The translations under genes and the position numbers were made by a program. 64,000 nt of DNA, taken from the IMG/VR virus record IMGVR_UViG_2687453461_000002; one strand, given 5' to 3'. Each line of letters starts with the position of its first letter. Positions within the stretch are counted from its first letter, which is position 1. This document shows, in pieces, positions 1 through 64,000 of this stretch. The DNA is from a virus (lineage: Duplodnaviria > Caudoviricetes). Below the pieces are notes generated by a model, which searched no databases, was not told where the DNA came from, and saw only the letters and a list, made by a program, of their open reading frames with translations.

Positions 1-196
1 CACGCTTCATTGCCCTGCTCCACGCTGATCAATGTTGGTCTTTTGCCAGTGCCGCGCCACTTCAGCCCAGGACAGCGCGCCCTCTACCTATCAAAGCCGA
101 TCACTCAGTACCGCACTCAACTGCGGGCCGCCTATTCTCATGTCCCACGGCCTGATGACGGAGGAAGGAACAACCACCGTCCAACCCAAAGGAAAA

Positions 197-430
197 ATGA
201 TGAAATCGCTACCCGTGCCACGGTCAATTGTGGGTGAGTCGCTATAACTGCGCCCGCTGCAGGCCACAGACTTCGAGTCGCTGTACAACGTCGCATCCGA
301 TCCCTTGGTTTGGGCCCAGCATCCAAGCCCAATGCGCTATCAGGCACCTGTTTTCCGCGAGTGGTTTGACCAGGCACTTGCTTCACAGTGCGCGCTCGTC
401 GTTCTTGATCGCAGCAACAACCGGGTGGCT
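197..430 (+). pseudogene. GNAT-family N-acetyltransferase remnant
   Basis: MMKSLPVPRSIVGESL*LRPLQATDFESLYNVASDPLVWAQHP reads in one frame across TAA at 245-247; resembles a RimJ/RimL-type GNAT N-terminus; similarity is lost after ~430. Confidence 0.6.
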
Positions 431-535
431 GCACCTGTTCAGCGATCAGAAAGCCAGTACGTTGCAAGCGTTCATCCCGGACTGCCGGCGCCGAGCACCA
501 CGCTTTGGTCCAGTAACCGTAAATGCACTGTTGGT

Positions 536-853
536 TCATTGCCCAAGGTTAGGCTGGACGGGAATCAGATCCTGAACTTCTGCGCAAGAGTAGGTGTTGG
601 AATAGTCGTAGAATTTCGGCCTTAATTCGGAGCCGTAACTCATGCATTGGAACGCAGACGAGCCTTTTTGCAAGATTAGAAAGTGAACCGTGCCGACTCT
701 TGCTGGCGACTGGTAGGCGGCTTTGATCTCATAGCCACTGCGTAACAGATCGGTCACCTTTTGAGTTTCCGCCAAGGCCAATGTGCTAGTGACTAGTAGG
801 CCCAGCAGCGAGATGCTCAGGGCATTTTTTGCAATACGATTCGTTCTTGGCAT
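536..853 (-). CDS. hypothetical exported protein
   Basis: 105-aa ORF with a signal-peptide-like N-terminus (..LLVTSTLALA). Confidence 0.55.
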   Translation of the reverse strand: MPRTNRIAKNALSISLLGLLVTSTLALAETQKVTDLLRSGYEIKAAYQSPARVGTVHFLILQKGSSAFQCMSYGSELRPKFYDYSNTYSCAEVQDLIPVQPNLGQ

Positions 854-949
854 GAATCCGTCATCCGTGAAGGGAAAATGCCAAGTTACCTAAGTTCAAC
901 AAAACCGTCACGGCCCAAGCAAGCTGAGTCGTAAAACTCAGCGGACTGG

Positions 950-1310
950 CCACACTCCGACAGGACTGGTCCAGAAGAGTCCAACAAGCGCGAGCTGCAA
1001 AACCTACTCGATTTCTTCAATGACCCACCGGCACCGCTCGAGGATATTGAGCCGCAACATGTGCAGCAATATCTATGGGAACGAGGAAAGACCGCGCCGG
1101 TTCGGGCGAACAAGGAAAAGGCGCTGCTCAGCGCTATCTGGAACTTTGCACGCGAGTGCGGATACACCGCGCTGGCCAACCCCTGTGCCGGGGTAAAGGG
1201 ACATAAGGAGAGCGGCCCTGACGTGTACGTCGAGGATGAAATATTCGCGGCTGTCTAGGCGAAGAGTGATCAGCCACTCAAAGACGCCCTGTATCTCTTC
1301 TATCTAACCG
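950..1310 (+). pseudogene. tyrosine integrase fragment (core-binding/early catalytic part)
   Basis: NKRELQNLLDFFNDPPAPLEDIEP..APVRANKEKALLSAIWNFARE..ANPCAG closely matches the integrase at 61677-62708; internal TAG at 1256-1258. Confidence 0.85.
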
Positions 1311-1312
1311 CA

Positions 1313-1446
1313 CGCGAAGCGCAGCAGTGGCGTACTGGATGAAACCTTCCAGGGTCGCATCGGCAACGTCGGCGCCGATGATCTGGGAGAACTCGTCCAC
1401 CGGACGGCCGCGGTGCTTGAACGCCTCTTCGGCGGTCTGGTATGCC
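1313..1446 (-). pseudogene. major capsid protein fragment
   Basis: AYQTAEEAFKHRGRPVDEFSQIIGADVADATLEGFIQYATAALR aligns with PYETTEEAFKRRARSPEEFSELVGQDYADAVLEGYIQYAMAALK of 28568-29515. Confidence 0.8.
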
Positions 1447-1655
1447 CACTCGCTCGGCCCCGACGGCTCCGCGCCGCTCTTCGAAATTCCGCGCCACCAA
1501 ATCGAAGTACCGCAAAGCGTGGCGCGCAAATTACGGCAAGCAGGCTTTGCCGAATCGGCTCCAGATGAACGCCGAAGAAGACGGCGAAGCATAACCCCCC
1601 TACTTGCTGCATCCGGATGCCATCGGGAATGAGAGTAAAGCCGTCTAGTTCAGGT

Positions 1656-1832
1656 TCAGACCTTTGTCGACTGAGTGAACATCCAACCAAGTACAACGGC
1701 AGCAATGATAGGGCGTACTAGATCCGTTGCCGGAGCCGAACCAGCAAACACCTGCAGGCCGCTTGTTACGAAGACTGCCAATGCAGCAAGAATGCCCAGC
1801 ACCGAAATCCAGCGGAAGTATCTTGGAAACAT
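1656..1832 (-). CDS. small two-TM membrane protein
   Basis: AGGAG RBS before ATG at 1832; two hydrophobic segments. Confidence 0.55.
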   Translation of the reverse strand: MFPRYFRWISVLGILAALAVFVTSGLQVFAGSAPATDLVRPIIAAVVLGWMFTQSTKV

Positions 1833-1937
1833 CGAGTAGCTCCTTTTAGAGGGGCACGATCGTAATTGCAATTAGCCACCACATCAACTATCGCTGCATC
1901 CGGATACGGAGGGCGGCGCGCACCCGAGGTAATCGCA

Positions 1938-2981
1938 ATGCCAGTAGTCCACAGCATCATCCACAAGATCGACAAGAAGCCAGAGGGCAGTCCTGCAGTG
2001 CTCCACTACGCAGGCGCCGAGCCGGCGGAAAGCGAGGTTCGCGACGACCTGATGCACCAGTTCAACGAAAGCTACAAAGCCAAACAGGGTAAGGCCTGGG
2101 GCCTGTTCTGTCCGGAGTCAGGCGCTTTCCCCTTCAGCGGATGGCTCAAGGAATACCTCGATGGCGGTCTCAACTTCGTTACTTTCAGTCGGGTAGCAGT
2201 GGAGCACCTGACCAAGCTGATGGAAGAATCGAACCTCTCCGTAGGTGGGCACGCCCTCTTCTGCCACTACCAGCAAGGCCTAACCCAGTACCTGGTAATT
2301 GCCCTGCTGCAGGAAACTGAAGCGGTGACCGTGGCTGACGGCCTCGCACTGGCTCCTGTTCGGCGCCTGGATCTGGACCACATCCACCTGGCCGCCCGCA
2401 TCAACCTGAGCGAGTGGAGGGACAACCCGAAATCGCGTCAGTACATTTCGTTCGTCAAGGGTAAGAACGGCCGCAAAGCGAGCGACTACTTCCGTGACTT
2501 CATCGGCTGCCAGGAAGGCGTAGACGGCCCAGGCGAAACCCGCACCCTGCTCAAGGCCTTCAGCGACTTCGTGGAAAGCGAGGACCTGCCGGAGGACTCG
2601 GCCCTGGTCAGCTACTCCATAGCCCAGTCCAAACTTGGCGAGTCAGTCAGCCTTGAGGAGCTGTCCGAACTGCTCGACGAGGACCGCCCAAAGGCGTTTT
2701 ACGATCACATCCGCAACAAGGACTACGGGCTGTCACCGGAGATCCCCGCAGACAAGCGCACCCTGAACCAGTTCCGCCGCTTCACCGGTCGCGCCGAGGG
2801 CCTGTCCATCAGTTTCGAGGCCCATCTGCTGGGCGACAAGATAGAGTTCGACGAGACCGGCGGCATCCTGACGCTGCGAGGATTGCCAACTCAACTCGTA
2901 GATCAACTCAAGCGCGCAGGCACCTTACAGCTACCGCAGCCCTCTAAACGAGAAACGTCGTCTAGACAGGCTTACAAGTAA
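1938..2981 (+). CDS. yejK: phage-borne nucleoid-associated protein YejK/NdpA
   Basis: [66 protein letters not shown]; GAGG RBS. Confidence 0.85.
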
Positions 2982-2996
2982 TATATGTGTCTGCTC

Positions 2997-4025
2997 TTAC
3001 ATACCAGCCTTCGGTACAATGCGATTACTTCTTAATATTCGAGGGATGCTTGACGTGCTCTTTAATCTATATTTTTTTCCATCTGACGATACATAATATC
3101 GGTGAGACTCTGTAGCAAAAACATCTTCCGATCCAGACCTAATAGCGTCCTTTACATTATCCAACTCTTTTTGAAGAAGGTTAACTTGATCAGCGGCCTC
3201 ACTATTCAATTGCTGGGCAGAAGCTAACTGCGATACTAGCTTTTGCATTTCCCCCAATGCTTTATCTCTATCTAAATCAGCCTTTACAATTCGCTCATCG
3301 ATCTCATCAAATTCATTACTTAGACTCTTTATAAACCCACCCATTTCATCTGCACTACCAGCAAGCCGATTAAATATTTTTAAAACATCTACTAGTTGCT
3401 TGTTATCTGAAAAATTTGGATATCTAACTGTATGATCAATTTCACTCCAGGCCTCCTCAAAAACCGTTCTCACTTGCACCTCAACGAGGACCTCACGAAG
3501 ACCTGGCTTAGTTTTCAATACGTAATGGACTGATCTATATCCGGCGGGATGTACCTTAGCGGCAATCTCATTCTGCTCAAGAGCCTCAATGAGCTCTGAT
3601 CTATCCCCCTCTCGAATGTAAGAGACAGCAGCCTCATTAAACTCCCACATTTTCTTGATTTGACTGTGAATAGGTAGGCAGTCATCTTTAAACAAATGAA
3701 GCGCTCTAACACCAATTAAATCAGTAACAACCTCATGATAGTTCTCTACACTAATGCTTTTATATTTTTCGGAGGCGTTAGGCTCAGACCGTTTGCGAAC
3801 AATTTTCTCAATTAGATGTTCTGGATCTTTAACCCGCCAGCGAACCGAGTGAACCCCCTCAAATGACTGCATGCTTTTTACAAAAAAATTAGCCGTATCC
3901 TCTAGCTGACGAATTCGCACGGAGTGATCAGAAAATATCGAAAGCAACTGTTCCCATTCGATATCTGCCGCTATCCAGTCCTCTTGGGTAATTCTGTTTT
4001 TCTCGAGAAATTCGTTTAATTCCAT
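2997..4025 (-). CDS. RelA/SpoT synthetase-domain protein (small alarmone synthetase-like) with C-terminal coiled coil
   Basis: RVKDPEHLIEKI, DLIGVRAL, GYRSVHY, VEVQVRTVFEEAWSEIDH motifs; low GC. Confidence 0.85.
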   Translation of the reverse strand: MELNEFLEKNRITQEDWIAADIEWEQLLSIFSDHSVRIRQLEDTANFFVKSMQSFEGVHSVRWRVKDPEHLIEKIVRKRSEPNASEKYKSISVENYHEVVTDLIGVRALHLFKDDCLPIHSQIKKMWEFNEAAVSYIREGDRSELIEALEQNEIAAKVHPAGYRSVHYVLKTKPGLREVLVEVQVRTVFEEAWSEIDHTVRYPNFSDNKQLVDVLKIFNRLAGSADEMGGFIKSLSNEFDEIDERIVKADLDRDKALGEMQKLVSQLASAQQLNSEAADQVNLLQKELDNVKDAIRSGSEDVFATESHRYYVSSDGKKYRLKSTSSIPRILRSNRIVPKAGM

Positions 4026-4126
4026 TCGCTCCACCATGCTAGCTAATCCGGCTCCATTCCAGTCTCTCGTAATACCCCATCCCACCCCAAATTGCCACCA
4101 TCCCGCCAGCACGGGAGTAGCACCTG

Positions 4127-4681
4127 CTACCTTTGTATTTCTTCTGTAGTTGGCCGCGGCGCGCCAGTAGAGGCCGCAACCTCACACGCCAATACAGCGA
4201 TAGCGAGGTGGTCTTTGATCTCAGAAAGCATTACAGCCCACCGCTTAAAATGAATTTTATGCTGTGAAACATCGCTCCACGTGTGATGTGAGATCATCGC
4301 GCCGGCGTCAGCCGAAAAGCTCTGAATGAGCCCCAACGCTCTTGCTGTTCTCTTGGCGGCATGACTTTTCAAGTGAAGCAACGGGTACAGGTCATCAATG
4401 GAGATGTCTCTGGCCATTATATCGAGCTCTTGTATGGCCCTTAGGATGTTCATATATCCTTCAGCTGGCTCTGCATCATCGATACAAAACCAGGCAAAGA
4501 GATAAGATACTTTTCGCTCCAATTCCGTGATTGGACTCAACATTCTAGCGGCGACCAATTCAGAGCGATCCTTATCGGCCCTCCGGTTTGCGTAAGCCGC
4601 GTGCCCAGAAACACCCAGGGCGACAGCAACAGCGGCCATGGTGCCGATAGCCGACCACATATCCCAAGGCGAGTCCGCCAT
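4127..4681 (-). CDS. hypothetical protein with N-terminal TM
   Basis: MADSPWDMWSAIGTMAAVAVALG..; GAGGAG RBS. Confidence 0.65.
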   Translation of the reverse strand: MADSPWDMWSAIGTMAAVAVALGVSGHAAYANRRADKDRSELVAARMLSPITELERKVSYLFAWFCIDDAEPAEGYMNILRAIQELDIMARDISIDDLYPLLHLKSHAAKRTARALGLIQSFSADAGAMISHHTWSDVSQHKIHFKRWAVMLSEIKDHLAIAVLACEVAASTGAPRPTTEEIQR

Positions 4682-4786
4682 CTGAATCTCCTCGTTCCGG
4701 CTCAATGTCGGGCCGAACACAAATACCCCACTTCTACGAATCACGCCACCCGGGCGAGGGCGGCGCATGCCTGCAGGAGCCACAAC

Positions 4787-5248
4787 ATGACCGAACAACA
4801 GCAAGACGAAAGCAAGCTCGAACGGGTCATCCGCAAGATCAAGCGCTGCCTGGCGCTCTCCCAAAGCTCGAACGAGAACGAGGCGGCCACGGCCATGCGC
4901 CAAGCGCAGTCACTGATGCGCGAGTACCGCCTGACCGAAATGGATGTGCGCCTCAGTGATGTAGGGGAAGTCGAATCGGAGATGTCCAGGGCCAAGCGGC
5001 GGCCAACCTGGGACCGAAATCTCGGGTCGGTTATTGGCGAAGCCTTCAGCGTCAGGTCCTTCTCTCGCCGGCGCTGGTGCACCGCTACCAGTCGGGTAGT
5101 TGAATGCGAAATGTACGTCGGGATAAACCCAGGTCAGCAAATAGCGATGTACGCCTACGAAACGCTTCTGGCCAAACTTACCCAGGCCCGGCGCGAGTAT
5201 GTGGCCAAGGTGCGGTCAGGCAAGCAGCGCAGTGCCTATCCGGGATAA
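4787..5248 (+). pseudogene. DUF2786-domain phage protein, probably C-terminally truncated
   Basis: VIRKIKRCLALSQSSNENEAATAMRQAQSLM; ends at the junction with the integrase C-terminal fragment. Confidence 0.7.
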
Positions 5249-5627
5249 CCGCCTGGCTGTTCACCAGGGCAAGACTGGCGCAAAAAGGAGGATCGAGATC
5301 ACCGGTGAGTTGAAGGTGGTGATTGACCGAATACTGGCCAGGAAGGCCGGGATGGCCATTCGCACCAGCAGGCTGATTGTGATGGACAATGGCCAACCAA
5401 TGACCACCAGTATGCTGCGGGGAAGGTTTGATGCAGCGCGCGAGGCGGCAGGAGTTGAAAAAGCTGATTTTCAGATGCGAGATTTGCGAGCGAAGGCCAG
5501 CACCGACAAAGCGGAATCCAGTGGCGACATATTGCAAGTAAGAGATCAGCTCGGGCACACCACGGTGGTGATGACAGAGAACTACATCCGCAAACGGATA
5601 GGCAAAAAGGTCACGCCTACAAAGTAA
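5238..5627 (+). pseudogene. tyrosine integrase C-terminal fragment
   Basis: QGKTGAKRRIEITGELK..FQMRDLRAKA..LGHTTVVMTENY, near-identical to the C-terminus of 61677-62708. Confidence 0.9.
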
Positions 5628-5660
5628 ATTGCGGAGCAGTATTTGAAATTGCGGAGCAGT
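5627..5660 (+). repeat. integrase arm-type direct repeats of the remnant
   Basis: AATTGCGGAGCAGT at 5627-5640 and 5647-5660. Confidence 0.65.
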
Positions 5661-5707
5661 TCAGGATAAGGCTCACTCAAAAAAACCGTGCAAGCCCTTG
5701 AAATAGA

Positions 5708-5767
5708 TGGTGCCCGAAGCCGGAATCGAACCGGCACGCCCTTACGAGCGGGGGATTTTAAGTCCCA
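5708..5767 (-). repeat. att core (duplicated 3' 60 nt of tRNA-Leu)
   Basis: identical to 62791-62850. Confidence 0.95.
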
Positions 5768-6009
5768 ATATAAAATCAAGCTGGCTGCGGCTTTCACGTC
5801 ATTTTCCGGTCCGCAATCTTGTAAATTTTTGCGCAATTTATCGCAATGTTTTCAGATAGTTATGAATTGTTGCGGCCCAAAAAAGATGCAGAAAAATAGC
5901 TCTCACGACTTTAACGAAAGCGGAATGGCGCATCCCATTTCTCGCCACATTATGCCGATAACGCATAATCCCTCCCCGGCGTCCTGCCAAACACACCCCC
6001 CCCCAATTG

Positions 6010-6303
6010 CTACTCAACGCGACACCACCACGATTGCGCATATAGAGCTCCGTCGACCTCCTCAACGCCATTGATGTTCATCCCAAGCTGCGCCATGCCG
6101 TTGACCTTTGCATCGAGCAGTCGCGGAAACACATCCGGGCCTGGATCGCTTTTGAATATCCAAGCCTGAACACAAGGTCGCCCCAGCGCCTGGCTGTGGC
6201 TCTCCAGAATATGGATGTCTCCTTTGACAGGCTGGATCTTGCTCAGCCTTTCTGAAGGTATTGCTACGCCACGCTCCCTGCGGCGAACGATTAGAAAATT
6301 CAT
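6010..6303 (-). CDS. hypothetical protein, probably SOS-regulated
   Basis: 97-aa ORF divergent from SRAP, directly downstream of a LexA box. Confidence 0.7.
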   Translation of the reverse strand: MNFLIVRRRERGVAIPSERLSKIQPVKGDIHILESHSQALGRPCVQAWIFKSDPGPDVFPRLLDAKVNGMAQLGMNINGVEEVDGALYAQSWWCRVE

Positions 6304-6325
6304 GGGGGGGGATCACGCCAAAAGG

Positions 6326-6341
6326 CTGTATATACGAACAG
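6326..6341. promoter_or_regulatory. LexA (SOS) box
   Basis: CTGTATATACGAACAG fits CTGT-N8-ACAG. Confidence 0.8.
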
Positions 6342-6419
6342 TATTTCACCACTTGGCATGCAAGTGAATTGATGCCGACAGACGGAGCTATGCTTTCTCC
6401 TCTGCAGGGAGAAACGTCT

Positions 6420-7100
6420 ATGTGCGGACGACTTGCGCAATACCACGGCATCCACGACTTCGTCGCAGCCCTGAGCATGTCCGGGGCCCTGATCAATAAC
6501 GTCGGTGATCAGCCCCTGGGGCGCTACAACGCAGCGCCGACGATGCAGCTTGCCCTCCTCCACGTCGCCGACGACAAGTTACACGCTGACGCCGTGCGCT
6601 GGGGGTGGCGACCGCACTGGGCCACCGACCGCGCCGCGCCGGTCAATGCCAGGGTCGAGAAAGTGGCTCACGGGCCGTTCTTCCGCCAGATCTGGCCGCA
6701 CCGGGCCATATGCCCGATCGACAACTGGTTCGAGTGGGTAGACGAAGGAGGACCGAAGAAACAGCCCTACCTGATCCGGCACCGCGACGGCTCTCCTATC
6801 CTCTGCGCTTCAATCGGACAGCTACCGGATCCAGACGAAGGTCAAGGCGAGCACGACGGCTTTGTGATCATCACCGCCGACGCCCAGGGCGGCATGGTCG
6901 ACATTCACGACCGGCGGCCTGTTGTCCTGGCGCCGGAGCTGGCCCGAGAGTGGCTCGACCCAGCTACAGCGAAGGAACGCGCCGAACAGATGGTCCTACA
7001 CCAGGGCGAGTCCGCCGAGGCCTTCGAGTGGTGCAGGGTTAGAGCTTCCGTAGGCAACGTACGCAATCAAGGACCCGAACTGATTGATCCGGTAGGGTGA
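6420..7100 (+). CDS. SOS response-associated peptidase (SRAP/YedK family)
   Basis: MCGR N-terminus, NARVE, WFEW, IHDRRP, VGNVRN motifs. Confidence 0.92.
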   Translation: MCGRLAQYHGIHDFVAALSMSGALINNVGDQPLGRYNAAPTMQLALLHVADDKLHADAVRWGWRPHWATDRAAPVNARVEKVAHGPFFRQIWPHRAICPIDNWFEWVDEGGPKKQPYLIRHRDGSPILCASIGQLPDPDEGQGEHDGFVIITADAQGGMVDIHDRRPVVLAPELAREWLDPATAKERAEQMVLHQGESAEAFEWCRVRASVGNVRNQGPELIDPVG

Positions 7101-7147
7101 CGAACCAGTGACTGATGAATCACTGGCAACGGATTGTCAGCTGCATA

Positions 7148-7513
7148 CTATTTTGCAGTTTTAGAAACGAGATTGTCACATTTGGTAGGCTTGGAAGTAG
7201 CCTCACCACGAGAAAAGTGATTCGGAAAATGATTTAGGAACGTCTCGATAAGGTGCGCGTGATAGTAGGAGTAGACCTCTGGCTCAATACGCTCCCCGGC
7301 CGGAGGAATGATATTGAACACAAGGCGGCCCTCAATGTCGGTGCGCGGCTTAAAATAAGCCTTAGCCCCCCAACGTTCGGCAACATGAGTAAAGTTACCG
7401 CTTGGGGTCTTCCTCCACGTTGTAATTGAGCCCTCACGCTCGGTCTGTCCGATGCGCTGATCAAACAATTTGAGAAGGCCTGCGGGCGACTGGGTAATGA
7501 AGCGAACAGACAT
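7148..7513 (-). CDS. hypothetical protein (moron)
   Basis: 121-aa ORF with G-rich RBS, lower GC. Confidence 0.65.
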   Translation of the reverse strand: MSVRFITQSPAGLLKLFDQRIGQTEREGSITTWRKTPSGNFTHVAERWGAKAYFKPRTDIEGRLVFNIIPPAGERIEPEVYSYYHAHLIETFLNHFPNHFSRGEATSKPTKCDNLVSKTAK

Positions 7514-7595
7514 TGGAACCCCCCTCTTAAAGTGGATCCAATAAATAGCACGACGCCATCACGCATTCAATCATGGGACCTGACTCAAACAGCAT

Positions 7596-7853
7596 TCATT
7601 GACATGAGCCTACTGCAGCCATCAACTGCCTCTCAAATCCGATTCTCTGTCTTCGCTCTGCCAGAAGCGCCCTCACCTTCGTCTCCAGACTGTCGTCCTT
7701 GCGCAGGCCGGCGGCGGCCCAAGCCGGTACGGAGATATTAGGCGCCCTGCACGGCACTTGCACGGGCACCTCCACTCGCACGGTGCGTACCTCGGGCTCC
7801 CGCGCCGCACACCCTGCCAGTAGCACCACAGCTCCCGCCAGTAACCACTTCAT
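7596..7853 (-). CDS. o-spanin (Rz1-like lipoprotein)
   Basis: lipobox LAGC, Pro-rich, overlaps the i-spanin stop. Confidence 0.8.
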   Translation of the reverse strand: MKWLLAGAVVLLAGCAAREPEVRTVRVEVPVQVPCRAPNISVPAWAAAGLRKDDSLETKVRALLAERRQRIGFERQLMAAVGSCQ

Positions 7854-8224
7854 AACCCCAACTCCTGATCAATGATCGATTCCACCGCTGGCGCCGGATC
7901 ACCACCAGTGCGCTCCTGCAGCAGGCGATTTGCAGCGGAGTAGTCGTGCTGGGCCAGCTCCTCGGCGTCAGCCTGGGCCTGGACAGCGCGGCGCTCGCGC
8001 TCCTGGCCAGCCAGCACCAGGTCGCCCAGCTTTCGGCCCTGCTCCCCCGCCAGGGCCTCCAGGTTGTTGCGGCCAGCCTTTGCCGTTGCCAGAGCCTCCT
8101 GGGCGGTGTCGAGCAGCGGCCGGTAATGCCTGGAAGCCAGCCAGGCCCCCAGGGCGGCGCCGGCGGCCAACACCAGGACGACGGCCAGCAGAATGCCAAC
8201 CACCCGCCAGGCACCGGCGCTCAC
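7850..8224 (-). CDS. i-spanin (Rz-like)
   Basis: N-terminal TM then coiled coil, follows the endolysin. Confidence 0.8.
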   Translation of the reverse strand: MSAGAWRVVGILLAVVLVLAAGAALGAWLASRHYRPLLDTAQEALATAKAGRNNLEALAGEQGRKLGDLVLAGQERERRAVQAQADAEELAQHDYSAANRLLQERTGGDPAPAVESIIDQELGL

Positions 8225-8664
8225 TTCAGGGCCCTGCGCAGGCCTTCCTCGAATACCTCGCTCGAGTAAGGGTTGCCGCCGTTTTCGTGCACGATGATCC
8301 CGAGCATCACGGCGCGCAGGGTCGCCGGGTTCTTGATGTCGATCGCATCGTTCGCCTTCACGCCCAGGCGCTTGGCGATTGCGGCGATGTACGCCTCGGT
8401 GTCGTTCTCGTTCCCGGGCGCCCAGCGGGTGATGAACTCGCGTGGCGTATCGATGCCGGGCCCGCCAACCCCGGGCATGCCGTCCTTGCCGCGGTAGTTA
8501 AGCAGTAGCTTGCCCAGGGCACGGATGCCGTTCTCGGCGGTGTCGAAGACAGCGAACCGGCCGTTCGGCTCCTTGCCGAGCTGGCCCTCCCACTGGTTGC
8601 GTGGGTTGTAGTCGATGTTTCCAGGGTTGCGGTTGCGGACGCCGCGGGCATTTTGAATATTCAT
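8221..8664 (-). CDS. putative endolysin (RNxNPGNI lysozyme-like family)
   Basis: RGVRNRNPGNI..FDTAENGIRAL..RWAPGNENDT..HENG; directly upstream of the spanins. Confidence 0.75.
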   Translation of the reverse strand: MNIQNARGVRNRNPGNIDYNPRNQWEGQLGKEPNGRFAVFDTAENGIRALGKLLLNYRGKDGMPGVGGPGIDTPREFITRWAPGNENDTEAYIAAIAKRLGVKANDAIDIKNPATLRAVMLGIIVHENGGNPYSSEVFEEGLRRALK

Positions 8665-8721
8665 GCTCAAACTCCAGGCAAAAAAATGCCCGCACTTGGC
8701 GGGCCTCTACAGATTTATGAG

Positions 8722-9546
8722 TTACAGCTGTGGATTGAAGGGGTACGGGTATTCAGCAGTGTCTATGTAGGAGCAAGAAGGCATGCGATCTGAAAGCAGC
8801 GACATGAACCCCTGGGGAGTCGTGCTGTAAACACCGTCATATGTGGTCTCCGGCGAGTTCCACATGCAGTGCACAATTGACCCTTGCTGACCGTAGCAGC
8901 CCTCATGTACAGCACCTCTGAAGACAGTACTGCTGCCGAGCTGGCTCACAAAGCCGCAGCCGCGGTCCCATGGTATGTGGGCTGCATATGTTTTGGTCTG
9001 GTCAAGACTTACCGTGTAGTAAGCCCACAGAACCCCGCCAAGCGTTGAGCCTATTGGCTGCGGTATGAGCACTCCAGTAGCCCCACCAGAGAACGGCACT
9101 TGCATTCCATTAGGGAAGGTCACCGGGCCCGGCGGGGTCGATGTCCCGATGACGTTCAGCGGTCGCTGCAGGCTGTTGAACGTGAACCCTCCGCCTTCCT
9201 TTCGCGTCTTGAGCGCCGGACCGGTAAAGATTGGCCGCATGATGTCAAAGCAGTAAACCTTGATGCTGGCTACCTCGCCGGCAAAGTAGAACACCGTCTT
9301 GCTGCCCTCCTTTGACTGAAACGGCCTGTTGCTCGCGCCGGTGACGAATACAAGCGGGCTGATCGCGCCTTCAACTTCGAACTTGTAGATGTTGTCGTAG
9401 AAGACGCTCCACCCTCCGCCTGATTGAAGCCTTTGCCATCTACCGTGATAGGTGACGGGCCCGCTCTTGATCAGGCCGTAGATCGACTTCGACGTGTCAT
9501 AGAGAACATTGCCGCTCTCGTCGCGGACTATGAGTGCGGTGTTCAT
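8722..9546 (-). CDS. tail-tip associated protein (putative)
   Basis: second gene after J in the tail operon. Confidence 0.55.
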   Translation of the reverse strand: MNTALIVRDESGNVLYDTSKSIYGLIKSGPVTYHGRWQRLQSGGGWSVFYDNIYKFEVEGAISPLVFVTGASNRPFQSKEGSKTVFYFAGEVASIKVYCFDIMRPIFTGPALKTRKEGGGFTFNSLQRPLNVIGTSTPPGPVTFPNGMQVPFSGGATGVLIPQPIGSTLGGVLWAYYTVSLDQTKTYAAHIPWDRGCGFVSQLGSSTVFRGAVHEGCYGQQGSIVHCMWNSPETTYDGVYSTTPQGFMSLLSDRMPSCSYIDTAEYPYPFNPQL

Positions 9547-9836
9547 CAGTAGTACCCATAGAAAATTTCGCAGTTCATCGCAAAGCCGCCCGGTATCACG
9601 TACCCCCATTCGAGCCTGTTCTGCGTAATCGTGACGCCAGGCTTCTTGCCCGCTGTGCGCTGCGAGTCTTCCAGCGGCTGAACAACGTAGAAGTACGATC
9701 TACCGGCCGGCAGCGAAATGGGGATCGACCCATTGCTGCGGTTGGTGATGACCGAGCCAGCCCCCTGGCTCAGATTTCTAGTCATGTTGGTTGTGATGTT
9801 GCCGCTTGCATCACGCGTTATCAGCCCGACCGTCAT
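9546..9836 (-). CDS. small tail-tip associated protein (putative)
   Basis: MTVGLITRDASG N-terminus, overlaps the J stop. Confidence 0.55.
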   Translation of the reverse strand: MTVGLITRDASGNITTNMTRNLSQGAGSVITNRSNGSIPISLPAGRSYFYVVQPLEDSQRTAGKKPGVTITQNRLEWGYVIPGGFAMNCEIFYGYY

Positions 9837-12800
9837 GTCGCATCCACACTCAAGTCGATGGCTTTGACGCCGTTCGGATGGAACACATACAGCCCTTTGT
9901 TGTTGATCATGAGCCTTGCTCCTCCGGGGGTATTGCCCATCATTTGAAAGGTCCCATCGGGTCGAAATGCCCAGCCAGAAACGTCAGGCACATAGTTGTT
10001 CGACTGCAAGTTGCTGCCGATTTTGAGCATGTCGATTGAGCCGTTCTTGATGAACGCGGTGTCGATGTAGGCAGCATTGTTTTGAACAACGAACGGGTAA
10101 TAAATCTCCGCAGCGTTCGGGTCGACAATTGCAAATCGGCTTGCGGCGATGAGCACCTGGCTAGTGATGATCCCTTCGTTGTTCTCCACGCCAACACCAA
10201 TGCCGGCTAGGTATGGCTTGTTGTCGACCGTGAGCTGGGTCTTGATCGAGTACATGGCCGCGAGCTCGCTTTTCAGGGTCTCGATTTCAACCTGCGCACC
10301 GCCACCCGAGTCGATCTTTTCCAGGAGGTGCTGACTTAACTGCGTCTCTGTGATCTGGTCGTTCAGGTACTCAAGGATCACACCTGCATCGGCGGAGGAC
10401 TGACCCATCACCGGCCCGTAGAACGCGCCGACGTTGCCGATGCGATCCACCAGCCGGGCCCAGAAGAAGAACCGCACGCCCGCGGCCAGGCCCATGATCG
10501 TCAGGTCGGTTTGCGGATAGGCGTAGTCGCCGAACTTTGTCGCCGTCGCTACCTGGCTTGTTTCGCTGTACCAGATCTCGGTTCGCTGCAGGTCCGCGGT
10601 GGTAACTCCTGCCGGAATGCCCCAGGCCAACTTGATGCCGAACACAATCGACTCTGCGGTGAAGGACGACGGCACCGGCGGCGGCGTGGTCTTGCCGTTC
10701 AGCACGGTCTCGACAGAGGTCGCGAACACCGACCCAATGTCCAGCGAGTTGATGGCCCGCACCTTGGCCACATACCGCCCCGCATAGATTCCGCTCACAT
10801 CGATGGACGTAGTGCCCGTGCGGCCGGCAAAGATCCAGTCGCCATCGTTCTTTCGCCAGTAGACCTCGTAGGCGATCGCCGCTTCTGGCTTCTCCCACTC
10901 AATCGTCATGACACTGACCGCGCTGCCCTGGTCGACGAAGTGGTCATTGCTCACCGTCACGTTCGACGGGGGACGCTGGACGCTCGGCGGGATCACGGTC
11001 ACCGGCGGCCGCTCGATGCGCGTGCCGTTGTCGATTGCGCCGTATTTACTGGCGTTGTGGCGTACTGCGCTGATCGTGAACTTGATCTCCGAGTCTGAGA
11101 AGTCTTCAGCAACTGACATCACGCGAAACAGCTGCGTGGCCAGGGTGGTCGAGTCAATCGCCCACATCGAATGCTGAGGCGGCAGATCGTCCAGGTTCTG
11201 GGCCAGCACGACCTGCTGGACGTCGGACGGAAAGCCAGTGGTGTCGAAGGTGACGCGACCGTTGTCCCAGGTGATCCCGTTCTGATCCCATGTCAGCGGA
11301 TACCCGACCGACTTGATCTTGCGTGATACCGCCGTGCCCGTGGGCATGATCACGGTGATCGTGTCACCTGGGTATGCCTTCACGTCGGCATCCAGTATCA
11401 GGGTGTCGAGCGTGGACGAGCGCAAGCGCCCGCCAATGCGCCGCCCTGCCCGATCGTTGTCTGCGATGCGGATGATCTGCCCGGGGCGCGCCAGGGTGCC
11501 ATCCAGGCCCACGGAGAACCCCACGCTTTCGGTTTCCAGGCGGTTGGTCAGCAGCGCCCACTTGCCGATGCGTTGGGCCTGGGCCTGGGAGGTACAGCCG
11601 GTGGCTGTGATCTCGGTCTGCTGGATGCCGTAGCGGGTGATCCCGGCCTGGTCGTCGACATACTCGACCTTCTGCCGGTAGAAGTCGGCCGGGTCGTTCC
11701 AGCTCACCAGGGCCACGGTATAGCGGGTCTTCTTCGCCGAGCCGAAATAGCCAAACTTACCGTCGATCACGTTGGCGTTCGAATAGGTGTAAACCGGGTC
11801 CTCGGGTATGTCAGCAATAGCCATGACCGAGCCGGCGGCCCAGTAGGACATGCCTCGAAAGGTCGTGGCCAGGTCCTGCAGCACGTCCAGGGCGTTGGAG
11901 CGGGTCTGCAAGAACAGGTTGCAGGTGAACCGCGGCTCCAGCCCGCCCTTCCCGTCCGGCACCGGCTGGTCGCAATACTGACCAATGCGGTACAGCTCCC
12001 AGCGGTCGACCTGCCCCTCGTTCAACAGATGGCCCAGGCCATACCGGAAGTGCAGCAGCAGGTCGTAGAAGATCCAGGCCGGGTTATCAGTCCAGGCTAA
12101 CTTGAACGAACCATCCCAGATGCCGGAGTACAACCGACTTTCTGGGTCGTAGTTGCTCGGCACGCGAATGATTCGGCCACGCAGGTCGAAGGACCGGGTG
12201 GGGATCGCCTGGAACTGCGAGGCGTCGAACTGCAGTCCGACGACAGCGGAACCCGGATAACGCAGCTTCGCGTCGATGACCTCGGTGATGGCATCGATGT
12301 TTGTGGTGTCGGCGATCACGCTGCTGGTGCTGTTCGGCGTCAGGCGAGTGACGCGAATCTGCCAGTTGCTGCTCGCCGGAGGCAGGTCGACACGGTGCGA
12401 GCGCTCGTACTTCGTCGAGGTCTTGCCGCTGAACGCCGAGGCCAGCACCTGCACATAGGGCCCGCCGTCGGTGGAAACCTCGATCTTGTACTGCACGGTG
12501 TAGCCATTAGTGTCGCCGTTGCTGGTGTTGGTCTGGGCCAGGCGCGGAGTGGACAAGCGCACGCGCACAGCCGACAGCTGCAGGTTCTGCACAGCGCGAA
12601 CCCAGGGCTGGCCATGCTTCAGCTCAACACCCACCGCGATCTCGCTCTCGACCGCCGGAAAGCCCGGGATATGCAACTGATCATGGCTGCCGGTGCGGGC
12701 GTCCAAGGTGACGCCGCTGAAGTTTCGGGTGCCGTCGGCATTGGCCAGCGGGGTTTCGTCCAGGTAGACCGAGCGCTCACCCGCGACCAGACCCTGGATC

Positions 12801-12922
12801 TCGCCTTCGCTCACCAGGTCTAGGATCCGCGCATAGGCGGTACTCTGCAGACTGTCGGGGGCCTCAACGGACGGCCGCGGCTTCGACTCGCCACCCTTGC
12901 TGCCGGTAATTTGCTGGTTCAT
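9833..12922 (-). CDS. host specificity / central tail fibre protein J
   Basis: ITGSKGG..DLVSEGEI, WTDNPAWIFYDLL, FN3-like and DUF1983-like C-terminus. Confidence 0.92.
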   Translation of the reverse strand: MNQQITGSKGGESKPRPSVEAPDSLQSTAYARILDLVSEGEIQGLVAGERSVYLDETPLANADGTRNFSGVTLDARTGSHDQLHIPGFPAVESEIAVGVELKHGQPWVRAVQNLQLSAVRVRLSTPRLAQTNTSNGDTNGYTVQYKIEVSTDGGPYVQVLASAFSGKTSTKYERSHRVDLPPASSNWQIRVTRLTPNSTSSVIADTTNIDAITEVIDAKLRYPGSAVVGLQFDASQFQAIPTRSFDLRGRIIRVPSNYDPESRLYSGIWDGSFKLAWTDNPAWIFYDLLLHFRYGLGHLLNEGQVDRWELYRIGQYCDQPVPDGKGGLEPRFTCNLFLQTRSNALDVLQDLATTFRGMSYWAAGSVMAIADIPEDPVYTYSNANVIDGKFGYFGSAKKTRYTVALVSWNDPADFYRQKVEYVDDQAGITRYGIQQTEITATGCTSQAQAQRIGKWALLTNRLETESVGFSVGLDGTLARPGQIIRIADNDRAGRRIGGRLRSSTLDTLILDADVKAYPGDTITVIMPTGTAVSRKIKSVGYPLTWDQNGITWDNGRVTFDTTGFPSDVQQVVLAQNLDDLPPQHSMWAIDSTTLATQLFRVMSVAEDFSDSEIKFTISAVRHNASKYGAIDNGTRIERPPVTVIPPSVQRPPSNVTVSNDHFVDQGSAVSVMTIEWEKPEAAIAYEVYWRKNDGDWIFAGRTGTTSIDVSGIYAGRYVAKVRAINSLDIGSVFATSVETVLNGKTTPPPVPSSFTAESIVFGIKLAWGIPAGVTTADLQRTEIWYSETSQVATATKFGDYAYPQTDLTIMGLAAGVRFFFWARLVDRIGNVGAFYGPVMGQSSADAGVILEYLNDQITETQLSQHLLEKIDSGGGAQVEIETLKSELAAMYSIKTQLTVDNKPYLAGIGVGVENNEGIITSQVLIAASRFAIVDPNAAEIYYPFVVQNNAAYIDTAFIKNGSIDMLKIGSNLQSNNYVPDVSGWAFRPDGTFQMMGNTPGGARLMINNKGLYVFHPNGVKAIDLSVDAT

Positions 12923-12979
12923 GGCTTTCCTTCAGGCAAAAAAATACCCGCGCTTGGCGGGCCTGGTGGCGGATTCGCT

Positions 12980-13549
12980 TTACATCTGGTCTTCGGAGTA
13001 GATCCCGGCGCTGATCACCGCGCTCCCAACGATCATCCGACCGTAGAGCAACGGGACAGGGTTGCCCTGGACGCTGGTGTTCACGGCACCGTTGAAGCTG
13101 TAGCTGGGTCGGTTGTTGGGGCTGTCCTGGGTGCCCAAGCCCTTGGCTTGCGGGCTGAGCATCTGGATCACGCCGCCGGCGACCAAGGCGAGACCAGGGG
13201 CCAATGTTGCACCGCCAGTGATGTATGAAGCAGCGATCAGCACAACCCCCACAATTGTCTGCAATAGGCCCGCCCGTTTTGACCCAACGATCACAGGGAC
13301 GACTCGGATTACATCACGTCCAGTAGGTTTTTCGAGATCACTCTCTGAGAGATTCTCCTTGCCGTTGAAGATCGCATAACGCAGCCCCTTGCTGGAGCTT
13401 TCCGTCATGTGTTTCTCGAATCCTGGGAACTGCTTGAAATACCCTATGATGTCCCGCAAGCCTCCTCGGGTAATCATTCTGTGCCGGCGGCCAAACAGCT
13501 TGGCCAGGGAACCAGACAGCAGGACGGTTTGCATCTTTTCAGCAGGCAT
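12980..13549 (-). CDS. tail assembly protein I
   Basis: GSLAKLFG..SYSFNGAVNTSVQGNPVPLLYG. Confidence 0.9.
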   Translation of the reverse strand: MPAEKMQTVLLSGSLAKLFGRRHRMITRGGLRDIIGYFKQFPGFEKHMTESSSKGLRYAIFNGKENLSESDLEKPTGRDVIRVVPVIVGSKRAGLLQTIVGVVLIAASYITGGATLAPGLALVAGGVIQMLSPQAKGLGTQDSPNNRPSYSFNGAVNTSVQGNPVPLLYGRMIVGSAVISAGIYSEDQM

Positions 13550-13601
13550 ATTTTCTCCAGACAATAAAAAACCGCCCGTAGGCGGCTTGAGTATTCGGCA
13601 T

Positions 13602-13950
13602 TCACAAACACCTGTTCAGCGAGGTGATAGGACCGCCTCGACCAATCTGTGACCAGGAAGCTCTCTGATAGAGCTTGACGATGCTCCCCTCTCCCTGCTG
13701 AGCAAGCTCAATATTCAAAACATCATCGGTTTGACCAGAATCAGTTCCAGCAACAATCCGATACCCATTTTGGGTCTCGCTCATCACAGATGTGGACCTG
13801 TAGTCCTGCCATGCCGGATACACACAGAGCGCGATATCCTTGGGGCTTTTCGTAGAAATGTGGGTGCTGACTGGATTTCCTAACATAAAGTCAGATGGTG
13901 TCGAGCACCCTGCCAACAGCGCCAACGCCCCCCCCAATCAGTATCCGCAT
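13602..13950 (-). pseudogene. lipoprotein moron frameshifted in a G8 tract
   Basis: GAGAGG RBS and ATG at 13950; removing one G gives MRILIGGALALLAGC in frame with ORF 13602-13937. Confidence 0.7.
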
Positions 13951-13988
13951 GATTACCTCTCGAAAAATGATACAAAGACAAAATTGGC

Positions 13989-14381
13989 TTACCGGATTCT
14001 GATTGGTATACCGCTTGAGCCGATCTCCCACCCGCCGACTAGCTTGTCATTCCGGATGAGAAACTTATAAGGCTTGGCGCCAACGTATCCACCGTAACTA
14101 TTTTTTGCATTGACCGTCACATCCAAGAGAAATCCTGCCTCAATTTTCCTGCCTTCAAAAACGCTGCCTACCATGTACCCCCTGTATACCGTGCCAAAGC
14201 TGTATCGAGCTGAGTCGGGGTCTTTCAGATAAATGCCAAAGAAATTTTTCACTGCTTTCTCGGCGTCCTCCTGATACACAGAGGCTCCATAATCAGCCGC
14301 CTGTATTTGCTCAGGGGTCGGTTTTGAGGCGCAGCCAGTAACTAAAAATAACGACAGAAGCAGAAGTGAAATCAAGCGCAT
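13989..14381 (-). CDS. lipoprotein moron
   Basis: lipobox VTGC; LKDPDSARY and VNAKNSYGGYVG motifs. Confidence 0.8.
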   Translation of the reverse strand: MRLISLLLLSLFLVTGCASKPTPEQIQAADYGASVYQEDAEKAVKNFFGIYLKDPDSARYSFGTVYRGYMVGSVFEGRKIEAGFLLDVTVNAKNSYGGYVGAKPYKFLIRNDKLVGGWEIGSSGIPIRIR

Positions 14382-14471
14382 AACAACTCTCCATGTTTTC
14401 TTGGAGAATACCATTTATGCTCAAGCACGAAAGCCCCGCATGGGCGGGGTTCGTGAGAGTGGGAGGGTTAG

Positions 14472-14804
14472 ATGTCCTGCAAGATCTCTCGGAAGCGCTC
14501 TGTAGCCTTTATGAATTTTGTCAAAGCTGCATGGAGCAACCGGAAGAAAAAGAAGACCTGGGCAGAGCTCAACGACTGGGCGCTTGCCTTCATAGGCGCC
14601 CCGAGCTTTCTGGTTGGTAGCTTTTACTTATGGGTTGTCAGTACAACAACACCTGATCTGCTAGCTCTGACTCGCGACCACGGCCTACCGCTGAAAGCCA
14701 TTTTGGCTTTCGTCTTCTTGGGCGGCCTCGCAGTGAGCGCCTGGTTCTTTCTAAGCGTCGCACGTCGGTGCAGTGAACTGCTTTACGAGCGTAACTTCAA
14801 ATAA
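14472..14804 (+). CDS. two-TM membrane protein (moron)
   Basis: two hydrophobic helices; antisense to late genes; start may be 14511. Confidence 0.6.
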   Translation: MSCKISRKRSVAFMNFVKAAWSNRKKKKTWAELNDWALAFIGAPSFLVGSFYLWVVSTTTPDLLALTRDHGLPLKAILAFVFLGGLAVSAWFFLSVARRCSELLYERNFK

Positions 14805-14882
14805 ACAAAGACTAGGTCTACCCCGCCGGGCTTTTTCAAACCAGCGTCAGCAACCAGGTCGGGCCTCATCAAGGAAGAAAAT

Positions 14883-15212
14883 ATGTACAAGATCCTGTTA
14901 GCAGTTCGTGTTGTTCGCCATGGAGTAACCGAAGGCGGATACAGTCGCGAGCTAGAGCTTCCATTCATACCTACAGTTGGTATGCGTTTCGAGCAAGGCA
15001 TCAGTACCACCCTCTGGGAAACTACTACCGGGGAAGAGCTAGACCCTGCTGTTGAGCAAGTAATTTATGATCTCGACGAAAATATATTCGTATGTCTTTT
15101 CACCGTTCCTTTGTCGCTAGCCGCATCGTTTTGGCAGAGCCTTCCTGGAAGGACCGATGGTATCGTCTGCGGTGTAATGCAGTACTTCCGACATGTGCCC
15201 CTCGCGGGATAA
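14883..15212 (+). CDS. hypothetical protein (moron)
   Basis: AAGGAAG RBS, 109 aa. Confidence 0.6.
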   Translation: MYKILLAVRVVRHGVTEGGYSRELELPFIPTVGMRFEQGISTTLWETTTGEELDPAVEQVIYDLDENIFVCLFTVPLSLAASFWQSLPGRTDGIVCGVMQYFRHVPLAG

Positions 15213-15275
15213 GCACAAGCACGCGTAGCGACGAGCTTTCAATACTCACTAATAAACTAGGGAATAGGACGTAGT

Positions 15276-15578
15276 ATGTTTTTCACAAAAGAGGAAAAAG
15301 TAGAGGGTCTTCGAAAAGCGATTCCAACCCCGCCAGCAACTGGTGATCAGCTAAAAGACCTTGCAGCGGCAGTCAAAAAAACGCTTGCAGGAACTCCTAT
15401 CGAGTCGCGTACGGATGAGATACTGGCTAAATACGTACAGAATCAAACAAAGACAGGCCACTACTTTGACCAAGAAGATGCTGGGTATCTAAATCGCGTC
15501 GCTGATTATATTGAGTCATCGATATCGGACGACTTCAGTGATCTTAACGAGAAGACTTTCGACTGGTATGTAATTTGA
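15276..15578 (+). CDS. hypothetical protein (moron)
   Basis: AGGA RBS, 100 aa, low GC. Confidence 0.6.
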   Translation: MFFTKEEKVEGLRKAIPTPPATGDQLKDLAAAVKKTLAGTPIESRTDEILAKYVQNQTKTGHYFDQEDAGYLNRVADYIESSISDDFSDLNEKTFDWYVI

Positions 15579-15626
15579 CTGACAAATCCGCATCCATCCC
15601 GCCGAAAACCTTAACTGGTTAATAAC

Positions 15627-15866
15627 ATGCTCGCACCCAACCTCACCTTCAAGAGCCTCGGCTACACCAAGCGTGGCGATTTGATTGATTCCTACCAGTT
15701 GGAAGTAACCGACACCCGTGGTGGCACTACCGTAGAGATCTCAGTCCCGACGAGGCATCTCATTTCAGTTCGTAGCATGGAGAGGATCCTCCTCAACCGG
15801 AAAATGCTCTACTCCGTCACGCAGCGCGAGCACGCGAAAATACTGAGCGATATGTTCGATCAGTAG
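15627..15866 (+). CDS. hypothetical protein (moron)
   Basis: 79-aa ORF followed by a hairpin and T-tract near 15895-15910. Confidence 0.5.
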   Translation: MLAPNLTFKSLGYTKRGDLIDSYQLEVTDTRGGTTVEISVPTRHLISVRSMERILLNRKMLYSVTQREHAKILSDMFDQ

Positions 15867-15998
15867 CAACTTGAAGCAATCAAGGAATAGTCTGGCCCTA
15901 CGGGCTTTTTATATAGGAAGGATTCTTAAATGCCTATTACTGAGCAAGCCCAGCGCGGGGCTGGGCTACATTTAATAGCAATAAAAAATCCAGAAACT

Positions 15999-16358
15999 TT
16001 ATGGAGATCTATGTCTCCACTCTCGCACATTTAGCAACACTGCCGTGTTGTTAGACTCCTTATCCCATATTGCTTTATTAAATTGCCAATAATAAAAGTG
16101 AACGATCCGACCATCTTCCAGTGTTTTTTTACTGGATTTTCCTTTTTTGCTGTACACAACCACCAAATCACCAGCTTTAACCGTAAGATCCGGCAGCCAG
16201 TATGCTGATTTAGATCCAGATTGCGGGTTACCTGACTTGCCCTTTTTGGACCGCATCAGCACATATTTGCCGATATCCACTTCCTCATTGGCCTTCATAA
16301 CCACACGTTCTTTTTCTAGGTTGCCTGCCTCAGGAATCCGGTCAATTTCGAGCTTCAT
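15999..16358 (-). CDS. hypothetical protein, lamin-tail-domain-like
   Basis: GNLEKERVVMKA..WLPDLTVKAGDLVVVYSKKG..FYYW..IWD..AVLL pattern. Confidence 0.6.
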   Translation of the reverse strand: MKLEIDRIPEAGNLEKERVVMKANEEVDIGKYVLMRSKKGKSGNPQSGSKSAYWLPDLTVKAGDLVVVYSKKGKSSKKTLEDGRIVHFYYWQFNKAIWDKESNNTAVLLNVREWRHRSP

Positions 16359-16774
16359 TGGTTACCCCGCTTTGACCAAACGCTTCCACCCACAAGAACG
16401 ACGCCTCCAAAGAAGGCGAGGAACGTCAATGGCCAATTCCCCCAGGCTGTTGGCAAATAACCCAAGATAAGGCATCCAACCCCCAGCGTCGCAGATTGTA
16501 AGGTATCGAGCGATGTAATTCGCTTTAGCGCTGATTCTGAAACAGCAAGATCACTTTTTGTCTCATAGTAATCAGACCGAAATTTTTCCAAAGTCAGAAT
16601 TGTTTCCTCCGCAACATCAAGGCGATCCAATATCATTTTTTGGACACCTGGGTGCTTCAGTTCTTCGTCGTTAAGTCGTCGCTCTACTCTGGCTAGCGCT
16701 CTCTTTTCGGTTGGAGCTTCATTTTTAATCTCCACTGCATCGCTGTCATCAGAGGCTTGGTCAACTTGACCCAT
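16355..16774 (-). CDS. coiled-coil plus two-TM protein
   Basis: stop overlaps the next ATG; two C-terminal hydrophobic helices. Confidence 0.7.
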   Translation of the reverse strand: MGQVDQASDDSDAVEIKNEAPTEKRALARVERRLNDEELKHPGVQKMILDRLDVAEETILTLEKFRSDYYETKSDLAVSESALKRITSLDTLQSATLGVGCLILGYLPTAWGNWPLTFLAFFGGVVLVGGSVWSKRGNQ

Positions 16775-16961
16775 AATCCATTACCTAGGTTGAGCCCCTA
16801 CTAGACGGGCGTGCGCAGCCCATATCCGTGGTATGGACCCCCAACTTACCTAGATACTCTACAGCGAGCCGTAAAGGCTCACCAACTGGATGAAATGCCA
16901 GTGGCAAGACTGGAGCCACGGGTAGTAGCTTTGGGCTTTTTCAAAAACCAAGGAGCTAGGT

Positions 16962-17495
16962 ATGCCCATGAAACAAGATGTTGACTCAAACCACTTTAAG
17001 CGATGGCCGTATGTTGCCGAGCAACGTGCCGACGGCGACCATAACAATGGCGGTATAGACCTGATCGCCGAGCCCCACCGAATCAATGACATCCATGAAG
17101 CTACCGAAGAAAATGGGCTCCGCCCATTGCTTGTTGAGCTAAACAAGCCGGATGGGCAATTCATGTCGCTAGGGTGCGCTTCGGGACTCGATGGCAGCTA
17201 TCACTCATATTTCGAATTTACCCCTCGCGACCGCGCCGAAGCGGAAAACCTTGATCAGATGGAGCTAATTTACTCTCGGTGGCTGTCATGGGTGGCCGAG
17301 GTGGACGTGAAACACCCAGGTTTCGCCAAAGCTCTTCATGACAATGCGGTATGGGAAACCAGGACATTTTCCTTCCGAGGAAACGAGCCACAGCATCTGA
17401 TAACCGTCTTCCATCGCGCTCCAGATGTGGAAAACCATCGGACTCTAGCGGAGTACTTTGTGATTTTTCTTCGCTCAATTGAACAGTCCTCCTAA
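16962..17495 (+). CDS. hypothetical protein (moron)
   Basis: AAGGAG RBS, 177 aa, antisense to the tail operon. Confidence 0.7.
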   Translation: MPMKQDVDSNHFKRWPYVAEQRADGDHNNGGIDLIAEPHRINDIHEATEENGLRPLLVELNKPDGQFMSLGCASGLDGSYHSYFEFTPRDRAEAENLDQMELIYSRWLSWVAEVDVKHPGFAKALHDNAVWETRTFSFRGNEPQHLITVFHRAPDVENHRTLAEYFVIFLRSIEQSS

Positions 17496-18262
17496 GGCCT
17501 GGCATTTTTGTGCCGCCAGTAGCTGACAGTGACCTCTCGCCAATACCCGCCGTAGGTATCACGCTTGCTGTCCCGATTGTATAGGTGGTGCAGGATCGAC
17601 CCGGGTGCCGGGAAGTGCTGGGGCTCAGTCTTCAGCACACCATCGGCCAGGTATACCCCGGCGTGGTTCGGCACCTTCGACCGGATCTGCATCAGCACGA
17701 TGTCGCCGTGCTGCGGCGCACTGACCTGGCTGAACCCGGCCGCGGGCAGGTTCTCCAGGTACAGGTTCCCACCCTTCTCCCACCATCCATCCTCACGTTC
17801 GTACTGGCCCAGGTCGATGCCCATCTCACGGCAGTAGAAGTCGAGGATGATGCTCAGACAGTCGTGTACGCCATGAGCGAACTTGCGGCCGATCAGTGGG
17901 GCCTGGTAGCCCTCCGGCACGAAGCTCACAAACTCGCCTGGGCGCACCTGTTCGTCATCGCCCTTGCGGACCTCAAGGATGTGCCAGGGAAGCCCGGAGG
18001 CCTCACAGGAGACGCGATCCGCCTCACTGGGTGCTGCTGGATGGTCTGGGTGGCTGTGCACGACAGCCAGCACCTGGCCGCGATCCTCGGCGGCGGCGAA
18101 GTCCTCGGGCGACAGGCGGAAGTGCTCGCTGGGCGTCGAGGCCGTGTTGCGGCAAGGCACATAGACCTCCTTTCGCCCTTCGCGAATCACGAGGCCGCAG
18201 CACTCACGCGGGTACTCAGCCAGCGCATGCCGCTCAATGGCGGCGCGGGTGGACTTGTTCAT
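17492..18262 (-). CDS. tail protein K (JAB + NlpC/P60)
   Basis: EYPRECCG, VHSHPD, HDCL, NHAGVY. Confidence 0.92.
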   Translation of the reverse strand: MNKSTRAAIERHALAEYPRECCGLVIREGRKEVYVPCRNTASTPSEHFRLSPEDFAAAEDRGQVLAVVHSHPDHPAAPSEADRVSCEASGLPWHILEVRKGDDEQVRPGEFVSFVPEGYQAPLIGRKFAHGVHDCLSIILDFYCREMGIDLGQYEREDGWWEKGGNLYLENLPAAGFSQVSAPQHGDIVLMQIRSKVPNHAGVYLADGVLKTEPQHFPAPGSILHHLYNRDSKRDTYGGYWREVTVSYWRHKNARP

Positions 18263-18264
18263 GG

Positions 18265-18948
18265 TCAGCTCCGAAGCAGGCCAGCGGCCGGGAATGAGCC
18301 GTAAGGCAGAGGGTTGTTCTCGCCGAAGCGAAGCTTGCAGCTGCTCAGGCGCCCGCCGCATTTGTCCTTGGAGGCGTCGGTGACGATGACGTCGTTCTCA
18401 TCGGCCACGGGCCCACCGTTGTAGCCGCAGTAGGGCCCGCGGTAACCGCCGCAGCTGAGCCACCAGCAGACGTTGGCCACGATCTGCCGGCGCGGCAGTT
18501 GGACGCCGGCGAAGTCCAGGGCCGAGGCCAGCTCAAACTGCACCGTTTCGTTGTTCTCGGCAGCCTTGCGCTCGACGTACCAGATGTCCGGCGGCAACTC
18601 CTCGTCGGGGTCTGCTTCGGGCTGGCCGTCCAGGTACTTGCCCAGAGTTCGATGCCGGATCAACTTGGCCCCCACCAGATCCTCGAAGTACAGCACCAGA
18701 GCCGTGATGAACCCGCCGACGTTGCCAACAGATAGGGTCGGCATCGGCTGGGCGCCCTGCCCGGTCATTTCGAAGCCCTCGGCCTGGATCGGCCAAGGGG
18801 AATACTCCTCGCCCTGCCAGTAGATCGATGACTGCTGCCGGTAGCCGTGAAAGCGGTACAGCTCGGCGCCGAGGGCGGTAGCGTCGAGCTCGAAAAGCTC
18901 CACCCACGCGCCAGGCTCCAGGGTCTGGATATCGGCCGTAATTGGCAT
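18265..18948 (-). CDS. minor tail protein L
   Basis: QLPRRQIVANVC, DKCGGRLSSCKLRFG, GSFPAA. Confidence 0.92.
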   Translation of the reverse strand: MPITADIQTLEPGAWVELFELDATALGAELYRFHGYRQQSSIYWQGEEYSPWPIQAEGFEMTGQGAQPMPTLSVGNVGGFITALVLYFEDLVGAKLIRHRTLGKYLDGQPEADPDEELPPDIWYVERKAAENNETVQFELASALDFAGVQLPRRQIVANVCWWLSCGGYRGPYCGYNGGPVADENDVIVTDASKDKCGGRLSSCKLRFGENNPLPYGSFPAAGLLRS

Positions 18949-19022
18949 CGTGTTTCCTCGGGCAAAAAAAATCCCGCTCGATGGCGGGCTGTAGGAACGG
19001 GTGAATACGAACTGCAACAGTC

Positions 19023-20807
19023 TTATAGCGCTGTAACAGTGCATCTGATGTCAAACGCGGACCACGGAAGCCACGTAGCGACACCATTCGTCAGGTTGGT
19101 AATTACAGTGCCGTTTGCGGATGCGTGAGTTCTTACCGTGAAACTAGTTGAATCGCTGTTATAAATAGTCAGCCCACCTCCTCCGTTGTCGGTGGTGATC
19201 GTGTTGATAACCAGCTCTGTACCGACAGGGTATCCGGCTGTAGCTGTTGTTATCCTTGCATCCCACCGAAAACTAGTGACCGGCGCCCCCATATTGTGCT
19301 GAAAAATTGAACCAACGTTTGCGGAGAATTTACGCCAGTCGCTAACCCACTTTTTTGGGGTCGCCACTTGTAGATTCTGTATCTGCGAGGCCTGGGATGC
19401 CACAAGGGCTGCCAATGCGGTTACGTCCACCGTGCCGGGATTAGCAGCCGTTGCTCCGCCGATAAAGCACCAGATTACGGCTACGTTGGTTGGCCGAGTT
19501 TCTAAACCTACCCGAGGCACTCCATTGGCGCCATCGGTCTGCATCTTTGATATTGTCGATGCTGGGTAGGGGTTGTTTCTTAACGTGTGGTAAGCGGCAC
19601 GAAGGTTGGCCACGGTTGATGCTGCGCTCGGATAGGTTCCAAACTCGGCTAATGACCAGCCGTCTGTTCCGCCGAATGCGTGCCCCTGGAGCTGATCAAG
19701 CTGTGCATTACCTGGATATTCAGACGACCCCCGACCATAACCGCGAAGGAACATAGCGGACATGGTGCCGCCAGCGTGCTTACCGTTAAGGTCAGGCATG
19801 CGGAAAGTGGTAGAACCATTGCCAGCAGAAAAGCGCGTTTGAAGCAGACCATCTGCCAACCATTGCGCGTCAGTTACAGCCACCGTTGAAACAAGCGTCC
19901 ATAACTGCGGAAACACCGCTCGGTCAATGAGTTGCCCGTTGGCAGGGATATGACCGCTAGGCAGCGAGGCCTCCGACACATGCCACGGAACCAGGGAGCC
20001 AACAGGAAGGCCACCAACATCGCCGTAGCTGCCGTCACCCTTGAGGTAGCGGTCCTTGTCTACAATAGCCGGGGCGGGAACAAGCCCTTTGACGCCATCG
20101 GCGGAAGCAGTAGCTCCCGCCATCGTTGCCGTGTAGTACGACGCAGGCTGGCCGCCGAGTTTACTGGCATCGGCCGCCACCTCACTCTTGCCCAGCTTGG
20201 CGTTGAGCTGGCCCTGCAGCTTTGCAAAAGCCTGCAGCACCGTGTCGGTTGCCAGGATCGCAGCATTGACCAGGGTGCCAAGGCCAGAAAGAGTGGTTGA
20301 GCGCACACGGGACTGCGTGAAGTACTGGTTTGTCGGACCTTCGGGCACCTGGTCAGTTGAGCCGGGCGAAGACGGGATCAGCACAAATGCGGATCCACTC
20401 CACCGGTACTGTCGCGTCGGGTTGGTTGGGCTGTCGCCGTCGTTGACTGCGATGTAGATCTTTCCTGTTTCGCCCGCTTCTGGAAAATCTTCCAGAGTTG
20501 GAAATTCGAGCACATCATCGACGAAGCTCGGTAGCTGGGAGGCCGGCACCACCCCGTTAATCAACTGTGGAACCGAGTCACCCAGGGCCGTCGCAGGCAC
20601 TGCGGCGTCGGCTATCGCTTTCGCCTCTGCAGCGGCATCCCGCGCCGCCGCAGCATTCGCCACACCCTGCTCAGCCTTCGCCTGAGCTGCAGTCGTGCGG
20701 GTATCCAACTCCGCGAAGTTGTCGTTGATGATCTGACCGCCCGAGCGCAGGTCCTGGCCGTTGCCATCGTTGGGAACCCCGCCGATGTTGATGGGATCGA
20801 TGCTCAT
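19023..20807 (-). CDS. side tail fibre protein
   Basis: INIGGVPNDGNGQDLR N-terminus; collar-like GNGSTTFRMPDL..FLRG and ETRPTNVA. Confidence 0.8.
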   Translation of the reverse strand: MSIDPINIGGVPNDGNGQDLRSGGQIINDNFAELDTRTTAAQAKAEQGVANAAAARDAAAEAKAIADAAVPATALGDSVPQLINGVVPASQLPSFVDDVLEFPTLEDFPEAGETGKIYIAVNDGDSPTNPTRQYRWSGSAFVLIPSSPGSTDQVPEGPTNQYFTQSRVRSTTLSGLGTLVNAAILATDTVLQAFAKLQGQLNAKLGKSEVAADASKLGGQPASYYTATMAGATASADGVKGLVPAPAIVDKDRYLKGDGSYGDVGGLPVGSLVPWHVSEASLPSGHIPANGQLIDRAVFPQLWTLVSTVAVTDAQWLADGLLQTRFSAGNGSTTFRMPDLNGKHAGGTMSAMFLRGYGRGSSEYPGNAQLDQLQGHAFGGTDGWSLAEFGTYPSAASTVANLRAAYHTLRNNPYPASTISKMQTDGANGVPRVGLETRPTNVAVIWCFIGGATAANPGTVDVTALAALVASQASQIQNLQVATPKKWVSDWRKFSANVGSIFQHNMGAPVTSFRWDARITTATAGYPVGTELVINTITTDNGGGGLTIYNSDSTSFTVRTHASANGTVITNLTNGVATWLPWSAFDIRCTVTAL

Positions 20808-21142
20808 GGGTGGAATGCCTGTTCGAATGTTGCGGTCAGGGTGTAGGCATCGCCCCCCATGGCCTTGGGTTGATACTCGGAACACCGGTAGAGCATTTGA
20901 TCGCCCAGCGGGTCAGCCCAGAAAAACGGTGTTGCGCCGGCATGCCGATCGAGGAACGCCATGATCTCCTTGATGCGCGCCTTCTGGCCTGTGAACGTCA
21001 GGGGCCAGGACTGCGAGCGGTTGTTGATTCCGTCCTGGGCACGCTGCTCGTAACCGTCGCCGAACTTGGCCGACTTGGTTCGAAACGCAATGGTGGCCGC
21101 CGGATCGTTGTTCGGCTTCCAGGTGAAGATTTCAGTTGCCAT
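20804..21142 (-). CDS. minor tail protein M
   Basis: AKFGDGYEQRAQDGIN, ATFEQAF. Confidence 0.9.
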   Translation of the reverse strand: MATEIFTWKPNNDPAATIAFRTKSAKFGDGYEQRAQDGINNRSQSWPLTFTGQKARIKEIMAFLDRHAGATPFFWADPLGDQMLYRCSEYQPKAMGGDAYTLTATFEQAFHP

Positions 21143-21187
21143 ATTTTCTCCAGGCATAAAAAAGCCCGCCGAAGCGGGCAACGCCAA

Positions 21188-24100
21188 TCAGCCACGCCCC
21201 CTGATGGCCATGTAGATCTGGCCTCCTGGCCGGAGGTCCTTCGCGATCTGCTCCTGGGCACCCTGCTTGGCGGACTTGGCATAGGCCTGGGCCAGAACCT
21301 GGCCGTCCGCTTCGCTGGCCCCGCCACTCCCTTCAGGGATGTTGAAGGTCTGCTGAATCACGACTTGGTTGTTGCTCGGGGTTGAATCACCGCCCAACGC
21401 TCGAATACCCAACTGGCCGCCGGAGGTCCTGGCCAACGGCACAATCGCCTCGGGGCCCGCCTCGCCCATCAATCCAGTCTGGCCGCCAGCCATTCCGAAA
21501 GCCGTTGGCTTGCTGACCACGCTGTTCGTGAAGGCGCCACCATTGGCGAACATCTGCACGCCAGCTCCCCAGGCACCGCCATTGGCCTGGTAGCTGGAGA
21601 AGTCGACCCCGGTATACCCGGCCTGCGTTGAGCCGGCCGAAGCCGCCCCACCGCCGAAGTACGATGCGGCAGCAGAGGCAGCCATGCCGAACAACGAGCT
21701 GAGCGCCGAGGAGCTGGCCTGGCGAACAGCAATGCGCGCCATATCTGCGAGGATCGACTTCGTGAAGTCAGCAAACGACAGCTTTCCGGTCATCGCGAAC
21801 TGCACAATCGCATCTTCCATGGAGCCGAAGGCGTTTGTGAAAAGGCTCTTGGTCTGGCCGGCCACATCTCGCGCCGACTCCAAGTAGTTCTGCCAGGCTG
21901 AGGATGCTCCATTGGTCCAGTCGCCCTGGGCAGCGCTCATGTCGTCGTAGTTGCTGACCACGGTGTCGTGCAGTTTCTGCTGGGTGGACTCCAGTGCCTG
22001 CAGCTTCTGCGTGTACTCGTCGAGGCTCATGCCCCGGGAGCCATCGCCATACTGGTTGGCCAGGTCCAGCTTCTGCTGGTTGATGCGGTCGTCGATTGCG
22101 TTCTGCTGGTTGGTCAGGTCCCGCTGGCGGTCACCCTGGCCAAGGCCCGCGGCAGCACGAATACCCTGCTCACGTAGCGTATCGACTTGCTGCTGCAGGG
22201 CGCTGGTGTAGGTCTTGACCGCCAGTTCCTGCTTCTTCAGCCGGCCCTCTTCGTTCTTGGCCAGCACGCTCAGCTCGGTGTCAGCGTCCCGCTGAGCCTT
22301 GACCATGGCGGCGCGGGCATCGGCGATTTTCTGGTCCAGTTGGATGCGCTGGGCGGCAGAGGTGCTGGCCTTGCCCTTGGCGGCCTCAAGTGCCGAAATT
22401 TCCGCCTCATAGGCCGCCGTGACCTCGTCCCGCTCATTGCCGATCATGGCCTCGCGCTTGAGCAGATAGTCGGCCTGGGACACCAGTCCCGCCTTCTGCG
22501 CTGCGTCCAGTTCCTTCTGGGCGTTTTTGTACTCGGACAGGATGCCGGTAAGGTTGTTTTTCGAGTTGTTGAAGGCCGTCAGATCTACCGCACCGGCGGC
22601 AGATTTGGGGTCCTTTTTCTGCTCGTCGATCGCCTTCCGCAACTGGTCGTAGGCTCCGCCGGAAAACTTCTTACCGTCGTACTGAACCCCATCCAATAGC
22701 GAAACCTTTTTCCCTGTCTCTTCGCTCCTCCGGAAAAGCGTCGTGAACTGATCGTCGAGCTTTTTGTAAGCCTCCTGCCGCTTGGCGAGCGGGTTCAAAT
22801 TCTCCATCTGCTTGTCCAGTTCCTTCTGGACCGCAATGAGCTCCTTATTCGCCCGTGTTTCCTCGCCAGTTGCTACCGCATTGCTCTCGCTGGCCGCCTG
22901 CCGCGCCTTCAGTGCAGCAAGCTTTGCTTCCAGCGCAGGCGTGGAGTCGTCGTTCTCCCCGTCAGCCAGCCCAAGGAAGGAGTTGAGCGAGCTCAGGCCA
23001 TTCGACACAGCGCCTGCGACACCACCTCCCTTGCGGGTATCCAGCACCCTCTGGGTGATCTCGATTTGCTTGGCCAGGTCCGGGAAGATCTCGGATCGAA
23101 TCTCTGCGTAAGCGCCCTTGATGGCGACCTTCACCCGATCCCAATCGCGCTCGATGTCCGACAGTGAATCGCGGTAGTTTTTCAGCCGCTCCTGTGCGGA
23201 CTGATTCAGGTTTTCACTGAGGGTGTCCAGCGCGCGCTGGTGATCGCCTTGCTCATCAATGGCTTTGATGACCTGGTACTGCTCATAGGTCAGCAGCCCA
23301 TATTGATCGCTGATCTTCGATGCCGCTTCCGTTGCGGTGTTTCCGGCATTGGCCAGCGACTTCGCAATATCACCCGCCCCCTTCCCCGTAACCTCACCAA
23401 TGGCCGCTGCCGCCTCGGCCAGGTTCTGCATCTGGACACCGCTGGTTGCTGCCCCTGATGCCAGAGCGATTACAGCCTCGCGCGCACCAGCCAAGTTGCC
23501 GGTCAGTGCGCCAGCCGAATCACTCATGGACTTGAGGCTGGCTACGCTTTGCCCTGCATCGTTGGAGCCACCATTGATAACGCTGTTGAACTCTCGCGCC
23601 TGCTTCATGGCGTCGAAGTAGGCATACCCGAGACCACCAATAACGCCCGCCAGCAGCCCCGCGGGTATCAGGGCGGCCGCAAGACTCTTCGCAGAGGCCC
23701 CAGCCCCCGCGCCAAGCTGTGCAATAGCCCGCGCACCACTCCCCCAATCCCCAGATTGCAGGGCGTTGGTCAGCTGCATGACGTTTTCTTGAGCCTGGCG
23801 GGTGCCGAGCTTCAGCTTGTCGAATGCGCCCTCTGTCGCGGTGATGCCGGCCCGGTCCTTGCCGACTTTGGCCAAGGCTTCGCTGTAGCGGTCAGCGTTG
23901 ATTGCGCCAATGCGGAACGCCTCATGGGCGGCCTTTTCCTGCGCCTCCAGCTTGGCCAGCTTCACATTCAAGGGGTCGATGCTGTTGACCGTACGCTTCA
24001 GCGCTTCGATCTGCCGGTTCTCGGCGTCGATCAGGCGCTGCTTCTGCGCCGCCTCCTTGGCTTCGGCTTTCTCGATCTTGTCGAAGGATTTGCCGAGACG

Positions 24101-24511
24101 CTCCTGATAGGCCTCTTGCTGTTCAATGGTGACCAAGCCGCCCTTGCGGGCCCGCTCAAGCAATCCCTCGGCCTGGACCAGCTTCTCCATGCTGTCGATA
24201 TTGCCGGTCATCGCCCTGTCGAGCTGGCTGATGATGGCGATTTCGCTGGCGGCGCTTGTACCGGCCTTGCGGCTCGCGTCGACCTGGCGTTCCTTCGCAC
24301 TGGTAGCTTTGTCGATGCCCTGGGCGGCCTCCGCCTCCGCTTGGCTGATCTTCTTGCCGGTGTTGGCCAGGCCTTCCCCAGCCTTGCCAAGGTCATCGAC
24401 GGCCTTCTCTGCCCCTTCGGCCGCGTCGACCAGTTTATCCAGGTCATCGGCAGCCTTGACCGCCTGAGACGACTCAACCGCAATGCCAAGCGAAGCGAAG
24501 GTAGTGCTCAT
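21188..24511 (-). CDS. tape measure protein
   Basis: 1107 aa, Ala-rich helical; DWTNGASSAWQNY and MGEAGPEAIVPL. Confidence 0.93.
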   Translation of the reverse strand: MSTTFASLGIAVESSQAVKAADDLDKLVDAAEGAEKAVDDLGKAGEGLANTGKKISQAEAEAAQGIDKATSAKERQVDASRKAGTSAASEIAIISQLDRAMTGNIDSMEKLVQAEGLLERARKGGLVTIEQQEAYQERLGKSFDKIEKAEAKEAAQKQRLIDAENRQIEALKRTVNSIDPLNVKLAKLEAQEKAAHEAFRIGAINADRYSEALAKVGKDRAGITATEGAFDKLKLGTRQAQENVMQLTNALQSGDWGSGARAIAQLGAGAGASAKSLAAALIPAGLLAGVIGGLGYAYFDAMKQAREFNSVINGGSNDAGQSVASLKSMSDSAGALTGNLAGAREAVIALASGAATSGVQMQNLAEAAAAIGEVTGKGAGDIAKSLANAGNTATEAASKISDQYGLLTYEQYQVIKAIDEQGDHQRALDTLSENLNQSAQERLKNYRDSLSDIERDWDRVKVAIKGAYAEIRSEIFPDLAKQIEITQRVLDTRKGGGVAGAVSNGLSSLNSFLGLADGENDDSTPALEAKLAALKARQAASESNAVATGEETRANKELIAVQKELDKQMENLNPLAKRQEAYKKLDDQFTTLFRRSEETGKKVSLLDGVQYDGKKFSGGAYDQLRKAIDEQKKDPKSAAGAVDLTAFNNSKNNLTGILSEYKNAQKELDAAQKAGLVSQADYLLKREAMIGNERDEVTAAYEAEISALEAAKGKASTSAAQRIQLDQKIADARAAMVKAQRDADTELSVLAKNEEGRLKKQELAVKTYTSALQQQVDTLREQGIRAAAGLGQGDRQRDLTNQQNAIDDRINQQKLDLANQYGDGSRGMSLDEYTQKLQALESTQQKLHDTVVSNYDDMSAAQGDWTNGASSAWQNYLESARDVAGQTKSLFTNAFGSMEDAIVQFAMTGKLSFADFTKSILADMARIAVRQASSSALSSLFGMAASAAASYFGGGAASAGSTQAGYTGVDFSSYQANGGAWGAGVQMFANGGAFTNSVVSKPTAFGMAGGQTGLMGEAGPEAIVPLARTSGGQLGIRALGGDSTPSNNQVVIQQTFNIPEGSGGASEADGQVLAQAYAKSAKQGAQEQIAKDLRPGGQIYMAIRGRG

Positions 24512-24837
24512 TTGTTGTCTCTCTGTTCAGCCATTACGGCCAGGGCTTCGGCCTCCATCTGCCGGATGTCACTGAAAATGCTTTGCCTGGAGCCAGCCGG
24601 CACACCACACATTCGGATGACGCTCGGCAGGACGCCGTAGTCCAGACCGGTAGCGCCGCACGCGCCGACCCGCCACTGGGTGTGCATCGCCTCAAAGACA
24701 ATGAAGGCCGGCCAGTTGTCCGGCCAGACCTCGCAGTCCTGGCCGGTGAGATCACCCACCAGAAAGCCAAAGGTCTTCAGCTCTTCCGCCGAAGGCCCCT
24801 GCTCGTAGAGTGCGCGCGCGGCGCTTAGGAGTTTCCC
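24508..24837 (-). CDS. tail assembly chaperone T part (via -1 frameshift)
   Basis: -1 frame is open from GGGAAAC through EVWPDNWPA..GLDYG. Confidence 0.8.
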   Translation of the reverse strand, partial: GKLLSAARALYEQGPSAEELKTFGFLVGDLTGQDCEVWPDNWPAFIVFEAMHTQWRVGACGATGLDYGVLPSVIRMCGVPAGSRQSIFSDIRQMEAEALAVMAEQRDNK

Positions 24838-25205
24838 AGGCGGGCCTGGTTGAAGGCTTCGGAATAGGCCGCCAATACCGCGCTGGGAATCGAGACAATC
24901 GAGGTGACCAGAATGCGGATGTTCTGGTCGTTGAACTCTTCTTCGAAGTCCCAGCCGGCCACCACCGCCTTAACTTGATCCACCTGCAGGTCGATCTGGG
25001 CCGCGGTGAAGGCTTTCAGGTCCATCTCGTCAGCCTTCAACCCCAGGGCCTTGTGGCGCTCGCCCCACTCGGCATAGAGCTCGGCCAGGCCGGTCCGGTC
25101 CAGGTACTTGAACTCGAACCCCACCTTCACTGGCTCGCCGCCCAATTGCGGGATCAGCACGTCGGCCCTGAAGGTTGGATTCTGGATCAGTGAGAACTTG
25201 GCCAT
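24825..25205 (-). CDS. tail assembly chaperone G
   Basis: between the tail tube and tape measure; ends ARLGNS. Confidence 0.85.
   Translation of the reverse strand: MAKFSLIQNPTFRADVLIPQLGGEPVKVGFEFKYLDRTGLAELYAEWGERHKALGLKADEMDLKAFTAAQIDLQVDQVKAVVAGWDFEEEFNDQNIRILVTSIVSIPSAVLAAYSEAFNQARLGNS
24831..24837 (-). other. programmed -1 frameshift slippery site GGGAAAC
   Basis: just before the G stop codon; the -1 frame joins ORF 24508-24759, as in lambda G-T. Confidence 0.8.
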
Positions 25206-25208
25206 GGG

Positions 25209-25862
25209 TTACACCGAGGTCAGATAGCGGGTTGGCTCGGATTGCAGCGCCAGGTTCACGGTGCGGGTCAGCAGGTTGTTACGGGACACCGCCGGCTGCT
25301 TGGAGAACGAGGTGTAGGCCCCGTACAGCAGCGTGTCATTGCCGGGGAGGTTGAGGCGCGCGGCCTGTACCTTCTTGCCGGCGTCAGCCGCCATCAGCAC
25401 CGCGTTGAAGGGTTGAGCCGGATCATCTGCGATGGTCAGCACCATGCTCGCCGCGGACTTGTCGGTAGGGATCTGCTTGCCCTGGTCATCTTCCAAGAAG
25501 GTGACGTCGAGATAGTTCTGCTCGCCGCCGGAGAAAGCCAAGTCGGTGACCTGCGGAATCAGTACCCAGGAGAGGATCTTTTTCATGGTGCCCGCACCGT
25601 TGCCAGCCGGGAACAGCTGCGTATCGGTGGTATCGATCCCTTCCAGGGTGATCGCCGTGGCGGTCGCGGCTTTAATGCGCACCACCTTGTTGTCCAGCTT
25701 GCTCCAGCCGGAGGTCAGCAGCACGATGTCGCCGACGTCCAGGTCAGCGCCCACAACGGTGGCGACCGCCTCGGAGGCGTTAGAAATTGCGGTGAAAGCC
25801 AGAGCCGGGGCGTAGGTCGCGGCATGCTGGAAGTTGCCGCCGTTGGGAATTCGGTATGCCAT
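25209..25862 (-). CDS. major tail tube protein
   Basis: SGGEQNY..FLEDD..QIPT motifs and position. Confidence 0.85.
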   Translation of the reverse strand: MAYRIPNGGNFQHAATYAPALAFTAISNASEAVATVVGADLDVGDIVLLTSGWSKLDNKVVRIKAATATAITLEGIDTTDTQLFPAGNGAGTMKKILSWVLIPQVTDLAFSGGEQNYLDVTFLEDDQGKQIPTDKSAASMVLTIADDPAQPFNAVLMAADAGKKVQAARLNLPGNDTLLYGAYTSFSKQPAVSRNNLLTRTVNLALQSEPTRYLTSV

Positions 25863-25934
25863 TGGGTTTTCCTCTCTTTAGAAATAACAAAACCCGCTCA
25901 ATGGCGGGTCTGTGGGGTTGCCCGATGGGCGGAA

Positions 25935-26351
25935 TCAGTTGGTATCGGCGCGATACTGGAAGGACACGGGCACGGTGTAGGTGGTGTCACCCTGGATGCC
26001 TGGCCCCTGGTCTGGCGGCGTCATGGTGATCACCGTCAGGCCGGCCTTTTCGTTCCGTTCATACAGCGGAAACAGAGCGCTGATCTCATCAGCCAGGCCG
26101 CCGGCCGGACCGCGGTACTTGCCCGACGGCACCACCACGCTGACCTGGAAGACGCCGGTATACAGCCGGTGATCGCCGCCCAGGGTGTTGCTCGCAGTAT
26201 CCGCCGGCAGCGTGTAGGCACGGAGGTAGGTTTCTCCGTCCTTTGGCGTGTAGGTCTCGTTCTCGACGACCACTTTCAGCGGCGGAACCCTGGCTTTCGC
26301 CCAGCCGATAACCCTGGCCTGGTAGATCGTGGCAATGACGTTATGACTCAT
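25935..26351 (-). CDS. tail terminator-like protein
   Basis: YTGVFQVSV..VPVSFQYRADT; position. Confidence 0.75.
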   Translation of the reverse strand: MSHNVIATIYQARVIGWAKARVPPLKVVVENETYTPKDGETYLRAYTLPADTASNTLGGDHRLYTGVFQVSVVVPSGKYRGPAGGLADEISALFPLYERNEKAGLTVITMTPPDQGPGIQGDTTYTVPVSFQYRADTN

Positions 26352-27001
26352 ACCTGGTTGTTCCTGATGGCTTCGTCGACGATCTGCTGGAACCTGGCGA
26401 GCGTGATTCGAACCATGCCGCCGGGGGCCTGCTTGGAATGCCCGTATTCAAGCGGCACCGCATAAGGCAGGTTGTTCACGATGTAGGCTGTCTGGCCTGC
26501 TGTCAGCTGCCCGACCTGCAGCCGCAGCTTGGCCAGAGTCACACCGCCAGAAGGATCGACCTGATCCAGCGTGCCGTCGGCGGGTGTATCGATCGAGAAC
26601 TGCCAGTTACCCCGGAAGCGACCGCCGACATAGTCCTTCCCGGCGACCAGGCCGTTCACGTTGAAGTTCTGGTCGCGCTCGGTCTTGGTCAGGGGCTTGG
26701 CATACTTCACGCCGCGGCGCAGCTTGCCGGCCTTGGTGAAGTTGCTTTCGTCCAGGTTGATCAGCGTGTTGCGCACCGAGACCTTGAAGTCGTAGTCGTC
26801 GGCTGCGCGTGTATTGGTTGCGCGGTGCGCCACGTTGGCCGCCCAGATCTCCGGATTACCCACCGGCGACATGCGAATCACGCTGCTGCCGATCTCGTTC
26901 ACGATCTCGCGAAAGGTGGCGTCTATGCCGACCTGGGCCTGCTCGGCAAACTGGCGGATGTTCTCCGCGAAGCTGCCGTTCCTGCCGGCGTAGCGGTTCA
27001 C
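26348..27001 (-). CDS. HK97 gp10-like tail completion protein
   Basis: SPV..GRFRGNWQ..NNLPYAVPLEYGHSKQAPGGMV. Confidence 0.8.
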   Translation of the reverse strand: MNRYAGRNGSFAENIRQFAEQAQVGIDATFREIVNEIGSSVIRMSPVGNPEIWAANVAHRATNTRAADDYDFKVSVRNTLINLDESNFTKAGKLRRGVKYAKPLTKTERDQNFNVNGLVAGKDYVGGRFRGNWQFSIDTPADGTLDQVDPSGGVTLAKLRLQVGQLTAGQTAYIVNNLPYAVPLEYGHSKQAPGGMVRITLARFQQIVDEAIRNNQV

Positions 27002-27366
27002 GACCGCACCTGCAGCTCGTACAGAATCGGAGTGCCGGCTGGGTTGATTTCTTTCAGCGGCGGAACGATGGACCAGGTCCGGCCTTGAATGATCACCTTA
27101 TTCAGCAGATCCGGCGCCCACGCCAGCCCCTGAGCGGCGACCTTGAGCTTCTTGTCGCCCTGCTTGATGAGGCTGTTGTTCTGGAACTCCAAGCCTGTGA
27201 AGTCGAGCAGGATGCCCTGGGTGGTTTGCTCGGTGATGGTGTCGGGGCCAGCGAACCCAGTTTCAGGATCGTAATCGCCGGGCTTGATGTCGCGGATGGT
27301 TACGGGCTGGCCGAACTCTGTGATCATCTCCAGAGCCGTAACGGCCATTTCTTCGTAGAATGCCAT
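26998..27366 (-). CDS. head closure / head-tail joining protein
   Basis: position and LIKQGDKK motif. Confidence 0.7.
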   Translation of the reverse strand: MAFYEEMAVTALEMITEFGQPVTIRDIKPGDYDPETGFAGPDTITEQTTQGILLDFTGLEFQNNSLIKQGDKKLKVAAQGLAWAPDLLNKVIIQGRTWSIVPPLKEINPAGTPILYELQVRS

Positions 27367-27390
27367 TTGGCTACCCTAAAAGGACCTTTG

Positions 27391-27699
27391 ATGACTAATG
27401 GCGAAAAAGCATTGTTATTGATTGAGGCTGCCGAGCGCCTAAACAATGCATTGACAGACTTCAGTAGAGTCGACGAATGCCCAGCGAGAGTCGCCCTAGT
27501 ACAGGCAATTCGCACCGTATTGGCTGGAACGGCTGCAGAGAAACTCGCCGATGAATTGATAGACCAACTTGCTCAACACAGTGTTCCGCTCGACTCAAAG
27601 GACCTTGCCACTTTGGTTGATCTCGTATCCGTTAGCAGCGACGGAGATTTAGCCAATGTTTATATCCATTATGAAACACGGCAAATGGAGAAGTATTGA
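27391..27699 (+). CDS. hypothetical antisense moron
   Basis: AAGGA RBS; fills the gap between two neck genes. Confidence 0.55.
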   Translation: MTNGEKALLLIEAAERLNNALTDFSRVDECPARVALVQAIRTVLAGTAAEKLADELIDQLAQHSVPLDSKDLATLVDLVSVSSDGDLANVYIHYETRQMEKY

Positions 27700-27700
27700 T

Positions 27701-28204
27701 TTAGGCCCGCACCGCAAATAACCCGCGCCGTTGTAGGTAGTCAGCAAACTGCGTGGCGCTCGGCCGGTCCGGCGCCGCCGGCAACAGTCGGCCGCTGCTG
27801 TTCGGTATGGCGGCATACTCGCGGGTTACCGCCCCTTCGACACGCTCCAGGGTTACCGCGCCTTTGCGCTTCTCGATCGGGTCGATGTCGTCCTGGTGAA
27901 TCTCGGCGGCCAGAGCCATCTGGCCGTATTGAATCCGCGCCGGCAGGTAGTTGTTTGGCTTGATCTCCTGATCAAGCAGCACTTCCCGGCGCGGCCAGGC
28001 CAGAGCCTGCTCGCTGCTGGTCTTGCGGCCCTTCCAGGTCATGCCATCCATTGCCAGGGCCGCTCGGCGAAGCAACGCTTCCTGCGCGGGCACCTCCGCA
28101 GGGATGGCTACGCCGAATTTCACGGCGTACATGGCCAGATCCTCGGCGGACGCATAGCTTTCGGCGTCAGGCTTGCCGGTGCCATCCTCAACTATGAGTG
28201 CCAT
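27701..28204 (-). CDS. head-tail adaptor
   Basis: MALIVEDGTG..AESYAS..QALAWPR. Confidence 0.8.
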   Translation of the reverse strand: MALIVEDGTGKPDAESYASAEDLAMYAVKFGVAIPAEVPAQEALLRRAALAMDGMTWKGRKTSSEQALAWPRREVLLDQEIKPNNYLPARIQYGQMALAAEIHQDDIDPIEKRKGAVTLERVEGAVTREYAAIPNSSGRLLPAAPDRPSATQFADYLQRRGLFAVRA

Positions 28205-28207
28205 AAA

Positions 28208-28516
28208 TCAACTCGCTGGAATGAGTTTCACAATTTCGGCCTTCGAGGCCTTCGGATCGAACTCGATGCCCTGAGCAGTGAGCCAATCACGCAGATCTGC
28301 CACGCCCATTTTAGCTGGGTCAGTTTCAGTAGCGCCGGCGGGCTCGACAACATCGACCTCGACCTGGATAGCCTTGTAAGCCTCAACCACGACTGGCCAA
28401 TCACCCACAACAGTTACCTTGGTCACACCGGACTCTGGCTTATCGAAGTACTGCGGGTTGCGATAGCGCTGATCGGGATCGAAGTCCGTGGTTTGCGCAG
28501 AGTAAGTCAATTCCAT
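28208..28516 (-). CDS. capsid-adjacent protein with HeH/LEM-like C-terminus
   Basis: ends MGVADLRDWLTAQGIEFDPKASKAEIVKL. Confidence 0.65.
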   Translation of the reverse strand: MELTYSAQTTDFDPDQRYRNPQYFDKPESGVTKVTVVGDWPVVVEAYKAIQVEVDVVEPAGATETDPAKMGVADLRDWLTAQGIEFDPKASKAEIVKLIPAS

Positions 28517-28567
28517 GGATGTCTCCAAAGCGGCTCATGGCGAACCGCTTGCTGAGGAAGGCGCTGA

Positions 28568-29515
28568 TTAAGGCGCGGACAGGTCGATCAGAACGCCGGC
28601 AGTGACCTTGTCGCTGGTGGCGTACTTGGTCCAGTTGGCACCGGTGCCGATCGCAGCCAGGTTCGGGTTCACCCCACCGGTGGCGTCCTTCCAGCTGTAG
28701 CCGAGCAGGTCCAGGTTGAAGGTGCCCTCAGCGCGGAAGCCCATCGCCAAGTTTTCCTGGGTGTTGATGGGGTACGAACGGAAGCCCGGAGCCTGCGACT
28801 CAGTGATTTTGATTGCCCCAGCCTGCAGGCCGAAGATGGTTTCGGTCGGGATGGTGTCCGACACCAAAACAGGCTTACCCATGGTGCCGGGCTGGCCACC
28901 GTAGATAACCACGCCGGCTTCTTCGTAAACCTTCTCAGTGATGGCCTGGTCGACCATGTCGAAGTAGGTCGCCGAGTCCATGGTCCATAGCGCAATGCGA
29001 CCGAAGCGGTCGCCGAACTTGCGCATGCCCTTGGTCAGCGCCTTCTTGCCATCAGTGGCAAAGCTGGCCTTGGTAACCATATTGGGGTTGGCACCGATGG
29101 AAGCCTTCAGCGCGGCCATGGCGTACTGGATGTAGCCTTCCAGCACTGCATCGGCGTAGTCCTGGCCCACCAGCTCGGAGAACTCTTCCGGCGAGCGAGC
29201 GCGACGTTTGAAGGCCTCCTCGGTGGTCTCGTAAGGACCGTACTTGAACGGCACCTTCACACCGACCATTTCGCCGGAGCCGATCTTCTGGCCGGCAACC
29301 GCGGCTGTCGAGTTCACGTCGCGGTGAGCGATGGATCCGCCGAGCTTGTAGAAAGCACGCTTGCGCAGGTCGCCTTCGATCAGTTCGTTGTCCAGCACCA
29401 GGGCGCCGTTGGAAGAGGCGTTGAAGATGTCGATCACATCCTGGATGCGCTCCAGGTAAGCGGTTTGGGCAAGATCGTTGTAGACGATCATGTCCGAGGT
29501 GACGGTAGTCGCCAT
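28568..29515 (-). CDS. major capsid protein
   Basis: 315 aa after the scaffold; GKPVLVSD, LLGYSW. Confidence 0.88.
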   Translation of the reverse strand: MATTVTSDMIVYNDLAQTAYLERIQDVIDIFNASSNGALVLDNELIEGDLRKRAFYKLGGSIAHRDVNSTAAVAGQKIGSGEMVGVKVPFKYGPYETTEEAFKRRARSPEEFSELVGQDYADAVLEGYIQYAMAALKASIGANPNMVTKASFATDGKKALTKGMRKFGDRFGRIALWTMDSATYFDMVDQAITEKVYEEAGVVIYGGQPGTMGKPVLVSDTIPTETIFGLQAGAIKITESQAPGFRSYPINTQENLAMGFRAEGTFNLDLLGYSWKDATGGVNPNLAAIGTGANWTKYATSDKVTAGVLIDLSAP

Positions 29516-29526
29516 GGGTTACTCCA

Positions 29527-30243
29527 TTATTTGGGCAATTTCAGGTAGGCGTCCTGGCCGTTTGCAGTGATGAACTCACGCTTGGCGACAGAGGACATTT
29601 CGGAACGTTTCAGAGCGGCCCCACCGCCATTTCCAGCACCGCCGGCCCCGCCGCCAGATGCCTTGCTGCCTGCGATCAGAGGACCGAACGCAGGGTCTTT
29701 CGTGAATTCACTCTTCAGCTCTTCCAGCGTAGTGGCGGAGAGCTTGCCGGCTTGGTCCAGCACTACGACAGTTGGCTTGCCGTCGCGCTGCTCGACGCTC
29801 AAGCGACGTTCGATATGGGGAAGCAGTGCCTTGGCGCTGCCTGGGATGGCTAGAGTGGTTGCGATCTCGGTAGCAGTACGCCCTACGGTCAGATCCCGGA
29901 TCTGACCTTGCAGGGTGTTGCGCTCCGACTCGAGCTGGCCATTCAGCTCTGCCTCGCGGCGGCTGTATTTCTCGGACCAGGATTTTTCGAGTTCTTCAAC
30001 GTTGCCCGATTTGCGCAGTGCTTCTTCACGCTCCAGGCGAGCCTGTTCTTCAGCTGCCTTGCGCTTGTCGGCTTCTGATTTCTTCTCGGCCAGCAGTTCT
30101 TCAACCTTCGATTTCAGGCCGGAAACGTCTTCAGGCTGAGGCAACCCCTCGATGCCGAGGACATACTTGCCCTCTTTCTCGGTGTAAAAAGCGCGCACGG
30201 ATTCGTCTACCCCTTCCAGGGTATCCAGTTGGAATTTCAGCAT
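29527..30243 (-). CDS. capsid scaffolding protein
   Basis: charged coiled coil, Gly-rich linker. Confidence 0.8.
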   Translation of the reverse strand: MLKFQLDTLEGVDESVRAFYTEKEGKYVLGIEGLPQPEDVSGLKSKVEELLAEKKSEADKRKAAEEQARLEREEALRKSGNVEELEKSWSEKYSRREAELNGQLESERNTLQGQIRDLTVGRTATEIATTLAIPGSAKALLPHIERRLSVEQRDGKPTVVVLDQAGKLSATTLEELKSEFTKDPAFGPLIAGSKASGGGAGGAGNGGGAALKRSEMSSVAKREFITANGQDAYLKLPK

Positions 30244-30405
30244 GGGTTGTCTCCCAGAGACGTAGGTGCAGGCCCTGCCTGCAGAAAGACACCGCGTTGA
30301 GCGGCTGAGTGATTAGTGACCTGATGTCAGAGTTGCAATTTCCATAATTCTAGAGATGATGCGTCCGAAAATTTCACCCCCTCTGAAACAAGGACGTGCC
30401 TGTAA

Positions 30406-30987
30406 ATGTGCTGGAAAGAAATTACCGAAATTGTGGGTAGCAACCTTCCTGATGCTAATTTAGTCGCTGCTATGGCCGGGGCAGCCTCAGCCCTTGCTGC
30501 TTTCTGGACCATACGGCACGCCTCGAAAGCCAGGGAAAATGAGCGCTACCTGGGTTACGCAGTAACTACCCTTGAACGAGCGTTCTCTGCATTAGTTGGT
30601 CAAAGCACGGTAGATGAATTGCCACCATCCGATCGCATCGGTTGGCTTACGGCTGCACGTTTGATTGAGGAGTACAAGTCAGCAAAAACTCGCATCAAGG
30701 ATCGAGTAATCCTCCAAGAATGCGAAAGCCACGAGGACCACTGGAGGCACCAGTTTTACCTTCGACTTGCACCTCTCTCAATTGGAAGGGTTGCTTATTA
30801 TTCCGAGGGCTCAGATTCCATCGATCCGACTTCTGCGATCGTCGTTCACGCCTTCGCAAGCTGGCCGGAGAACAAGCTTGATCCCATAAAACGCTATAGA
30901 ACCTACAACGAAGCGCTCGAGAAGCTTCAAATTCACCCTAAATGGGCGAGCCTCAAATGGTATGTAAACAATTACAAACAAGATTAA
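30406..30987 (+). CDS. hypothetical antisense moron with N-terminal TM
   Basis: 193 aa, lower GC, between minor head and scaffold genes. Confidence 0.7.
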   Translation: MCWKEITEIVGSNLPDANLVAAMAGAASALAAFWTIRHASKARENERYLGYAVTTLERAFSALVGQSTVDELPPSDRIGWLTAARLIEEYKSAKTRIKDRVILQECESHEDHWRHQFYLRLAPLSIGRVAYYSEGSDSIDPTSAIVVHAFASWPENKLDPIKRYRTYNEALEKLQIHPKWASLKWYVNNYKQD

Positions 30988-30999
30988 TACCAAGCCTTT

Positions 31000-32091
31000 C
31001 TACCCGGGACCGAAAACCCGCTCGAACGCCAGAGGCTCAAGAACTTTCATCTGCACAAGCGTTAGCGGTGAAAAGTTGCGATCAAGCTGCAGCTCAGAGA
31101 ATCGCTCAATGCTCAGGCCACCATCGCGGAGTAACTTGGCGCGTTTCGAGCCTATCGCCTTGTCCTGGAACGTAGCCGGCTGCTGCTTGAGCCACTCGTA
31201 ATAGCTAAGGTCGGCCCTTACCTGCTGCGGGCCATCCTCACCGACAGACGCTCGCGTGGCACCCTCGGCAAACATTGCGCTGAAGCGAGTCACAGCCACT
31301 ACTGTCGATCGGCAGTTGATGTGGATCGGCGGCCGGGGGCCCTCTGTCAACTTGAACCGGCGCTTATCGAGCGTCCGGCACTGGCTGGTGGTCTTTGAAT
31401 CCAAGGTGCTGACCCACTCCACGGCCTGGACGACGTCGGGGTTCTCTTTCAGCGTCTCCATGCGCGCCTGGGTGGCGACGTGCTGCACTGCCGTCCGCAC
31501 AATGGCACCAGCGTTGCGGTTGGTCGTGGCCAAGATGCCGTCGTTGTAGTTGAGCACCTTGGTCCCGCGAATGTTCTTGATGATCTGGAAGTTGGTCTGG
31601 CCTTCGAAGAAGCCCTGCCGGATCGCGCCCGTGAGGCGCTGCCGCTCGGTGACGGTGAAGCCATCAATGAACGACTTCAGCAACTTGCCGCCGTCCACGC
31701 CGCGCACACTGAGCGGATTGGAGAGGATCGCCGTCCTGATCGCTGCAGCGCCTGGGACAGCAGCCTCAAAGGACACACCCACCGGTGCCGCCCGGGTCAG
31801 GCTGGTAGCCTCGAACTGCGCCTCATAGTTGGCGATGTCGACCAGGTCCAGGTTCAGCTTCTCGCTGTACCGGTCAAAGATGCCCAGCAACAGGCTGTCG
31901 ACCTCCTGCAGCAGCACCTCAAGGCGCCGAGCGGTGTACTCAGTGAGGTCCGCGCGTGCCAGGCGGTCACGGATCGATCTGTCGATCTCCTTGAGAAAGG
32001 GGCCGAACTTCTCGACCTCTCCCGACTTCAGCTGTTCGAGGAAGACAGCGTGTCGGATGGTGGCATCAAGGATCGCTTGGTTTGCCGCCAT
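31000..32091 (-). CDS. minor head protein (SPP1 gp7/Mu F family)
   Basis: WVSTLDSKT..C..PPIHINCRS. Confidence 0.88.
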   Translation of the reverse strand: MAANQAILDATIRHAVFLEQLKSGEVEKFGPFLKEIDRSIRDRLARADLTEYTARRLEVLLQEVDSLLLGIFDRYSEKLNLDLVDIANYEAQFEATSLTRAAPVGVSFEAAVPGAAAIRTAILSNPLSVRGVDGGKLLKSFIDGFTVTERQRLTGAIRQGFFEGQTNFQIIKNIRGTKVLNYNDGILATTNRNAGAIVRTAVQHVATQARMETLKENPDVVQAVEWVSTLDSKTTSQCRTLDKRRFKLTEGPRPPIHINCRSTVVAVTRFSAMFAEGATRASVGEDGPQQVRADLSYYEWLKQQPATFQDKAIGSKRAKLLRDGGLSIERFSELQLDRNFSPLTLVQMKVLEPLAFERVFGPG

Positions 32092-33529
32092 CGCCAGGCC
32101 CTCCGGTCAGGTCATCCAGTTGCGGGCCCGCTTCAGCAGTCTGCAGCTCATCCCGGATTTCATCGTCGGTCTTCTCCGGGTCGATGACGCCGCGGTCGCG
32201 CAGGTACTGCCAGAAGTCAGCCTCAGGCAGCCGGCCGCCCTGCACAGCGTTGAACAATGCAGAAAGGATCGCAGGGTCGAGGCTGATCTGCGTGAAGTCC
32301 TGGTTCAGCTTGTAGAGCGATTCGCCGGCGACGTTCAGGAACTCGCCCATCCATTCCAGGCACTGCGAATAGGCCTCGCTGACGTTGCTCACGATCAAGG
32401 ACAACACACTGTGCTCGGCGGCGCTGTCGTTGTCGGCCTGAGTGGCTGTCTTCACCGCGCTGCTACGCTCGATCAGCCTGGCGCCGAGGGCGATCAACTG
32501 ATCTTCCTTGGCATCCATGGCCTCCTTGATCATGGTGTTGGCCTGGGCCTGGAGAATGCCGGCTGTGCCGTTCTGGGGCAGCGGCAGAATGGCCCGGGAA
32601 CCGAAGTAGATCCCCTTCTCTTCCAGCATCTTCACCCACTGCTCATCAAGGCCAGCCATGTACACCTGTGGCTGGCCCATCAGGTAAGCCGCGTCCTCGT
32701 AGTCAGCGCTGTTGCGGTAATGCCCGATGTTGATCTCGGCCATGTCGTACAGCGGGGAGTCGTCGATGCTTGCGTCGTTGTTCTCGCTTCCCAGGAACTG
32801 GAAAGGGATCACCCTCCACCGCTGGCCTGCGCCGTTCAACGGGGTGAAAGGTGCTATGACCATCGAGGTCTGACCAGAGCCCTCCTCCCACACCTCCTGG
32901 GTGTAGTTCCCATCCGCATCCAGACGTAGCACGCGATACTGGGTTACCTGCTTGCTGCCGAAGCCATCATCAGTGTCGACATCGACCTTCTCCTCCAGCA
33001 CCACCAGGCTCAGCAGGTGCTGGCCACCTACCTTGCGAGTCTTCCAGTTCTTGATCGCTTCCGTTGGGTAGCTGCTGATCGTCGAACGGACACGGCCAGA
33101 CGCCATATCGGCAACACTCACGGCCTGACCATCAACTTGCGGGTAATCCACCAACAGCCCGTGACGCCCTACCTCAAGCAGATGCCCAATCACTGACTGG
33201 GACTGCTGATAGATGCTCACGCCCTGGCCATCGACATCCTTGGCCACGTAATCGAGCGCGCCCGGCACCGTCAGCGTCGGCCAGGTACGGAACACAGCGC
33301 CCACCAGGCTGTGCTTGGTCCGGCCGGTGGCGTTGTAGAACACGGCCCGCTGCTTGTAGCTGTCGTAGCGCTCCCGATTCTCCCTGCTCGTATCATGAGC
33401 ATTGGGGCGCGGCAGGTATCGTTCGCCGGCGGCCTTGATGGTTTCTGAGCCCTTGCAGACGTCACGCACCAAGCGCCAGCGATTTCGCGCCGCGTCGTAC
33501 TCGGGGCGAGTGAAAGTGACGTCTGTCAT
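32066..33529 (-). CDS. portal protein (DUF4055 type)
   Basis: YLPRP..RAVFYNATGRT, NIGHYRNSADYE; follows TerL. Confidence 0.88.
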   Translation of the reverse strand: MTDVTFTRPEYDAARNRWRLVRDVCKGSETIKAAGERYLPRPNAHDTSRENRERYDSYKQRAVFYNATGRTKHSLVGAVFRTWPTLTVPGALDYVAKDVDGQGVSIYQQSQSVIGHLLEVGRHGLLVDYPQVDGQAVSVADMASGRVRSTISSYPTEAIKNWKTRKVGGQHLLSLVVLEEKVDVDTDDGFGSKQVTQYRVLRLDADGNYTQEVWEEGSGQTSMVIAPFTPLNGAGQRWRVIPFQFLGSENNDASIDDSPLYDMAEINIGHYRNSADYEDAAYLMGQPQVYMAGLDEQWVKMLEEKGIYFGSRAILPLPQNGTAGILQAQANTMIKEAMDAKEDQLIALGARLIERSSAVKTATQADNDSAAEHSVLSLIVSNVSEAYSQCLEWMGEFLNVAGESLYKLNQDFTQISLDPAILSALFNAVQGGRLPEADFWQYLRDRGVIDPEKTDDEIRDELQTAEAGPQLDDLTGGPGDGGKPSDP

Positions 33530-34827
33530 CGGGCAAATCCCATGTTCAGCGAGGTGATCGGCTTAACGATCGGGAACTCTTTGTGGATGAAGTACCCGCC
33601 GGCATCGTTGGCGTGGTCGTTTCCTTGTGACTTGTCGGGCTCGCCATTGGGCGCCCATACCTGCTGCTCCAGGCCGTCGGCGTAGGTCGGGCAGGTAAAC
33701 GGGTTCACCAGGTAACGCCGCTCGCCCTGCGCATTGCAGAACATGGCGTTCATGGCGTTGATACGATCCTTGACTGGCGGGTTGGCCGCCGGCGCGATGA
33801 CCGAGAAGCCGGCCTGCTTGAGCATGGCGATGTCCGTCATGCTGGCGTTGACCGACTTGCGCGAGTCGCCCGAAGCGTCCGGGTAGATCCTGATCTCGCA
33901 CGTCTTCTTGAAGTCGTTGCCGTCGTGCTGCCAGTAGCGCTCCTTGATGCGGCGGATCATGTCCGGCGTGTCGTAGCCATCGATCAGCTCATCGACCGCT
34001 CTGGGCAGCCCCTGGCCGCGTTTGACGTGCGTGATCGCCGCCATCTTGCCGACGTTGAAGTCCATCCCGATAAACAGAGGCTCGCCAGCCTGGACCGTGT
34101 CGAAGCACTGGTTCAGCTTCCGGTCGTAGGCGTGGTAGATCGACCCCGACGTCAGGTTGACGAATTGGCCGTTTAGGTAGGCCCTGATCAGTTGCTCGGG
34201 GTACGACTCCATCAGCGACGGGATGTAGTCGTCTGGCAGATTCAGCTCGTTGTCGAAGGTGCTGGCCTGGACCAGGCCATACATCTCCTTGAGCGCCGGC
34301 TTGTCGCGAAGTTGCTTCACGAACTGCTGGAAGACGAACTTGAAGCCCTCGGGCGTCGTGGTGACGTCTACCCCGTTCTTCAGGCCCGGCAGGTTGTAGC
34401 GCATCCGGGCAATGATCTTGCGCCAGGCCTGCTGTGCCTTGATCGACGTCAGCACGTCCAGCTCATCCACCAGGGCGTGGCCGATCTTGAAGCCGACGAT
34501 GGTCTGGGGCTTCTCCATCGACCGGCAGATCACAGTGCCGCGGCATTGCCGGCCGCTGTAGATGTGAACCTCATGGTTCGCCTGGTTGATCTTGGTCTTC
34601 AGCCCCCAGTCATAGGCCACTTCATCCATGGTCGGATAGAAGATGTCCCGGATCTGCGGATAGGTTGGCGCGAAGTATCCAGCGTTGACGCCGGGCCACT
34701 CCATGAAGTGCTTGCTCAGCGCGGAACAGCCTACCCAGGTCTTCCCCGACCCGAAGCCGGCAACAAAGGCGCGGAATTTATGGGGCAGCGTGAGGAACTG
34801 AGCCTGGGGTATGTTAAGGCTGGGCAT
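33526..34827 (-). CDS. terL: terminase large subunit
   Basis: Walker A AGFGSGKT, LVDE, GMDFN, DHANDA. Confidence 0.93.
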   Translation of the reverse strand: MPSLNIPQAQFLTLPHKFRAFVAGFGSGKTWVGCSALSKHFMEWPGVNAGYFAPTYPQIRDIFYPTMDEVAYDWGLKTKINQANHEVHIYSGRQCRGTVICRSMEKPQTIVGFKIGHALVDELDVLTSIKAQQAWRKIIARMRYNLPGLKNGVDVTTTPEGFKFVFQQFVKQLRDKPALKEMYGLVQASTFDNELNLPDDYIPSLMESYPEQLIRAYLNGQFVNLTSGSIYHAYDRKLNQCFDTVQAGEPLFIGMDFNVGKMAAITHVKRGQGLPRAVDELIDGYDTPDMIRRIKERYWQHDGNDFKKTCEIRIYPDASGDSRKSVNASMTDIAMLKQAGFSVIAPAANPPVKDRINAMNAMFCNAQGERRYLVNPFTCPTYADGLEQQVWAPNGEPDKSQGNDHANDAGGYFIHKEFPIVKPITSLNMGFAR

Positions 34828-35275
34828 CCGGCTTCCTCGCATCCACCACGTCGACCTGGATGCGGGTCGGGATCAGCGGCTCGTCGTCCGGCTCTTCCTT
34901 GCGGGCCCGGTTGACGTACATATCCCCGCACTCCTTGGCGGCCTGCTCGTAAAGCTGGGCAGTCAGGGCAAGGTTGCGCATGCTCTCGGCCTTTTCGGCC
35001 ATCCTGGCCAAGCCGCGGAGGCGAAACGCGCGGTTGGCGATAGGGATATCTGCCGTGTCCTCTCGGAAGCGCTTGCGGGTATCTTCAAACAACTGCTTCC
35101 ACTTAACCGCGAGCCCTTTCCCGGACACCTTCGTCGGGTCATGAGATTCAATTTGCTGGCGGGTGATAGACAGGCCGAATTCCTTTTGGACCGACTCGAC
35201 TACCTGGGAAGGCGTATCGAAGCAGGCCAAGGCCTGAATTACGAAGACCTTCACCTCACTTGATAGGGCTGCCAT
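34814..35275 (-). CDS. terS: terminase small subunit (DUF2280)
   Basis: LACFDTPSQV, IPIANRAFRL. Confidence 0.85.
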   Translation of the reverse strand: MAALSSEVKVFVIQALACFDTPSQVVESVQKEFGLSITRQQIESHDPTKVSGKGLAVKWKQLFEDTRKRFREDTADIPIANRAFRLRGLARMAEKAESMRNLALTAQLYEQAAKECGDMYVNRARKEEPDDEPLIPTRIQVDVVDARKPDAQP

Positions 35276-35305
35276 AGGCGTTCATCCGTCCAAACCTGTC
35301 CAAAA

Positions 35306-35929
35306 TCAGGCCGACTTGAGCAGACAGGTTCCGCAGGCCCTCGATATGTTCAATTTCCCCACCTCAGCAGGATTGTTTGCAGCGTCTACCAGCGCCTGAA
35401 CGTCAGGGCTCGCACCATAGCGGCGGACCACACCGACGAACTCTTCGACGTCATGGCCGCGTAGCTTCAGTTTGGGCGCGCCTTCCTGGGTGAAGGCAGG
35501 CTGGCCGTACTTATCGGTCGCCTGGGCAATGTGGTAGAGCTCATGCTCTATCAGCGCACAGAAGTCAGCGTCGGAACACTGAGCGCAGTAGTCGGCCGCA
35601 AGGGTGATGATGAAGGCCGGCACATCGCCGAACCAATCACGCATCTGTTGCTCCATCCGAGCCTTCTGCCAGCCACCGGCGCGGAACGCCACCTGCTCAG
35701 CCTGACCCAGGACTATGCGGCCCTGCTTCTCGAAGCTCGACGATGCCCACATGACCTGGATGTCTGCATCCAGTAGGTGGGCATGGTCTTCGTTGTGGAT
35801 GCTGCCGGTGTCGGCAAGGATCTCGGCCTGGAGCCATTCCCACACTTCAGGGGCTGGAGTCAGGCGAATACCGAAGCCGGAGAGATCGGACAGCTCAAGC
35901 AGCGATGCTGGAGGGCTAGGTCTGTCCAC
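35306..35929 (-). CDS. putative phage metallopeptidase
   Basis: HELYH (HExxH) and HDVEEF. Confidence 0.8.
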   Translation of the reverse strand: MDRPSPPASLLELSDLSGFGIRLTPAPEVWEWLQAEILADTGSIHNEDHAHLLDADIQVMWASSSFEKQGRIVLGQAEQVAFRAGGWQKARMEQQMRDWFGDVPAFIITLAADYCAQCSDADFCALIEHELYHIAQATDKYGQPAFTQEGAPKLKLRGHDVEEFVGVVRRYGASPDVQALVDAANNPAEVGKLNISRACGTCLLKSA

Positions 35930-36001
35930 GGATCACCTGAAACTTGAAATAGTGGCGGGTTGACGGTATTGGTGAGTTTCAACTAATGCAAGGAAGTAAA
36001 A

Positions 36002-36205
36002 ATGTCCGAGATTTCGAAAAACGTCTTGAATTCAGGCTTGGTAAAGGGTCAAGACGCTCATTACCGCTCTCACGCAGTTGCGGCTGCTCTTGAAGTAATC
36101 GCCATCGCCGTCGCTGGCACCGGTGACGCCAACAGACTTGCGAGCGAAATGGCCAAGCTCTCCGAATATGCCGATTTGATTCAGGAGGCAGTCAAGGTCA
36201 AATGA
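36002..36205 (+). CDS. small antisense hypothetical protein
   Basis: AAGGAAG RBS; TTGAAA-N17-TATTGG upstream. Confidence 0.55.
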   Translation: MSEISKNVLNSGLVKGQDAHYRSHAVAAALEVIAIAVAGTGDANRLASEMAKLSEYADLIQEAVKVK

Positions 36206-36236
36206 TATTCTCGTGCCGCACTCACCTGCGGCACAC

Positions 36237-36491
36237 CTACCCTTCCCCGCCATCCAGCAGCACATCGATTAGCTTCTGCTCACCCAGGCGCATCGCACCC
36301 AAGCACTGCAGGTCGTCGCACTTGGGGCCAAGCCCAAACACCGTCACCTCGCCTTTCGGCCCCATGAGGGTCAGCGCGCCTACAGTGCATTCGGGATGCA
36401 CACCGGCATCGAGGTCATCTGCGATCTTGCGCAGGGTCTTGGCTGCATCGCGCCAGCCCTCCCGCTTGAACTCGACGAGCTTTGCAGTCAT
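36237..36491 (-). CDS. hypothetical phage protein
   Basis: translationally coupled chain. Confidence 0.65.
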   Translation of the reverse strand: MTAKLVEFKREGWRDAAKTLRKIADDLDAGVHPECTVGALTLMGPKGEVTVFGLGPKCDDLQCLGAMRLGEQKLIDVLLDGGEG

Positions 36492-36679
36492 GCCTTCACC
36501 ATGTTATGGGTCTGTGCGTGGGCGTGCCCGTGCAGCTCGGCGACGATCAGGCCCTGAGGCAGGCCAGCAGCCTTGGCAGCGTCAATGGCCTTGGCGATCG
36601 TGCTATCCAGTTCGGTAAGCGCTTTATTGATGTCCTGGCCCATGGGAAGCGCGTGGCGCAGGCGAGTGACTTTACCCAT
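36488..36679 (-). CDS. hypothetical phage protein
   Basis: translationally coupled chain. Confidence 0.65.
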   Translation of the reverse strand: MGKVTRLRHALPMGQDINKALTELDSTIAKAIDAAKAAGLPQGLIVAELHGHAHAQTHNMVKA

Positions 36680-37034
36680 GAAGGCGTTGCTTCAGTTCGT
36701 AGCCCATCAGCGGCCAGATCTTTTGCTCGGCGTTGGCTCGGGCGATCTTGCGGCCGATCTCGGCGTCGAAGTTCTCGGGGCTGGCACAGGCCGACTCGCC
36801 GGTGACGGTGAAACCGTTGCGCAGCACCAGAACACAGAAGGTCAATAGAGCCAACTCGCCGTGCGCACCAGTGAGCCGGGTCAGCTCATCCTGCTCATTG
36901 AAGGCAGCCTGGACACCATTGGCAGCAGTGAAGAAGTACTCGCCAACAATGTTGGCCTGCAGGTCCGCGGGCGTGATACGTGGTGCGGTCAGGCCCTTTG
37001 CCAGGATTTCCTGCTCGATTGCTTGGTCGCTCAT
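36672..37034 (-). CDS. N4 gp49/Sf6 gp66 family protein
   Basis: LTAPRITP..TFCVLVLRNGFTVTGESACASPENFDAEIG..IWPLMGY. Confidence 0.85.
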   Translation of the reverse strand: MSDQAIEQEILAKGLTAPRITPADLQANIVGEYFFTAANGVQAAFNEQDELTRLTGAHGELALLTFCVLVLRNGFTVTGESACASPENFDAEIGRKIARANAEQKIWPLMGYELKQRLHG

Positions 37035-37090
37035 GGTGACTCCTCATGATTGTGCGCCACGATTTGGCGCATTAGAAAACGTGGCGCGGA

Positions 37091-37414
37091 TCAGCCCTCG
37101 GCCTTACGGCTCATGAACCGATCGGAGTAGTCCCGCAGCTTCTCTACTCCAACAAAGCCGACCATGCAGCCAGCGAAGGTGGCCAGGTTGGCCGGCAGCG
37201 TGAAGTACTCAAGCAACGGAATAAGGCTGGAACCGATCAGGCCGCAGATGACAGCTTCCAGCACCATCTTGCGTCTGCTGCCGCCGCCATAGATCACGCG
37301 GAATATGGCAACAATGGCGGCCGTACCACCTGCATAGATCTGTGGCTGATGGGCCGCAAACCATGCCAGCGCTGCCGCCCATAGGTCGGGGTTCTTTTCT
37401 GGCATTTTGGCCAT
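37091..37414 (-). CDS. holin (lambda S-like)
   Basis: three TMs, MAKMPEK dual-start-like N-terminus, VGFVGVEKLR. Confidence 0.85.
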   Translation of the reverse strand: MAKMPEKNPDLWAAALAWFAAHQPQIYAGGTAAIVAIFRVIYGGGSRRKMVLEAVICGLIGSSLIPLLEYFTLPANLATFAGCMVGFVGVEKLRDYSDRFMSRKAEG

Positions 37415-37445
37415 CTCTGTTCCTCCCTTTCGGGGAGCGCAAATG

Positions 37446-37472
37446 AAAAAGCCCCGGCGAATGCCAGGGCTT
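37446..37472 (-). terminator. intrinsic terminator after the bacteriocin/immunity pair
   Basis: GC-rich hairpin followed by a T-run on the minus strand. Confidence 0.6.
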
Positions 37473-37500
37473 AAGGGGAGGACATACGCCGTAGGAACCT

Positions 37501-37803
37501 CTACCTGCCGGTGATCTCTAGCCGCCCATCACAGCTCAAAAGAGCCTGAAACTTTTGACCATCCAAATCAAAAGGCACCATCCACCAGTTGTTGTGGTCG
37601 TCGTAGGTTGCCGTTCCGACCAAGCGGAAGCTTTCTGCAGCAACAGGTAGATTTTGATCAAGATAATGCTGTTTCAATGAAGCAGAAAAAAAACTTTGCT
37701 CCGCTGCAGGGCAGACACCTACACCCTTTTTATTATCGCATCCATGAAGGGAAACCATGAGTGCCGCTGCACTCAGCAAGACAGCAATGGGCCTCAACAT
37801 CAT
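37501..37803 (-). CDS. putative bacteriocin immunity lipoprotein (Cmi/YebF-like)
   Basis: lipobox LHGC, Cys pair, WMVPF..FQALLSC pattern; starts directly after the toxin stop. Confidence 0.7.
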   Translation of the reverse strand: MMLRPIAVLLSAAALMVSLHGCDNKKGVGVCPAAEQSFFSASLKQHYLDQNLPVAAESFRLVGTATYDDHNNWWMVPFDLDGQKFQALLSCDGRLEITGR

Positions 37804-38712
37804 TCAGCGCCCTCCAGAGAACGATACTGTCTTTTCGCCAACTATATTGATTGAGTAGTCAGTATGACCAAACGTTTCTCCGAGGCCACGTAAGAATGTT
37901 GTTAGCCCCTCTTGAGCTGGTGTTCTATTGCTGCTCCCCGCGTCATACAAATCAGGGTTCAACCTATAAACCCCATTAAAGCTATAAGTCCCATTGGGCC
38001 CCAGCTCAAGAGTCCCTTCAACCTCACCGCTGATTCTTCCTAGCATCCCAGCTGCTGGCAGATCAATTGGTGCTTTGTCGAAGACGTTATAGGAGAAAGG
38101 TTCTTTAATCCTGTAGGCGCCAGCTCCCTTGGCGGGATTACTAAGTATGTTGACAATAGGCTTGAAGTCCGTAGCTACCATTTGAAGATTGAGCGATTCG
38201 ATTCGGACATTTCGCGTCACCCCTTTACCGAATAGCCAGTATCCAATAGCTTGCATCGGCATTAGGGGGTCACCGTAAAAATCAATCCCATTGCTACGCT
38301 CCAAAACCCCATTATCGACAGAGTTGAAGGTCGAGTAGCCCATCATAGCAATACTGCCATTCCCTGCCCCCGCAAAATAAGGACCGAGAGTACCTGGAAG
38401 ACGCTTATAGAATTGCATTGTGCGTAACGCCGCAGTGCAGTGCATAGCCATTTGGCTTTTAACCGTTTCCAACGGCTGCATACTCAACCCGCGAAAACAC
38501 TCACTCATTACGGAGAGTGAATTATTTGTGAACATGGCCCCGTAAACACGATCCCCGTTTTGGACCATCTGAGCAAATCTAACAAAGGACTCTTGGATCA
38601 TGTTCATATCGGAGGGGACATCATTAGTCGGCCAGCGTTCAATAACGGGAGGGCCGACATATGGAGTTACTGGGTGCACATATTCTGGAGCGAGTACTAC
38701 TGACGTTGACAT
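37804..38712 (-). CDS. colicin M-like (lipid II-degrading) bacteriocin
   Basis: TonB-box-like N-terminus; LGRISGEVEGTL..GTYSFNG..DLYD..NRT..EGLT..DYSI..G..SG.R C-terminal pattern. Confidence 0.85.
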   Translation of the reverse strand: MSTSVVLAPEYVHPVTPYVGPPVIERWPTNDVPSDMNMIQESFVRFAQMVQNGDRVYGAMFTNNSLSVMSECFRGLSMQPLETVKSQMAMHCTAALRTMQFYKRLPGTLGPYFAGAGNGSIAMMGYSTFNSVDNGVLERSNGIDFYGDPLMPMQAIGYWLFGKGVTRNVRIESLNLQMVATDFKPIVNILSNPAKGAGAYRIKEPFSYNVFDKAPIDLPAAGMLGRISGEVEGTLELGPNGTYSFNGVYRLNPDLYDAGSSNRTPAQEGLTTFLRGLGETFGHTDYSINIVGEKTVSFSGGR

Positions 38713-38731
38713 AGCATATCCCTGCTTTGAT

Positions 38732-38772
38732 GTGATTGATTATTATTCTCATAAAAAAATAATCAACGTCAA
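38732..38772 (-). promoter_or_regulatory. putative bacteriocin promoter with Fur-box-like operator
   Basis: TTGACG -35 at 38767-38772; GAGAATAATAATCAATCAC (38732-38750) matches the Fur consensus at 14/19. Confidence 0.55.
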
Positions 38773-38886
38773 GCTCATTTTATGGCGCCAAAAGAAACTC
38801 AAACTATCCGTAATTCCCTTCCAAAACTCTCAGAAACCGAACGGCCCGGCCATTTCAGCGGGTCTACGGCGGCAAATTCAAGGCAT

Positions 38887-38913
38887 AAAAAACCCGGCAC
38901 GGTGGCCGGGTTT
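38887..38913 (-). terminator. tR'-like terminator
   Basis: CCCGGC-loop-GCCGGG followed by TTTTTT on the minus strand. Confidence 0.8.
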
Positions 38914-38953
38914 AGGGTTCGTGTGCGTTTTGCGTTACTTGTGCACTATGGGA

Positions 38954-38982
38954 AAAGTACGCAAAAACCCCCACCATGTCAA
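38954..38982 (-). promoter_or_regulatory. late promoter pR'
   Basis: TTGACA-N17-TACTTT just downstream of the Q-like stop. Confidence 0.8.
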
Positions 38983-38987
38983 TATCT

Positions 38988-39674
38988 TTATGCCGCCCTT
39001 TCGTCTTTCTCCGAGTGAATCACCTGCCATACCGGCTGCTGAGCCTGAATATCCACTTCCTTGATCACTTCTTTCAGTGATTCCCATAAGGCGAGCCAGT
39101 CACGATTCCAATGCTTAGGCTCGATGGTGACACCGAAGAACTCCTTCATTTCAGAGGCAACTCGGGCCGGCCCCCACTCCGCCGCACCATGAGCCTCACC
39201 CTTGTAGGACTGCAGGGCCAGGGTTACCAAGTATTGAGCCTTCACACGCTTGGCTGATGTCAGCTCGGGCAGCGCCGCCTTGGCGGTGACGAGTAGCACT
39301 GCGTTCAGCAGGTGCCGCATGTTCATTGCCGGGTGGTACAGGTAGTGCCCGAACTGCTGCACCTGGAACGGCAGTGTGTCGATGGCGCGCAGTACCTTGC
39401 CGATCGTGGCCAGGTGCGCAGCACGGGCTGTGGACCGGCCAATCGGCGTGCGGCGCGTCTCGCTGATGCTGATCCGCTGCCCCGGAACCGAGAAGCACGC
39501 AGCCTCCTCCCCTTTCTCACTGCCCAGCGCCGGAAACTGCGCCTCGCGCTTTCCAATACGGCCGCCAGTCTTCACCGGTGCCGACTCGGCCCGCTCAATT
39601 GCCACAGCGCTGATCGACGCGTTCGATTCGTGCTGTGCCTCTGTCCATACCTGCCTTGCGTTGATCAGCTTCAT
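38988..39674 (-). CDS. late antiterminator Q-like protein
   Basis: position after ninG and before pR'/tR'; positional call only. Confidence 0.65.
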   Translation of the reverse strand: MKLINARQVWTEAQHESNASISAVAIERAESAPVKTGGRIGKREAQFPALGSEKGEEAACFSVPGQRISISETRRTPIGRSTARAAHLATIGKVLRAIDTLPFQVQQFGHYLYHPAMNMRHLLNAVLLVTAKAALPELTSAKRVKAQYLVTLALQSYKGEAHGAAEWGPARVASEMKEFFGVTIEPKHWNRDWLALWESLKEVIKEVDIQAQQPVWQVIHSEKDERAA

Positions 39675-40285
39675 GCTGCGATCCCCTTCTTCAGTTCTTT
39701 GATCTTTTCGCGGTAGTCGACCTTGATGGCCTTGATCTCTTCGATGGTGTGCTTGCTTGCAGGATGCGGCCCTTCCAACCACTCCAATTTCTCGGCGCCG
39801 ATTCGCTGCAGGAGCGAAAGCCGGTAGTTCACCAAGTTGCCGGACAGATGGGTATTGCAGGGAGCGCACTGTTTCCAGACGTTCAAAGGCTCGAAGCGGA
39901 TTTCCGGGTTCGCGCCTACGGTGCGGTAGTGGCCTGCGTGGTACTGGCCGTCGTGGTGCCGCCCGCAGCTGATGCAGGGCAGATCGGCGTCGCGTAGGCG
40001 TACCCATTCATTGAACACGGCCTGGGCTTCTCGGAGGTGGTCCGCCCTACTCTTCAGCCTGTCCTTGCGGACCTTGATCTCCCGGCGCTCAACATCAGCC
40101 AGGGCTTTCCGGGCGCTTGCCTGCCCCTTCTCTGACTGGCCATGGGCGATGGCGCACTCTATCTCCCCGCACACGGCCTGGGAGGCGCTTACGGGCGTGA
40201 ACATCACCCGACAGGCCGGGCAGCGTTTGCGACGTGTGCCGCCGGACGTGAGCGGGGTTTTGCGCTGCAGTGGCGTGCGCTTCAT
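39671..40285 (-). CDS. ninG: NinG/Rap resolvase
   Basis: CISCG..HAGHYR..RFEPLNVWKQCAPCN. Confidence 0.9.
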   Translation of the reverse strand: MKRTPLQRKTPLTSGGTRRKRCPACRVMFTPVSASQAVCGEIECAIAHGQSEKGQASARKALADVERREIKVRKDRLKSRADHLREAQAVFNEWVRLRDADLPCISCGRHHDGQYHAGHYRTVGANPEIRFEPLNVWKQCAPCNTHLSGNLVNYRLSLLQRIGAEKLEWLEGPHPASKHTIEEIKAIKVDYREKIKELKKGIAA

Positions 40286-40869
40286 GCAAAGCTCCCAATC
40301 TGATCAGCAGCAGCCAGGGCGGCCTCTTCGGTTTCAAAGTGCGCGGACAGCACCAGGCGCCAGCAGGCGTTGAAGACGTCGCGGTAAAGCGGCTCAAACT
40401 GGGTATCGTCCATGTTGGCCCAGCTGATGGACTTTGCCTCTTTGCGGACACCGTCTGGAGTGCGCACCAGGTGGAAGTGGCCGGCCTCGATCGTCACCCA
40501 CTCGCGGAAAGCTTCGCGGGACTTGTCGACTGAGGGAAAGCGTTCGGCGCGGGCCTGCTCAAGCCCGGCGATGTAGGCATCAACCGCATTCGATAGCTGC
40601 CCCGGCCTGCCGTTCTGCGCCTCGAAGAACTTGGCCAAGCCGCGGATGCCACGCATCTCCTGGCGCGGGATCAGGCCGCCGACTGGCTCCCAGTATTCCC
40701 AGGCCAGATCCAGCATCGCGAAGAACTTGCCGTGGAACCGGGCATTCCTCATCTTGGTGAACTTGCCGTGGATGACCTGGCCAGCCTTCCAGCACTGGAT
40801 GGTTTCACGGTCTGCCTCAGTGGCCGGAACCAGGCCCTGGGCGGTGCGAATAAGGGCGAGCTCAGCCAT
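40282..40869 (-). CDS. DUF1367 family protein
   Basis: RNARFHGKFFAML, KSISWANMDD. Confidence 0.8.
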   Translation of the reverse strand: MAELALIRTAQGLVPATEADRETIQCWKAGQVIHGKFTKMRNARFHGKFFAMLDLAWEYWEPVGGLIPRQEMRGIRGLAKFFEAQNGRPGQLSNAVDAYIAGLEQARAERFPSVDKSREAFREWVTIEAGHFHLVRTPDGVRKEAKSISWANMDDTQFEPLYRDVFNACWRLVLSAHFETEEAALAAADQIGSFA

Positions 40870-41647
40870 GGTTGGCCTCCTTGCGTTGAGCGGCAGCGAT
40901 GGCCTTTCGAGCCTTGCGCTTGCGCAGATAAGTGTCGACTCGCGCCGCCTTGACCTTCTTGAGGCGCAGGCGCTCATTCCGTGCCTTGGCCGCATCGACA
41001 ATCTCTCGAACCTCGGCGAGCTTCTTGCGCAGGCTGGGTGATGCTTCAACTGGGGAACCAGTGAGCAGGCCGGCTATGGCCTGGCCGTCAGAGGTGATCG
41101 GCGCAATGCGCAGGTCGGCCAGGTACTGAGTGCCGGCCTGCTGGGTTATCAGTTGCATCCGCACCGCTGACTCGACAGCGGCAACCCTGCGACCAGGATC
41201 AAAGCCCAGGGAGACAGACCAGGACACCGGGGCTGCTTCAGAACGAGCGGTTTTCACCAGACGCTCGTAGGCACTCAAGAAGGCCATGCGAGCTCCCACC
41301 TTGTCGCCCAACCTGAGGATTGGTGCTGCTGCAGTCATGGCCTGCTGTATCTCCGAAGTCATCACCACGGTCTCAATCTCATCAGCGGCGGTCAGCGCGA
41401 TTGACCAGGCCTCGTCCTTGCCGGGGCGACCATCAGCCGACTGGGCATGCTTCAGGATCGATGCAACCGTGAGGCGGCCGCCCTCGATACGGCAGCTGCG
41501 AAGCGCTGCGGTAAGCACAGGCTCGGTGTATTCGCGCAGATCCTCGACCATCAGCAGTGCTGCAGCCTGGGTGAGCTGCTGCCCCATCACCTCAGCAGTG
41601 GCAAACAGAGACAGGAGCAATCGTTCTTGCTGTGCGTCATTCAGCAT
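40862..41647 (-). CDS. replication protein (P-position helicase loader-like)
   Basis: follows the initiator; DGRPGKDEAW motif. Confidence 0.6.
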   Translation of the reverse strand: MLNDAQQERLLLSLFATAEVMGQQLTQAAALLMVEDLREYTEPVLTAALRSCRIEGGRLTVASILKHAQSADGRPGKDEAWSIALTAADEIETVVMTSEIQQAMTAAAPILRLGDKVGARMAFLSAYERLVKTARSEAAPVSWSVSLGFDPGRRVAAVESAVRMQLITQQAGTQYLADLRIAPITSDGQAIAGLLTGSPVEASPSLRKKLAEVREIVDAAKARNERLRLKKVKAARVDTYLRKRKARKAIAAAQRKEANHG

Positions 41648-42539
41648 GGGCTGCAGCCTTCTTGGCTCGGAGCGCTTCAAGGGCCTGTTCGGCAGCGCTG
41701 AAGTTGGTCTGGGTCTGCTCGATCTGCCGAGCCGTGGTCCCGTTCATCTGGCGATTGGTGGCCCATTGGGTGTGATACGCCTCGGCCTTGGCCAGCAGGT
41801 CGCCGATGCTGTGCATGTTCGAAACAACCCGGGCGTCGTTGATGGTCAGGAAATACGCGGCGACGTGGTGTGCGACGTCGATGCCAAGGCGGTCGATGAC
41901 CTGGCCCAGCTGCCCGGCGACCTTGGCGTTCCACACTGGCCATGCACCGTGGCGTTTGCGATAGGCCATGGCGTAGTTGGCCCAGGCCTTGAAGGTCTTG
42001 CAGGACTGGTCCTTGGGGCCCGGCATATCGGCCGGGATTACACAGCGTGGCTGCTGGGCAGCGAATGGAACAACCTGACCCGTCGCGACCTTGGCGGAAG
42101 CCAGGGGCGCAACTGGTTCAATGACCGGTTCATTGACTGGTTCAGAGGAGTGACTGGTTCTGGGTGCAGCTCCTGCACTACCCCCTAGTGCAGGAGATTC
42201 ACTAGGGGGTGAACCTGCTGCATTACCCTGGTGAATCTGCTGCACTACCCCTGGTGCAGGAGGTGCACCACCATCAAGGGTCAGGAAGTAGACGTTCGAC
42301 GAGTTACCCTTCGGCCCACCCTTCCGAATTTCCTTACGAAGCATTCCTGCCTCGCACAAGGCGTTAATATGGTTCATGACAGAGCGCCTGCTGATCTCGC
42401 ACTGGTCGGCGATATGCTGATAGGACGGCCAGCACTCCCCCATATCGCTGGCGTTGTCAGCCAGCTTGATCAGCACCAGCTTGCGCAATGGATTGCCGAC
42501 GCGAATCTTCATCGCGGCGACCATAAGGCCCATGCTCAC
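41637..42539 (-). CDS. replication initiator (O-like HTH)
   Basis: KLVLIKLADNA..CWPSYQHIADQCE..SNVY. Confidence 0.85.
   Translation of the reverse strand: MSMGLMVAAMKIRVGNPLRKLVLIKLADNASDMGECWPSYQHIADQCEISRRSVMNHINALCEAGMLRKEIRKGGPKGNSSNVYFLTLDGGAPPAPGVVQQIHQGNAAGSPPSESPALGGSAGAAPRTSHSSEPVNEPVIEPVAPLASAKVATGQVVPFAAQQPRCVIPADMPGPKDQSCKTFKAWANYAMAYRKRHGAWPVWNAKVAGQLGQVIDRLGIDVAHHVAAYFLTINDARVVSNMHSIGDLLAKAEAYHTQWATNRQMNGTTARQIEQTQTNFSAAEQALEALRAKKAAAHAE
42163..42272. repeat. iteron-like repeats, putative origin
   Basis: clustered CTGCACTACCCCT / GGTGCAGGAG direct and inverted repeats inside the initiator gene. Confidence 0.65.
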
Positions 42540-43330
42540 GCGACACCTCGCAGGGCCTTGTCGTGAGTAAACAGGCCGTCCCAGGTCTTTTTCATAGGCA
42601 GCTCGCCAGCCAGATACAGGTCGTACAGGCGCACCGCGCCCTTCTTGAGCAAGACTGGCGTGAAGGAAATGAAGGCTTCTTTGCCGTGGGGAGTGACTTC
42701 GTGCTGGTGCTCGGTCATGTACTTGTCGCGGGCGTAGGAAGCCACACGAAGGCGCAGGCCGGACTTGCTCTCGTTGTAGAGCCAGTTACGGCTCTCCAGG
42801 TACTTACCCACCTGCATGACGTTGACCCCATTGAGGCCCTTGCAGAACTGGGTGTGGGTCATACCTTCCTTGAACAGGTTCTCCAGGGAGTGGATCCTGG
42901 TAGCCTGGGCTTCGACCTGGATAGTCAACTGAAGCCGGGCCTGCTCAGCCTCAAAGGCCAGCTGGATCAGATCCATGCGAGAAAGCTCACGCGGCTGGGC
43001 AATGACTGCTTCAAGCTCACGCCAGCGGCGAACGACGGCCAGACGCATCTTGGCGCTGTAGCCGGTCAGTAGCGTGTCGGTCATCTCTCGGTTGAGGTTG
43101 AAGCACGGCAGGAAGCGCCCGGTGCTGTCCTTGTACTGGGCTGAAAAATCAGCCGAGTCGATTTCAAGCTCAGCGAGCATCGAGCGGATATCAGCCAGCA
43201 CGTTCTTGTGCAGCTTCCCGGTCAGTTCGGCGATCTCGACAGACGACATAGTCCGCGCCACGTTTTGCGAATTCTGAAAACGTGGCGCGATGTTGGTAGG
43301 GGTATTGCTCGAATTGGGTTGGCTCTGCAT
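42536..43330 (-). CDS. Rha/antirepressor-family protein
   Basis: MSSVEIAELTGKLHKNVLADIR..RWRELE plus KilAC-like C-terminus. Confidence 0.8.
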   Translation of the reverse strand: MQSQPNSSNTPTNIAPRFQNSQNVARTMSSVEIAELTGKLHKNVLADIRSMLAELEIDSADFSAQYKDSTGRFLPCFNLNREMTDTLLTGYSAKMRLAVVRRWRELEAVIAQPRELSRMDLIQLAFEAEQARLQLTIQVEAQATRIHSLENLFKEGMTHTQFCKGLNGVNVMQVGKYLESRNWLYNESKSGLRLRVASYARDKYMTEHQHEVTPHGKEAFISFTPVLLKKGAVRLYDLYLAGELPMKKTWDGLFTHDKALRGVA

Positions 43331-43523
43331 AATCAGGTCTCTCTAGTTTTACGAATAAGCCGACCTCGACCGTCGGCTTTTTTTGTGCCTAGGTTTTCGG
43401 TGGTCTCTACTTACTAGTGCTCCGGCAAAGCCCCCGATTTGAATGTCGTGTTTTGTAAATGCTGTAAATCGCAATGGGGCCCCTCGCCCCCATCCCCCAA
43501 AACCCCGCGCATGCGCGGAAAAA

Positions 43524-44138
43524 TCAGGCAATGGACTTCAACGGCCGGGTCGAAGCGATTAACTGCTCAGCCTTACGCCTCAACTCCCCTGCCCGCGCTT
43601 CAACCTGACGGCACTGCTTCGCAAACGCCGGCAGGAGCGGCAGGTCTTCCTCGCTCATCACCTGGTCGTCAAAAACCTCGCTGCCAGTGTCGATAACGTC
43701 ACCGAGGGCGCGAACCAATGCACCAAAGCTCTTGTTCGCACATTGCTGGCTCTGCATCTGACGAGCACCTATCAAGCCGTGACGGCTGGCGAGCTCGTTG
43801 ATGCAGTGGTCGCGGAATTCAGGCTCCAAGGCGTTCACCCACGACTCTTCAAGCCAGGAAGGCATGTCTTGATCGCCGGACAACCAGCGCTGAACACGCT
43901 TTAGCCAGCGCCCGGTTGCCTTCACGAACTCACTGACATCGTTGTGCTCAGTGAGCGCGGCGAAGTCAGGAACCTCTTTGGCGATCGCTTTCTCCGGACA
44001 CGACAGATGCAGTTCGCGGCTCAGCGCTTGGGCGAAGTGGTCCTGGCTCATGCTGGTTCGGGCAATCTGATTTGCGGCGTGCGCGACCAGCACTTGGTCA
44101 CGGGTTTGGGCGCTATGTCTTGGACTGGACGTTTCCAT
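43524..44138 (-). CDS. CII-position regulator
   Basis: directly downstream of cro. Confidence 0.55.
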   Translation of the reverse strand: METSSPRHSAQTRDQVLVAHAANQIARTSMSQDHFAQALSRELHLSCPEKAIAKEVPDFAALTEHNDVSEFVKATGRWLKRVQRWLSGDQDMPSWLEESWVNALEPEFRDHCINELASRHGLIGARQMQSQQCANKSFGALVRALGDVIDTGSEVFDDQVMSEEDLPLLPAFAKQCRQVEARAGELRRKAEQLIASTRPLKSIA

Positions 44139-44192
44139 GGGGACTACTCTCTTCTAATCTGGAATTACTGAGGAGACGGACGGGGTAGTCGC

Positions 44193-44414
44193 TCAAGCGA
44201 CCATCTCGCCCCAGGGAAACGAAGGGCAAAGCTGCCCCCTCTTAACTTCGCCACCTGTAAGCGCCTCGATTTGAAGCGCCCTTGCTGCCGGAACGGGCCG
44301 ATCTCCCGAACACCACTGGCTTACAGTCGGGGTTCGAACATCAAGACGGCTGGCCAGCGCTGTTTGGCTGCCCAAAATCCCGGCTGCCTTCCGAACCGCT
44401 TCTGCTGGTGTCAT
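44193..44414 (-). CDS. cro: Cro-like repressor
   Basis: GSQTALASRLDVRTPTVSQW HTH, divergent from cI. Confidence 0.85.
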   Translation of the reverse strand: MTPAEAVRKAAGILGSQTALASRLDVRTPTVSQWCSGDRPVPAARALQIEALTGGEVKRGQLCPSFPWGEMVA

Positions 44415-44446
44415 GGGTTTTCTCCGGTTTGTCATGCGCCAAATAT

Positions 44447-44517
44447 AAGGCAATAGCTAATCACTAACAAGCCATTGCCTACTCGGCAACGGACTAGGCT
44501 TAATTAGGCAATGCTTA
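44447..44517. promoter_or_regulatory. oR operators (three 13-bp sites)
   Basis: AAGGCAATAGCTA 44447-44459, AAGCCATTGCCTA 44469-44481, TAGGCAATGCTTA 44505-44517. Confidence 0.75.
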
Positions 44518-45272
44518 CAGGAATAGAATTAGGCGCAGCCATCGAGCGAGCTCGGGTCGCCAAAGGCGTTACAAAGAAAAAGCTCGCCGAAGATTTCGGC
44601 GTGGCGGGCCCCTCTGTCCAAGGCTGGGTAAAGACGGGGCGAATCGACAAATCTAAGCTCATGGAGCTGATTGAGTATTTCTCAGATGTCGTTTCCCCTG
44701 CGCACTGGGGGCTGAGCGAGCGTATGGGGGATATTCTGAGCGTCGCTGAAGCTCCAGCCGCCTATGACTCTTCACCAAAGGCTAGCGTCAAGCTTTCCAA
44801 CATCGAGACCTGGGATGACGCAACTCCGCTCCCTGAAGACGAGGTCTACGTCCCATTCCTGCGCGAAGTAGAGCTTGCAGCTGGCTCTGGCCGGTTTGTG
44901 ATCGAGGAAAGCGACACCGCCAAGCTGCGCTTCTTCAAGAGCGATCTGCGCCGCAACAACGTGCAGTTCAGTAATGCCAAGTGCGTGATCGCCCGCGGCA
45001 ATAGCATGTTCCCAGTGCTGCGCGATGGCGCCACGGTCGGCGTGAACACTGGAAAGAACTCGCTTGGCGATATCGTCGATGGCGACCTCTACGCGATCAA
45101 CCACAATGGCCAGCTACGCGTGAAGCAGGTTTACCGCCTGCCCACCGGCCTGCGTCTGCGCAGCTTCAACCGCGACGAACACCCAGATGAGGACTACACG
45201 TTCCAGGAGATCAAAGAGCAGCAGATCTCAATCCTGGGCCATGTGTTCTGGTGGGGGATGTTCGCTCGGTAA
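44511..45272 (+). CDS. cI: CI repressor (HTH + S24 peptidase)
   Basis: N-terminal HTH, LAAG cleavage site, GNSM, VKQ. Confidence 0.92.
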   Translation: MLTGIELGAAIERARVAKGVTKKKLAEDFGVAGPSVQGWVKTGRIDKSKLMELIEYFSDVVSPAHWGLSERMGDILSVAEAPAAYDSSPKASVKLSNIETWDDATPLPEDEVYVPFLREVELAAGSGRFVIEESDTAKLRFFKSDLRRNNVQFSNAKCVIARGNSMFPVLRDGATVGVNTGKNSLGDIVDGDLYAINHNGQLRVKQVYRLPTGLRLRSFNRDEHPDEDYTFQEIKEQQISILGHVFWWGMFAR

Positions 45273-45295
45273 CAGCGTGATTTTTCAGGGAGGAG

Positions 45296-45679
45296 ATGAT
45301 GGAGTCCGGCGAACGGAAATGCCCGCATTGCGCGGAGCAGATCAAGCAAGATGCCGTGAAGTGCAAACATTGCGGGTCGGATGTTACCAATCCGCCAAAG
45401 TCAAAAGACCAGAAAGCGAGATCGACGCAAAAAATTGCGCTGTTCTGGCTTGTGATTGTAATTGGCGCCTATACGGTTATCTCCAAGAATATCGGATCGA
45501 GCTCGGCCGAGCCCACTGAAGAAGAGTACTCCCGCCAGGCGATTGATCTGTGCTGGAAGAATGTGGACGACAAGCTTGCCGATCTCGATGCCAGAAGAGC
45601 AATGAGAGACGCTTGCATGCGAATGACAAAGGCACACGGCCAGAAATACGGCAGTGCTGCTGGCATGCGAACAGAGTGA
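45296..45679 (+). CDS. zinc-ribbon membrane protein
   Basis: CPHC..CKHC followed by a TM; GGAGG RBS. Confidence 0.75.
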   Translation: MMESGERKCPHCAEQIKQDAVKCKHCGSDVTNPPKSKDQKARSTQKIALFWLVIVIGAYTVISKNIGSSSAEPTEEEYSRQAIDLCWKNVDDKLADLDARRAMRDACMRMTKAHGQKYGSAAGMRTE

Positions 45680-45707
45680 CATCTCCAATGGCCGCCAGGA
45701 GCTGCCT

Positions 45708-45953
45708 ATGCCCCTCACCAAACCGAACCAGCAGCTGCGGCGCGACCTGAAAGAGGCTGCAGCCCTGCTCAAATGGTCAGGCGTCGACATCATGCAGGTG
45801 GCTACCCGTCTTTCTGAAGCTGGCCTTGAGGATGATGCGCAGAACCTGATGAAGATCGCGGTGAGCTTTCAGGAAGCTGAGGACAAGCTGGCAGGTTATG
45901 CGGAAGAAGTGAGGGTGAGGCAGATAAAACGAGACGCGAGCGATCACGGATGA
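45708..45953 (+). CDS. hypothetical protein
   Basis: AGGAG RBS; MPLTKPNQQL. Confidence 0.65.
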   Translation: MPLTKPNQQLRRDLKEAAALLKWSGVDIMQVATRLSEAGLEDDAQNLMKIAVSFQEAEDKLAGYAEEVRVRQIKRDASDHG

Positions 45954-46168
45954 CTCAATGGCGCAATCAGAGCTTCTGGAGCAAGGTTGGGGTCATTGCT
46001 TGCCTGGCTTTTCTTATCATGATCCCCGGCTACTCCGACGCTGCCGGGCTGGGCGGAGGCTCATCCGGTCGCAAGCGCGTGTTCAGCCCAGGATTCGTTG
46101 CGCTTTGCGTTTTCGTGGTCGTGGCTGAGCTGATTGCGCTGAACCATTTTTATGGTGCGCGCGAGTGA
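45950..46168 (+). CDS. small two-TM protein
   Basis: ATGA overlap with the upstream gene. Confidence 0.6.
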   Translation: MTQWRNQSFWSKVGVIACLAFLIMIPGYSDAAGLGGGSSGRKRVFSPGFVALCVFVVVAELIALNHFYGARE

Positions 46169-46281
46169 GGTGAAAGCGGAATAGTTAAAAGCAAGCCCGT
46201 ATACCCACCAATCATTGACTGATCCAGCAGTTCCACCAGGTCCGCCATGAGCGGGCTTTTTCATGCCTAATCGAAAATAAT

Positions 46282-46323
46282 TAGGCATTACCTATTTACA
46301 TAAAATTAGCCTATGCCTAATAT
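46282..46323 (+). promoter_or_regulatory. pL promoter with oL operators
   Basis: TTTACA-N17-TAATAT overlapped by TAGGCATTACCTA (46282-46294) and TAGCCTATGCCTA (46307-46319). Confidence 0.8.
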
Positions 46324-46352
46324 TAATCCCAAGCCAACGCAACACCGGCCCA

Positions 46353-46381
46353 GCAGCGAAAGCCGCACCGCTCTTTAACAA
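46353..46381 (+). promoter_or_regulatory. boxA with preceding GAAA hairpin
   Basis: CGCTCTTTAACAA at 46369-46381. Confidence 0.7.
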
Positions 46382-46906
46382 CCTGCGCAACACAGAAACA
46401 CCAACAGACCGCATTGCCTCTACCGGCGACCGGCGATCAGACGGGTCAGATAGCCCGCCAACGACAGGAACAACCTGTGCGGCTGATCGAGAGCGAAACG
46501 CTCGAACCGTGCGAACGACCTGGCATGCAATGCGCCCCGCGAATCCCAGCGGCAGAAGGGAGATTCAACTGAACAGAATTAGCGCCCCGAGCTTCGGCAT
46601 TGAGGGGCGCCGGACCTCATGCACCCTGCCCCACTCAGCCGGGCATTCAGAGCTGTAGCGTGCATGTTGTAAGGACCTGTGAACCGCGGCGAACAGATGC
46701 TGTTTGACGCTGCGCGGAGGAAGCTCGAAGCCCCCACCGACGAAGATCGGACAGCCCTGCAATCAGCAGCGGGTAACTGGCCAACATCGCTGACGCAACA
46801 ACCCCGGTCTGACGCCAGTAGCGGGACCGGGGCACTTTGGAAAGCATCACTAAGCAGTCTTCTCGCGAGGACTGCTTGGGATGACAACCACTTGGAAATA
46901 AATTGC

Positions 46907-47758
46907 ATGGCCAAGTCTTTCAAGCAAATGATCAAAGACGGGGATCTGAAGCGGGCTGACGCGATGAAGGCCCGCCTGGAAGATCTACACGAAGAACCCG
47001 GCTTCAACCTTCGGGCCGAAGGTGAAGAGCTGGAAGAAAGCATCAACGCACTCGCTGAGTTCATCTTCGCCGGCGGCCAGATCCCCGCGCTTGAAGTGCG
47101 ACCTCGCGCCGAAGGTGGGATGTGGGTTGTCGATGGCCACCGCCGTCGCCGCGCCTACTTGAAGCTGGATCAGGCAGGTCGCCTTCCAAGAGTGCCGAGC
47201 AAGGACGACCCAGAGCGCCTGGAGGCGTGGATCTCGATTGTTCCTTTCGAGGGCAACGACGCCGAACGGGTAGCAAGGGTCATCACCAGCCAGGAAGGAA
47301 AGAAGCTCTCTCCTCTTGAGCTGGCAGATGGCTACAAGCGGCTCACCGCATTTGGCTGGACGCCTGATCAGATCGCCAAGAAGGTCGGCAAAACACGTCA
47401 GCACGTTGAGCAAGTGATGACACTCGGCAATGCCAACACAGACGTTCAACAGCTTGTTGCATCGGGCCAAGTGTCCGCTACAACTGCGGTGCAGGTGGTG
47501 CGGCAGCATGGCGAGGAAGCAGGCAAAGTGCTTGGTGGCGAGCTGCAAAAGGCCAAGGCGACCGGCAAGTCCAAGGTGACCGCAGGATCGATGCGCGGCC
47601 CTACAACTTCCCGTCAACGGCTCGAAGCGATACGTGTAGCAGCACAGGAAATCTTCAAAGCAATGCCTGATGGCTACCTGAATAGTTCAGGGCCAGAGGT
47701 CAGCCTCCCCACAGCACTGCTCCTCAAGCTCCAGCGGGCGGTTAGCGAAGCAACCTAG
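46907..47758 (+). CDS. ParB/Srx N-terminal domain protein
   Basis: GFNLR, VVDGHRR, LSPLELA, HTH. Confidence 0.8.
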   Translation: MAKSFKQMIKDGDLKRADAMKARLEDLHEEPGFNLRAEGEELEESINALAEFIFAGGQIPALEVRPRAEGGMWVVDGHRRRRAYLKLDQAGRLPRVPSKDDPERLEAWISIVPFEGNDAERVARVITSQEGKKLSPLELADGYKRLTAFGWTPDQIAKKVGKTRQHVEQVMTLGNANTDVQQLVASGQVSATTAVQVVRQHGEEAGKVLGGELQKAKATGKSKVTAGSMRGPTTSRQRLEAIRVAAQEIFKAMPDGYLNSSGPEVSLPTALLLKLQRAVSEAT

Positions 47759-47889
47759 CAATTCAATTGCATCCCCGCGCCGGTTCTTCTGAACAACCAG
47801 CGCCACGTCAGCGTGACGTCAACTGCCCGATCCCTGGTGCTCACGGGCACCAGGGCGCATGGGAAATCTCCTTGTGAGCCATAAAGTGA

Positions 47890-48126
47890 TCAATCGTCCC
47901 TGTCATCACGATCGCGATTGTGGTCACGCCATCGATCACCATCTCGGCGGTCATGCCTGTGGTAATAACCCTGATCGTTGTCATTGCCCTGGTCATATCT
48001 CCGATCGTGATCATAGCCCCTGTAACGATCACGACCGTATCCTCCTCCATCGTCCCAGACAGGCACGCAACCTCCCAACAAGAGGGAGCCTGATAGAGCC
48101 AAAAGAACGATTGCTGCGCGCTTCAT
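47890..48126 (-). CDS. small lipoprotein with D/R/H-rich low-complexity tail
   Basis: lipobox LGGC. Confidence 0.65.
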   Translation of the reverse strand: MKRAAIVLLALSGSLLLGGCVPVWDDGGGYGRDRYRGYDHDRRYDQGNDNDQGYYHRHDRRDGDRWRDHNRDRDDRDD

Positions 48127-48316
48127 TTTGAATGTCCTGAAAGCCAGTAAGGGCAGGATATTTGACTGCAAATAAGTTCAGAAATTCATTGGCGAAAAGC
48201 AAATCTCGCCACCTCCGACACCACCCGCATGCACTCCCCTCCGCGCCCATCGGCAACCAGCGGAGCGGATGAGTGCAGCCGAGTTTTGTTGGGTCAACCA
48301 AACACTGGAGGTCGCC

Positions 48317-48595
48317 ATGCATCACTGTACCGATACCCAAGCAGTCTGCCGTGGCTGCGGGCTGAAGCTTCGCGGCTCGCCATCATGGAAAGGCGGCCTC
48401 GCTTATCATCCTGAGCCTAAAGGCGAGATCCACCAATGCCACTACGGCGGCTGGGTCTGCTCGCGACGCTGTGATATCCGCGCCTGCGTCGAGCTGGAAG
48501 GAACGATGCCAGGCTGCGGTGGCGTGAACGGCTATGAGCGGCTGTCCACCTACGCAAAAGAGAGCATTGATCGCCACTGGCCGGAGGCAGCATGA
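48317..48595 (+). CDS. Cys-rich phage protein
   Basis: GGAGG RBS; CRGC, CSRRC. Confidence 0.65.
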   Translation: MHHCTDTQAVCRGCGLKLRGSPSWKGGLAYHPEPKGEIHQCHYGGWVCSRRCDIRACVELEGTMPGCGGVNGYERLSTYAKESIDRHWPEAA

Positions 48596-49014
48596 ACACT
48601 GCAATGCAGATATGCCAGACCCGGTATGACGCCAGGCTGCCTCCAGAGTCGGTTGATACCGAGGAGGCTGAGCGGATCTGGGTCGACAACGCGGCCTGTG
48701 ACCTGCTGGACGGGCAAGACGTAATGTTCCAGCGCCGCATGCGCAGTACTCAGGGCGTAACGCATGACCAATTCGCGCAGGCTGTCGATGAATACGTGAT
48801 GAATCATCTCTGCGAGCCCGGAATGGGCGCCACAGTGATCGGTCGTTTGATCTTGGCTGCGCACCGTAGAGACGTGTCAGAAGCCCGCAGCGCCGCATTT
48901 GAGGCGCTGGATAGCCAAGACCCTGACGAAACCCTGCGCGATATTGCACGCACCCTCCTTCGCCCTCTTGCTGCTGATGGCCTGATTGCCCAGGCCGAGG
49001 ACAATGAGCTGTGA
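48592..49014 (+). CDS. hypothetical phage protein
   Basis: coupled early-gene chain. Confidence 0.7.
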   Translation: MNTAMQICQTRYDARLPPESVDTEEAERIWVDNAACDLLDGQDVMFQRRMRSTQGVTHDQFAQAVDEYVMNHLCEPGMGATVIGRLILAAHRRDVSEARSAAFEALDSQDPDETLRDIARTLLRPLAADGLIAQAEDNEL

Positions 49015-49202
49015 GCCCTCACATTCTCATCGACCAAGCCCTCGAAGGCGTTGCCGATCCCAACAGCCAGCCCGACATCGATGTCCTGGTGCAAGGCCTG
49101 ATCACCCGCCTGTTCACTGACGGTGCAATCACCACCGACGAATTCACCCACTACTGCAAGCGCCTGATGGAAGCCTGTCACCGGCGCAAGGAGGCAGAAT
49201 GA
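49011..49202 (+). CDS. hypothetical phage protein
   Basis: coupled early-gene chain. Confidence 0.65.
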   Translation: MSPHILIDQALEGVADPNSQPDIDVLVQGLITRLFTDGAITTDEFTHYCKRLMEACHRRKEAE

Positions 49203-49396
49203 CCACTTCCCCAGTCAAGTCGCTCATCGAGGAGCAACTGGAAGACATCACCGCTCACAACCTGCGTGATGCCTACAGCCTGGCCGAGCGCCGGGGCTTT
49301 TTCGGACCGCCGGTTGAGCAGTATGCGGAGCCAGGTTACCGCGGTCGGGTGCTGCAGGTTCTTCGCTATCGCGTGGCCCAACTGGAGCGGCGGTAA
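49199..49396 (+). CDS. hypothetical phage protein
   Basis: coupled early-gene chain. Confidence 0.6.
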   Translation: MTTSPVKSLIEEQLEDITAHNLRDAYSLAERRGFFGPPVEQYAEPGYRGRVLQVLRYRVAQLERR

Positions 49397-49680
49397 TGAG
49401 CGGCGCCGGCGCACACAAGCGTGGTCAGCAGCTGGCGATCCGCTGCGCGAAACTCCGACGCGAAGGCCTGTCACTTTCAGAAGTGGCCCAGGCCGCTGGT
49501 ATCAAGAAGGAGCAGGCCAACGCCAAGATCACCCTGGGCGAGCGCCTGTTATCGCTGGAGGAATCGCCATGATCCCCGTTATCGCAATCGTCTGGTTCGC
49601 CTGCGTCTATCTGAGATAGATGCCGCAGCATCCTCTCGCCGAATTTTACAGCGCCTCCTCTGACGGCGCGGAGAACAATC

Positions 49681-50412
49681 ATGTCCAACACCCGGATCTG
49701 GGACCAGGTCAACGTTACCGACCCCGGCGCAACAAAAAACTTCACAGGCATGGGCGGCTTCAAAGGCACCGCCATCAAGCCCACATATCTGATGCACAAG
49801 GCAACCGAAGTATTCGGCCCTTGTGGCGAGGGGTGGGGCTGGTCAGTGCTTGAAGATCGTTTCGACGAAGGCGGCCCACTCCAAGCCCCCACCAAGGAAT
49901 GGCCGGACGCGCCGCGCATCAATGCCAAGTTGCACACGCTGAAAATTGAGCTGTGGTATCTGGGCAAGGATGGGCAGAAATGCACGATCCAGCACTACGG
50001 CCACACGCCGTTTGTGTACTTCCAGAGCGGAAAGATCATGACCGACTGGGAGGCGGCTAAGAAGTCGCTCACTGACGCTGTAGGCAAGTGCCTGCAACCC
50101 CTCGGTTTCTCTGCCGATATTCACATGGGCTTGTTTGACGACGCCGCGTATGTCGATGCGGTTCGAGATGAGGTCGCTCTCGAAAAAGCTGAAAACAGGG
50201 TTGAAGAGGAAGAGCGTCAGAAGCAGGAGCGACTCGACTACATCAAATCGGCGATTGACAACCTGAAAGCCGCGCAGACCCCTCACGAACGCAAGAAAAT
50301 CCACGACATCGCAGTCCGCCAGTTGACTCTGCGCAAGGACGAAAAAGGCGCGGCACGAATCTCACTTGAATGGAAAAAGCTTTCTGATCCGAAGCAGGAG
50401 ACAGCGGCATGA
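49681..50412 (+). CDS. single-strand annealing protein (Rad52/Sak-like, putative)
   Basis: ATEVFGPCGEGWG, AAKKSLTDAVGK..LGFSADI. Confidence 0.65.
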   Translation: MSNTRIWDQVNVTDPGATKNFTGMGGFKGTAIKPTYLMHKATEVFGPCGEGWGWSVLEDRFDEGGPLQAPTKEWPDAPRINAKLHTLKIELWYLGKDGQKCTIQHYGHTPFVYFQSGKIMTDWEAAKKSLTDAVGKCLQPLGFSADIHMGLFDDAAYVDAVRDEVALEKAENRVEEEERQKQERLDYIKSAIDNLKAAQTPHERKKIHDIAVRQLTLRKDEKGAARISLEWKKLSDPKQETAA

Positions 50413-50972
50413 CTCAGCTCTACGCTTTGACCAGTCAGATGACCGAGCTCGCCGCTCTTGCGGATACCGACGATGAAGGATTGCGTCAGGCCATCCAGGA
50501 CACCATGGACAGCATTCAGGGCGAGTTCGAGGTGAAGGCTGAGAGCGTCGTCATGCTGTGCCGCAACATCCAGGGCGACATCGATGCCATCGACAAGGAA
50601 GTCGACCGCCTTAACGAGCTGAAACGCATCAGGAAGAACACCGTCGGCAAGCTCGACGAATACCTGCGCCGCAACATGGAGGCCGCCGACATCAAGTCGA
50701 TTAAGCGGCCGCTGTTCACCATCACCCTGGCCCTGGCGCCAGAGAAGGTGATCGTCGACAAGGAAAACGACATCCCGTACGACTTCCTCGACACGAAGAC
50801 CGTGTTCTCGCCAGACAAGCGCGCCATCGCCGCCAAGCTTAAGGAAATCCGCGAGCATAACGCCGCGGTACGCAAGCGCCTGGATGCCGGCGAGGACGCG
50901 GAAGCCGAGCTACTCGAGGAACCATCCTGGGCACACCTAGAGCGCGGCGAAAGCTCGATTCGCATCAAGTGA
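50409..50972 (+). CDS. Siphovirus Gp157 family protein
   Basis: LYAL N-terminus, IDKEVDRL, PDKRAI, SIRIK. Confidence 0.85.
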   Translation: MTQLYALTSQMTELAALADTDDEGLRQAIQDTMDSIQGEFEVKAESVVMLCRNIQGDIDAIDKEVDRLNELKRIRKNTVGKLDEYLRRNMEAADIKSIKRPLFTITLALAPEKVIVDKENDIPYDFLDTKTVFSPDKRAIAAKLKEIREHNAAVRKRLDAGEDAEAELLEEPSWAHLERGESSIRIK

Positions 50973-51200
50973 GGTAAGCATGAGCAACTACATCCTGGTC
51001 CGCTCCGAGCGCCAGGCCGAACTGGAGGCAGCTAAGGCTGCCTTCTTCATATCTGGCAACAAGGTCCAGGTGCTGGAGTCCTTAACGTGGCGCGGATATT
51101 TCGGAATGAAAGCTTGGCCGAGCTGAAGCGGAACCCAGGCGATGAGGTAACTGCCCCGGCCTGGAGAGCGCGTGAGGGAAAGTCAAAAAAATCCATGTTC

Positions 51201-51344
51201 CTATTTCTTCGGCTCCGGTTTGGACGGAGGCGACTTTGGGGGGGTTGCCGGCAGCATGTTTCGAACAGGTTCGTTGTTAACGCTTTCTTGCGCCACAACG
51301 ACCTTACCTGAGGCAAACGCTTTCTTTAGCTCTTCTTCAGTCAT
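51201..51344 (-). CDS. 47-aa Pro-rich peptide B
   Basis: hand translation MTEEELKKAFASGKVVVAQESVNNEPVRNMLPATPPKSPPSKPEPKK. Confidence 0.6.
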   Translation of the reverse strand: MTEEELKKAFASGKVVVAQESVNNEPVRNMLPATPPKSPPSKPEPKK

Positions 51345-51372
51345 GTTCTCGTCCAAAAAATGATCAGCTGCT

Positions 51373-51516
51373 TTATCCGCGAGCCGGTGGCTTTGGCGGA
51401 GTAGATGGGGGAGTTTTCGGCAAGATATTCCTTGGCATCACCGGATTAACGTTTAACCCCTCGTTGATACTCTTGCGAATTTGCTCTTCAACAACTTTCT
51501 GTTTGTCGCTAGTCAT
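51373..51516 (-). CDS. 47-aa Pro-rich peptide A
   Basis: hand translation MTSDKQKVVEEQIRKSINEGLNVNPVMPRNILPKTPPSTPPKPPARG; GAGGA RBS; overlaps the upstream stop. Confidence 0.65.
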   Translation of the reverse strand: MTSDKQKVVEEQIRKSINEGLNVNPVMPRNILPKTPPSTPPKPPARG

Positions 51517-52120
51517 CTTCCTCATCCTTCACTGGCTCAAGAAACTCAGTCCACTGGACATCAACTCCAGACACAAGCATAAAGGACACGCCTTCCGCCG
51601 GTACAAATTGGTCGTTTTCGATCCAAGTAGGAAACTGCATCAAGTAGTGGCCTTTCTCAGGATCAGTAGGCCATGATCGCGGGTATCCCGCAAGCCGACG
51701 ACCGTCAAGTAGCTGCAGCACAATGGATCGATCCTTCAACGTTCTGTGCGCAAAACGCCAGTCAGAGCCATCAGCGGACCTGTGTGTGAGCCCCATCTTT
51801 CGAGCAACCCGGTACAAAATATCATTGTTACCCAAATACGCTAAAAGCAATCCAAATGCCACAGCGAGGCACGCACTGCATATCGCAGAGGATTTTTCTG
51901 TCCAAACTCCCAGGGAATAAAACTCCCCCACCATGAGTGCAAATGCTTGTATGTAACTAGCCAAGAACTGAATGATCGCAGTTCCGATCAACGCTTGAAT
52001 GACTCGCTCAAATTGCCCCGGCTTCTGAGAGTCAGACAGCCAATAGAATATGAATGTTGCCAAGAATCCAGGTAGAACTACCTGAAGAAACGGCACGGCC
52101 TTGCCAAAAAAATCTTCCAT
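51509..52120 (-). CDS. DUF6338-like membrane protein
   Basis: LPGFLA N-terminal TM, three TMs, W..LQLLDGRRLAGYP..W..YL. Confidence 0.75.
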   Translation of the reverse strand: MEDFFGKAVPFLQVVLPGFLATFIFYWLSDSQKPGQFERVIQALIGTAIIQFLASYIQAFALMVGEFYSLGVWTEKSSAICSACLAVAFGLLLAYLGNNDILYRVARKMGLTHRSADGSDWRFAHRTLKDRSIVLQLLDGRRLAGYPRSWPTDPEKGHYLMQFPTWIENDQFVPAEGVSFMLVSGVDVQWTEFLEPVKDEEDD

Positions 52121-52238
52121 TTTAAATAGTCATTTCCACCGTTTAATCCTCACTACTGCTCCACCCTTGGTTAAGCGCAGTCCAAGAAACGCAATATCTG
52201 TCATTTCACATAATCACGCTAGCCCGCGAGGCCCTCCT

Positions 52239-52352
52239 ATGACCGCACATCAGAAGAAACACCCCTTCGATTTCAAAGCCTAATACGCACTTGGCTGCAA
52301 CCCTCAGGACAATGAGATCGTAGTCGACTTCTTTTGCAGTGGCGGCGCAGGA
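52239..52352 (+). pseudogene. DNA cytosine methyltransferase 5' remnant
   Basis: MTAHQKKHPFDFKA*YALGCNPQDNEIVVDFFCSGG (motif I-like), then truncated. Confidence 0.65.
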
Positions 52353-52508
52353 TGCCGCCTAGGGAGCTACCGGCGAGAAGTTCGGATACGGCGCTACTGG
52401 ACACCAGGAGCGGCTGAAGGCTGAACGAGCCAGGCTTGCGCCAGAGGTGCGCAAGCACGCTGAGAATGGGCTTGATCCAGCCCAGATAGGCGCCGCAATG
52501 TCCATGCG

Positions 52509-52899
52509 CGTGCAGCGCGTCTTGATGATCGCTACAGAGAACAACATCGTTATCAGGGGAAGGCCGTGAAGGCAGAGAAGACTGGTGCGGCGAAGCATTC
52601 AGCTGACTACCGCGACCGCAAGAAGGCCGAGGCTGATCGCCTGGGCATCGAGAAGATGCACTTCGATATGCCAGCGGGGATTCGCAAGCAGCTTGCTGCT
52701 GAGCTGAAGGCTCACGGTTACAGCCAGGCACAAGAACCCTGGCAGGACTTGGCTCTGTCGTGGATTGCCCAGGAACCAGATGAGCGAGCGCGTCGACTTC
52801 AAAGACCTGACGCGCCAGCTTTTCGCATATCACCAAGACTTGCGCGTCAGTTCAACGAAGCAAGCGAGGCTGAATTGAAGCGATACCCAGAGTGCGAGG
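52509..52899 (+). repeat. scaffold repeat copy 1 (gene X, ORF 52566-52919)
   Basis: near-identical to 55899-56270 (..HFDMPAGIRKQLAAE..). Confidence 0.9.
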
Positions 52900-53349
52900 T
52901 CATACTCCCGAATTGCTAACGCCAAGTACTCGCCGAACAATTGCGGAGAGAACCTTGTATTCGCGCATGTCGTCGGTGTTTGGCAGGGCAGCTTCACCAT
53001 CGGCAGTGTAGATGGTGCCATTGTGTGCTACGTGGAACGTTCCTACGAGAACCTCTTTCTCCGGAGCAAATTCCTTAACAGCTACCCGAGCTTCGAGCAG
53101 CGCCTCGCCTCCCCGATACAACATCGTCGAGTAGATGCGGAATGGCTTCCCGGATACATTTCCGGACACGAGCGCGCCATCTTCTTCGCGCTCGAAGGTT
53201 ACTTGGCCGTTAAAGTGCCTATGGCCTAAGTCATTCCAGAACTCGATGAGCTCGACATATCGATCCGTGGCGCGCCTGTAGCCATAAGCGGCACGAGAAA
53301 CCAGAGTCTGCAGCTCGTTAACGTCCTCATCAAAATCCGATTTTTTCAC
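52900..53349 (-). CDS. hypothetical cargo protein
   Basis: GGAG RBS, GTG start, 149 aa. Confidence 0.7.
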   Translation of the reverse strand: MKKSDFDEDVNELQTLVSRAAYGYRRATDRYVELIEFWNDLGHRHFNGQVTFEREEDGALVSGNVSGKPFRIYSTMLYRGGEALLEARVAVKEFAPEKEVLVGTFHVAHNGTIYTADGEAALPNTDDMREYKVLSAIVRRVLGVSNSGV

Positions 53350-53464
53350 CGAAATACTCCATCTAAACCGGGCGGATTGCCCTGCACTGGTCTACCTCAA
53401 AAAACACCAAATTGCCACCATGCCGCCGCCAGCACGGAGGGCGGCGCATGCATGGAGATAAGCC

Positions 53465-53869
53465 ATGAGCAACTACAACTGCGACTACGTTCGCCGCCAT
53501 TACGACGTGCCGGCCGAGATCGGGCGCCGAGTGATCGCCAACGGCGAGCCCGGCGTGATCATGGCCGACCGCGGCCACTACATAGGCGTCATCCTCGACG
53601 GCGACCTGAAGAAGCGCATAAGGAACTACCATCCGACCTGGGAAATGCAGTACGGCGAGATGGCCGAGGCGCTCCCCCTCAAAGAGTGGCTGGTCCTACC
53701 CTTCAATCATGATTGGGACGACCTCAACTGGAGCCGAGAGGCCCGAGAAGATTTGGTAAGGGTCTGAGCGGCTACTAGAGGTCAGGCCAAGTACAAAGCC
53801 TATAAGCGACTTCAAGACTACTGCCACAGCATCAAGGCGATGCTCCACTTCAAAGTCCGGCGCGCCTGA
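53465..53869 (+). pseudogene. phage early protein with internal TGA
   Basis: frame continues past TGA 53765-53767 (probably TGG) to 53869. Confidence 0.6.
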
Positions 53870-53899
53870 CCCGCCCTCAGCTGTTGCGCGGAGCCTGGC

Positions 53900-54475
53900 T
53901 TAAAGATCGGCAGCCCTGATTACGTCGGTCCCGCCACTATATTCATCTGTAAATGAAGATGCTCCCGCCAGAGCTTTTTCGGCGGCATCGCTCAGTCCGC
54001 ACAAAGATTTGTAGTTTCCATCTGACAGCCCCCCATCACTGGATATATTCTCTAAAACTTTGAGCATTCGATTCGCGGACAAGGCAATGTTTTGGACATC
54101 CCTGGCGACCAACGCTCCAGGAAGTTCATAAATAGGCAGCCTAGAAATCCATAACACTGCAGCCTCAAGAGCGTCCCTATGGCGGGACGCACTCTCTTCC
54201 AAAAGGATGTCTGGCATTTTCCTGGCGGTCTCAATCACACGCTTCGCGACAATCTCAGCCACTTCAACTGTGGCTCTGAGCGACGCAATTCGTTGAAGTC
54301 TGGATTCTTCCGCCTGCTGGTTAACCTGAGCTCGAAACAGCTTTTGAGATTGATGCCCTTGCCACCAAGCAACGCCTATGGCGACAAACAACGCAAAAAT
54401 CGATCCAACCGATTGAACCCATGACGCTAATCCTGGATGACTCTCCATCCAGCACGAAAGCAGCTCACAACTCAT
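53900..54475 (-). CDS. hypothetical cargo protein with N-terminal TM
   Basis: GGAGG RBS; HPGLASWVQSVGSIFALFVAI. Confidence 0.75.
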   Translation of the reverse strand: MSCELLSCWMESHPGLASWVQSVGSIFALFVAIGVAWWQGHQSQKLFRAQVNQQAEESRLQRIASLRATVEVAEIVAKRVIETARKMPDILLEESASRHRDALEAAVLWISRLPIYELPGALVARDVQNIALSANRMLKVLENISSDGGLSDGNYKSLCGLSDAAEKALAGASSFTDEYSGGTDVIRAADL

Positions 54476-54576
54476 TAAGCCTCCTGGCTCCGGCTCCATG
54501 CCGGGCCGAGCACCAATACCCCAATCCAATCAATCACGCCACTCTGGCAAGGCCAGAGGCTGCACCGAGATACCCC

Positions 54577-54935
54577 ATGAGCACCTTTGCAGTGTTTAGA
54601 ATGACCTTCGATATAGCCAAGACTGGGGCACGCAAGAAAACTGCCGGTGCCCTGAAGAACGCCAAAGTCCCTGGCGACGTCGAGCCGCTCCCCAAAGCTG
54701 ATTGATCGCCAAGCACACCGAGAAGATCATGGAGGGTACGGTTCGCCAGCTCTCGCGGATTTTCTACGCGCCGCAGTATGCCGAGCAGTTCATTGAACTA
54801 CCCCACAAGCCTGGGAAATGTCGTGATATGCAGATCAAGACGAAAGCTGTGCTGGTTGACGCCAAGAGCAAGCCGATCAGCTGGCTGGAAACCACTTTGG
54901 CTACTTGGCAAAACCGAAATGAAGGGGCAGGATAA
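54577..54935 (+). pseudogene. gene Z copy 1, disrupted
   Basis: MSTFAVF..APQYAEQFIEL homologous to 58098-58482 but split across frames. Confidence 0.75.
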
Positions 54936-54966
54936 TGGCTAGTTGCCATGAACCAGGGAAGAAGAC

Positions 54967-55845
54967 ATGCAATATGCTCTGTGCAGAAATGACGGCAGAA
55001 CTTGGGAAGCTTTTGCATTTTCAAAGCTAGGGGATTCGGAGTTAAGCAGTAAACGAAACGATCTTATCTGTACAATGTGCGGAGCGCTGGCATGGTTCCG
55101 AAAGGAAAGCACCCACGGCCACCCCGCCCACTTTTGCGCCCATCACAGCAGCGAATGCGATTTAAAAGCAGAATATGTGGTGGTCGATCAGGACAAGGGA
55201 GATGGTTCTGAAGCTGTAGATATGCTTAAAAGCAGTGGCGATATAATAGTGCGCCTCGACAAAGAGAAGGGTGGTGATATCGATGTAGCGCCGCCATCAG
55301 AGCTTCCAAACGGTCCGGCCTCACAAGATGGAAGATCCTACGTAGTAAAAGGTGGAAATAGATTTTCAAGTCAAGAGTTTACTTTACGTCGAATCTTGCA
55401 TCGGCTGGTACAAAGCCCTGACTTTCGGAACTCCTCCGCAAAATTAACTTTTTTCAAAAAAGGTGATGAGCCTTATATCTCGGGTTGCGTGAGAGATATT
55501 ACCCGTGCTTTCAGCGAAATCTCAAAGGAAGAGGAAAGTGAAGCCCCCATGTTCTACTGGGGCCCAATCACCAGTGTAAAAAAAACGCCAGATGGAAAAA
55601 TCTGGTTAAATTCCGCCCCAGAATATCAATCAGTCAGCGTTGCAATATTCCCAGATATTGCTGATGAGTTTATAAAAAACTTTAATATTGATGAGTTAGA
55701 TGACCTAGCTGGCGCACACATCCTCGTATCTGGAAAATGTTATTTCACCGGAAAACAACAATCAAAACCTATAATATGGTGTGGGGCAGTAAATCAAATT
55801 GTAATTCGACGCTACCGAGCCGCCACCTTACAAACAGCCGGCTAA
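54967..55845 (+). CDS. hypothetical low-GC protein with Zn-binding N-terminus
   Basis: CTMC..HFCAHH..C; 292 aa. Confidence 0.75.
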   Translation: MQYALCRNDGRTWEAFAFSKLGDSELSSKRNDLICTMCGALAWFRKESTHGHPAHFCAHHSSECDLKAEYVVVDQDKGDGSEAVDMLKSSGDIIVRLDKEKGGDIDVAPPSELPNGPASQDGRSYVVKGGNRFSSQEFTLRRILHRLVQSPDFRNSSAKLTFFKKGDEPYISGCVRDITRAFSEISKEEESEAPMFYWGPITSVKKTPDGKIWLNSAPEYQSVSVAIFPDIADEFIKNFNIDELDDLAGAHILVSGKCYFTGKQQSKPIIWCGAVNQIVIRRYRAATLQTAG

Positions 55846-55898
55846 CACAAAACGCAAGCCGGGCAACCATCGGGCGCCCGGCACACTTCGTCGATACG

Positions 55899-56270
55899 TG
55901 TGCAGCGCGTCTTGATGATCGCTGCAGAGAACAACATCCAGATTGAGGGTGTACCGGAGCGGCTAAGCATTCCGCTGACTACCGCGACAGGAAGAAAGCC
56001 GAGGCCGATCGCCTGGGCATCGAGAAGATGCACTTCGATATGCCAGCAGGGATTCGCAAGCAACTTGCAGCTGAGGTGAAAGCTCACGGCTACAGCCAGG
56101 TGCAAGAGCTGTGGCAGGACCTGGCTCTATCATGGATTGCGCAGGACGCAGAGGAGCGAGCGCGTCGACTTCGAAAACCTGACGCGCCAGCTTTTTCAGA
56201 TATCGCCAGAGCTTGCGCGTCAGTTCAAAGCGACCAGCATGGCCGAGCCGAAACGCGATCCTGACAACAA
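55899..56270 (+). repeat. scaffold repeat copy 2 (gene X, degenerate)
   Basis: homologous to 52509-52899; frame change near the 3' end. Confidence 0.9.
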
Positions 56271-56274
56271 GTGA

Positions 56275-56559
56275 TCACTCCCTCATAACCTTGTGTGTCA
56301 TGTGAGCACAGTAGCTGCACATGCCGCCGTTTTGTTTGGCCTCATATTTTTCAGACCACGGTATTTCGCACCCTCGAATACATCGGCCTGGGTCATGCTT
56401 TTCAAGCACGTAGCGATCAAACACTTTCTGTTGCTCAGGCGTTAGGGGTTTATCGTCGAGAAAGAGTCTTGCGACCCCCTCCTCGGCTCCCTGCAAATAG
56501 CCTGCCTCCAGCAACTCGCCAACGTAAGCGCTCAGGCCATCGTCTTCTTCAAACGACAT
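56275..56559 (-). CDS. small Cys-containing cargo protein
   Basis: GGAGG RBS; CIRGC..CSYC. Confidence 0.7.
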   Translation of the reverse strand: MSFEEDDGLSAYVGELLEAGYLQGAEEGVARLFLDDKPLTPEQQKVFDRYVLEKHDPGRCIRGCEIPWSEKYEAKQNGGMCSYCAHMTHKVMRE

Positions 56560-56668
56560 ACGCACCTCCCCGCCGGCCTCATGCCGGTAATTCGTAATAC
56601 CCCATCCCAACCCAAATTGCCACCATGCCGCCACCAGCACGGAGGGCGGCGCATGCATGGAGAAAGGC

Positions 56669-57427
56669 ATGAACGACGAACAACGCCATCAGGAATGGAT
56701 CGCTAAGCGCAAAGCTGAAGAAGCCAAGCGCCGTGAGCGTGCCGCGGAGTGCCTGAAGGATCACCAGTACACAGTCCTGGCCGATACCGATCAACTGAAG
56801 GCCTGGCGCTGCAAAGCCCCTGGAACCAACTGCTACGCCTTCGACATCCTCATCACGCGCTTCGGTATCGCTACTGTCGGCGACATCGACGGCTTGACCT
56901 TCAGTGTTGGCCTGTCCTACGGCATCGAGTTTTTGGCCGGTGACGACATCGGCTACTACATCCACTCGAAGCTGGAGCGGAACTGTCGGGAGCGCGAATT
57001 CGACGAGGGTGCCTTCCGCTCCGCCCTGGTGACTGGCGCGTGCAACAGGATATGTGAACACGTCGACCAGGATGAGCGCGGCGAGCTGCCCGAGTGGGTA
57101 CGCAACGATGGCGGCCGTTACGAAGCCGCCCGCTGGAGCGAGCTACGGGAGCTGGTCGAAGAGAAGCTGAAACCGCTTGAGTTTGGCGAGGACGGGTATG
57201 ACTTCTGGGATGAACTGAATGATCGTCTGTACGAGGCCGATCACGTCGAATCCATCGAACAGGCGGGCCTGCTCATGAACGAGCACTACGAAGAGTTGGG
57301 CCTGGGCTGCGACTACTGGGAAATCAGCATCGATAAACCGCGCGACAGCCTGATCAACCGGTTGCATCTAATCAACCATGCCGCCAAGGCGATTGTCGCT
57401 CAGCAGTCCCAAGCGAAAGCCACCTGA
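56669..57427 (+). CDS. hypothetical phage early protein
   Basis: GGAG RBS; 252 aa. Confidence 0.7.
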   Translation: MNDEQRHQEWIAKRKAEEAKRRERAAECLKDHQYTVLADTDQLKAWRCKAPGTNCYAFDILITRFGIATVGDIDGLTFSVGLSYGIEFLAGDDIGYYIHSKLERNCREREFDEGAFRSALVTGACNRICEHVDQDERGELPEWVRNDGGRYEAARWSELRELVEEKLKPLEFGEDGYDFWDELNDRLYEADHVESIEQAGLLMNEHYEELGLGCDYWEISIDKPRDSLINRLHLINHAAKAIVAQQSQAKAT

Positions 57428-57482
57428 CCCTTCCGCGTTGCCCGCCAGCGTATTTCCGTAATCCGAAGATCATAACTTGGCA

Positions 57483-57995
57483 CTATTCTGCCTCCGAGAC
57501 CTTACGCCGCGCGGCAAATTTCGCCCTCCAGTGTTCATAGAATGACTCTACGCAGCGACGTCGACCTAGGTCAATGAGTGCTGCCTCCAACGCCTCAGCC
57601 TTAGGTAATGCTTTTGCCACGTACAGATGAGCATCGTGCGAAGAGCCTTCCTCTAGCAACCAGAAGAGCTCCTTCTGAAGTTCAAACCAACAGTCCTGGA
57701 TCTCCAGAGTGTCGCCCTCTTTGAACAGAATTTGCAGGAATACCATGTCGCGCTCTAGCTCATAGCGTGCAACCGGCCAGTTTTCGGATAGCACCTTCTT
57801 TTCATACGCAGTCAAACCATGAATTTCATATTCGTTGGCCTGGCTTTGTAAAAATCGGACAAGTAGGTTTGCCCGGACGAGAGCTTGACCCGTTTTGTCA
57901 TAGCGCTCAGCCCAAAGCTTTTCATGCTTTGTCTTGAGCACAGCTGAATAAGCTGCAACGGCCGCAGCAATAAGGGTCAGCATCGTTGTAAGCAT
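57483..57995 (-). CDS. hypothetical cargo protein with N-terminal TM
   Basis: GGGAG RBS; 170 aa. Confidence 0.7.
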   Translation of the reverse strand: MLTTMLTLIAAAVAAYSAVLKTKHEKLWAERYDKTGQALVRANLLVRFLQSQANEYEIHGLTAYEKKVLSENWPVARYELERDMVFLQILFKEGDTLEIQDCWFELQKELFWLLEEGSSHDAHLYVAKALPKAEALEAALIDLGRRRCVESFYEHWRAKFAARRKVSEAE

Positions 57996-58097
57996 CAGAA
58001 CTCCCTGGATAGGCTCAGTCTCGAGCCGCTCACATTTACCTCACTTCAACGAATCACGCCAGCCAGGCCAAGGCCATCGGCTGCCCGGAGGAGCCTC

Positions 58098-58482
58098 ATG
58101 AGCACATTCGCAGTCTTCGGCATGACAGCCGGTGTAGCGCTGGCTGAGGCCAGGAAGATCACCAAGACCACCAGGCCAAGCGGAAAGCCTGGCGCCCCCC
58201 CTGGAACGGACACTCGCTGAGTGGAACGAGGCCGTGGAAAAGCAGGCAGCGGCCATATTCGACGGCGAGAAGGTAAAGCAGCTCAGCCAGCTGTTCGATG
58301 CGCCTCAGTACGCGCAGCAGTTCATAGAGCTAGCCAGGAAAGCCGGCCCATGCCGAGATCTGCGGATCAGGGCAAAGGCCGTGCTGACAGATGCCGAGGG
58401 TGAGCCAGTGATCAACCCCAAGACCAAGGCGCCGATGATTGGCTGGGCCGACTGGCATCCATCAACCACGAAAGTCGCATAA
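58098..58482 (+). pseudogene. gene Z copy 2, frameshifted in a C7 tract
   Basis: removing one C at 58195-58201 joins MSTFAVFGMT.. to ORF 58234-58482. Confidence 0.7.
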
Positions 58483-58486
58483 CTCA

Positions 58487-58588
58487 TCACCAAGGCAAGC
58501 CTGCCAGTAGCGACCACAGCCAGACTAGAAGCTCAAACAGAGCCTCTGCCAGTACTTGAATCAGGATCTCTTCAATCAGTCGTTTCAT
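58487..58588 (-). CDS. 33-aa hydrophobic peptide (type I toxin-like)
   Basis: AGAGGAG RBS; MKRLIEEILIQVLAEALFELLVWLWSLLAGLPW. Confidence 0.6.
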   Translation of the reverse strand: MKRLIEEILIQVLAEALFELLVWLWSLLAGLPW

Positions 58589-58744
58589 GCAGACAGCTCC
58601 TCTTTAGATGAGGAAATTGTGCTGATCGAGGCCTGATGATTCCTCTTGGGGTTTTTCCAAGCAGCATCCCGCAACTTCACCGCGCGTCACGACAAATCAC
58701 GAATCAATTACCGCCCGTCAGATAGACGACTCGGAGGCCTCCCC

Positions 58745-59494
58745 ATGCCCACAGAAACCCAACACCTGGAGCAGCGAGTAGCTGCCCTTCAGTCAGATCT
58801 CAACGCCAGGGACCAAGCCCTGGGCGACGCAGAAACAGAGAACAACGAGCGCGAGCTGTCGAGGCGTGACTGGTTCGAGGAGGCGCAGAGGCTGCAAGCT
58901 GAGCTGCATGAATTATCCGGAAAATGGGAGCGCTTCGAAGAGTTCGAACATGGATTGCAAGCCAAGCTGGCCGAGCGGGATGCGCTGCTGCAGCAGGGTC
59001 TGGCAATGATCAATCGCGGCATCGTCAGCTTTGACGACCAGGTCGAGTACAGGCAGAAGCTCACCGCCCTATCCGCCAGCGCAGTGCCGGGCGCCAAGCC
59101 CCAGGCCGAGCCTGTGTACATGGTCCGAACGCATGGCTCGTGCTGCTGGGAAGAAGTCGGCAGTGGGTCACTGGAGGATTTCCAGTCCATGCCGGAGGAG
59201 TACGAGTTGCGCGCTCTCTACACCCGCCCAGCCGAGCAGCCCGAACCTATCAGCTCAACGAGTGACAAGTACAAGGCCGAGCTGTACGACGAGGTTTGGC
59301 AGCTGGCCCGCGACATGGGCTTTGGCAACGTCACCGATGCGCTGATGAAGCTGAACAAGCAGACCGCGCCGGTTGCGGTGGTGCTGCCTGAGCGCATTGA
59401 CGAGTCGATATGTCGAGGGCACTCCCTTACCCTGGCTATCAAGTGGAACCGCTGCCTCGACGAAGTAGCACGTCTCAACCCTCCCCAGCAGTAA
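58745..59494 (+). CDS. mosaic phage early protein
   Basis: GGAGG RBS; MPTE start, ends VVLPER..WNRCLDEVARLN. Confidence 0.7.
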   Translation: MPTETQHLEQRVAALQSDLNARDQALGDAETENNERELSRRDWFEEAQRLQAELHELSGKWERFEEFEHGLQAKLAERDALLQQGLAMINRGIVSFDDQVEYRQKLTALSASAVPGAKPQAEPVYMVRTHGSCCWEEVGSGSLEDFQSMPEEYELRALYTRPAEQPEPISSTSDKYKAELYDEVWQLARDMGFGNVTDALMKLNKQTAPVAVVLPERIDESICRGHSLTLAIKWNRCLDEVARLNPPQQ

Positions 59495-59496
59495 CC

Positions 59497-59727
59497 CTAC
59501 GGCAACTGGCTGTTGATCCAACGCTCAGCTGCAGCAATAGCTTCCTCCAGAGCAGCTTGGTAGCTCTCCCATGGGCCCTGAAGCTCTGCTGCAACATCCC
59601 CAAGGCCCGCAACGTCGCCCACTTGGATGACTCGCGCAGCTGCAGGAGCTTCGTCGTTCGGCCGCTCCCATTCAAACTTGATGAAAACCGTATATCCACG
59701 GTGCTCGTATGCAATCGTAGAATCCAT
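59497..59727 (-). CDS. small hypothetical cargo protein
   Basis: antisense ORF between early genes. Confidence 0.6.
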   Translation of the reverse strand: MDSTIAYEHRGYTVFIKFEWERPNDEAPAAARVIQVGDVAGLGDVAAELQGPWESYQAALEEAIAAAERWINSQLP

Positions 59728-59873
59728 GCTGTGCGGCACATCAGGTCCTTTACTGGAACAAAGTTGAACGGCTTTTTACACCTGTCAGCTTAGCCCGCTC
59801 AATCAAGGCAAGTTGCCACCACCCCCCCACCCCCACATTCAAGTCAGCCGCTATAGCGGCCAAGGACGAAGTC

Positions 59874-60509
59874 ATGCCTGAAATTAAAGAACGGCCGATC
59901 CTGTTCTCGGCGCCGATGGTGCGCGCCATCCTGGAAGGCCGGAAGACGGTCACGCGGCGGCCCATGAAGGTCCAGCCAGTGCTGAAAGGTAAACTTTGGG
60001 AAGTCTATGGCGCGGGATGGGGCGACGGCATAACCAGCGTCCCAGCAGTGCCAGGACATAGCCTTTCCTCAAACTGCCCCTACGGAAAGCCCGGTGACCG
60101 GCTGTGGGTGCGCGAGAGCCTCGGCTATGACTGCGAATACGGTCACTACTTCGCCGCCGGCGGAAAGCATGGCGAAACAGTTTATCTGTGCTCGCTGTTC
60201 GATGATGAGGATGCCCAGACAGGCCCAAGCTATGACGGCCTGCTGCCCGAGCGATCCGTGCCAAGCATCCATCTGCACCGGCGTTACAGCCGCATCCTGC
60301 TGGAGATCACCGCCGTGCGCGTCGAGCGGCTTCAGGAGATCACGCCAAGCCAGTGCATAGCCGAAGGCGCATGGCGAATAGAGGACAAGGCGCTCTGGCG
60401 CGGCCATGAGGCTGTGGCCGCGTTCAAAGACCTCTGGCAATCCACCGGCGGCAACTGGGACGCCAACCCCTGGGTCTGGGTCGTCGAGTTTCGGAGGGTG
60501 CAGCCATGA
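59874..60509 (+). CDS. ASCH/PUA-like phage protein
   Basis: KERPILFSAPMVRAILEGRKTVTRR..GDRLWVRE..NPWVWVVEF. Confidence 0.75.
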   Translation: MPEIKERPILFSAPMVRAILEGRKTVTRRPMKVQPVLKGKLWEVYGAGWGDGITSVPAVPGHSLSSNCPYGKPGDRLWVRESLGYDCEYGHYFAAGGKHGETVYLCSLFDDEDAQTGPSYDGLLPERSVPSIHLHRRYSRILLEITAVRVERLQEITPSQCIAEGAWRIEDKALWRGHEAVAAFKDLWQSTGGNWDANPWVWVVEFRRVQP

Positions 60510-60570
60510 TCCTGCTCGCTCTCCCCGCGGTGCTTTTCATCACCTGGAACATCTACACGGGGCCAAGGCC

Positions 60571-60762
60571 ATGAACAGGTTCTTTCGCAGAAAGGCCGAG
60601 TCGTGGCTGATCAGGTTGGCGGCCTGGATCTTGGCAGGCCGGAACGTCGCCCGCTGCAAGGTCGTATCCCGCCGCGACAATAACGACATGTGGGCAATGG
60701 CTGAGAGCCTGGAGGGGATCGCTGACCGCATCAGCAGCGGCTACAAGGAGCCAAGGCCATGA
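60571..60762 (+). CDS. hypothetical phage protein
   Basis: coupled to the next gene. Confidence 0.55.
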   Translation: MNRFFRRKAESWLIRLAAWILAGRNVARCKVVSRRDNNDMWAMAESLEGIADRISSGYKEPRP

Positions 60763-61163
60763 AAGCTCGCGTCGAGAAGAAGCTAAGCAAGCGCCTGGTA
60801 GGTCTTTACCCAGGGCTTTACGGGAAGGCATGGCGTGATGATGAGCCGTCAGAACTGGCATATGAACAACGTTCGAGTGTACGGCACGTCCTGAGCGTCG
60901 GCGGCGGGTTGGACTACTGGGGCGAAGGCCAGGACGCTTACACCTGCTGGGCCGACTGGGCAATGAACTGGCCGTGGCACGGTCCGTTCGAAGCATATCC
61001 CGAGGGGCACCAGCGCCAGTTCTTCCCGAACACTGAAGGGTTCAAACCGACTACGCGGAACCTTCTGGCGCTGGCCGCTGAATGCGAGCGCCTAAGTCGG
61101 AAAGCCAAGCAGGAGTCCGCCCGGCCCAGGAGCAGTCAGCCAAGGGCAGTAGGCAAGACATAG
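60759..61163 (+). CDS. hypothetical phage protein
   Basis: AAGGAG RBS; 134 aa. Confidence 0.65.
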   Translation: MKARVEKKLSKRLVGLYPGLYGKAWRDDEPSELAYEQRSSVRHVLSVGGGLDYWGEGQDAYTCWADWAMNWPWHGPFEAYPEGHQRQFFPNTEGFKPTTRNLLALAAECERLSRKAKQESARPRSSQPRAVGKT

Positions 61164-61276
61164 ACCGGGCGAACGCCTGAACAATGCCACGGCGCAACGC
61201 CGGCGCCCATAAGCACCATCTGAAACACCCCACTCAACAATCGGAAAGCCTGCAGCTCTGCGGGCAGGAGACACGC

Positions 61277-61432
61277 ATGCCCGACATAAAAGTTCAGTGC
61301 TGCCGCTGCAAGAACAAGCACATGGAAAGCGAGCGGCTAAAGGTGCCGAGCAAGAAGTACGGCTCAGGCGTCAGCGACATGATCTGCCCGCGGTGCCGGT
61401 GCACCACCTACTACCGGCTACAGGCCGAATAA
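61277..61432 (+). CDS. small zinc-ribbon protein
   Basis: AGGAG RBS; CCRC..CPRC. Confidence 0.6.
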   Translation: MPDIKVQCCRCKNKHMESERLKVPSKKYGSGVSDMICPRCRCTTYYRLQAE

Positions 61433-61468
61433 CCACCTTCTGCCGCCAGGCGCGGCATGGAGCATCAC

Positions 61469-61675
61469 ATGACCATCCAGTTTCTATCACACGAGGAGGT
61501 TTGCGAGCTCACCGGCGCGCGGACAAAGGCAGGCCAGATCCTCAACCTGAAAAAGAATGGCGTTCGCCATACGATTAAAGTGAACGGTTGGCCGAGTGTC
61601 ACCGCAATGGCGGTCACCGCCGTCGGCGCGCTTGAATCCGAAAAGCCCGCATGGAAATCACGTAAGGCCAGCTGA
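61469..61675 (+). CDS. xis: excisionase-like protein (DUF4224)
   Basis: FLSHEEVCELTG..Q..L..NG..GWP, directly before int. Confidence 0.8.
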   Translation: MTIQFLSHEEVCELTGARTKAGQILNLKKNGVRHTIKVNGWPSVTAMAVTAVGALESEKPAWKSRKAS

Positions 61676-61676
61676 C

Positions 61677-62708
61677 ATGGGAAGACGACCAAGCAAACCC
61701 GGATCAATCGCCAGGCTGAGAGAACGAAAAAAAGCCAGTGGCCGAGTGTTTTACTACTACGACACGGGCGGCAAGGGCCGCAAGGAAATTCCGCTGGGCA
61801 GCGACTACGGCTTGGCGATCATGGAGTACGCGAAGCTTGAGCGCGATCGCACCGCAACCAATCTGGTCGCCAAGGTCATCACGTTCCGCTACGTCGCGGA
61901 AAAATACATGGTCGATATCGTCCCAACCAAAGGCACAGCCACCCAGGCTGACAACAAGCGCGAGCTGAAAAACCTGATCGCTTTCTTTGACGATCCACCC
62001 GCACCGCTGGAAACAATCGAGCCATTGCACGTTCGCCAGTACCTCACTTGGCGCAAGTCCGCGCCGGTACGGGCAAATCGCGAGAAGGCACTGCTCAGCG
62101 CAATCTGGAATTACGCCCGGGATAAGGGCTACACGTCGCTTGCCAACCCATGCGCGGGCATCAAGGGCAACAAAGAAACCGGCCGGGACACATATGTCGA
62201 AGATGCGCTGTTCAAGCGCGTGCACGACAAGGCGGACGTGGGTCTGCAAGACGCAATGGACCTCGCCTATCTGACCGGGCAAAGGGTGACCGACACCCGG
62301 CTGATGGACGAGCGCGATGTGCGTGACGGTCAGATATGGGTACTGCAAGGCAAGACAAAGGCAAAACGTCGGATTGAAATAACAGGCGAGCTGAAGGTTT
62401 TGATTGATCGAATCATGTCCCGGAAATCAGAACACAAGGTCCGCTCGACGCGGTTGATCGTTACAGATGATGGCACACCGATGACGGTGGCGATGTTGCG
62501 CAGGAGGTTTGACTTGGCAAGGGAAGCAGCCGGCGTGCCGAAAGCGGAGTTTCAGATGCGCGACTTGCGCGCCAAGGCAGGCACAGACAAGGCTGAATCC
62601 AGCGGTGACATCTTGCAAGCCAGAGATCAACTTGGGCATACGACCGTGGTGATGACCGAGCAGTACATCCGCAATCGAAAGGGCAAAAAGGTCATGCCTA
62701 CCAAGTGA
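61677..62708 (+). CDS. int: tyrosine integrase
   Basis: TGQR, K, RDLR, LGH and Y catalytic residues; adjacent to att. Confidence 0.95.
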   Translation: MGRRPSKPGSIARLRERKKASGRVFYYYDTGGKGRKEIPLGSDYGLAIMEYAKLERDRTATNLVAKVITFRYVAEKYMVDIVPTKGTATQADNKRELKNLIAFFDDPPAPLETIEPLHVRQYLTWRKSAPVRANREKALLSAIWNYARDKGYTSLANPCAGIKGNKETGRDTYVEDALFKRVHDKADVGLQDAMDLAYLTGQRVTDTRLMDERDVRDGQIWVLQGKTKAKRRIEITGELKVLIDRIMSRKSEHKVRSTRLIVTDDGTPMTVAMLRRRFDLAREAAGVPKAEFQMRDLRAKAGTDKAESSGDILQARDQLGHTTVVMTEQYIRNRKGKKVMPTK

Positions 62709-62737
62709 ATTGCGGACCAGGCCCAGAATTGCGGACC
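62708..62737 (+). repeat. integrase arm-type repeats
   Basis: AATTGCGGACC at 62708-62718 and 62727-62737; inverted GGTCCGCAAT at 5808-5817 on the other arm. Confidence 0.65.
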
Positions 62738-62790
62738 GGAAAGATACAGGCATTTACACTGGCTTTAGCCCGTAAACCCTTGATTTTAGA

Positions 62791-62877
62791 TGGTGCCCGA
62801 AGCCGGAATCGAACCGGCACGCCCTTACGAGCGGGGGATTTTAAGTCCCATGCGTCTACCAGTTTCGCCATTCGGGC
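62791..62877 (-). tRNA. tRNA-Leu(TAA)
   Basis: GCCCGAA acceptor stem, CTTAAAA anticodon loop, long variable arm, GGTTCGATTCC, CCA end. Confidence 0.97.
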
Positions 62878-63241
62878 GGTAGCGCGATCACGCGGCACTG
62901 GAGTTGTAAATAGGCATCAGCCCGTCCAGTGCTTGAAGCAGGGAGAGGAATATATACATCCAGCCCAGGTGAAGCAAGAACGGAGTCTGCAAAAAAAACG
63001 CTTCTGCGCTCACTAAAACCCAGTGAAAAAGCACGCTAAATCAGGGATCTACAGCATCCGTTCATCTACCGACAACAAGACCGCCATGCAGCTCGGCACC
63101 CGCGTCGGCGGCGGCAAGACTAACATGGCATCCATAGCTAACCAACTGATTTTTAACGACTTATCATCAAGCGGCAGCGCATTTGAAGCGGGCGTCGGGC
63201 AGCGCGGATGAACGCACGGGGCGTGGCTGGGCAATCAAGGG

Positions 63242-63460
63242 TCAGGCCTCGGCCGAAAAACTCAGCGATAACTTGAGCTTGAGCGCTTCGTCCTTGGTTG
63301 CGGTCTGTTCGCGCTCCAGTTGGGTGGAAAATACTTGCTTTACCACTGGCGTATCGCGAACTTCAGCGCCCTTGACTTGCGCAACGCCACGATTGAGTTC
63401 CAACACTTTGGACAGCTGGGCGTAGGTGTAATTACCAGGGCGCGTATTGCCGACGTTCAT
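63242..63460 (-). CDS. hypothetical host protein
   Basis: AAGGA RBS before MNVGNTRP. Confidence 0.5.
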   Translation of the reverse strand: MNVGNTRPGNYTYAQLSKVLELNRGVAQVKGAEVRDTPVVKQVFSTQLEREQTATKDEALKLKLSLSFSAEA

Positions 63461-63736
63461 GAAGGCCGTCCTTGATATCGAATCAATCCACTGGTGCCTG
63501 CGATGGCTGGCAAATGGGATATCCCGGGCACTGCGTCCGATGCGGCGAACAAGGCAGGGGGAGGAAACATGACCTTGGCGCCGATAAAACTCGCCGATTG
63601 ACCAATGGAGTTCGCCCAGTACACATGACCTCGCCATCCATGAACCGGTAAAGAGTCATAGATACCGGGCGAACGGCATAACGCTATGCGTTCTCAATAA
63701 CATGTTCAACTGTCAGCAATCACTGGCTGTGCGGAT

Positions 63737-64000
63737 TCAGCCGGCATGATGGGTGAAACCACCGGCAAAGGCCCTGCGTCCGGCCCGCAGTTCGGTGCGC
63801 AACTCGCCGATCAGATTGGAAATGTCTCGCACGCTGGTGAGTCCCGCGGTGGAAACCCCGGGTAGCAACAGGTCCACTCGCCCCGTTTCGGCATCGTAGA
63901 TCTTGATGGTCAGGGCGCCATTGGCAGCCAGGCTGCAGGCGCAGGAAAGGGGGAGAAAGCCGGACTCCAGTATGTGACAAAGCTCGCTGGTGGAGAGCAT
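63737..64000 (-). CDS. DUF1652-like host protein
   Basis: ELCHILESGFLPLSC..DISNLIGELR. Confidence 0.7.
   Translation of the reverse strand: MLSTSELCHILESGFLPLSCACSLAANGALTIKIYDAETGRVDLLLPGVSTAGLTSVRDISNLIGELRTELRAGRRAFAGGFTHHAG

Follow-up and report, generated by a model that had tools for sequence, protein, structure and literature searches.

A DUF6338 membrane protein gene paired with small proline-rich open reading frames in a Pseudomonas prophage and across bacterial phyla

Do two very short proline-rich open reading frames (sORFs) lying behind the gene of a membrane protein form a real unit with it and, if so, what could the peptides do? The question is raised by a Pseudomonas prophage (IMG/VR record IMGVR_UViG_2687453461_000002), of which we analyzed a stretch of 64,000 nucleotides, hereafter the window. 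Here, a gene of the DUF6338 family is followed by two sORFs for proline-rich peptides of 47 aa, all on the minus strand. The original prediction, made from the sequence alone, was that of a three-gene operon in which the peptides serve the membrane protein as ligands, substrates, or antidotes, and no described system with this layout was known to its author. One had been described: according to a 2023 report (PMC10433244, Anal Chem 2023), Pseudomonas stutzeri ATCC 14405 carries a DUF6338 gene followed by three proline-rich sORFs on the same strand, in different frames, each encoding a protein of less than 50 aa.

Organization of the locus

The DUF6338 gene (203 aa; ORF listing and Pfam PF19865) occupies positions 51509..52120 of the minus strand. 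The two 47-aa sORFs that had been predicted behind it were both present in the ORF listing: peptide A (51373..51516, minus strand), basic and proline-rich, which is also backed by a profile match and by the pN/pS of its orthologs, and peptide B (51201..51344, minus strand), a diverged paralog of peptide A recognized by BLASTP and a profile match. Both lengths are counted from internal ATGs, and the longest ORF calls reach an ATG at 51525 for peptide A and a TTG at 51356 for peptide B.

As the original prediction had it, the first sORF overlaps the stop of the membrane gene: the ATG of peptide A (51516-51514) and the TAG stop of the DUF6338 gene (51511-51509) lie in an 8-nt overlap. A Shine-Dalgarno (SD)-like purine run read from the sequence (AAGGA..GAGGAAG, 51517..51529, minus strand) sits within the last DUF6338 codons, with its AAGGA 8 nt upstream of the peptide A ATG. 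Peptide B starts 28 nt past the stop of peptide A, and its SD is weaker than that of peptide A. The proposed three-gene unit is thus upheld as a set of genes that share a strand and are predicted to be translationally coupled. A scan of 50900-52600 for minus-strand promoters and terminators gave nothing beyond chance, and no terminator-like hairpin was found downstream of peptide B (RNA fold z 0.26).

The junction between the DUF6338 gene and peptide A is spanned by a 379-nt contig of X11 (51389-51760) and a 225-nt contig of X15 (51394-51608), about 96-97% alike. These contigs come from four runs that were taken for RNA by guess, no listed run being recorded as such; two of the four are probably DNA. 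The contigs show neither transcripts nor strand.

Association of DUF6338 genes with proline-rich sORFs

The check suggested with the original prediction, a tBLASTn-type survey of DUF6338 neighborhoods for downstream PP-rich sORFs, was strongly positive. A proline-rich sORF with an SD in front of it sits at the 3' end of the DUF6338 gene in 41/41 assessable genome loci from at least nine phyla (40 of the 42 loci were flagged automatically, L043 was added separately, and the gene of L042 is truncated). The same held for all 45 assessable DUF6338 loci of viral contigs (40/46 flagged automatically and five more by their reading frames, with L114 cut at the contig end) and for 29/29 Pseudomonas loci, which have 1-4 sORF copies. 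In a Pseudomonadota sample, 10 of the 15 PF19865 loci were flagged automatically and the other 5 were recognized by reading. Strict criteria applied to 43 loci gave 36 positives among 467 long-ORF ends, every one of them a DUF6338 end, so the pairing goes far beyond chance; among the control long-ORF ends, 0/431 had a proline-rich, SD-preceded sORF.

The sORFs form arrays of 1 to 7 tandem paralogs per locus. In 80 of 114 loci, the start of the first one overlaps or abuts the stop of the DUF6338 gene, in 28 more it lies within 30 nt of that stop, and an SD within the end of the DUF6338 gene recurs in other loci (SD scores 4-6). Across 401 Pseudomonas genomes, 14 of the 15 places matched by the peptide profile (E ≤ 1e-4) immediately follow a DUF6338 gene, and one genome (G148) has a peptide relic that lacks both a start and a DUF6338 gene. 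Two weak profile places (G057 and G339, E ~5e-4), with no adjoining DUF6338 gene, look like chance and were rejected. No third conserved neighbor gene emerged across the neighborhoods examined. The peptides, on whose conservation beside homologs the original prediction depended, are decisively conserved there. Since the pairing adjoins nearly every relative in many bacterial phyla, these genome comparisons indicate that DUF6338 plus sORF is a real, widespread gene module.

Sequence and conservation of the peptides

Peptides A and B align with 37% identity over 35 residues and one indel (BLASTP E 0.003). The shared pattern N..PV..RN(I/M)LP.TPP..PP named in the original prediction therefore stands as far as the alignment goes, but needs a 2-residue gap. 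Peptide A carries the central NVNP motif of the family and a C-terminal polyproline motif; peptide B has the same C-terminal motif behind a different N-terminal half. When the whole 6.9-Mb genome was searched with a profile of peptides from other loci, exactly two places were found at E ≤ 0.01, and these are the sORFs of the window (peptide A, E 5e-11; peptide B, E 7.2e-9). The pN/pS values of three ortholog groups were 0.15, 0.26, and 0.15 (0.26 for the orthologs of peptide A in L075 and L078), which indicates that the sORFs are under purifying selection.

The peptides collected (n = 147) have a median of 46 aa, 26% proline, and a net charge of +5, and 141 of them are basic. Their common C-terminal motif comprises a basic residue, P-x-x-P-P with a proline run, and a lysine-rich end, and the N-terminal halves vary. 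In the Pfam-core clade, a Gly/Pro motif replaces the long proline runs, and sequences differ strongly between clades. None of 36 family members, nor either peptide of the window, matched Pfam, and nothing was found in PHROGs or NCBIfam. Against 1.84 billion called proteins, the peptide profile gave 43 matches, of which 15 were read: eight are full-length peptides of 47-54 aa, three carry the motif within longer proteins, and four (P0145, P0148, P0150, and P0156) were rejected as translated repeat arrays. The motif, of about 20 residues, recurs at the ends of longer proteins and behind a transmembrane (TM) anchor (P0147, P0157, and P0159). The few peptides that are named in the sources are called only "hypothetical protein".

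A run of at least three prolines is present in 126/147 peptides, and one of at least five in 54. Such runs are what would be expected if the sORFs acted through their translation, polyproline stalling without EF-P sensing translation capacity and tuning the fate of the operon mRNA. We consider this very improbable: the two peptides of the window have no PPP run, the gene supposedly regulated is upstream of the sORFs, non-proline positions such as NVNP are conserved (pN/pS 0.15-0.26), and stable peptide products accumulate in P. stutzeri (PMC10433244).

The paper reports that three of the P. stutzeri peptides, SEP1, SEP2, and SEP5, were seen by digest-free mass spectrometry with 44-114 PSMs, and that they are abundant under ordinary growth in the cellular small-protein fraction; the DUF6338 protein was not detected in the non-membrane fractions (PMC10433244). 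Our locus shares with that operon, as its layout is described there, the DUF6338 gene and the downstream proline-rich sORFs of less than 50 aa on the same strand, and differs in having two peptides and being prophage-borne. The authors found no tBLASTn conservation beyond P. stutzeri and proposed possible de novo genes, so that sORFs such as these would be young or non-functional ORFs arisen by chance behind the gene; their low complexity and fast evolution agree with this. Our data, in which the pairing spans phyla, contradict the reading of non-conservation and de novo origin given in PMC10433244. Position, strand, SD, and motif are the same across at least nine phyla (with 0/431 controls), selection is purifying, and the profile finds 43 of 1.84 billion called proteins, four of the 15 read being artefacts. 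On these comparisons, chance origin is already refuted, unless the conserved sORFs are untranslated everywhere, and we give it practically no weight.

None of the 147 peptides has a hydrophobic or TM-like run of at least 15 residues, and none a leader-like stretch; because of the former, a secreted signaling role is judged unlikely from the sequences. The same features bear on the antimicrobial role that is suggested in PMC10433244. The peptides would then be effectors (proline-rich bacteriocins or translation inhibitors), and the membrane protein their exporter, immunity factor, or anchor. Cationic proline-rich peptides of 40-50 aa in tandem arrays of 1-7 do resemble many bacteriocin precursors. 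Against this, leader, signal, and hydrophobic stretches are lacking in 147 of 147 peptides, and neither a transporter nor a protease nor a modifying enzyme is conserved in the neighborhoods, the marks by which, together with leader peptides, RiPP and bacteriocin clusters are recognized. Furthermore, the P. stutzeri peptides come from the cellular small-protein fraction and are not reported as secreted (PMC10433244). Overall, we find an effector role quite improbable.

Family and predicted structure of the membrane protein

The DUF6338-like identity proposed for the membrane protein was confirmed by Pfam: PF19865 matched with E 2.5e-12 and 47.2 bits, well above its cut-off of 26.5, and the match takes in positions 8-204 of a profile of 205. 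We found 153 homologs; of the 120 that were listed, 119 contain PF19865, and the remaining one, P0071, has no precomputed Pfam domain. In a control search, the archaeon Haloferax volcanii also gave a match to the family. The DUF6338 protein had no match in PHROGs or NCBIfam. In the ESM Atlas, the closest cluster beyond PF19865 is unnamed (score 0.92), with half of its members viral. BFVD gave one full-length uncharacterized siphovirus protein, the remaining matches being small Sm-like phage proteins.

The AlphaFold2 model (pLDDT 88.6, pTM 0.68) places TM helices at residues 2-28, 36-65, and 75-98 and a short helix at 101-108, followed by an Sm-like domain consisting of a helix (120-127) and five or six strands (133-193) and by an acidic C-terminal tail. 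The three TM segments and the small beta-barrel of the original prediction thus reappear in the model, the barrel as an Sm-like one. The best Foldseek match was 1i8f_G (E 1.4e-4, TMt 0.80) and the best VIA match 1loj_A (Z 9.9, rmsd 2.1 Å, 76/76 residues), and Sm/LSm/Hfq-type chains make up nearly all of the best 45 VIA rows. The predicted architecture of DUF6338 is therefore that of an Sm/LSm-like beta-barrel behind three TM helices. With the Sm/LSm/Hfq proteins (SmAP1, 1loj, and 1i8f), the modeled domain shares the N-terminal helix and the strongly bent five-stranded sheet; unlike them, it is fused to three TM helices, and a profile of 119 family sequences found no solved relative among the PDB chains at E ≤ 10. 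Residues W121, P147, W150, P151, W166, E192, and F193 of the C-terminal domain are conserved, and Sm proteins are not known to have such invariant Trp and Pro positions.

No proline-rich tail was present among the 22 matches of at least 212 aa (of the 120 listed), whose long tails are the frame of the membrane protein read on across the peptide gene. A search for longer forms with the peptide fused to DUF6338 was empty as well, which is weak evidence.

Sm folds usually form rings, and in the heptameric MscS channels an Sm-like beta domain comes after three TM helices. The model of DUF6338 shows the same order of parts, with the barrel predicted on the cytoplasmic side, and differs from MscS in having no C-terminal alpha/beta domain. 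One alternative is a toxin-antitoxin or abortive infection system, in which an Sm ring with a TM pore would be kept shut by the peptides and, upon their loss, would open and kill or arrest the cell. The genes are predicted to be translationally coupled, the module takes a prophage moron position, in every locus that could be assessed the intact membrane gene is accompanied by a peptide gene, and the relic of G148 fits a toxin lost first. However, MscS chains are absent among the fold matches listed, which were filled by one domain, PADLOC models gave no match, and a labile antitoxin is hardly to be expected of polyproline peptides. The abundance of the P. stutzeri peptides (PMC10433244) would suit an antitoxin, and any other partner just as well. 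We regard such a system as unlikely.

Genomic context of the module

The module is part of a prophage arm (43524..62877) whose genes were recognized by Pfam, PHROG, and tRNA matches. The arm includes a CII-like gene (43524-44138, minus strand), a CI-like repressor gene (44511-45272, plus strand), a ParB-like gene (46679-47758), genes for a RAD52-like annealing protein/exonuclease (49681-50412) and a Gam-like Gp157 protein (50409-50972), an integrase gene (61596-62708, plus strand), and a tRNA-Leu (62791-62877, minus strand). The module is antisense to the surrounding plus-strand early genes, and the GC content is 0.511 at 51001-52000 versus 0.57-0.60 in the two kilobases before. In another locus (L093), the lambda-like tail genes K and I flank the module, which is on the opposite strand; the K and I gene clusters each span 13 loci, 11 of them shared, and position and strand were checked in L093 only. 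In L112-L118, it lies in the nin/Q region ahead of the holin and endolysin genes. At least three different prophage moron slots are thus occupied by the module.

In a megablast of 49600-53800 against GenBank phages, only flanking genes of two P. protegens phages matched. Because a tblastn search with the protein of the window and that of L103 found no match in 50,697 GenBank phage records, the phage linkage comes wholly from predicted prophages and viral contigs. The L103 module had no megablast match in E. coli complete genomes, and plasmids yielded a single record. The 149 nearest cellular neighbors of 42 loci (a set from which six ORFs of L042 and L044 were left out) are mostly housekeeping or assorted genes, with few restriction, ATPase, and cyclase matches and no dominant family. 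Judged by gene content, the cellular neighborhoods are not clearly defense islands. The membrane protein and both peptides had no match in PADLOC-DB 2.0 at E ≤ 0.1.

Proposed function

The reading that we prefer, to which we assign a probability of roughly 45%, is that of an autonomous, horizontally mobile module, here a prophage moron (an additional cassette in an orientation of its own), in which an inner-membrane protein works with cytoplasmic polyproline proteins that act on or through it. The peptides would be made together with the membrane protein through translational coupling. The topology is predicted to be N-out/C-in, and because of this the Sm-like domain and the peptides, which have no signal, would both be cytoplasmic. 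The peptides may be polyproline-II ligands that dock, through their shared polyproline motif, onto the Sm-like (SH3-like) barrel, whose near-invariant Trp, Pro, and acidic residues, with the acidic tail, would complement the basic peptides. Their variable N-terminal halves could be interchangeable adaptor or regulator parts. Since the peptide sequences diverge strongly between clades, a single docking mode is an assumption.

SH3-, WW-, and EVH1-type domains recognize polyproline-II ligands. As with these, we would have a small beta-barrel with conserved aromatics and ligands with a basic residue beside a P-x-x-P core; the DUF6338 barrel is, however, Sm-like and not a canonical SH3, so the likeness is one of analogy only.

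The moron would be expressed in the lysogen and the module would serve it, most plausibly by exclusion of, or defense against, other phages at the inner membrane. Examples of inner-membrane superinfection exclusion proteins, a kind encoded by prophage morons, are HK97 gp15, P22 SieA, and T4 Imm. The module resembles such exclusion genes in that a small membrane protein is encoded by an independent, often antisense, gene amid the tail, nin, or early genes of temperate phages. To our knowledge, none of the three has been described with coupled polyproline peptides, and we know of no homology of DUF6338 to them. The defense role is weakly grounded, because PADLOC was empty and the cellular neighbors are mostly housekeeping or assorted genes.

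A broader version, which we hold as possible but doubtful, is that DUF6338 proteins are membrane-bound, Sm-like polyproline receptors, an ancient counterpart of the SH3/PxxP pair, and that phage arrays of up to seven adaptors sense or block inner-membrane events, e.g., the entry of incoming phage DNA or proteins. The peptides of an array would have one docking motif in common and diversified N-terminal halves. They would belong to a phylum-spanning family largely overlooked by annotation, whose members the sole paper on them took for de novo genes (PMC10433244).

The locus adds one more case to a layout for which there was a single earlier report, from P. stutzeri in 2023. What is new is that the proline-rich peptides appear as constant partners of DUF6338, from Pseudomonas to Planctomycetota, Nitrospira, Bacteroidota, and Acidobacteria, plus prophages, and not as lineage-specific novelties, which corrects the published inference of de novo origin. 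Also new are a concrete predicted architecture for DUF6338, three TM helices plus an Sm-like barrel, and a module that seems to behave as a self-contained mobile cassette. DUF6338 becomes a testable two-component system, and the small-protein catalog gains a conserved family without a Pfam or NCBIfam model. If the proposed docking is true, bacteria would possess a membrane-bound polyproline recognition system that probably takes part in the conflict between phage and host.

A DUF6338 gene with two proline-rich sORFs

The DUF6338 gene of the window is a 203-aa ORF (51509-52120, minus strand) that matches PF19865 over almost the whole profile length (E 2.5e-12; 47.2 bits, with the cut-off at 26.5). 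Two proline-rich sORFs of 47 aa follow it, peptide A (51373-51516, minus strand) and peptide B (51201-51344, minus strand). The original observation is confirmed. The ATG of peptide A and the TAG stop of DUF6338 share an 8-nt overlap, the purine-rich SD of peptide A lies within the final codons of the DUF6338 ORF, and 28 nt separate the end of peptide A from the start of peptide B. The two peptides show a modest likeness (E 0.003; 35 aligned residues, 37% of them identical, and a single indel) and matched no model in Pfam, PHROG, PADLOC, or NCBIfam. A profile built from the proline-rich sORF products at other DUF6338 loci recognises both, and these are its only two matches at E ≤ 0.01 in the 6.9-Mb genome.

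The only paper found to mention “DUF6338” is a report on Pseudomonas stutzeri ATCC 14405; none was found for “PF19865.” It describes three novel proline-rich proteins of less than 50 aa, whose genes are predicted to share an operon with a DUF6338 gene. Digest-free mass spectrometry detected the proteins, with 44-114 spectral matches, and on the basis of tBLASTn they are presented as unconserved outside the species and possibly de novo (PMC10433244). The original prediction had proposed a three-gene operon, with the peptides as ligands, substrates, or antidotes of the membrane protein, in a layout without any described system. This is partly supported: the operon and the partnership hold, but the claim of novelty was wrong, as the P. 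stutzeri report already presents this layout.

Conservation of the pairing across genomes and viruses

A total of 153 DUF6338 homologues were found, with PF19865 on 119 of 120 among the matches listed. Four sets of loci were fetched, and the 3' end of each DUF6338 gene was checked for a proline-rich sORF. The species-representative set (43 loci) spans Pseudomonas, other Gamma-, Beta-, and Alphaproteobacteria, Planctomycetota, Nitrospira, Thermodesulfobacteriota, Spirochaetes, Bacteroidota, Acidobacteria, and candidate phyla. Here an automated rule (sORF of at least 30 aa with 18% Pro or more, starting close to the DUF6338 stop) flagged 40/42 loci, after exclusion of L044, which is cut by the contig end; of the other two, L043, which the rule missed through an error in locating the stop, is also positive, and in L042 the DUF6338 gene is truncated. 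Under stricter criteria (ATG start, SD, 30-80 aa), applied in the same loci to the ends of ORFs of at least 150 aa, 36/467 ends were positive. All 36 were DUF6338 ends, which leaves 0/431 at other ORF ends.

Within the genus Pseudomonas, 62/400 other species genomes carry a DUF6338 homologue, and all the loci read (29/29) have 1-4 proline-rich sORFs. Among 46 loci on IMG/VR viral contigs, 40 were flagged automatically and five more after frame reading, while the contig of L114 stops 2 nt past the stop codon. PF19865 matches were present in 16/400 other genomes of a Pseudomonadota sample, where 15 loci were read and the sORF was flagged automatically in 10 and by reading in 5. The sORFs of the Pfam-core clade bear a related motif, richer in glycine. 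A DUF6338 copy on a planctomycete plasmid also has an sORF, missing from the plasmid gene table. The original prediction had proposed inspecting homologue neighbourhoods for such sORFs, and the pairing proved conserved in the 43-locus set, Pseudomonas, IMG/VR, Pseudomonadota, and the plasmid.

The link also holds in reverse: 14 of the 15 places matching the peptide profile at E ≤ 1e-4 in 401 Pseudomonas genomes lie directly downstream of a DUF6338 gene. The remaining one, in genome G148 (L121:2121-2270, plus strand), is a peptide-gene relic that lacks a start (profile E 6.8e-8). It follows a 280-aa ORF, has no DUF6338 ORF in its vicinity, and is the only strong orphan in these genomes. The locus in the window is a new instance of a kind seen once in print, and this kind is uncharacterised and far broader than reported. 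Separately, PF19865 scored above its cut-off in a control genome, Haloferax volcanii, which extends the family to archaea.

The sORFs are genes

SD motifs lie upstream of the sORF starts, and the first peptide start overlaps or abuts the DUF6338 stop in 80/114 loci and lies within 30 nt of it in 28 more. In orthologue groups, the sequences differ by about 0.72 per synonymous site, close to saturation, against about 0.11 per non-synonymous site; pN/pS is 0.15 for two of the groups and 0.26 for the type found in the window. On this comparative sequence evidence the sORFs of the module are genes; the comparative data refute the idea that they are non-functional de novo ORFs, to which we give almost no credence.

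A profile of 36 peptides matched 43 called proteins among 1.84 billion representatives. Fifteen of the 43 were read: eight are full-length (47-54 aa), three hold the motif inside longer proteins, and four are repeat-array translations. Family members, where named in the sources, are called “hypothetical protein.” In the three longer proteins (P0147, P0157, and P0159) the same motif, of about 20 residues, stands behind a TM anchor or at a protein end, as expected of a short linear docking motif. The family's central and C-terminal motif follows an N-terminal TM helix with a Cys-rich end in one form (76 aa), and lies at the C- or N-terminal end of the others (92 and 151 aa). P0145, P0148, P0150, and P0156 (258-410 aa) were rejected as relatives: they are artefacts, translations of repeat arrays in which one short unit recurs and several stretches match the profile, probably CRISPR-like repeats called as genes.

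Array size and peptide types

Most loci have one sORF copy. The window has two copies, as does its closest relative L075 (membrane proteins 72% identical); several pseudomonads have three or four, and L113 has five. The largest array seen is on an IMG/VR contig (L112, 5602-6460 and beyond), with seven tandem proline-rich sORFs after one DUF6338 gene (the seventh at +842). The paralogues of an array have the C-terminal motif in common, made up of a basic residue, P-x-x-P-P, a proline run, and a Lys-rich end. Their N-terminal halves differ, and a central NVNP-type motif is usual in the first copy. The DUF6338 genes nearest the Pfam model (L124-L132) are followed by sORFs of 55-65 aa with a distinct, conserved Gly/Ser-rich motif around N-P-x-x-P-P, so that the partner family comprises at least two sequence types, plus a third in some pseudomonads (L058-L074).

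According to an automated and imperfect chaining of sORFs, the peptides have a median of 46 aa, 26% Pro, and a net charge of +5; 141/147 are basic, 0/147 have a TM-like stretch, and 126/147 contain a PPP run. Since the window's two peptides lack PPP and the non-proline residues are conserved, it is very improbable that the sORFs serve as an EF-P or translation sensor. We also consider it rather improbable that the peptides are antimicrobial-peptide-like effectors, with the membrane protein as their exporter or immunity protein.

Prophage context and mobility

The window holds a Pseudomonas prophage. Pfam and PHROG matches mark a CII-like gene and a CI-like repressor (43.5-45.3 kb), ParB-like, RAD52-like annealing/exonuclease, and Gam-like Gp157 genes (46.7-51.0 kb, plus strand), and an integrase (61596-62708) adjoining a tRNA-Leu found by tRNA search (62791-62877); additional early genes have PHROG matches. 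DNA-level matches to known P. protegens phages cover flanking genes only, not the module. The module is antisense to the early genes around it and has a GC of 0.511 against 0.57-0.60, the signature of a moron. Two further opposite-strand ORFs amid the plus-strand early genes, 52900-53349 (minus strand, 149 aa) and 53900-54529 (minus strand, 209 aa), had no match in Pfam, PHROG, or PADLOC and may be more morons in the same accessory stretch. Other low-GC islands of the window (GC 0.41-0.48 against a background of 0.55-0.63) lie at 3001-4000, 15001-17000, 38001-39000, and 55001-56000.

The prophage slot of the module varies: it is the early-left arm in the window; in L112-L118, the nin/Q region before holin and endolysin; and, in L093, an opposite-strand position between the lambda-like tail genes K (JAB/NlpC) and I. 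The clusters of these K and I genes comprise 13 loci each (11 shared), with module position and strand known for L093 only. No other conserved gene stands beside the module in genomes or viral contigs. In cellular genomes, the 149 nearest neighbours form a mixed set that includes housekeeping genes, two integrases, and a few restriction-modification, ATPase, and cyclase matches, with no clear defence-island signal. A tblastn of two family members against GenBank phage records gave no match; the link to phages therefore comes from prophages and predicted viral contigs. An ORF of at least 183 aa with a P-loop-like motif (L020:2332-2880, plus strand) follows the peptide gene in Denitrificimonas caeni and presumably resembles KAP-type NTPases. 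Short conserved DNA stretches, alike in translation, occur downstream of the peptide genes of unrelated loci (L054, L089, and L105; L092 and L115), and may be tRNA genes or attachment sites at prophage ends.

Predicted structure and putative role

The AlphaFold2 model of the DUF6338 protein, from a 119-sequence alignment, is confident (pLDDT 88.6, pTM 0.68), with helices at 2-28, 36-65, and 75-98, a short helix at 101-108, and a helix at 120-127 followed by strands between 133 and 193. No solved relative was detectable by sequence. The predicted C-domain matches Sm/LSm/Hfq proteins, both in Foldseek (1i8f_G, E 1.4e-4, TMt 0.80) and in VIA-align (1loj_A, Z 9.9, rmsd 2.1 Å, 76/76 residues aligned), where the best 45 rows are nearly all Sm-type chains. 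Conservation is highest at QFER, where TM2 begins, at LPGF within TM1, and at several Trp, Pro, Gly, and acidic positions of the barrel; the protein tail is acidic. The segment past TM3 is Arg- and Lys-rich, which, under the positive-inside rule, suggests a cytoplasmic Sm-like domain. A toxin-antitoxin system or an abortive pore seems to us an unlikely role for the module.

The comparisons show a mobile module of two components, complete in itself, with small partners that are probably translated, are under selection, and are specific to DUF6338. Sm-like barrels belong to the SH3-like class of folds, often binders of polyproline-type ligands. Our tentative reading, with a probability of about 0.45, is that the Sm-like domain and the peptides would both be cytoplasmic, that the basic polyproline motif would dock onto the aromatic- and acid-rich barrel, and that the variable N-terminal halves would diversify the activity of the complex. 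In the same reading, the moron would benefit the lysogen, its most plausible target being other phages at the inner membrane.
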